Positions 1 to 31,129 of a DNA stretch of 31,129 nucleotides are shown piece after piece (the first letter of the stretch is position 1; each line of letters starts with the position of its first letter). The notes under the pieces were generated by a model, which saw nothing but the letters and a program-made list of their open reading frames with translations, searched no databases and was not told where the DNA came from. Source of the DNA: an uncultured delta proteobacterium (GTDB taxonomy: Bacteria > Myxococcota > Myxococcia > Myxococcales > Anaeromyxobacteraceae); NCBI GenBank assembly GCA_963766715.1, contig CAVYBH010000004.1, positions 1 through 31,129 of the forward strand. Direction: 5' to 3'. Both the position numbers and the translations under genes were made by a program.

Positions 1-1723
1 GTCCTCTGGATGAGCAACGTGGCGCTTGCGCAGACCCTGGATCAGCAGGCCGCGCAGGCGCAGCCGCCGAGCAGCAGCGGGCGCTCCAGGGGCAGCAGGT
101 CCAGCCGCTGCCGGGCGAGTCGCAGCAAGCCACGGTCCCCCTCGCGCCGGGCACGCCGGGCCGGCGGTGGGCCCGGACAGCCGGGCGGGGCTCTTCCCCT
201 CGCAGAGCCCCTACGGGTTCACCCCGGCGCCCTTCTCGGCCACCCCCGGCGAGGCCGAGGGCGCGCGCACCGACCGGCAGGCCGCTCCGCTCCTGGCACC
301 GGGGGCGACGCCGGTGGACGAGCCGCTCGACCCCGACCGCTACGTGCTCGGTCCGGGCGACGTGCTGGAGCTCCACTTCTGGGGCGTCGAGAACTTCCGG
401 ATGCGCGTGACGGTCGACCTGGAGGGGCGCGCCTTCGTGCCCCGAGGTCGGCTACCTGGTGGTGCGCGGCAAGACGCTCGCCGAGACGCAGGGCATGCTG
501 CGGGAAGGCCGTGGCCCGCTTCTATCCCGAAGCTGGGTTTCGGGGTCAACCTGGCCGAGCCTCGCACCTTCCTCGTGCAGGTGGTCGACGACGTGGCCCG
601 TCCCGGGCCGCAGCAGGCCAAGGCGCTCGACCGCGTCGCCACGGTGATCCTCCGGGCCGGCGGGCTCGGTCCCAATGCCTCGCGGCGCCGCATCGAGGTG
701 AAGCGGCGCGACGGGACCGTGCTCACCGCCGACCTGCTGCTCTACGCGCATCACCGGCGACGTGAAGCACAACCCGTACGTCCTCGACGGCGACGTCGTC
801 CGCGTGCCGTTCCAGACGGTCGTCGCCACCATCTCCGGCGCCGTGAACCGGCCGGGAAGCTACGAGCTGGTGGGGACCGCCGACATCGAGGAGCTGGTGG
901 GCCTGGCCGGCGGGCTCTCCCCGGGCGCCACCCGCGACCTGCCCGTCACGGTGATCCGGCGGTCCGGCGAGGGCAAGCTCTCGCGGTCCACCTACGACTT
1001 CGCCGCCGCAGGCCAGCTCCCGCCGGTCCCGCTCTCTCCCGAGGACAGCGTCTGGGTGCCGTCCTTCTCCGAGCTGCAGCGGTCGATCACCATCACCGGC
1101 GCGCTGGCCGGCGTGGCCGCCAGCGGCACCGGGGCGCCACCGACGGACCGGGACCGCCGGCGGCCGGACGCGGGACGGTGGCCCGGGACGAGGCCGCCGC
1201 GACGCGCCGGCTCGCGTTCGCGCAGGGCGACACGGTCCGCTCGATCCTGGAGCGGGCCGGGGGCCCCGGGCCGCTGGCCAATCTCAAGGGCTCCTACATC
1301 CTCCGGAACATGGTGGCCGTTCCCGTCGACCTCTACGCGGTGGTGATGCTCCGGGATCTCAGCGCCGACCGCCCGGTGGAGCTCGGCGACACCGTCGTCG
1401 TGCCCTTCCGCCGGCAGAGCGTGCTGGTCGAGGGCGCCGTGTTCCGGCCGGGCCCCTATCCCTTCAGCCCGAACTACGGCGTGGAGCAGTACGTGGCGCT
1501 GGCGGGCGGCCTGAACCGCTTCGCGCAGTCGATGGACGACGTCTACGTGGTCACGCCGAACGGCGAGATGAAGGAGTTCGCCCCGGATCTGAAAATCGAT
1601 CCCGGCGCGTCGCTGGTGGTGCCCGAGCGGAACTTCTCCCGCGCCGAGGTCGTATCCCTCATCCTGGCCGGCGCGGGCTTGCTCCTGAGCGCGGCCACGA
1701 TCTTCATCTCCCTGCGCAAATGA
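1..1723 (+). CDS. Polysaccharide export protein, OPX/Wza-KpsD-like with multiple SLBB domains (5' truncated, several frameshifts)
   Basis: Stitched from ORFs 10..765, 26..1723, 459..647 and 762..1346. It shows the Poly_export motif 'DRYVLGPGDVLELHFWG..VTVDLEGRAFVP', SLBB repeats ('NPYVLDGDVVRVP..ISGAVNRPGSYEL', 'DRPVELGDTVVVP..VLVEGAVFRPGPYPF..YVALAGG') and a C-terminal hydrophobic helix. The frame is open from base 1 (VLWMSNVALA|QT, signal-peptide-like), so the start is probably upstream. Confidence 0.85.
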
Positions 1724-2958
1724 ACGAGGTTCCTCGCCCCGTGCCTGGCTTCCCGCTCCTTCGCGATCGCAAGGCCATGACCCGCGTCGCCGCCGTGACG
1801 GTCCTGTTCGCGGTGGCGGGCTTCGTCTACGGGGCCCTCGCCAAGCCCTGGTACCGGCCGGCGCTGACAATCGTGCCGGTGTCGGCGCCCAAGTCGCTGG
1901 GCATCGCCAGCCTGCTCGGCGGGGAGATCGGCGGGATTGCCGCCGGGATGGCGGCCGCCGGTGGCGCCAGCGCCGACGCCGCGCGGATCGTCGCCGTCCT
2001 CCAGAGCGACTCGGTGACCGACGCGGCCATCGACAAGTACGACCTCATGAAGCGCTTCGGGATGAAGTTCCGGGAGTCGGCTCGCGAGGAGGTGTGGCGA
2101 CGCTGCGAGGCCCGGGTGCTCCCCAAGCCCAACCTGATCCAGGTGTCCTGCGAGGACACCGACCCGGCCTTCGCGCAGGAGCTGGTCACGTTCCTGGCCG
2201 AGCACGGCAACCGGGTGTTTCGCCGCGTGAGCCGGAGCTCCGAGTCGGAGGAGGTGGCGCTTCCTCGAGGCCCGCGCGGTCGAGCTCCGCCAGCAGGCCG
2301 ACGAGAGCGCCGAAAGGTCCGCGAGTTCCAGGAGACCCACAGGCTCGTCGACCTGGACGCCCAGGCCAAGGCGGTCGTCGCCGAGGTGGCCATCCTTCAC
2401 AATCAGCGCATCCGCAAGCAGATGGAGCTCGGCTACGCGCGGACCTACACGTCCCCGGACGAGCCCACCACGAGGCAGCTCGAGTCGCAGCTGTCGGTGG
2501 TGGACGAGAAGCTGCTCGACCTCGAGACCCGGCCGCCGCCCCTGCGCCGAAGACCGGCGCCGCCGGGTGGGGTGTGCGGCGTGTCGCGCGGCAACCGGCC
2601 GGGCATGTTCCCGGCCGCGACCGCGGTCCCGCAGCTCCGCGCCGAGTACGAGAAGCTCTACCGGGACCGGAAGGTCGCCGAGGCCACGCTGGTCTACGTC
2701 CTCGAGCGGCTCGAGGGCGCCAAGGCAGCCGAGGCCCGGAACGTCTCCACGTTCCAAATCCTCGACCCCGCCTCCCCGGCCACCCGGAAGACGAGGCCGT
2801 TCCGGTCGCTCATCCTGATCGGCGCCACCTTCCTGGGGTTCGCCGGCTCCATGATCTTCGAGTGGTGGAGGGCGGGAGGCGCGGCGAACCTGTCGCGACT
2901 CCTCCGGCCGCAGCCCACCCCGTCCCGCGACGGCCAGGGCGCCCGGAAGGCCGGGTGA
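1720..2958 (+). CDS. Polysaccharide co-polymerase / chain-length determinant (Wzz/Wzc N-terminal type, no tyrosine kinase domain)
   Basis: ATGA overlap with the upstream stop. N-terminal TM helix, coiled-coil periplasmic region, 'FQILDPASPATRKTRPFRSLIL' proline-rich motif before the second TM helix (GNVR-like). Short cytoplasmic tail with no Walker A. Probable compensating frameshifts near 2265-2310 and 2540-2590. Confidence 0.85.
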   Translation: MNEVPRPVPGFPLLRDRKAMTRVAAVTVLFAVAGFVYGALAKPWYRPALTIVPVSAPKSLGIASLLGGEIGGIAAGMAAAGGASADAARIVAVLQSDSVTDAAIDKYDLMKRFGMKFRESAREEVWRRCEARVLPKPNLIQVSCEDTDPAFAQELVTFLAEHGNRVFRRVSRSSESEEVALPRGPRGRAPPAGRRERRKVREFQETHRLVDLDAQAKAVVAEVAILHNQRIRKQMELGYARTYTSPDEPTTRQLESQLSVVDEKLLDLETRPPPLRRRPAPPGGVCGVSRGNRPGMFPAATAVPQLRAEYEKLYRDRKVAEATLVYVLERLEGAKAAEARNVSTFQILDPASPATRKTRPFRSLILIGATFLGFAGSMIFEWWRAGGAANLSRLLRPQPTPSRDGQGARKAG

Positions 2959-2965
2959 GGTCGGC

Positions 2966-3999
2966 TTGAAACCCGCTGGGGCCAGGCTCCTCACCATCGC
3001 CATCCCGACGTACAACCGGGCCCAGTTCCTGGATCGGTGCCTGGAGCACGTCTGCAAGCAGCTGCCGGGCCGGGAGGGCGAGGTCGACGTGCTGGTGTCG
3101 GACAACTGCTCCACCGACGGCACCGGCGACGTGGTCCGCAGGCACCAGGCGGGGGGCGCGCACATCCGCTACCAGCGGAACGGCGAGAACATCGGCCCCG
3201 ACCGGAACATCGCCCAGTGCTACCAGCTGCCCGAGACCGACTACGTGCTGGTCCTCGGCGACGACGACATCCTGCTCGACGGCTCGCTCGACCGGATCCT
3301 CCGCGTGCTCCGGACCGGGCCGTACGGGGTGGTCTACATCGACGGGTACGGGTTCGACGAGGATCACGTGGCGGAGGCGCCGCCCCGGCCGAGGCCGCCC
3401 GGCTGCTCGTGTACCAGGGGCGCGAGCCGTTCGCCGAGCGGGTGAACTACTACGTCACGTTCGTGTCCGGGAACATCGTGAACAGGACGTTCATCGACCC
3501 CGCCATCCGGGTCGAGGACTTCCACGACACGAACCTCGGTCAGTCGGTGCTCATCCTCTCGGCCATGTTCAACGCCCCGCGAAACGCCTTCGTCGACGCC
3601 CACGTCCTCGCGGCCCGGAACAACCAGGGAGCGAGCTACGACGTCTGCCGGGTGTTCGGCACGAACCTCGACAAGGTGCTGCGCCACTTCCGCTCCGCGC
3701 CGGAGGGAGAGGCGTGCATCCGGGTCATCCAGCGCAACCTGCTGCTCCGCTTCCTGCCCGGGCTCCTCTACGCCATCCGGGCCGGGACCATGCAGTTCGG
3801 CGCCCAGGACGCCTATGCAGTCCTGAAGCAGGTGTTCCGGACCAATCCCTGGTTCTGGCTCTTCACCGCGCCCATCCTCCGGCTGCCGCTCCCGCTCGCG
3901 CGCCTGTGGCTCCAGCTCACCAAGGTGGCCCAGCGGGTCGCGAACGTCGTCCGGAGGTTCACCGACCGGCCGCAGGTGGTCGACCTGGAGACGACATGA
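2966..3999 (+). CDS. GT2 glycosyltransferase (RfbV/WbaV dideoxyhexosyltransferase-like)
   Basis: 'LLTIAIPTYNRAQFL..VSDNCSTDGT..NIGPDRNI..VLGDDD' GT2 motifs. Frameshift near 3400 joins ORF 2966..3445 to 3037..3999. Confidence 0.85.
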
Positions 4000-5302
4000 A
4001 CGCCGTGTTCACCATCGTCGCCCGGAACTTCCTGGCCCAGGCGCGGACGCTCGGAGACTCGCTCGCGCAGACCTGCCCGGGCCTGCCCTTCCACGTCATC
4101 CTGGCCGACGAGGCGGGGGACGAGCTCGACCTGTCGCGGGAGCGGTACCCGACGGTGGAGGCGAAGGACATCGGCCTCCCGGCCTACCGGGACATGGCCT
4201 TCAAGTACGACCTCGTGGAGTTCGCGACCTCCATCAAGCCCTTCGTCTTCGATCACCTGTTCCGGCGGCACGGGTACGAGAAGGTCCTCTACGTCGATCC
4301 CGGACATGTTCGCGTACCGGAGCCTCGACGAGGTCTTTGACGCGCTCGACGAGCACTTCATCGTCCTCACGCCGCACATGCTCGACATCGCCCGGAGCGG
4401 CCAGGGCGCCATCTCCGAGGAGACCATCCTCTTCGTGGGGACCTACAACCTCGGCTTCGTGGGGATCAGGTCCAGCCCGGAAGGGCGGACCGTGGTCGAC
4501 TGGTGGAAGACCCGGCTCGCCACGAAGGGATACGCCGACCGGTGGGACGCGCTGCACGTCGACCAGAAGTGGATGGACCTCGTCCCCGGCTTCTTCGAGC
4601 GGGGCGTCCTCGTCTCCCGTCACCCCGGCCTGAACGCGGCCCACTGGAACATGCACGAGCGGGAGATGACGGTCGTGGACGGCGAGTACCGGCTGAACGG
4701 CCAGCCGCTGATCCTCTTCCACTTCTCCGGCTTCGACCCGAGCCAGCCGGACAAGGTCACCGGGTCGCACAAGCAGAGCCTCGTCACCCTCGACGACCTG
4801 CCGGCGTACCGCCCCATCTTCCTCGCCTACGCCGAGCACCTGGCGAGGAACCAGGACGCGGCCTCGCGCCTCCCGTACACCTTCCACCGCTTCCGGGACG
4901 GCACGCGGATCTACGCCTTCCACCGCCGCCTGTATCGCCGGCTCACCGAGAACGGGTTCCGCTTCGAGGACCCGTTCGCGGTGGGCCCGGGCACCTTCCA
5001 CGAGCACCTCCGAGAGGAACGGGCTCCTCATGGGCTCGGAAGGGAAGGGCGGCGAGATCCGGCAGAAGGACATCCCCAACGCCGGGCGAAAGCTCGCGGT
5101 CCTCAAGTCCGGGCTTCGGCTCCTGAAGCGCGTGATCGGGATCCGGTACTACACCCTCCTGCTCCGCACGCTGCTCGTCCTCTGCCGCCCCGAGGAGCAG
5201 GTCTTCCTCCTCGACACGCTCGACGTCGACCTCGCGCCCCGCTTCGGGATGATCCCCGGCGCGGCCCCGGCACCGGAGAAAGATGCCTCTCCGAAGGGCT
5301 AG
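3996..5302 (+). CDS. Putative GT-A fold glycosyltransferase (conserved hypothetical of polysaccharide loci)
   Basis: ATG 3996 overlaps the upstream TGA. 'MNAVFTIVARNFLAQARTL..KYDLVEFATSIKPF..LYVDPD..IVLTPH..GTYNLGF..DQKWMDLVP..FHFSG' includes a DxD motif. Frameshifts near 4300 and 5015; stop TAG 5302. Confidence 0.7.
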
Positions 5303-5320
5303 GATCGGGGGCGAGCGGCC

Positions 5321-6468
5321 ATGCGCGTAGCCTTCTGGGCGGACATGCTCTACTACCGCCTGGCCGCCGGAACCACCCGGTACGCCGGGAGGTTGAGCGC
5401 CGAGCTCATGCGCCTGGGCACGGTCGATCTCCGGCCGTACACGCTCTTCGCGCCGGACGTCGTTCGCAGCGAGGCGAAGGCCCGGGGCTATCCCGAGGCG
5501 GAGAGCATCGGAGGCGGGATCTCCCGGCAGGCGCAGTATCTCCGCTGGATGGCGGGGCTCGCCGGCCCCTGGAAGGACATGGCGGCCCAGGCCGACCTGA
5601 TCCACGTCCCCAACCTGCTCGCCGTGCCCCGCTCCCGGGCTCCCCTGCTCTTCACCCTCCACGACCTGACGTTCCTGACCTTTCCTTCCTTCCACAACCG
5701 CCGCACGCGCCTCATGTCTCGCTGGGCGCTGCGCCAGGCGGTCCGGAACGCGGACGCCTTCGTCACCGACGCGGAGTTCACGGCGAGAGAGATGGTGCGG
5801 ACCACCGGCGTCGGACGCGAGAAGATCCACGTGATCCCGCTGGCGGCCGACGAGGCCTTCCGCCCCACCGAGGACGCCGGCTGCCTCTCCCGCCTCGGGA
5901 TCGAGACGCCCTTCGTCCTGTACGTGGGGACGCTCGAGCCGCGGAAGAACCTCCCGCTCCTGATCCGGGCCTTCGCCGCCCTGCAGCGGACGGAGGCGAA
6001 GCTCGTCATCGCCGGCACGAAGGGCTGGATGTTCGAGGAGATCTTCGCGCTCGTCGAGCAGCTGAATCTGACCTCGCGGGTGATCTTCACCGGGTTCGTC
6101 CCGGACGAGGACCTGCCGGCGCTCCTCAGCGCGGCGGAGGTCTTCGTCTATCCCTCGCTGCACGAGGGGTTCGGGCTGCCGGTGCTGGAGGCCATGCAGT
6201 GCGGCGCGCCCGTCATCACCACGAACGTCTCGTCGCTCCCCGAGGTGGCCGGCGACGCGGCGCTGCTCGTGTCGCCGGACGACGTGGCGGGGCTCTCCGT
6301 CGGCGCTCTCCCGGGTGCTGGCCGAGCCCGCGCTGCGGGCCGATCTGAGGGGGCGCTCGCTCGAGCAGGCGCGGCGCTTCTCCTGGCGCGAGACCGCCGA
6401 GCGGACCGCGGAGGTGTATCGTCGGGTCGGCCACCCGCGCGGCGGCGGGAGCCAGGGGCGGCCGATGA
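5321..6468 (+). CDS. GT4 glycosyltransferase (MtfB/WbdB mannosyltransferase-like)
   Basis: '[12 protein letters not shown]', '[39 protein letters not shown]' (EX7E), '[16 protein letters not shown]'. Frameshift near 6300. The end is inferred from the ATGA overlap at 6465-6468. Confidence 0.9.
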
Positions 6469-7760
6469 CGGTCGTGTACGTGATCAACATCGTGGCCGCG
6501 CTCGTCCTGCCGCTCTGGCCGATCTGGTTCGCCCGGCGCGAGGTCGGGCTCACCTGGCTCAACCCCATCTCGATCTCCACGGCGATCGGCATTCCGGTCC
6601 AGCTCATGATCATCGTCGGCGGCCCGATGGCGCTGCTCGACGGAGGGCTCTTCCACGGCGGCTACCAGTACGGGCTGCTCATGGCGAACCTGCTCTCCTC
6701 ATGCAGCTGGCCGAGCGCCATCGTCTTCTTCCGCCTCTCCGACACGCTCGCGATGGAGCGGTTCCTGCCCTTCCAGCGGGTCCCGCTCACGCCGGCCGAC
6801 CTGCGGCGGGGCGCCATCTTCTTCCTGCTCGTCTTCGCCGCCGCCATGTACCTGCTCGCCAGCGCCGAGTTCGGGGTGGTGAACTGGATCCTGAACCCGC
6901 GCGAGGGCTACCAGCTCTACCGGGTCGGGCACGGTCACTGGTACGCGCTCGCCACCTCCGCGCTGGCCGCCTCGATCGCGCTGGCCTTCCTGGGCGGCGG
7001 GACGGTGGCCACGGTGCTCGCCGCCACGGGCTTCTACGTGGTGATGGGGTACTTCCTCGGGTCGAAGGGCGTCCTCCTCTCCATCTTCGCCACCGCCACC
7101 ATCTTCCTGTGGTTCCTGCGCTGGCGCCCGTTGATCTGGGTGATGGCTGGCTGGGCACGCCGCTCGTCTTCGGGCTCATGGTCGTGAACCTCTACCTCTC
7201 CACCGGCGACGCGCTGGAGATGGAGTCGATCACGAGCTACTTCAGCCACATGGTGAACGCGGCGGAGTACTACCGGGCCTACCTGAATCACGAGGTGGCG
7301 CTCTTCCACGGGGAGGTGGCGCTCAGCTCGCTGTGGACCTACGTGCCGCGGGCGCTCATGCCGGACAAGCCCATGGTGTACGGCGTGACGCTCATCAACG
7401 ACATCTACTTCCCGGGCGGCGCCGAGGCGACCAACACGCCGGCCTTCGCAGGGGCGGTGGAGCAGCACGCCGACTTCGGGCCGATCGGCGTGATCCTGTT
7501 CGGGTTCCTCAGCCCCGCGGCGATCATGACTGGGCATCCTGTCCCACCTCATCTTCCGGCGGCCGGGGCTCGACCTGCGCCACGTCACGCTGGGCTCGGT
7601 GGTGCTGGTGCTCGTCCAGTACGCGCCCCATTTCGGGAACTTCATGCCCACGGGGATCTACCTGGCCATGCTGGCGTTCGTCTCGGGCGCCCTGATCGTG
7701 CTGCGGCGTCCGGTCGAGGAGCCCGAGGAATCCGGGGAACCCGGGGAGGTCCAGGGGTGA
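6465..7760 (+). CDS. wzy: O-antigen polymerase Wzy (Salmonella Rfc-like)
   Basis: Multi-TM protein stitched over frameshifts near 7150 and 7530. Motifs '[16 protein letters not shown]', '[12 protein letters not shown]' and '[24 protein letters not shown]' resemble Rfc as I recall it. Stop TGA 7758-7760. Confidence 0.8.
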
Positions 7761-7762
7761 TC

Positions 7763-8411
7763 ATGCTGAAGAGGATCGCGAACCAGGTGCTCGACGCGCT
7801 GTCGGCGCTTGCTGGCCGGGCTGACGTCCCTGCGGCTCCTGCACCTCAAGAACCGGGTGATCGACCGCGCCTACAGCCGCGTGGTGAAGCGCTCGCTCGG
7901 GCAGGCCGGCGACCAGTTCTCGATCATGTACCCGGCCGACATCCTGGGCGAGAAGTACATCCGCGTCGGGAGGAACTTCAGCGCCTTCCGGCGGCTGCGG
8001 ATCGAGGCGTACGACACGCATCTCGGGCACGCCTACCAGCCGTCGATCGTCATCGGCGACGACGTCAGCATCAACTTCGACTGCCACATCGGGTGCGTGA
8101 ACCGGATCGTCATCGGGAACGGCGTCCTGATGGCGAGCAAGATCTTCATCACCGACCACATGCACGGCGAGGTGACCGCGGAGGCGCTCGCGACGCCGCC
8201 CTCGGCCCGCCGGGTGGTCTCGCCGGGACCGGTGATCATCGGCGACAACGTCTGGATCGGCGAGGGCGTGTGCATCATGCCCAACGTGACCATCGGGAAG
8301 AACGCCATCATCGGCGCGAACGCGGTGGTGACGACCTCCATCCCGGAGAACGCGGTGGCGGTGGGCGTCCCGGCCCGGGTGATCAAGGTGCTGGGACGGG
8401 AGCCCCCTTGA
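7763..8411 (+). CDS. Hexapeptide-repeat (LbH) O-acetyltransferase
   Basis: 'IVIGDDVSINFDCHIGCVNRIVIGNGVLMASKIFITDH', 'VIIGDNVWIGEGVCIMPNVTIGKNAIIGANAVVT..VGVPARVIK'. Frameshift near 7810. Confidence 0.9.
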
Positions 8412-9475
8412 TCGAGATCGACGGCATCATCTTCTCGCTGCAGCGCCACGGCGGGGTGAGCGTGTACACGCCGGGAGCTCGTCGACCGGCTCGGGAGCGA
8501 CGGGGCGGCCCGCGATCCTGTCCCTCGTCGCGCCCAACCACCTCGGCGCCGACCTGCCCGGGGCGGGGAAGGTGACGACGCGGACGCGCCCGGCGCGACG
8601 CCTCGAGCGCTACCGGTCCTTCTCGCCGTCGGCCGACGCCACGCTGGCCCACTCGACCTACTACCGGGTTCCGTCCGGCTCGCGCGTGCCGCTCGCTCAC
8701 CACCGTCTACGACTTCGTCTACGAGCGCTACTTCGACGGCCCGGCGCTCTGGGTGCACAGGGCCCAGAAGCGGCGGGCCATCCTCCGGTCGGAGGCGGTG
8801 ATCTGCATCTCGCACGCCACCCGGTCGGACCTGCTGCGCTTCGTGCCCGGGGCCGATCCCCGGAGGATCCACGTCGTGCACCTGGGCGCCGGGGAGGCCT
8901 TCCGGCCCGTCGAGGTCGAGCCGCCGCCGCGCCCCTTCGTCCTCTTCGTGGGCAAGCGGCAGGGCTACAAGAACTTCCAGCTGCTCCTCGACGCGTCGAG
9001 GGATCTCCAGGACTGGGACGTGCTCTGCGTGGGTGGCGAGGCGCCCGGCGATCGCGACTTCACGCCGCTGCCGGCACTGGGCCGGGGAGCGCGTGCGCCT
9101 CCTCGGCGTGGTGGACGACGTGGCGCTCAACCGGCTCTACAACCAGGCCATCTGCCTGGCCTACACGTCGGGGTACGAGGGCTTCGGGATCCCGGTCATC
9201 GAGGCGATGCGGGCCGGCTGCCCGGTCGTCACCTCCGGGTGCGCGTCGGTGATGGAGGTCGCGAACGGGGCCTGCCGGGTGGTGGCGCCCGACGACCCGG
9301 GAGCGCTCGCCCGCACCTGCCAGGAGGTCGCCCGGCCGCAGGCGCGCGAGGAGCTCCGCCAGGCGGGCTTCACGACCGCGAAGGGCTTCACCTGGGACCG
9401 CTGCTACCGGGAGACGGTGGCGATCTACGACGAGGTGGAGCGGGGCGGGCCCGGGCCCGCAAGAGCGCCTCGTAG
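8408..9475 (+). CDS. GT4 glycosyltransferase
   Basis: TTG start overlaps the upstream stop. 'IEIDGIIFSLQRHGGVSVY', 'HSTYYR', 'TVYDF', 'LFVGKRQGYKNF', 'YEGFGIPVIEAMRAGCPV', 'FTWDRCYRETVAIY'. Several frameshifts; the end at 9475 assumes one missing base near 9450. Confidence 0.85.
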
Positions 9476-10681
9476 GCGTCGACGATCGGCTCCCGGGCGT
9501 TCTCCTTCTCGAAGACGGCGCTGGCTCGCCGGCCCCATTCGGCCAGGCGATCGCGGTCTCGCCGCGCCTCGCGGATCCCCTCGACGATGGCCGGTGGCGT
9601 CGCGGGCGGGGTGACGAGGCCGAATCCGCCGCGGCGGACCAGCCGGGCCGAGTCGCAGTCGTCGTCGACCGCGACCAGCACCGGGCGCCCGGCCGCCATG
9701 TAGCCCTGCAGCTTGCTCGGCACGGACGCACGCCCCCGGCCGGGGAGGAGCGTGAGGAGCGACAGGTCGGAGCTCGCCTGCACCTCGGCGAGCCGTTCCC
9801 GGGGCTGGTAGGGGAGCAGGCGCAGGTTCGGCGGCAGCGCGCCGGCCCGCCGCCGCTCGTCGAGGGCCCGCCACGCCGAGCCGCCGCCCACCAGGACCAG
9901 GTCCACGTCGGCGTCCACGCGCCGGGCCACGTCCTCCAGCAGCTCCGCGCCGGAGATGAGGCCGGCCGTGCCCGAGTAGAGGACCACGAACCGCTCCGGG
10001 CCGATCCCGGCCTCGCGGCGCCACCGGTTGTCCCGCTCGCCGGGGCGGATCTCGTCCGGGTCGAGCCAGACGGGCAGGGCGGAGATGCGCCCCGGGGCGA
10101 TCCCGTGCCCGGCGACGAGGGCGTCCCGGGTGGACTCGCCGAGGACGACCAGGTGGTCGGAGAGCCGGTACTGGAGCCGCTCGACGGCGCGCGCGGCGCC
10201 GACGAGGAGCGGATTGCGGATGGCCCCCGACTCGACCGCCACGTCGGGGTAGAGGTCGTGGATGACGGTCACGAGCGGCACGCCCCAGGCCGCGGCGAGC
10301 AGCCCCGAGAGCACCGGTCCGAGCAGCGGGGGGCCGCCGAAGCTCAGGACCACGTCGGGGCGGCCCGTGGTGGCGGCGCGCCATCGCGGTGGAGACGCTC
10401 TGCGCCGCCATGACGCAGGCGCGGGCGGCGATGCGCCGGCTCTCGAAGGTGGGGTGCCACAGGCGCACCACCCGGTAGCCGTCCTGCTCGTTCGTCCGCC
10501 AGGGCTTCCGGTATCCGTCCGGGACCTTGCCCGACCCGTGGTGGGGGAGCCCGGCCGCGACGGTGACGTCGAGCCCGCGCCGCGCCAGCCCGGCCGCCAG
10601 CTCGGCCGCCATGACCGCGGTGGGATGGATCTCGGGGGGGAAGACCTGCGTGGTGACGAGGACCCGGGGTGCCAGTTGCAC
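9425..10681 (-). CDS. GT4 glycosyltransferase, WbuB/WcaI-like
   Basis: 'VLVTTQVFPPEIHPTA', 'IHDLYPDVAV', 'VVLYSGTAG', 'PYQPRERL', 'SVPSKLQGYMAAGRPVL'. Frameshift near 10380. Stop at 9425, or at 9388 without the inferred indel. Confidence 0.85.
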   Translation of the reverse strand: MQLAPRVLVTTQVFPPEIHPTAVMAAELAAGLARRGLDVTVAAGLPHHGSGKVPDGYRKPWRTNEQDGYRVVRLWHPTFESRRIAARACVMAAQSVSTAMARRHHGPPRRGPELRRPPAARTGALGAARRGLGRAARDRHPRPLPRRGGRVGGHPQSAPRRRRARRRAAPVPALRPPGRPRRVHPGRPRRRARDRPGAHLRPARLARPGRDPPRRAGQPVAPRGRDRPGAVRGPLLGHGRPHLRRGAAGGRGPARGRRRGPGPGGRRLGVAGPRRAAAGRRAAAEPAPAPLPAPGTARRGAGELRPVAPHAPPRPGACVRAEQAAGLHGGRAPGAGRGRRRLRLGPAGPPRRIRPRHPARDATGHRRGDPRGAARPRSPGRMGPASQRRLREGERPGADRRRLRGALAGPGPPRSTSS

Positions 10682-10718
10682 CGGACGATGCTACACACGT
10701 AGCTCTCGCCGGGAAACC

Positions 10719-11661
10719 ATGAAGACCGACGAAACAGCGTCCGCAGGGTCGTCGTCACCGGCGCGGCAGGCGCGCTGGGACGGGCGCTCGTCGCCGCGTC
10801 GGCGCGCGAGCGCCGTCCACGCCCATCCTCGGCCTCGACCGGGACGACGCCACCCTCCCCGGCGCGACCCTCGAGCGCTGCGACGTCGCCACCGCGCGCT
10901 TCGGGGAGATCGTCCGCGCGGGCGACGTGGTCTTCCACCTCGCCGCCTTCGTCCACCGCCTTCCCCGCACCGCCGAGGAGATCCGGCAGGTCCACGAGGT
11001 GAACCACCACGCCACGGCGCGGCTGGCCGCAGGCCTGCCGGGACGCCGGCGCGACGCTCGTCTTCGTGAGCACCGTCGCCGTCTCGGCCGACTCCGAGTA
11101 CGGCAAGAGCAAGGCCGCCGCCGAGGACGCCGTCCGCCGCGCCGGCGAGGAGGGGCTCCGCTTCTCAATCGTCCGCTTCCCGCTCCTCTACGGGCCGCAC
11201 GGGCGCGGCAACATGGAGCGCCTGCTCGCGGCCATCCGGTCGGGCCGCTACTGGCCCATCGGCGATCCGGCCACGCCGAAGAGCTGCCTCTACCTCGACG
11301 ACGCGGCCCGCGCGCTCTCGCTCGCGGCGGAGCGCGGCCTGGGGGGCACCTTCGTGGCCGCGCCCGGACCCGCCCCGACGCTGGGCGAGATCCACGCCGC
11401 CGCCTACTCGGCCGTCGGGGAAGCGCGCGCCCGGGTGGTCCATCCCGCGCGGGGCGGCGCTGGCCGCCGGCCGGATCCTGCAGGGCGCGCTCTGGGCTCC
11501 TCGGGCGGGCCACGCGGCTCCCCGAGCAGGTCGAGACCCTCACCGCGCCGGCCGCCTCGGACGGCGCGCCGTTCGCGCGCGCGACGGGCTTCATCCCGGA
11601 GGTGGGGCTCGAGGAAGGGATGCGCCGCACCGCCCGGTGGCTCGAGGAGCGGCCGACGTGA
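10719..11661 (+). CDS. NAD-dependent epimerase/reductase (extended SDR; WbpK/WbpV-like UDP-4-keto-6-deoxy-HexNAc reductase)
   Basis: 'RVVVTGAAGALG' Rossmann motif, 'VVFHLAAFVH', 'VFVSTVAV', YxxxK 'YGKSK', 'RFPLLYGP'. Lies directly upstream of wbpL/wbpM-like genes. Several frameshifts. Confidence 0.75.
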
Positions 11662-12681
11662 GCCCCTGGGCGGCCATCGCGCTCGCGGCCGGCTCGGCGC
11701 TCGCCTCGGCCGTCCTCGTCCGGGGCGTGCGCGACTTCGCGAGCCAGCGCGCCCTCCTCGACCAGCCCAACGAGCGCAGCTCCCACGCGATCCCGAAGCC
11801 CCGCCTCGGCGGGGTCGGCGTCGTCCTGCCGCTCCTCTGCACCGGGACCGTGCTGGTGGGGGCCGGCCTCGCCGGCGCGCTCCTCGTCCCCCTGGCCGCC
11901 ACCGCGTTCATCGCGCTGCTCGGGCTCGCCGACGACATCCGGCCGCTGCCCGCCCGGGTCCGCTTCGGCGTGCAGGTGGGGCTCGCCTCGCTGGTGGTGG
12001 CGTCGTCCTACAGCCGGTTGCCGGCCGCGGCCGGGCTCCTCGGCGCGTGGATCCCGGCCCCGGCGCTGGCCGTGCTGGCCGTGCTCTGGATCGTCTGGCT
12101 CACGAACCTCTACAACTTCATGGACGGCATCGACGGGCTCGCCGGCGTCCAGGCCCTCACCGCCTCGGCCGGGCTGGCGGTGGTCGCGCTCGGGTGGGGG
12201 CGGGCGCGTCGGCGTGGCTGCTCCTCGCGCTCGGCGGGGCGAGCCTCGGCTTCCTCGTCTTCAACTTCCCGCCCTCCTCGATCTTCATGGGGGACGTCGG
12301 CTCCACCGCGCTGGGCTTCTTCTTCGGCTGCCTTCCCTTGTTCCCGGAGGCGCAGCCCGTGCCGCTCGCGCCCGTGGCGCTGGCGCTCTCGCTCTTCGTG
12401 CTCGACGCCACGGTGACGCTCCTGCGGCGGGTGGCGAGAGGGGAGCGGTGGTACGCGCCCCACCGGACGCACCTGTACCAGCGTCCCGTGGTCCTGGGCG
12501 TCGGCCACGGGGCCGTCCTCGTGGCCGCCAGCGCCGGGATGGGGCGGTCGCCGCCTGCGCCGTGGCGTGGCCTCTCACGGGTTCCTTCGGAAGGGTCATC
12601 GCAGCCACCTGCCGTTCTTCCTGTTCTTTCTGGGACATCGCCGTCCGGCACCTCGAAAGCGGCAGGAAGTCGAGCCCATGA
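11658..12681 (+). CDS. wbpL: Polyprenyl-phosphate HexNAc-1-P transferase (PNPT family, WbpL/WbcO-like initiating transferase)
   Basis: 'LDQPNERSSHAIPKPRLGG', 'LGLADD', 'NLYNFMDGIDGLA', 'FNFPPSSIFMGDVGS', 'PHRTHLYQR'. GTGA overlap at the start; frameshifts near 12200 and 12545. Confidence 0.85.
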
Positions 12682-12715
12682 AGCGATGTACATTGGGATG
12701 GTCACCCCGGCGTAC

Positions 12716-12745
12716 GTTTCCTGTCATTCTTGAGGGTTCGTACAG
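12716..12745 (+). promoter_or_regulatory. Degenerate copy of bipartite motif (GTTTCCT-N16-CGTACAG) upstream of wbpM
   Basis: Same 16-nt spacing as the copies at 16093, 17044 and 30704, in an AT-rich intergenic stretch. SD-like GGAGGG just before ATG 12787. Confidence 0.5.
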
Positions 12746-12786
12746 TCTCATCTGTAGATTCACGGGGTTAGCCGGAAGGGGAGGGG

Positions 12787-14695
12787 ATGGCGTACGTCCA
12801 GGGGAAGGAGACGGGCCGCTTCGCGGCCTTGTTGACCTTCGACGCCATGGCGACGACGGCGGCGCTCTTCCTCGCTGGCCGCGCTTCGCTTCGACGGCAA
12901 CACGCCGCCCGAATGGGCGCACGTCCTGTTCGACGCCCTGCCGGTCCTCGTCGGCGCGCGGCTGGTCACCTTGTGGCTCGCCCGGATGCACCGCTGGTCG
13001 TTCTACCTGTCCGGGCTCGAGGAGGGGCTTCGCCTGGGCGCGGCCACCCTGGGCGGGACGCTGCTCTTCTCCGCCATCTGGTACGTGGGGCTCCGGAGCT
13101 GGCTGCCGGTCTCCATCGTCATCCTCGAGCTCTTCATCACCTCGTTCTTCCTCGCCGCGATCCGCTACGTCCCGCGCATCGCCACCACCACCATCCGCGA
13201 GCGCTTCGACGAGGGGTACCAGCGGACGCTCATCGTGGGGGCGGGCAGCGCCGGCGACCTGCTGCTGCGCGACCTGCGCCGCTCCCCCGAGAAGAAGATC
13301 AAGGTGGTGGGGTTCGTCGACGACAACCCGCGCAAGCACAAGATGACGCTGGGCGGGAAGCCCATCCTGGGCGGCATCGAGCACCTGCCCGAGATCATCC
13401 GGCGCTACCGGGCCTCGCTCGTGATGCTCGCCATCATGGAGCTGCCCGCCGAGCGGGTCCGCCACATCCTCGACACCTGCGCCGCCTCCAAGGTGAAGTT
13501 CAAGATCATCCCCGCGTCCTTCACGCAGATGGACGAGCGGATGAGCGCGGCCATGCTCCACGACCTGCAGCCGGAGGACCTGCTGCCGCGCGTGGCGGTC
13601 GACTTCGACGCCCAGGAGATTGACTCGCTCGTCCGCGGCCGGCGCATCCTCGTCACCGGGGGCGCCGGCTCCATCGGCAGCGAGATCGCCCGGCAGGCCG
13701 TCCTGCACGGTGCGTCCCAGGTGGTTCTCGTCGACATGAACGAGAACGAGCTCTACTTCCTCTCCCGCCGGCTCAAGGCCCACCAGAACGTCACCAAGAT
13801 CCGGGCCGAGGTGGCCGACGTGCGGGAGCCCGGCCGGCTGCTCGCCCTCGGGAAGCGCTACCGCCCCCAGCTGGTCTTCCACGCCGCGGCGCACAAGCAC
13901 GTGCCGCTCATGGAGGACGCGCCCGAGGAGGCGGTGAAGAACAACGTCTTCGGGACGATCAACGCCGCCCGCATGGCCGACGCGGTCGGCGCCGAGCGCT
14001 TCGTGCTCATCTCCACCGACAAGGCGGTCCGCCCCAGCTCGGTGATGGGCGTGACGAAGCGCATCGCCGAGCTGGTGGTGCGCGACATGGGCCGGCAGAG
14101 CCGCACCCGCATGCTGGCGGTGCGCTTCGGCAACGTGCTCGGGTCGGCCGGCAGCGTGGTCCCCCTCTTCAAGCAGCAGATCGAGGCCGGCGGCCCGGTC
14201 ACGGTCACGCACCCCGAGTGCACCCGGTACTTCATGACCATCCCGGAGGCCGTGGGGCTGGTGCTGATCTCGGCGCTCGGGGACAACGGGGAGCTGTGCG
14301 TGCTGGAGATGGGAGAGCCGGTCCGCATCGCCGACCTGGCCGCGCACCTCATCACCATGGCCGGCTTCGTCCCCAACGTGGAGATCGCCATCACCTACAC
14401 CGGGCTGCGCCCCGGGGAGAAGCTGCACGAGGAGCTCATGACCGAGGAGGAGGAGCGCACCCGCAGGGTCCGCAACCGCATCCTCTCGGCCGAGAGCCCG
14501 CCCCCGCCGCAAGATCTGAGGGAGCGGCTGGCCGAGCTTCGCCGGCTCGCCGACGCGGGCGACACCGACGGGCTCCTGCGCGCCATGAAGGTCCTCGTGC
14601 CCACCTTCGAGCCCCAGGGGCTCCATGGACGCGGCCAGGAGGCCGAGCGGCGCGAGGTCTCCGAGATCTTCCCGGTGCCGCCGGCCCGGGCCTAG
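12787..14695 (+). CDS. wbpM: Membrane-bound UDP-GlcNAc 4,6-dehydratase (WbpM/CapD/PglF family)
   Basis: N-terminal TM helices, 'TLIVGAGSAG' domain, 'ILVTGGAGSIGSEIARQ', 'FHAAAHKHVPLME', 'ISTDKAVRPSSVMGVTKR', 'VRFGNVLGSAGSVVPLF', 'GLRPGEKLHEEL'. One frameshift near 12880. Confidence 0.95.
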
Positions 14696-14707
14696 CCCCG
14701 GCCTGGC

Positions 14708-16040
14708 CTAGCGCCGGTAGTAGCGGCGCAGCAGGAACGCCGTCCAGGGCAGCCCCACGAGCAGCGTGACCAGCATGTAGAGGAACATCGTCAGGAGCAC
14801 GCCGCGCGGGGTGGCGAGCACCACGATGGACCCGGTCAGCACCGCGCCCACGATGGACGGCGGCGAGCATGGGCTCCTCCTTGTGGGCGCGCATGAAGGT
14901 GGCCGCGGCGAAGACCAGGCTGTTCGCGACCGTGACGGCCGCCAGGCAGGCCAGCACCGGGAGGTCGGCGAGCCGGCCGGCGATGGGGGAGCCGATCCAG
15001 CGCAGGAACCCGGCGCCGGCGAGCGCGGCGAGCGAGGCGGACAGCACGAAGGCGAAGGAGCGCGCGGTCGCGCCCAGGAAGGTCCGGCGAAGCGTCTTCC
15101 GGTCTCCCGCCCCGACCAGCGCGGCGAAGGTGGGCCCCTTCGCGTAGACCCAGCTCATCCCGAGGGTCTGGATCGAGTTGAAGAGGGCGAAGGCCAGGCC
15201 CACGCGACCGGCCTCGACGGCGCCGTGGTAGGCGAAGATCATCGGCGTGAAGAGGTAGAAGATGAAGTAGCCGCTCACCCAGCTGAGGCCGATCCGCCAC
15301 TGGAGGGGGAGGATCTCGGCGCGCCAGGAGATCCGCTCGGTTCCGGGGGCCGCGCCGCGCCGCACCAGCCCGGCGAGCGCCCGGTTGTGGGCCCCAGCCA
15401 CCAGGCCGTGGCGGCGACGCTCACCGCCGGGAGGACGGGCAGGCTCCAGAGCCCTCCGCCGAGCGCCAGGATGGCCCACATGATCGCGTACCCGACGAGC
15501 CGAGGCGCCGGCCCGCAGCCGCGCCACCTGCCCCACGTTCCCCAGCCCCTCGGTGACCGCCAGCAGCGGGCTGAAGTAGAAGGTGGCCGCCGACGCGAGC
15601 ACGAGGAGCAGCCACGGCCCCGCCCAGGCGCGCAGCGGGAGGTCGCCGCTCCGGGAGAAGAAGAAGAGGCCCGCCACGCCGACCCCGACGAAGAAGAGGA
15701 CGGCGGCGATCCGGTACCAGCGCCGCAGCAGGGAGACGAGCGAGGCCAGCCGATCGAGGTGCCGGGCCTCCCCCTGGAGCGTCCCGTCCTCGGCGCGGGA
15801 GAGGTGGGCCACCTCGTGCCCCGCCAGCTGGGTGACCACGAAGTTCAGCCCCAGCTCGAAGAAGATGTTGAGGGCGATGAGGCTGGAGAAGGTGAAGTAG
15901 TAGCCCTGCTCCACCTTCGAGAGCCAGAAGGGGAGCAGCAGCACCATCACCACGCCGGCCAGGATCTGCCAGGTGCGCAGGACCAGGGTGGTGAGGACGT
16001 GGAAGTCGAGGCCGGCGGCGCGGCGCACGCGGGTCAGCAT
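14708..16040 (-). CDS. wzx: O-unit flippase Wzx
   Basis: Multi-TM protein with 'EQGYYFTFSSLIALNIFFELGL', 'WRAEILPLQWRIGLSWVSGYFIF', 'GAVEAGRVG', 'FMRAHKEEP'. Frameshifts near 15510, 15390 and 14860. Stop TAG at 14708-14710. Confidence 0.85.
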
Positions 16041-16092
16041 GGGCTTCCGCCCGGAAGGTAGCACGGCGAGGTCGGGCCCAGGCGAGCGAGTC

Positions 16093-16122
16093 CTTTACTC
16101 GGCGCCCGGGGGCGGCGTACGA
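16093..16122 (+). promoter_or_regulatory. Bipartite motif CTTTACT-N16-CGTACGA (putative promoter)
   Basis: CTTTACT at 16093-16099 and CGTAC at 16116-16120, 9 nt before ATG 16130. Confidence 0.65.
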
Positions 16123-16129
16123 GAGCCCG

Positions 16130-17024
16130 ATGAGCGAAAGCTGCGTCGCCTGCGGCTCTGCGGACCTGCTGCGCTACCCGGCTCGCGTCGCGCCCTTCCT
16201 GGCGGGCCGGGTGCCGGGGCTCGCCTCCGCCAGGGCCGAGCTGGCCCGCTGCCGGGCCTGCGGGCTCGCCTTCTACCTCCCGCGGCTCGCGGACGCCGAG
16301 CTGGCCGCCGTGTACCGCGGCTACAGGGACGACGACTACCAGCGGGAGCGGCAGCGGCACGAGCCGGGCTACACCCCGGAGCGGAACGCGGCCGTAGGCA
16401 AGGGCGCGCCGGAGGTGACGAACCGGAACGCCAACGTCGAGCAGACGCTGGCGCGCCACCTGGACCTGGCCGCGGTTCGAAGCGTCCTCGACTACGGGGG
16501 GGATCACGGCCAGTTCATCCCGCCCGGGCTCGGCGCGGCGCGCCGGGTGGTCTACGAGATCTCCGGCGTCCCGGCCCACGACGGGGCCGTGGCCGTCGCC
16601 AATTGGGAGGAGGCGGCCCGGGAGCGCTACGACGTCGTGCTCTGCAACCACGTGCTCGAGCACGTGCCGTACCCGGCCCGGCTGGTGGAGCAGGTCCTCG
16701 GCGTGGCCCACCCGGGAAGCTGGCTCTACTTCGAGGTCCCCTTCGAGTGGCCGTTCCGGGTGGATCCCGGGGCGGGCTGGAAGCAGCGCGCCTACCAGGC
16801 GGGGCTGCGGAGCCAGGCGCTCGCGCAGCCTGTACTTCGGCCTGACCGGCCGCTCCCCCTTCCTCCTGCACGAGCACGTGAACCTGTTCTGCGTGGAGGC
16901 CCTGCGGGCGCTGCTCGAGCGGTGCGGTCTCGCAGGTGGCCGAGATCGGCGAGCGGGAGATCGACGTGGGGTGGACGCGGATTCGGGCGTGGTCTCCGCG
17001 CTGGCGCGACCGGCCGGCGGATAA
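16130..17024 (+). CDS. Class I SAM-dependent methyltransferase with N-terminal CxxC...CxxC zinc-binding motif
   Basis: 'CVACG..CRACGLAF', 'VLDYGGDHG', 'YDVVLCNHVLEHVPYP', 'LYFEVP', 'HEHVNLF'. Frameshifts at about 16830-16990; likely stop TAA 17022-17024. Confidence 0.8.
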
Positions 17025-17043
17025 GCCCGGGATGCCCGGAATC

Positions 17044-17073
17044 CTTTACTCTTTCCACCCGGAAGACGTACAA
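17044..17073 (+). promoter_or_regulatory. Bipartite motif CTTTACT-N16-CGTACAA (putative promoter of the rfbFGH operon)
   Basis: CTTTACT at 17044-17050 and CGTAC at 17067-17071, 11 nt before GTG 17083. Preceded by ATGCCCGGA, as at 30693. Confidence 0.65.
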
Positions 17074-17082
17074 AACACCATC

Positions 17083-17865
17083 GTGAAAGCCGTCATCCTC
17101 TGCGGTGGGCAGGGCACCCGGATCCGGGACGCCAGCGAGGCCATTCCCAAGCCGATGCTGCCCATCGGCGGCAAGCCCATCGTCTGGCACATCATGAAGT
17201 CCTACGCCCACCACGGCGTGAAGGAGTTCGTGCTGTGCCTGGGCTACAAGAGCTGGCTCATCAAGGAGTTCTTCCTCAACTACCGCCCCATGACCACCGA
17301 CGTGACGGTCACGCTCGGTCGGCACGACTCGGTCGAGTTCCACGGCCGGCACGGCGAGGAGGACTGGAAGGTCACGCTCGCCGAGACCGGCGAGGACACC
17401 ATGACCGGCGGGCGCGTGGCCGCGGTGCGCCGCTACGTCGAGGGGGACGAGCCCTTCCTGCTCACCTACGGCGACGGCGTGTCCGACCTCGACGTCACCC
17501 GCCTCGTCCAGTTCCACCGCTCCCACGGCAGGGTGGCCACCGTGACCGCGGTGCGCCCGCCCGGCCGCTTCGGCGAGATGCGCATCGACGGCGAGCAGGT
17601 GACCGAGTTCAACGAGAAGCCGCAGGCCACCGAGGGGTTCATCAACGGCGGGTTCTTCGTCCTCGACGGCCGGAAGGTCTGGGACTACGTGGGCACGAGC
17701 CCCGCGACCCTGCTCGAGCGCGAGCCCATGCAGCGGCTCGCCGCCGCCTCGCAGCTGCTCGCCTTCCGGCACACCGGCTTCTGGCAGCCCATGGACACGC
17801 TGCGTGAATACACGCTGCTGAACGACCTGTGGGCGAGCGGGAAGGCGCCCTGGAAGACCTGGTGA
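17083..17865 (+). CDS. rfbF: Glucose-1-phosphate cytidylyltransferase
   Basis: '[32 protein letters not shown]', 'TMTGGRV', 'LTYGDGVSD', 'INGGFFV', '[22 protein letters not shown]'. Frame intact. Confidence 0.97.
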
Positions 17866-18972
17866 TGGCCGCACCCACCCGCCAGGACCTCGCCGGCGCC
17901 TACGCCGGCAAGCGGGTCTTCCTCACCGGCCACACCGGGTTCAAGGGGGGCTGGCTGGCGCTGTGGCTGCGCGACCTGGGCGCCGACGTCCACGGCTACG
18001 CGCTCGCGCCCGATCCCGATCCGGTGCTCTTCCACGCCGCCGGCGTCGAGGAGGCCGTCCACCACCGGGTCGGCGACGTGCGGGATCCGGCCGCGCTGCG
18101 GGCGGCGCTCGACCTGGCCCGCCCCGACCTCGTCTTCCACCTGGCGGCGCAGCCGCTGGTGCGGGAGAGCTACGCCGCGCCGGTGCCCACCGTCGAGACC
18201 AACGTCCTCGGGACGGTGCACCTGCTCGAGGCCATCCGGCTCGCCCGGCGCCCCTGCGCGGTGGTGGTGGTGACGAGCGACAAGGCCTACGAGAACCGGG
18301 AGCGGCACGAGGGGTACGGCGAGGACGAGGCCATGGGCGGCCACGACCTGTACTCCGCGTCGAAGGGGGCCGCCGAGGTGCTCACCTCCGCGTACCGCCG
18401 CAGCTTCTTCGCTCCCGCGCGCCTCGCCGAGCACGGCGTGGCGCTCGCCACCGCCCGGGCCGGGAACGTGGTGGGCGGGGGCGACTGGGCGAAGGACCGC
18501 ATCGTCCCGGACGCCGTCGCCGCGCTCGCGGCCGGCCGTCCCGTCCCCGTGCGCAACCCGTCGTCGGTCCGCCCCTGGCAGCACGTGCTCGAGCCGCTCT
18601 CCGGCTACCTGCTCCTGGGCGCGCGCCTGGCCGGCGCCGGCGGCGGCGCCTTCGCCGAGGGCTGGAACTTCGGCCCGCGCGACGAGGACGCCGTGCCCGG
18701 TGCGCGACCTGGTGACGAAGCTCATCGCGGCCTGGGGCAGCGGGTCCTGGGAGGACCGGAGCGACCCCGCCGCGCCGCACGAGGCGGCCTTCCTGCGGCT
18801 GCGCATCGAGAAGGCCCGGGACCGCCTGGGCTGGGCGCCGCGCTGGGACGTCGCGGAGGCCATGCGCCGCACCGCCGCGTGGTACCGGGCCTTCCACGCC
18901 GGCGCCGCGCCCGCGGCCATGCGCGCCCTCACGCTCGCCCAGATCCACGACTACGAGGGAGCCACCGCGTGA
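17865..18972 (+). CDS. rfbG: CDP-glucose 4,6-dehydratase
   Basis: '[16 protein letters not shown]', '[13 protein letters not shown]', 'TSDKAYEN', 'YSASK', '[19 protein letters not shown]', '[14 protein letters not shown]', 'WNFGP', 'PHEAAFL'. Frameshift near 18697. Confidence 0.96.
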
Positions 18973-20335
18973 CCGACCGGAAGGCCAAGGAGCGCCGGCT
19001 CACCGGCGAGATCGTCGAGGGGATGCGGGCGCTGGCCCGGCTGCGCGCCGAGGCGGAGCAGGAGCCGTTCGTCCCCGGCCAGACCCCGGTCCGCTACGCC
19101 GGCCGGGTCTACGGCGAGGAGGAGATGGCGAACCTGGCCGAGGCCTCGGCCGAGTTCTGGCTCACCGCCGGGCGCTGGCACCGGCGGCTGGAAACGGAGC
19201 TGGCCGACTGGTACGGCGTGAAGCACGCACGGCTCGTGAACTCCGGATCGTCGGCGAACCTGCTCGCGGTGGCCGCGCTCACCAGCCACCAGCTGGGCGA
19301 CCGGCGCCTCTCGCCGGGCGACGAGGTCATCACCGTGGCGGCCGGGTTCCCCACCACGGTCGCTCCCCTCGTCCAGCACGGCCTCGTGCCGGTGTTCGTG
19401 GACGTGAAGGTCGCCACCGGCAACGCCGACGTCGTCGCTGCTCGAGGCGGCCCGCTCCCCGCGGACGCGCGCGGTGATGATGGCCCACACGCTGGGCAAC
19501 CCCTTCGACCTCGGCGCCGTGAAGGCCTTCTGCGACCGGCACGACCTGTGGCTCGTCGAGGACAACTGCGACGCCGCCGGCTCGCTCTACCAGGGGAGGA
19601 AGACCGGCACCTTCGGCCACCTGGCCACGCTCTCCTTCTACCCGCCGCACCACATGACCACCGGCGAGGGCGGCGCCGTGCTCACGAGCGACGGCAAGCT
19701 GCTCCGCGCGCTGGAGAGCCTCCGCGACTGGGGGCGCGACTGCTGGTGCCAGTCGGGCGTGGACAACACCTGCGGCAAGCGCTTCGAGTGGCAGCTGGGC
19801 GAGCTGCCCGACGGCTACGACCACAAGTACGTGTACAGCCACCTCGGCTACAACTTGAAGATGACCGACCTGCAGGCGGCGGTCGGGGTGGCCCAGCTGG
19901 CCCGGCTCGGCGAGTTCGCGGCGGCGCGCCGGCGCAACTGGGCCTTCTTCCGCGAGGCCCTCGCCGGCCTCGCAGGACGTGCTCGAGCTGCCCGAGGCCA
20001 CGCCCGGCTCCGACCCCAGCTGGTTCGGCTTCCTGGTGGCGGTGCGCCCGGGGGCGCCCGTGCACGCCGCGACGACGCTGGTGCGCAAGCTCGAGGAGCG
20101 GAAGATCCAGACCCGCATGCTCTTCGCCGGCAACCTCGTCCGCCAGCCCGCGCTCACCGTGCTGGCCGCGCAGGCCCGCGCCGCCGGGACGCCCGTGCCG
20201 TTCCGGGTGTCCGGCTCGCTCGACGGGACCGACGCGGTCATGAACCGGTCCATGTGGGTGGGCGTCTATCCGGGACTCACCGAGCCGATGCGCGACTGGG
20301 TGGCCCGTTCCTTCCGGGAGATCTGCAGCCCATGA
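18969..20335 (+). CDS. rfbH: CDP-4-keto-6-deoxy-D-glucose 3-dehydrase (E1, PMP/[2Fe-2S])
   Basis: '[11 protein letters not shown]', 'AGFPTTV', 'AHTLGNPF', 'EDNCDA', '[14 protein letters not shown]' (His in place of the aminotransferase Lys), '[14 protein letters not shown]' (Fe-S ligands), '[16 protein letters not shown]'. Frameshifts near 19435 and 19975. Confidence 0.95.
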
Positions 20336-22133
20336 GCAAGATCCGCGTGGCCGACTACGTGGCCCGGCGCCTGGCCGCGCTGGGCGTGGACACGAGCTTC
20401 CTGGTGACCGGCGGGGGCGCCATGCACCTGAACGACGCCATCGGCGGCACGCCCGCGCTCCGCAAGATCTACTGCCACCAGGAGCAGGGCGCGGCCATCG
20501 CCGCGGAGGGCTACGCGCGGATCGCCGGCAAGCCGGCGCTCGTGAACGTCACGGCCGGTCCGGGCGGCATCAACGCGCTGAACGGGGTCTTCGGCGCCTA
20601 CACCGACTCGATCCCCATGGTGGTGGTCTCCGGCCAGGTGAAGCGGGAGACGCTGCCGCACCTTCAACCCGGTTCCCGGGCTCCGGCAGCTGGGCGACCA
20701 GGAGGTGGCCATCACCGAGATGGCCCGGCCCGTCACCAAGTGGGTGGGCCAGCCCGGCGCGCCCGAGGAGGTCCCGGCGCTGCTCGACGAGGCCTGGGCC
20801 GCCGCGGTGGGGGGCCGGCCCGGGCCCGGCCTGGCTCGACGTGCCCATCGACATCCAGGGCGCCTCGATCGAGGCCGACCCCGAGCTGGGCGGCAAGACC
20901 ATCCCGCTGCCGGCCGCGAAGGCGCCGCCCCCGGGATCGGTGGAGGCGGTGCTCGACGCGCTCGCCGCGGCCCGCCGTCCGGTGATCCTGGCCGGGACCG
21001 GCGTCCGCATCGCCGGCGCCATCGACGCCTTCCGCGAGGTGGTCGACCTGCTCGGCGTCCCCGTCACCACCGCCTGGACCCACGACATCCTGGACGACGA
21101 CCACCCGCTCTACGCCGGCCGGCCCGGGGACCATCGGCACGCGCGCCGGGAACTTCGCGTCCAGCACGCCGACCTGGTGCTGGTGCTGGGGTCGCGCCTC
21201 AACATCCGGCAGGTCAGCTACAACTGGGACTCGCTTCGCCCGCGGCGCCCGCAAGATCCAGGTGGACGTGGATCCGGCCGAGCTGCGCAAGCCGTTCCCG
21301 CGCCCCGACCTGGCCATCGAGGCCCACCTGGCGCCCTTCCTCGCCGAGCTGGCCGCCGGCGCGCGCGCCCGGGGCTGGAAGCCGCGCCACGCCCGCTGGG
21401 TGGCGTGGTGCCAGGACATCCGCGCCCGCTACACGCCCCGGAGCGCCGACTACCCGGTCTCGGCCGGCGCCGTGAATCCGTACCACTTCATCGAGGGGCT
21501 CTTCGAGCGGCTCGCGCCCGGCGACATCATCGCCTGCGGCGACGCCACCGCCACCATCGTCCCTTCCAGATCGGGCGGATGAAGCCGGGCATGCGCCTCT
21601 TCAGCAACTCGGGCTGCGCCTCGATGGGCTACGACCTGCCCGCCGCGGTGGGCGCCGCGGTGGCCAGCCCCGGCGTCGCGGGTCATCTGCCTGGCCGGCG
21701 ACGGCAGCGTGATGATGAACATCCAGGAGCTGCAGACCTTCAAGACCATCGCCTGCCGGTGAAGGTCTTCGTCCTCGACAACGAGGGCTACCTCTCCATC
21801 AAGCAGACGCAGCGCAACTTCTTCGGGCGGGAGTCGGGCACGTCCCCCGACTGCGGCCTCGAGTTCCCCGACTTCCGCGCGGTGGGCGCCGCCTTCGGCC
21901 TGCAGTCGATCCGGCTCACCCGCGACGGCTGGCGCGCCGAGGTGGAGGCCTTCCTGGCCCGCCCCGGGCCCGGCCTGTGCGCCGTGCCGCTCGACCAGAC
22001 CAGGAATTCATGCCGCGCCTCAAGTCCCGGATGGTGGACGGCGTCATCCGCACGCCCGAGCTCGAGGACATGTTCCCGTTCCTGGAGCGCGCGCGAGCTC
22101 GACCGCGTGCGCGACTCCGCCCTCGCCATCTGA
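20332..22133 (+). CDS. ThDP-dependent acetolactate-synthase-like carboligase (YerE-like)
   Basis: ATGA-coupled to rfbH. '[12 protein letters not shown]', '[15 protein letters not shown]', '[16 protein letters not shown]', '[13 protein letters not shown]', ThDP motif '[23 protein letters not shown]', C-terminal '[10 protein letters not shown]'. Multiple frameshifts. Confidence 0.88.
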
Positions 22134-22166
22134 CCCCGTACCCGTCCCTCGCAGGAGGAAGCGATC

Positions 22167-23270
22167 ATGATCAGCCAGGCCGACCGCGACGTCTTCGAGA
22201 ACCTCTTCATCCTGGAGGTGGCCAACAACCACTGGGGCAGCGTCGAGCGCGGGCTCAAGATCATCCGCGATCACGCCACGGTGGTCCGCTACAACAACGT
22301 CCGCGCCGCCATCAAGCTGCAGTTCCGCGACGTGGACGGCTTCATCCACCCCGATTTCAAGGGGAGCCAGGACCTCCGCTACATCAAGAAGACCGAGGCC
22401 ACCAAGCTCTCCCGCGAGGACTTCGCGCGGCTGGTGCAGGAGATCCGGAGCTCGGCTGCATCCCGATGGCCACGCCGTTCGACGAGGCGTCGGTCGACCT
22501 GTGCGTCGAGTTCGACTTGCCCATCATCAAGGTGGCGAGCTCGGACCTGAACGACTGGCTGCTGCTCGAGAAGATCGCCTCGACGCGGCGCCCGGTCATC
22601 GTCTCCACCGGCGGGGCCTCGGAGAAGGACCTGGACGACCTGGTGAAGCTTCTTCGAGCGGCGCCACATCCCGCTGGCGGTGAACCACTGCGTCTCGCTC
22701 TACCCGTCGGAGGACGACGAGCTGGAGCTGAACCAGATCGACTACCTGCGGCGCCGCTACCCGGACCACGTCATCGGGCTGTCGACGCACGAGTACCACG
22801 ACTGGCACTCCTCGATGCTGATCAGCTACGCAAGGGCGCGCGCACCTGGGAGCGCCACGTGGACATCGAGGCACGACGGCAAGGAGGTCTCCTCCTACTG
22901 CTCGCTCCCGGAGCAGACCGACGGCTGGTTCAAGGCCTTCCACAAGGCCCGCGGAGATGTGCGGCGGCTCGGGCGACTCCCAGCGCGTGGTCACCCGCAA
23001 GGAGACCGAGTACCTCGACGCGCTGGTCCGCGGCGTCTACGCGAGGCGCGACCTGGGACGGACTACGTGTTCTCCAGCGACACCTTCGACAGGGACTTCT
23101 ACCTGGCCATCCCGCTGCAGAAGGGGCAGCTCTCCTGCCGGGAGGTGATGAACGGCGAGAAGCTCGTCCTCGCCATCCAGGCCAACGAGCCGCTCACCAT
23201 CAACCACATCGACGGCCCGTACAACGAGAACGCCACCCTGCGGTCGCTCATCCTGGCCCGCGGGATATGA
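22167..23270 (+). CDS. NeuB/SpsE-family PEP-dependent ulosonate synthase with C-terminal SAF-like domain
   Basis: SD GGAGG. 'ILEVANNHWG', 'AIKLQFRD', 'ATPFDEASVD', 'IKVASSD', 'PVIVSTGG', 'HCVSLYP', 'IGLSTHE', 'ERH', 'RGVYARRDL'. Multiple frameshifts. Confidence 0.88.
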
Positions 23271-23274
23271 GGCG

Positions 23275-24398
23275 TCAGCCCGGGATGGCGTAGAGGACGC
23301 TGTCGAAGCCCTGGTGGGCGTGGCTCCGGAGGTAGAACCGGTAGCCCAGGTCCCAGCTCGCGAGCAGCCGGGGGATCGACCAGACGTGCTGGGGGCGTGG
23401 TAGACGCACATCGCCAGTCCGGGGCGGGTGGCGGTGATGGTCTTCCGGGCGCCCAGGAGCGCGTCCTCCTCGGCCCCCTCGATGTCCATCTTGATCAGGT
23501 TGGGGCGGAAGCCGTGCAGGCTCTCGTCGAGGGAGACGCACTGGATGGTGACCGAGCCGTCGGCGGAGATGGCGGAGCCCGCGCCGTCGCCCGCCGAGAA
23601 GCGGACCTGGGCGGTCGAACCGAGGACGCCGCAGGGCACCGCGAAGGCGTCGGTCTCCGGGAACTCCGCCAGGCACTCGACCAGCCGGGCGAAGTTGGCC
23701 GGGTCGGGCTCGAAGGCGGCCACCGCCTCGACGCGGAGCGCCGCGCCGCCGCGCGGCCAGCAGCGTGTCGCCGGCGTAGGCGCCGGCGTCGACCAGGCGG
23801 AGGGGCGCGCCCCAGGGCGGGAGGTCGCCCGGGAAGTACTGGTCCTCGAGGGTGTTGTGGTCGGCGGGGCGGGCAAAGGCCACCTCGCCCCCGATCCGGT
23901 AGCGCCAGAGGTCGAGGTAGACGCGGCGGCTCTTCTCGTCGGCAGAACAGCTCGGGCGTCTCCAGGATCTCGTCCCGGCTGCCGAGGTAGGCGGGGAGCG
24001 CGGCAAGCCAGTAGCGGGTTCGGGGGGCCGGAGCGTCGAGAGGCGGTGGTAGGCCTCGACGGGCGTCAGCACCTCCCGAAAGCCGGCCGTCGCGGAGCCC
24101 CTTCACGATGGGGCCGATGTCCACCATCGGGTTGAAGACCCCGATCACCGCGGTGAGGCCGCCCCCGAGCGCGCCGGCCTCGGAGGGCGGCACCACCTTC
24201 CAGGGAAGTCGCTCGGGCGGCGACTGGTCGACGAAGGCGTGCACCCGGCGGCCGGCCCGCTCGAGCAGCTCGCCCAGGCCGCGGCCGAACTGGCCCGCGC
24301 CGTAGACCACCACGTCCCGGGGAACCGCCCCGGGCGAGGCCGGCGCCCCAATCGAGCAGCTCGGCGAGTGAAGCGCGAAGGGCGGCGGGCTCGGTCAT
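23275..24398 (-). CDS. FkbM-family methyltransferase with N-terminal Rossmann-like segment
   Basis: 'VVVYGAGQFG', 'EDQYFP', 'VDAGAYAGDT', 'AFEPDPANF', 'LIKMDIEGAEEDALLGA', 'LAMCVYH', 'FYLRSH..SVLYA'. Multiple frameshifts. Confidence 0.85.
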
Positions 24399-24451
24399 GG
24401 GCGGGGAATCCTTGGAGGACGAGGCCGAGAGAGTATATTCCAGGAGTCCAC

Positions 24452-25336
24452 ATGCCCATGCGCGTCCTCGTCACCGGATCGAGCGGCTTCATCGGACGGA
24501 ACCTCGTCGAGAGCCTCTCCCGGGACCACGTGGTGCTCGCCCCCCGCCACGCCGAGCTCGACCTGCAGGACGGCGACGGCCGTGGCCCGCTACCTCGAGG
24601 CCGCCCGGGTGGACGCGGTGGTCCACTCGGCCACCAAGCCCGGCCACCGCAACGCCCGGGACCCGTCCGGCCTGGTGGAGGCGAACACGCGCATGTTCGC
24701 CAACCTGACGCGGCGCCCGGCGCTCTGCGGCCGGGTGGTGCTGCTCACCTCGGGCTCGTCTACGACCCGCGCTTCTACGAGCCGAAGATGCGCGAGGAGT
24801 ACCTCGGCGAGCACATCCCGGCCGACGAGGGAGGGTACTCGAAGTACCTGTGCGCCCGCCTCGCCGAGGGGGTTCCAGGCGCCGTCGAGCTGCGCCCGTT
24901 CGGCGTCTTCGGTCCGCACGAGGACTGGGAGATCCGCTTCATCTCGAACGCCATCTGCAAGTGCCTCCACGACCTGCCCATCACGCTGCGCCAGGATCGC
25001 CGCTTCGACTACGTCTGGGTGGACGACCTCACCGAGGTGATCCGGCGCGCGCTCGGCGGGGAGCTGCCAGCCGGCGCCTACAACGTGACCCCCGACGAGG
25101 CGATGCCGCTCCGGGTGCTCGCCGAGAAGGTCCGGCGCGCCTCGGGGAAGGACGTGGAGATCCAGGTGGCCCAGCCGGGAATGGGAGTGGAGTACAGCGG
25201 CTCGAACGAGCGGCTGCGCCGGGCGCTGCCCGGCCTCGCCTTCACGGATGTCGACGAGGCCATCGGGAGGCTGTATCGGTGGTACGAGGCGAGGCGCGGC
25301 CAGGTGAGGCGCGAGGCGCTCCTCTCCGACAAGTGA
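24452..25336 (+). CDS. NAD-dependent epimerase/reductase (extended SDR, candidate YerF-like reductase)
   Basis: 'RVLVTGSSGFIGRNL', 'ELDL', YxxxK 'YSKY' region ('GGYSKYLC'), 'LRPFGVFGP', 'FDYVWVDDL'. TATATT and AGGAG upstream. Frameshifts near 24578 and 24752. The YerF role is inferred from context only. Confidence 0.8.
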   Translation: MPMRVLVTGSSGFIGRNLVESLSRDHVVLAPRHAELDLQDGDGRGPLPRGRPGGRGGPLGHQARPPQRPGPVRPGGGEHAHVRQPDAAPGALRPGGAAHLGLVYDPRFYEPKMREEYLGEHIPADEGGYSKYLCARLAEGVPGAVELRPFGVFGPHEDWEIRFISNAICKCLHDLPITLRQDRRFDYVWVDDLTEVIRRALGGELPAGAYNVTPDEAMPLRVLAEKVRRASGKDVEIQVAQPGMGVEYSGSNERLRRALPGLAFTDVDEAIGRLYRWYEARRGQVRREALLSDK

Positions 25337-25366
25337 CGAGCGGCGCCCCGGCGGCGCGGAGGCGGC

Positions 25367-26349
25367 ATGTCCCGGAAGACCCTGACCATCCTCACCCCCT
25401 GCTACAACGAGGAGGACAACGTGGCGGAGCTGGTCCGCCGCGTTCGCGAGGTCATGGCCGGCCTTCCCGCCTACGACTACGAGCACCTCTTCGTCGACAA
25501 CCGGTCCACGCGATCGCACGGTGGAGAAGGTGAAGGGGTTCGCGGCCACCGACCGGCGCATCAAGCTCATCGTGAACGTCCGCAACTTCGGCCACATCCG
25601 CTCGCCGTACCACGGCCTGCTCCAGGCGCGGGGCGACGCGGTGGTGGCCATGGCGTCCGACCTCCAGGACCCGCCCGAGCTCATCCCCCAGTTCGTGCGC
25701 AAGTGGGAGGAGGGGTTCCCGGTGGTGGTGGGCGTGAAGACCGCCAGCCAGGAGAGCTGGCTCGTCTACAACCTGCGCGGCCTCTACTACAGGACGCTGA
25801 AGCGCTACGCGAGCGTGGAGCTGCTCGAGCACTTCACCGGCTTCGGCCTCTACGACCGGAAGGTGGTGGAGGTGCTGCGATCGCTGCGCGAGCCGTACCC
25901 GTACTTCCGCGGCCTGATCTCGGACCTGGGGTTCGACATGGCCCGGATCGAGTTCACGCAGCCGCTGCGCAAGCACGGGAAGACGAAGGCCAACTTCCCG
26001 GTCCTGCTCGACATGGCGCTCCTCAGGACTCACGAACCACACCAAGGTCCCGCTCCGGCTGGCCACGCTCATCGGCTTCGTGGCCGCCATGTTCTTCCTG
26101 CTCGCCGGCGTGGCCTACCTGGTGGCGAAGCTCCTCTTCTGGAACACCTTCACGGCGGGCACGGTGCCGGCCATGATCGGGATCTTCTTCCTGGGCTCGA
26201 TCCAGCTGCTCTTCCTGGGGCTCATCGGCGAGTACGTGGGGACCATCTTCACCTACGTGCAGGGGCGGCCGCTCGTCATCGAGCGGGAGCGGGTGAACTT
26301 CGACGACGACGCAGGGGGCGGCGGGGAAGGGCCCGGATCCCCGGGATGA
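25367..26349 (+). CDS. GT2 polyprenyl-phosphate glycosyltransferase (GtrB/DPM-synthase-like)
   Basis: 'LTILTPCYNEEDNV', 'FVDNRST', 'RNFGHIRS', 'SDLQDPPELI', 'YFRGLISDLGF', two C-terminal TM helices, 'LGLIGEYVG..RPLVIERERVNF'. Frameshifts near 25510 and 26025. Confidence 0.9.
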
Positions 26350-26766
26350 GCGGGACGCTCGCCAGGCTGCGCGAGCACCGGCTGTGGCAGCCGGTGAGCT
26401 ACCTGGCCGTGGGCGGGTGGAACACGCTCTTCGGGGTGGGGCTCTTCACGCTCGCCTACCGCTGGCTGGGCGCCTCGGTGAACTACCTCGCCCTGCTCGC
26501 CGCGTGCAACGTGCTCGCCATCACCAACGCCTTCCTCTGCTACAAGCTGCTCGGTCTTCCGCACCCGCGGGGACTGGCTGCGCGAGTACGCGCGCTTCTG
26601 GGGCGTGTACGGGGCGTCGTCGCTCGTGGGGTTCGGGCTGGTGGCGCTGCTCGTCCAGGCGGCGGGGATGTCGCCGGTGACGGCCAACTTCCTGGCGACC
26701 GGGGTGGTGGTGGCCGCCGGCTTCGCCGGGCACAAGTGGATCTCCTTCGGGGGGAAGAAGGCATGA
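26346..26766 (+). CDS. GtrA-family flippase-like membrane protein
   Basis: About 140 aa with 4 TM helices: 'YLAVGGWNTLFG', 'NAFLCYKL.VFR', 'GHKWISF'. ATGA-coupled on both sides; frameshift near 26550. Confidence 0.85.
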
Positions 26767-27526
26767 GCCGCGTCGAGATGGTGCGAACGTCGAGGATCCC
26801 CTGGCTCGAGGTGGCGAGAGCCGTCACGCCTCCGTTCCTCTGGCAGGCGCTCTACCGGCGAGTTCGTGGTGCGCGACATCCCTGACGCCTGGAAGGTACC
26901 GGCTGTTCTACTCGCCCTGGCTCGAGCCCGGGTTCGCGGCCCTCCACGAGCAGGTTCGCCCGTTCACGCTCTGCCCGATCGCGAGCTGCTGGACGCTCCA
27001 CAACATGCTGCTCCAGGCCCTGAACGCGCCCGGCGACGTGGTGGGGGACAGGCGGTGTCTTCCAGGGCGGGACGGCGCTCCTGCTCAAGAAGACGATGGG
27101 ACCCGGAGGGCGGAGGACGGAGGCTCCGCCTCTTCGACTCCTTCGAGGGAATGGCGTCCGCCACCCAGGGGCTCGACCGCCACCGGGCGGGCGACTTCGC
27201 CGACACCTCGCTGGAAGGCGTGAAGCGCGTGGTGGGGATGGAGCCCTTCATCGACTACCGGAAGGGCTGGATCCCGGAGACCTTCGCCGGGCTCGAGGAG
27301 GCGCGCTTCTGCTTCGCGCACGTGGATCTCGACCTCCACCAGAGCATCCTCGACTCGCTCGCGTTCCTCTACCCGCGGCTGTCGCTGGGTGGCGTCCTCG
27401 GTGTTCGACGACTACGGGTACGCGTCGTGCCCGGGCGCCCGGAGGGCCGTGGAGGACTTCTTCGCCGGCAAGCCGGAGCGGCCGCTGGCCCTCCAGACTG
27501 GACAGGCGCTGGTGGTCAAGGTGTGA
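26763..27526 (+). CDS. TylF/MycF/NovP-family sugar O-methyltransferase
   Basis: '[10 protein letters not shown]', '[12 protein letters not shown]', 'KGWIPETF', '[11 protein letters not shown]', '[22 protein letters not shown]', '[10 protein letters not shown]'. Several frameshifts. Confidence 0.85.
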
Positions 27527-28525
27527 GGGAGGTGCGGTACCACTCCGCCGCCGCGCCAGCCCGTCGGCCACCGTGACCTCGGGCTCGTATCCCGAGCAGC
27601 GTCCGCGCCCGCGAGACGTCGGCCAGCGAGTGCCTCACGTCGCCGGCTCGCGCCTCCCGGTGCATCGGCCGCACCGTCGCCGCCTCCGGCCGGAAGCGCG
27701 CCACCTGCGCGCGGATCCCCTCGAAGAGCTGGAGCAAGCGTCGTCCGGTCGCCCACCGCCACGTTGTAGACCTTGCCCAGGGCCTCCGGGTTCGTCGTGG
27801 TCGCCGCGAGCAGGTTCGCCTGGACGACGTTGTCCACGTAGCAGAAGTCGCGGCTCGTCTCCCCGTCGCCGTTCACGAAGACGGGCTTCCCCGTCGAGCA
27901 GGCTCTGGAACCAGAGCGGGATGACGGCGGCGTACGGGCCGTTCGGGTCCTGCCGGGGCCCGAAGACGTTGAAGTAGCGCAGCCCGAGCAGCTCGAGCCC
28001 GTAGGCCTGGCCGAAGGCGTGGGCGTAGAGCTCGTCGGCGTACTTGGTCACCGCGTACGGGGAGAGCTGGCGGCCCACGAGGTCCTCCACCTTCGGCAGG
28101 CCCGGGTGGTCGCCGTAGACCGAGCTGGAGCTGGCGTAGACGACGCGGCGGACGCCCGCCTCCCGTGCAGCCCAGAGGACGTTCAGGAAGCCGGTGACGT
28201 TCGCGGCGTGGGTGGCGAGCGGATCCTCGATGGACCGCGGAACGCTCCCCAGCGCGGCCTGGTGGAGGATCAGGTCGACGCCCTTGGCCGCGCGCCGGCA
28301 GGTGTCCAGGTCCCGGATGTCTCCCTCGACGAGCTCGAGACCGGGACTCGTGTCCTCGGGAGGCCTCGTCGAGGTTGCTCCGGTGGCCGGTGACGAAGCT
28401 GTCGAGGACGCGGACTCGCTGGCCCAGGCCGAGGAGCGTCTCCACGAGGTGGGAGCCGATGAAGCCGGCGCCGCCCGTGACGAGCCAGGTGCGGCGCGAC
28501 GGCCGGAATGCGCGGAGAGGTTCAG
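27516..28525 (-). CDS. wbpP: UDP-GlcNAc(A) C4-epimerase (WbpP/TviC-like)
   Basis: '[16 protein letters not shown]', '[12 protein letters not shown]', '[19 protein letters not shown]', 'SPYAVTKY', '[22 protein letters not shown]', '[12 protein letters not shown]', 'GDVRHSLAD'. Start codon not identified (approximate); several frameshifts. Confidence 0.9.
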
Positions 28526-28537
28526 CGGACCCGAGGC

Positions 28538-29864
28538 CTAGGCCTTCACGATGCGCGGTCCGCCGCCGCGACGGGAAGAGGGGCGCCACGATGTTGCGCG
28601 TGTCCACCACCAGCTTCGCGCTCCGGTAGAGCGAGGCGTCCTTGAAGGGCTCGTGGGCGGTGGCCACGAGCACCGCGTCGTACTTGCCGAAGGTGTCGGC
28701 GTCGCACGGGACGGTCTTCAGGCCCACGTCCACCTTGCGCCCCTTGCGCGCCTCCGGGAAGAACGGGTCGCAGTAGTCCACGATCGCGCCCGACTCGCGG
28801 AGGAGCTCGATGATCTCGTAGGAGGGCGACTCGCGGTCGTCGTCGATGTTGGCCTTGTAGGCGAGCCCGAGCACGAGGACCTTCGAGCCCTTGATGGGCT
28901 TCGAGTCGTCGTTCAGCGCGTGCGGCGACCTTCGCCACCACCCACCGGGGCATGCTGGTGTTGATCTCGCCCGCCAGCTCCACGAAGCGCGCCCACTGCC
29001 CGTGCTCGGCCGCCTTCCAGGAGAGGTAGAAGGGGTCGAGCGGGATGCAGTGACCGCCCAGGCCCGGGCCCGGGTAGAAGGGCATGAAGCCGAAGGGCTT
29101 CGTCTTGGCGGCCTCGATGACCTCCCAGACGTCGATGTCCATCCGGTCGAAGACGGTCTTCAGCTCGTTCACGAGCGCGATGTTCACCGAACGGAAGACG
29201 TTCTCGAGGAGCTTGGCCGACTCGGCCACCCGCGCGCGACGAGACCGGCACCACCTTGGCGACGCCGGTCCGGTAGAGGGCCACGGCCAGCTCGGTGGAG
29301 TCGGCGTCCACCCCGCCCACGACCTTGGCGGTGGTCTTCGTGTCGAAGTCCTTGCGGCCCGGGTCCTCGCGCTCGGGCGAGAAGGCGAGGAAGAAGTCGC
29401 GCCGGCACTTGAGGCCGCTCGTCTCCAGGATGGGGAGGAGCTCCTCGTCGGTGGTGCCCGGGTAGGTGGTCGACTCGAGGATGCACCAGCTGACCCTTGC
29501 GGAGCCGCTTCGCGATCTCCCGCCCGGTGGCGTGGATGTAGGAGTTGTCCGGCTCGCGGTGGTCGCCCAGCGGCGTGGGCACGCAGATGGCGATGGCGTC
29601 GCAGTCGCGCAGCCCCTCGAAGTCGGTGGTGGCCTGGTACTTGCCGCTCCTCACCGCGGCGGCGACCCGCTCGGCCCCGATGTGCTTGATGAAGGACTCG
29701 CCCTTGCGGAGCGCCTCCACCTTGCGGGGGTCGAGGTCGAAGCCGGTGACCCGGAAGCCCGCCTCGTGGAAGAGGAGGGCCAGGGGGAGGCCGACGTAGC
29801 CCTGGCCGATGATGCCGATGCGGGCGCTGCGGTCGTGGATCCGGGCGAGAAGTCCGTTCTTCAT
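28538..29864 (-). CDS. wbpA: UDP-N-acetylhexosamine 6-dehydrogenase (WbpA-like nucleotide-sugar dehydrogenase)
   Basis: '[11 protein letters not shown]', 'CVPTPL', 'ESTTYPGTT', 'FSPEREDPG', '[17 protein letters not shown]', catalytic '[17 protein letters not shown]', '[15 protein letters not shown]', 'VVDTRN'. Stop TAG 28538-28540; several frameshifts. Confidence 0.9.
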
Positions 29865-29892
29865 GTGGGCGGATTGTAGGGCGAAACGGGGG

Positions 29893-30590
29893 TCAGAGGT
29901 TCAGCGAGCCCTTCAGGCCCACCTGGAACCAGCCGTGGAAGGAACGGGACGAGAGGTCGACCGCGCCGCCATACCCCTTCGCTGCCCCGCCGGCGAATAT
30001 GTTCGAGTAGATCCCGCCGACGTAACCGACGTAGGGGCCGAGGGCGAAGGCCCTCCCCAGGGCGAAGTCGAGCCCGGTCTGGACGTTCACGACCTCCCAG
30101 CCGCTCCAGGTCACGCCGCTCGACTGGGTGGCGGTGTCGACCGAGTAGTGCGTCCACTCCCATCCCGTACCAAAGCTGAACCAGGGTCGGAGGGGGCCGT
30201 CCGGGAGGAAGCCGTAGACGAGCTCGAGACCAGTGCGCATGTCGTAGCCGGTGCAACTCGCGCCCGAGGTGCAGGTGGCGGAGGCCACGAAGGCGGGGGC
30301 GTACTGGAAGTACACGCCCAGGGAGATGTTCGGGGTGACGAGATAGCGCGCCGCCAGCTCGACCGGGATCGCCCCGGACCAGGCTCCCGACATGGGGACG
30401 GCGCCGCCGGTGGCGACGCTGGCGTTCTCGGCGTTTCCGACGGGAATCGCGTACCCGGCCTTGAAGTCAAGGGCCACCTGGGCATTTGCCGGGTGGCCAA
30501 CGAGGATGGCCGCGGACGCCCCCGCCGATGGACCGCCCCGACCCGGACACGCTCCACGAAAAGGCGAAGGTCCCGAAACCACCGGGTCAC
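29893..30590 (-). CDS. Small outer-membrane beta-barrel protein (OmpA/OmpW-like membrane domain)
   Basis: Signal-like 'AAILVGHPANA|QVALDFKAGY', alternating aromatic beta-strands ('ISLGVYFQY', 'PWFSFGTGWEW', 'FALGPYVGY'), C-terminal strand 'HGWFQVGLKGSLNL', Cys pair CTSGASC. Start uncertain (GTG 30590 with a frameshift, or in frame upstream). Confidence 0.7.
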
Positions 30591-30703
30591 CGCGTGTTCT
30601 GGAGCTTTGCACGACGGTGACCCCGGTCGCGCGCTGCATCCATCCGGGACAAAGACCCACCCCGGCACGTGTCTTGCAGAGCCTCCCGGTTCATGCCCGG
30701 ACG

Positions 30704-30733
30704 CTTTACTTGCCTCGATCCGCGGACGTACAA
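30704..30733 (+). promoter_or_regulatory. Bipartite motif CTTTACT-N16-CGTACAA (putative promoter of wzb)
   Basis: CTTTACT at 30704-30710 and CGTAC at 30727-30731, 14 nt before ATG 30746. Preceded by ATGCCCGGA. Confidence 0.65.
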
Positions 30734-30745
30734 GAATCGACCCCT

Positions 30746-31129
30746 ATGTTCCAGAGGATCCTCGTCGTCTGCGTGGGCAACATCTGCCGGAGCCCCATGG
30801 CGGAGGCGCTTCTCCGGGCGCGCCTCGGCCATCGGCCCCGGTTCGACGTGTCGTCCGCGGGCGTCTCGGCGCTGGTGGGGCACCCGGCCGACGAGTCGGC
30901 GGTGGGCCTCATGAGGGAGCGCGGCCTCGACATCTCCAGCCACCGGGCCCGGCAGCTCACCCCGCAGGTCGCCGCCGAGGCCGACCTCATCCTGGTCATG
31001 GAATCGGGGCACGAGCGGGCGGTCTACTCCATCGCCCCCCAGGCCCGGGGCAAGGTGCACCGCATCGGCCGGTTCGGCCACTTCGACGTGCCCGACCCGT
31101 ACAGGCTTCCTCGCGCCGCCTTCCTGGAC
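30746..31129 (+). CDS. wzb: Low-molecular-weight protein-tyrosine phosphatase (3' truncated; absent from the ORF track)
   Basis: Translated by hand: MFQRILVVCVGNICRSPMAEALL..VSSAGVSALVGHPAD..DISSHRARQL..ADLILVME..DVPDPY. It has the C(x)5RS P-loop and the DPY loop. Confidence 0.93.
   Translation, partial: MFQRILVVCVGNICRSPMAEALLRARLGHRPRFDVSSAGVSALVGHPADESAVGLMRERGLDISSHRARQLTPQVAAEADLILVMESGHERAVYSIAPQARGKVHRIGRFGHFDVPDPYRLPRAAFLD

Follow-up and report, generated by a model that had tools for sequence, protein, structure and literature searches.

Branched sugars of the erwiniose, caryophyllose and gastriose type follow a common scheme (Steitz 2022, PMC9306805), in which a 3-deoxy-2-oxoacid donor is made by an aldol reaction, ligated to C4 by a ThDP enzyme and reduced. 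Members of the scheme are ErwE/F/I/J for erwiniose, MMAR_2331/2332 for caryophyllose, MyGE/MygI/MygF for gastriose, and the ropiose system. As donor enzymes, that paper names pyruvate aldolases, either BphI-like or of the aldolase/citrate lyase family. For M. marinum, the supplement to PMC12395582 gives the caryophyllose genes as DHQS-family, SDR, aldolase, ThDP, GT2, rfbF, rfbH and rfbG. In the case of yersiniose A (YerE/YerF) the acceptor, the ThDP ligation and the reduction are alike, but YerE takes pyruvate and no donor-making gene is required.

The window analysed here is a DNA stretch of 31,129 nucleotides from an uncultured delta proteobacterium (Anaeromyxobacteraceae). Its cluster (Table 1) shares with the published scheme (PMC9306805) the genes for CDP-4-keto-3,6-dideoxyglucose, a YerE-like ThDP enzyme, a candidate reductase, a glycosyltransferase and a neighbouring putative aldol-type donor enzyme, and with the R. 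palustris cluster a methyltransferase. The proposed donor enzyme itself differs, since the window encodes a protein with a NeuB fold and PEP-site residues in place of a pyruvate aldolase. Judged from these sequence comparisons, the most likely product of the cluster is a rare sugar of the cell surface whose carbon side chain is long, formed by a route of the published type, and a relative of the sialic acid synthases appears to replace the aldolase.

Table 1. Genes of the cluster, with positions in the window and the state of their reading frames
Feature	Position	Strand	Profile evidence	Frame breaks
Class I SAM methyltransferase, just 5' of rfbF	16130..17024 (end approximate)	+	PF13489	2
rfbF/ddhA, glucose-1-phosphate cytidylyltransferase	17083..17865	+	TIGR02623 356.5 bits, cut-off 300	unbroken
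rfbG/ddhB, CDP-glucose 4,6-dehydratase	17865..18972	+	TIGR02622 383 bits, first piece	1, near 18696
rfbH/ddhC, E1 3-dehydrase	18969..20335	+	NF011936, three pieces, profile 4-434 of 440	2
ThDP-dependent carboligase, JanthE/YerE-like type	20332..22133	+	Pfam TPP N/M/C	8
NeuB-family synthase, separate clade, proposed 2-oxoacid-donor maker	22167..23270	+	PF03102	6
PglD_N-like + FkbM methyltransferase	23275..24398	-	TIGR01444, over cut-off	6
Extended SDR, candidate side-chain reductase	24452..25336	+	PF01370	2, compensating
GT2, GtrB/PgfS-like polyprenyl-phosphate glycosyltransferase	25367..26349	+	PF00535; NF047588, below cut-off	2
GtrA-type membrane protein	26346..26766	+	PF04138	1
TylF-type O-methyltransferase	26763..27530 (end approximate)	+	PF05711	5

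The coupling of rfbF-rfbG-rfbH to the ThDP gene, described in the initial annotation, was confirmed by the overlaps TGATG (rfbF/G), GTGA (rfbG/H) and ATGA (rfbH/ThDP); ATGA was also found at GT2/GtrA and GtrA/TylF. The NeuB-like gene indeed follows: 33 nt separate the ThDP stop from its start, which has an AGGAGG site. The SDR gene is not directly next as had been stated, because a minus-strand FkbM gene, missed earlier, lies between both, and a shared NeuB-SDR transcript should therefore not be assumed. The rfbH/ddhC product showed the motifs PPHHMT and CWC-x6-TC, which fit this assignment. Neither an E3/DdhD reductase gene nor an isomerase or kinase gene was present in the window, and a single E3 candidate query, run over the bin without a positive control, gave no match.

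The window ThDP enzyme carries the GDG motif and the HQEQ Glu. Its intact homologue in locus L046 (62.6% identical) matched 8rph best among PDB entries (367 bits), compared with 239 bits for AHAS and 231 bits for 5ahk; we take 8rph to be JanthE and 5ahk to be PpYerE. The enzyme remained below all AHAS cut-offs, and a separate ilvB-like gene was located on contig C12. As a candidate side-chain reductase, the window has an extended SDR without the canonical catalytic Tyr. None of 108 motif-matching homologues had the Tyr of YxxxK (11 of 119 were unmatched), and the family stands in place of the commoner SDR in loci L028, L030 and L033.

The window NeuB is 88.6% identical over 370 columns to an intact protein, P0001, which scored 100.5 bits against TIGR03569 (cut-off 399.65) and 97.1 bits against TIGR03586 (cut-off 340.25), far short of either threshold. 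A quick IQ-TREE analysis, in which none of the rows was labelled LegI or SpsE, placed the clade outside NeuB/PseI with 99% SH-aLRT support, and the clade together with two sister rows formed a long branch with 100%. This bears out the expectation of the initial annotation that the protein is not a true nonulosonate synthase. The nearest solved protein was 3g8r, an uncharacterised protein of C. violaceum (E 1.8e-72 versus 1e-22 for NeuB). An AlphaFold model of mediocre quality (pLDDT 66), used for the fold only, gave a NeuB-type barrel.

The clade shares its fold as well as the PEP/metal residues with 3g8r and with NeuB/PseI/LegI. In 158-159 of 159 clade proteins E17, K50, Q52, T103, F105, K122, S125, S147, Y179, S206, H208, E229 and H231 were conserved, and we take these 13 positions to have PEP/metal roles. 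In contrast, the sugar-site residues are replaced: the clade has V/I at position 241 and I/V at 315, where 22/22 NeuB/PseI proteins have D (PD motif) and R (RPG motif). This invariant Arg is essential for catalysis according to the title of a cited paper. Additionally, R54, R71, Y72 and K75 in the loop after strand 2 were conserved in the clade; in human NANS the same loop is tied to sugar-phosphate use (PMC8208679). Thousands of proteins (3454 matches) carry the annotation N-acetylneuraminate synthase or SpsE. NeuB matches on contig C8 were rejected as clade members and read as DAHP synthases. No clade member was found among 40 of 138 plasmid records, the best identity being about 28%.

The gene neighbourhood separates the clade from NeuB as well. 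Around the clade gene in 80 genome loci, ThDP genes were found in 70 and rfbH in 65, compared with one each for neuA and neuC, both in locus L067 beside a second, canonical-type neuB. Canonical NeuB control loci showed the reverse (ThDP 0/22, rfbH 0/22, neuA 19/22, neuC 8/22). The NeuB-like and ThDP genes were at most 200 bp apart in 43 of the 70 loci. The co-occurrence, which the initial annotation had proposed to examine, was repeated in viral contigs: clade loci carried ThDP in 58/60 and neuA in 0/60, other viral NeuBs ThDP in 0/19 and, at a lower threshold, a neuA-like gene in 18/19. After collapsing the genome loci at 80% identity, the counts were 65/75 for ThDP and 1/75 for neuA. As the loci are mutually related, Fisher values from these counts overstate the linkage; L129 was left out because it duplicates another counted locus. 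The ThDP gene was missing from 10/80 loci. Of the 51 loci measuring at least 18 kb, three were in this group, and L058 and L133 held none of the core genes.

FkbM is a recurrent member of the module (45/80 loci); the window protein is 44% identical to that of L010, and in L052 FkbM is fused to the ThDP enzyme. GT2 was found in 29/80 and GtrA in 21/80 loci. The TylF-type methyltransferase had 9 homologues in the 80 loci and the upstream SAM methyltransferase 26 homologous ORFs.

A second cassette on contig C1 of the same bin corresponds, by annotation, to the M. marinum caryophyllose gene set with a NeuB in place of the aldolase. By the same comparison with MMAR_2329-2336, ThDP, GT2, rfbF, rfbH and rfbG are common to M. 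marinum and the window, and the DHQS-family gene and SDR are additionally common to M. marinum and C1. The window differs in carrying FkbM and no DHQS-like/SDR pair. Among 33 metagenome loci with DHQS-like and ThDP genes, 13 had the NeuB-like gene, five an HpcH aldolase, six an HMGL aldolase and nine none of these, and no locus held two of the three. The aldolase profiles were built from only 4 and 6 sequences; with them no match was found in the bin, and one of 159 NeuB-like loci (L267) also had an HpcH aldolase. Both the linkage and this exclusivity support the proposal of the initial annotation that the NeuB-like product serves as donor for the ThDP enzyme, which we regard as probable, the donor and the final sugar being inferred.

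Overall, the product is probably a CDP-3,6-dideoxyhexose whose long C4 branch is hydroxylated, and a lipid carrier would receive it for incorporation into a surface polysaccharide. RfbF, RfbG and RfbH would yield CDP-4-keto-3,6-dideoxyglucose, as established for their families, with E3 supplied from elsewhere. The NeuB-like enzyme would join PEP to a small aldose that is not acetylated and most likely carries a phosphate, giving a 3-deoxy-2-ulosonate. The ThDP enzyme may then decarboxylate this ulosonate and place the acyl unit onto C4, as established for YerE and ErwE, and the SDR may reduce the C1' ketone, the weakest step. O-methylation by FkbM, TylF and the upstream methyltransferase could follow, and GT2 and GtrA would, by family function, load and flip the sugar. 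Since FkbM is present and the DHQS-like/SDR pair absent, an oxygen is probably retained at the chain end, free or methylated. A HAD phosphatase, present in 35/80 loci, is missing from the window, so dephosphorylation would take place elsewhere.

There is about an even chance that the aldose is erythrose 4-phosphate. With NeuB-type facial selectivity this would give 3-deoxy-D-ribo-heptulosonate 7-phosphate and thereby the caryophyllose carbon skeleton. The same coupling with a longer or unphosphorylated aldose (ribose 5-phosphate, arabinose 5-phosphate or a free pentose) would lead to a gastriose-type branch of C7 or more. In favour of this, several loci have an FGGY kinase next to their DHQS cassette, a possible source of a different aldose phosphate. 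No DHQS-like gene constrains the chain length in the window, and MyGE takes C3 to C8 donors (PMC9306805). However, the caryophyllose branch has six carbons and a methyl end (PMC5706390), and the window, lacking isomerase and kinase, has a NeuB 80% identical at the DNA level to the DHQS-linked copy on C1. The DHQS-like partner, moreover, retains the DHQS active-site columns. DHQS-type chemistry requires a heptulosonate with a terminal phosphate. On the tree, DHQS-linked and FkbM-linked NeuBs are also intermixed, with 10 changes, suggesting that both make a single product. A point against the main reading is that DHQS and FkbM co-occur in L187 and L170. We consider a longer or unphosphorylated donor unlikely. 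The DHQS-like enzyme might also form a carbocycle; this has no bearing on the window, where the gene is absent, and is less likely for C1, as the caryophyllose side chain is acyclic.

Slightly less likely still are two separate products, in which the ThDP enzyme would use pyruvate for yersiniose and an unlinked enzyme, e.g. a KdsB paralogue, would CMP-activate the ulosonic acid for the same glycan. JanthE accepts pyruvate too, its physiological substrates being unknown (PMC12188165), and L125 of the sister group adjoins a neuA-like gene. The bin, which is 85% complete, holds two KdsB-type genes. These were its only CTP_transf_3 matches above 30 bits, the PF02350 matches tested were WecB-type, and neither a cognate CMP-synthetase nor N-acylhexosamine precursor genes were found in it, in line with the orphan status noted earlier. 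Beside the second kdsB are genes for an Fe-ADH and a DegT aminotransferase, an arrangement familiar from amino-Kdo synthesis. Against two products stand the near absence of neuA from genome and viral clade loci, in contrast to other viral NeuBs, and the mutual exclusion with the aldolases from which ThDP enzymes of the published scheme draw their donors. The donor role of the NeuB-like product remains the preferred reading.

The 11 genes were read through 35 frame breaks, all of one or two bases and without in-frame stops; only rfbF had none. Short-read contigs from four other runs had gaps in the break-holding spans and none in six break-free spans (32 pieces listed, compared by span), a pattern that fits assembly error. 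No RNA run was among the matches listed, and the best DNA share was 0.27. Decay of the cassette with loss of its product is very improbable. In its favour, the shift density is about three times that of the genome (4.4 per 3 kb on the contig versus 1.5 over 162 genome blocks), the parallel C1 locus could make the cassette redundant, and the clade was found in 0/13 same-genus genomes, which leaves no intact close relative. Against it, in-frame stops are absent, shifts of the same kind occur throughout the bin, GC3 stays near 0.95, and the near-identical short-read contigs differ by gaps in the break-holding spans.

The initial annotation knew of no description of the coupling. Only the NeuB-type donor enzyme looks new, because the logic of donor, ThDP ligation and reduction is already published (PMC9306805). 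In the literature searched, no work joining NeuB with YerE-like branching was found, and Krug 2024 or Lanza 2024 may already describe the pairing. Over 200 YerE-like clusters are reportedly covered by Krug 2024, while JanthE is reportedly the subject of Lanza 2024.

More tentatively, the clade may represent an unrecognised alpha-carboxyketose synthase of NeuB fold, using PEP and erythrose 4-phosphate with C4 stereochemistry opposite to DAHP synthase, its 3-deoxy-D-ribo-heptulosonate 7-phosphate being purely a ThDP donor. The DHQS paralogue and its partner SDR would then act as a terminal deoxygenase, not a cyclase, and swappable DHQS + SDR/FkbM/HAD cassettes would set the chain end. If true, this would account for the terminal methyl of caryophyllose and for the presence of DHQS-family and SDR genes at the M. 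marinum locus.

The module would allow a direct, inexpensive test of the way in which the caryophyllose side chain arises, and it could guide biocatalysis towards new PEP-dependent synthases and long-donor carboligases. If the clade feeds the ThDP enzyme, thousands of proteins would be mis-annotated and sialic acid predictions from NeuB counts inflated. Undescribed branched sugars would be predicted on flagellins, O-antigens and phage-encoded glycans, and the swappable cassettes, if real, would yield an undescribed family of such sugars across several phyla and phages.

The genes of the window (contig C4 in a bin of 85% completeness) were established by a codon-model reading together with family scans. 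All genes named by the initial annotation were confirmed (rfbF, rfbG, rfbH, the ThDP gene, the NeuB-family gene, the SDR, the GT2 and GtrA), whereas the FkbM gene and two methyltransferases, one TylF-type and one class I, had been omitted. The claimed coupling of rfbF-rfbG-rfbH to the ThDP gene was found as well: stops and starts of these four genes overlap at each junction, and the NeuB gene starts 33 nt later. It follows the ThDP gene as described; the SDR is not directly next, however, as a minus-strand PglD_N + FkbM gene intervenes.

Gene content of the window cassette
Gene	Position	Strand	Basis or location
rfbF	17083-17865		family scan
rfbG	17865-18972		family scan
rfbH	18969-20335		family scan
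ThDP decarboxylase-family gene	20332-22133		family scan
NeuB-family gene	22167-23270		family scan
PglD_N + FkbM gene	23275-24398	minus	between NeuB and SDR
Extended SDR	24452-25336		family scan
GT2	25367-26349		family scan
GtrA	26346-26766		family scan
TylF-type and class I methyltransferases			one at each edge of the cassette

Among the cassette genes read, only rfbF had an intact frame. In total, 35 frame breaks but no in-frame stops occurred across 11 window genes, and the shift density per 3 kb was 4.4 on this contig compared with a bin average of 1.5. Near-identical short-read contigs (32 pieces listed, from four other runs) showed gaps in the break-holding spans and none in six break-free spans; some of these 32 pieces span the rfbH-ThDP, ThDP-NeuB, NeuB-FkbM and FkbM-SDR junctions. 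Taken together, the frame breaks are read as probable assembly errors. The flanks (1-16070 and 27700-31129) carry SLBB and Wzz-type export genes, several glycosyltransferases, a hexapeptide acetyltransferase, a GT4, a WbpM-like dehydratase, a Wzx-like flippase, a UDP-sugar dehydrogenase, an epimerase and a low-molecular-weight PTPase, and the locus around the cassette reads as a Wzx/Wzy polysaccharide locus.

A search with the first piece of the NeuB-like protein retrieved 3454 relatives; among the 120 matches listed, 104 were 367 or 369 aa long. Its read-through shared 88.6% identity with P0001, an intact member of the same clade, whose TIGR03569 score was 100 bits (cut-off 400) and whose TIGR03586 score was 97 bits (cut-off 340). 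The closest solved protein was the uncharacterised 3g8r of C. violaceum, far ahead of NeuB and PseI. In a quick IQ-TREE phylogeny of 72 rows, as suggested by the initial annotation, the 42 clade rows formed one group (99%) joined by two sister rows, and a long branch split both from 5 NeuB, 17 PseI and 6 other rows, so that the protein lies outside NeuB/PseI. One sister-group NeuB (L125:9120-11462, a 543-aa frame) has a neuA-like gene immediately after it and no ThDP neighbour.

Positions matching the PEP/metal site were retained in 158-159 of 159 clade proteins. An Asp and an Arg, invariant in 22/22 NeuB/PseI proteins, are Val and Ile in the clade, which gained R54, R71, Y72 and K75 within the loop that follows strand 2. 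Judged from these residues, the clade enzyme looks able to bind PEP and built for an aldose other than that of NeuB and PseI, and this aldose is probably phosphorylated. The loop is tied to phosphorylated-sugar use in human NANS in the available part of PMC8208679. The lost Arg calls for caution on activity, since a title cited there terms Arg314 of N. meningitidis NeuB "essential".

The NeuB gene had been called an orphan, and indeed no cognate CMP-synthetase was found in the bin at 85% completeness. Both CTP_transf_3 matches above 30 bits were KdsB-type, the PF02350 pieces tested were WecB-type, and NeuA and NeuC profiles from control loci found nothing further in the bin. The sole other NeuB belongs to the same clade and lies on contig C1; "NeuB" matches on contig C8 were rejected and are read as DAHP synthases. 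On contig C2 (28.8-31.8 kb, L007) a second kdsB stands beside an Fe-ADH and a DegT aminotransferase, a set which we take to resemble 8-amino-Kdo genes.

Genome neighbourhoods were analyzed for the best 80 of 510 confirmed stretches, from Pseudomonadota, Actinomycetota, Myxococcota, Cyanobacteriota, Thermodesulfobacteriota and Planctomycetota. The co-occurrence expected by the initial annotation was borne out: a ThDP gene was present in 70 of these 80 loci, rfbH in 65, rfbG and rfbF in 57 each, the commoner SDR in 48, FkbM in 45, HAD in 35, GT2 in 29 and a DHQS-like gene in 8. Only one of the 80 held neuA and neuC, adjoined by a second, canonical-type neuB. Loci of at least 18 kb from this set had the ThDP gene in 48/51 cases; after collapse at 80% identity, ThDP was found in 65/75 and neuA in 1/75. 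Two loci (L058, L133) had none of the core genes. Environmental isolates that encode an intact clade enzyme include Rhodoferax antarcticus (L027), Azovibrio restrictus (L081) and Herbaspirillum autotrophicum (L032), and L011 and L055 are examples of a DHQS-type cassette. Control loci with non-clade NeuB from the bin's phylum carried neuA in 19/22, ThDP in 0/22 and rfbH in 0/22. Viral clade loci had ThDP in 58/60 and neuA in 0/60, and other viral NeuB loci a weak neuA-like match in 18/19 and ThDP in 0/19.

On the IMG/VR contigs L244-L303 the NeuB-clade + ThDP module occurred in 58/60 and rfbF in 0/60. In a single 972-aa ORF (L052:11105-14020), the ThDP enzyme and the PglD_N + FkbM protein are joined as one fusion. 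In Pseudomonas, Acidovorax, Azonexus and Azovibrio records (L015, L016, L017, L021, L025, L034, L079, L081, L087) the module adjoins fliC as well as large glycosyltransferases, suggesting a role in flagellin glycosylation there.

Which enzyme occupies the position of putative donor maker was counted in metagenome loci fetched by the DHQS-like partner with no selection for NeuB; 33 of 80 also held a ThDP gene. The NeuB clade was present in 13 of these 33 (one partial), an HpcH/citrate-lyase aldolase in 5, an HMGL/BphI-like aldolase in 6 and no donor-enzyme type in 9, mostly short contigs, while two types never occurred together. Among NeuB-clade loci, 1/159 also had an HpcH or HMGL aldolase, although the small aldolase profiles may miss others. 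The HMGL-like aldolase that fills the position in L183, L195, L222 and L235 is 536-541 aa long and has an additional C-terminal segment. Both aldolase types are those named for caryophyllose and erwiniose (PMC9306805, available text).

The C1 cassette of the bin comprises ThDP, SDR, DHQS-like, NeuB-clade, rfbFGH, second SDR and GT2 genes; a separate housekeeping aroB lies on C8. According to the available text of PMC12395582, the M. marinum caryophyllose locus comprises MMAR_2329 (DHQS family), 2330 (short-chain dehydrogenase), 2331 (aldolase/citrate lyase), 2332 (ThDP), 2333 (GT2), 2334 (rfbF), 2335 (rfbH) and 2336 (rfbG). Compared by annotation, the gene sets match, with the NeuB clade in place of the aldolase. 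Based on this match and the mutual exclusion in the 33 loci, the NeuB clade behaves as a non-homologous replacement of the aldolase.

The C1 region (~254-291 kb; L136, L137) and the whole window represent the same polysaccharide locus in two parallel versions, with DNA identities of 85-96% in five shared blocks, 80% in NeuB, 79% in GT2/GtrA and 69% in ThDP. C1 carries the DHQS-like + SDR cassette and the commoner reductase, whereas the window carries FkbM and a Tyr-less SDR. Either a duplication or the co-binning of two strains underlies this parallel; since C4 and C1 may be two strains, cross-feeding between the cassettes is not to be assumed.

RfbF, RfbG and RfbH are established to yield CDP-4-keto-3,6-dideoxyglucose, and would supply it here as acceptor. 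The window ThDP enzyme carries a GDG motif as well as the catalytic Glu region, and its intact homologue is closest to PDB entry 8rph (JanthE). By analogy with ErwE, described with 4-hydroxy-2-oxopentanoate as donor and a ketone analogue as acceptor (PMC9306805, available text), it would decarboxylate the ulosonate and join the acyl unit to C4. The DHQS-like partner retains the DHQS active-site columns and thus seems suited to a heptulosonate 7-phosphate; the NeuB-like enzyme may use erythrose 4-phosphate as its aldose. The hydroxyl that NeuB-family enzymes create has the configuration found in Neu5Ac, the reverse of that in DAHP and Kdo; by our own stereochemical argument, this facial choice on D-erythrose 4-phosphate would give D-ribo. 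The caryophyllose branch, D-altro-1,3,4,5-tetrahydroxyhexyl (PMC5706390, available text), requires 3,7-dideoxy-D-ribo-heptulosonate. The DHQS paralogue is predicted to eliminate phosphate and the partner SDR to reduce the product, giving the methyl end of the branch.

The window cassette has FkbM and no DHQS-like/SDR pair. DHQS-like (8) and FkbM (45) genes did not overlap among the best 80 of 510 genome loci, nor did they (31 and 10) among the 60 viral clade loci; both occur together in L187 and L170. On the NeuB tree, DHQS- and FkbM-linked proteins were mixed, with the DHQS share inflated by locus fetching. Therefore, we expect a six-carbon branch with its end oxygen kept, perhaps methylated, in the window sugar. 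Weak points are that neither a HAD nor an E3 was found in the window and that the catalytic Tyr was present in 0/108 members of the window's extended-SDR family (T, H, G, A or S instead), although this family takes the usual SDR's place in L028, L030 and L033.

The published scheme for acyl-branched sugars relies on pyruvate aldolases as donor makers (PMC9306805), and the available portion of its supplement contains neither "synthase" nor "neuraminate". The accessible text of a 2025 review (PMC12247030) reports >200 YerE-like clusters, for most of which no sugar is known, with no "NeuB", "sialic" or "neuraminate"; neither "thiamine" nor "branched" appears in that of the NeuB phylogeny paper (PMC8208679). 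Physiological substrates of JanthE are given as unknown (PMC12188165, available text), and the available parts of PMC12531865 and PMC13354803 hold nothing on a NeuB/ThDP pairing. Our literature search found no paper on a NeuB/YerE-like pairing; Krug 2024 and Lanza 2024 may cover it.

The gene order apart, the initial proposal that the NeuB-like product serves as ThDP donor for a branched sugar is, in our judgement, the best explanation and quite probably correct. The pathway type is already known, and the NeuB-type donor enzyme is apparently a widespread, undescribed variation on it.
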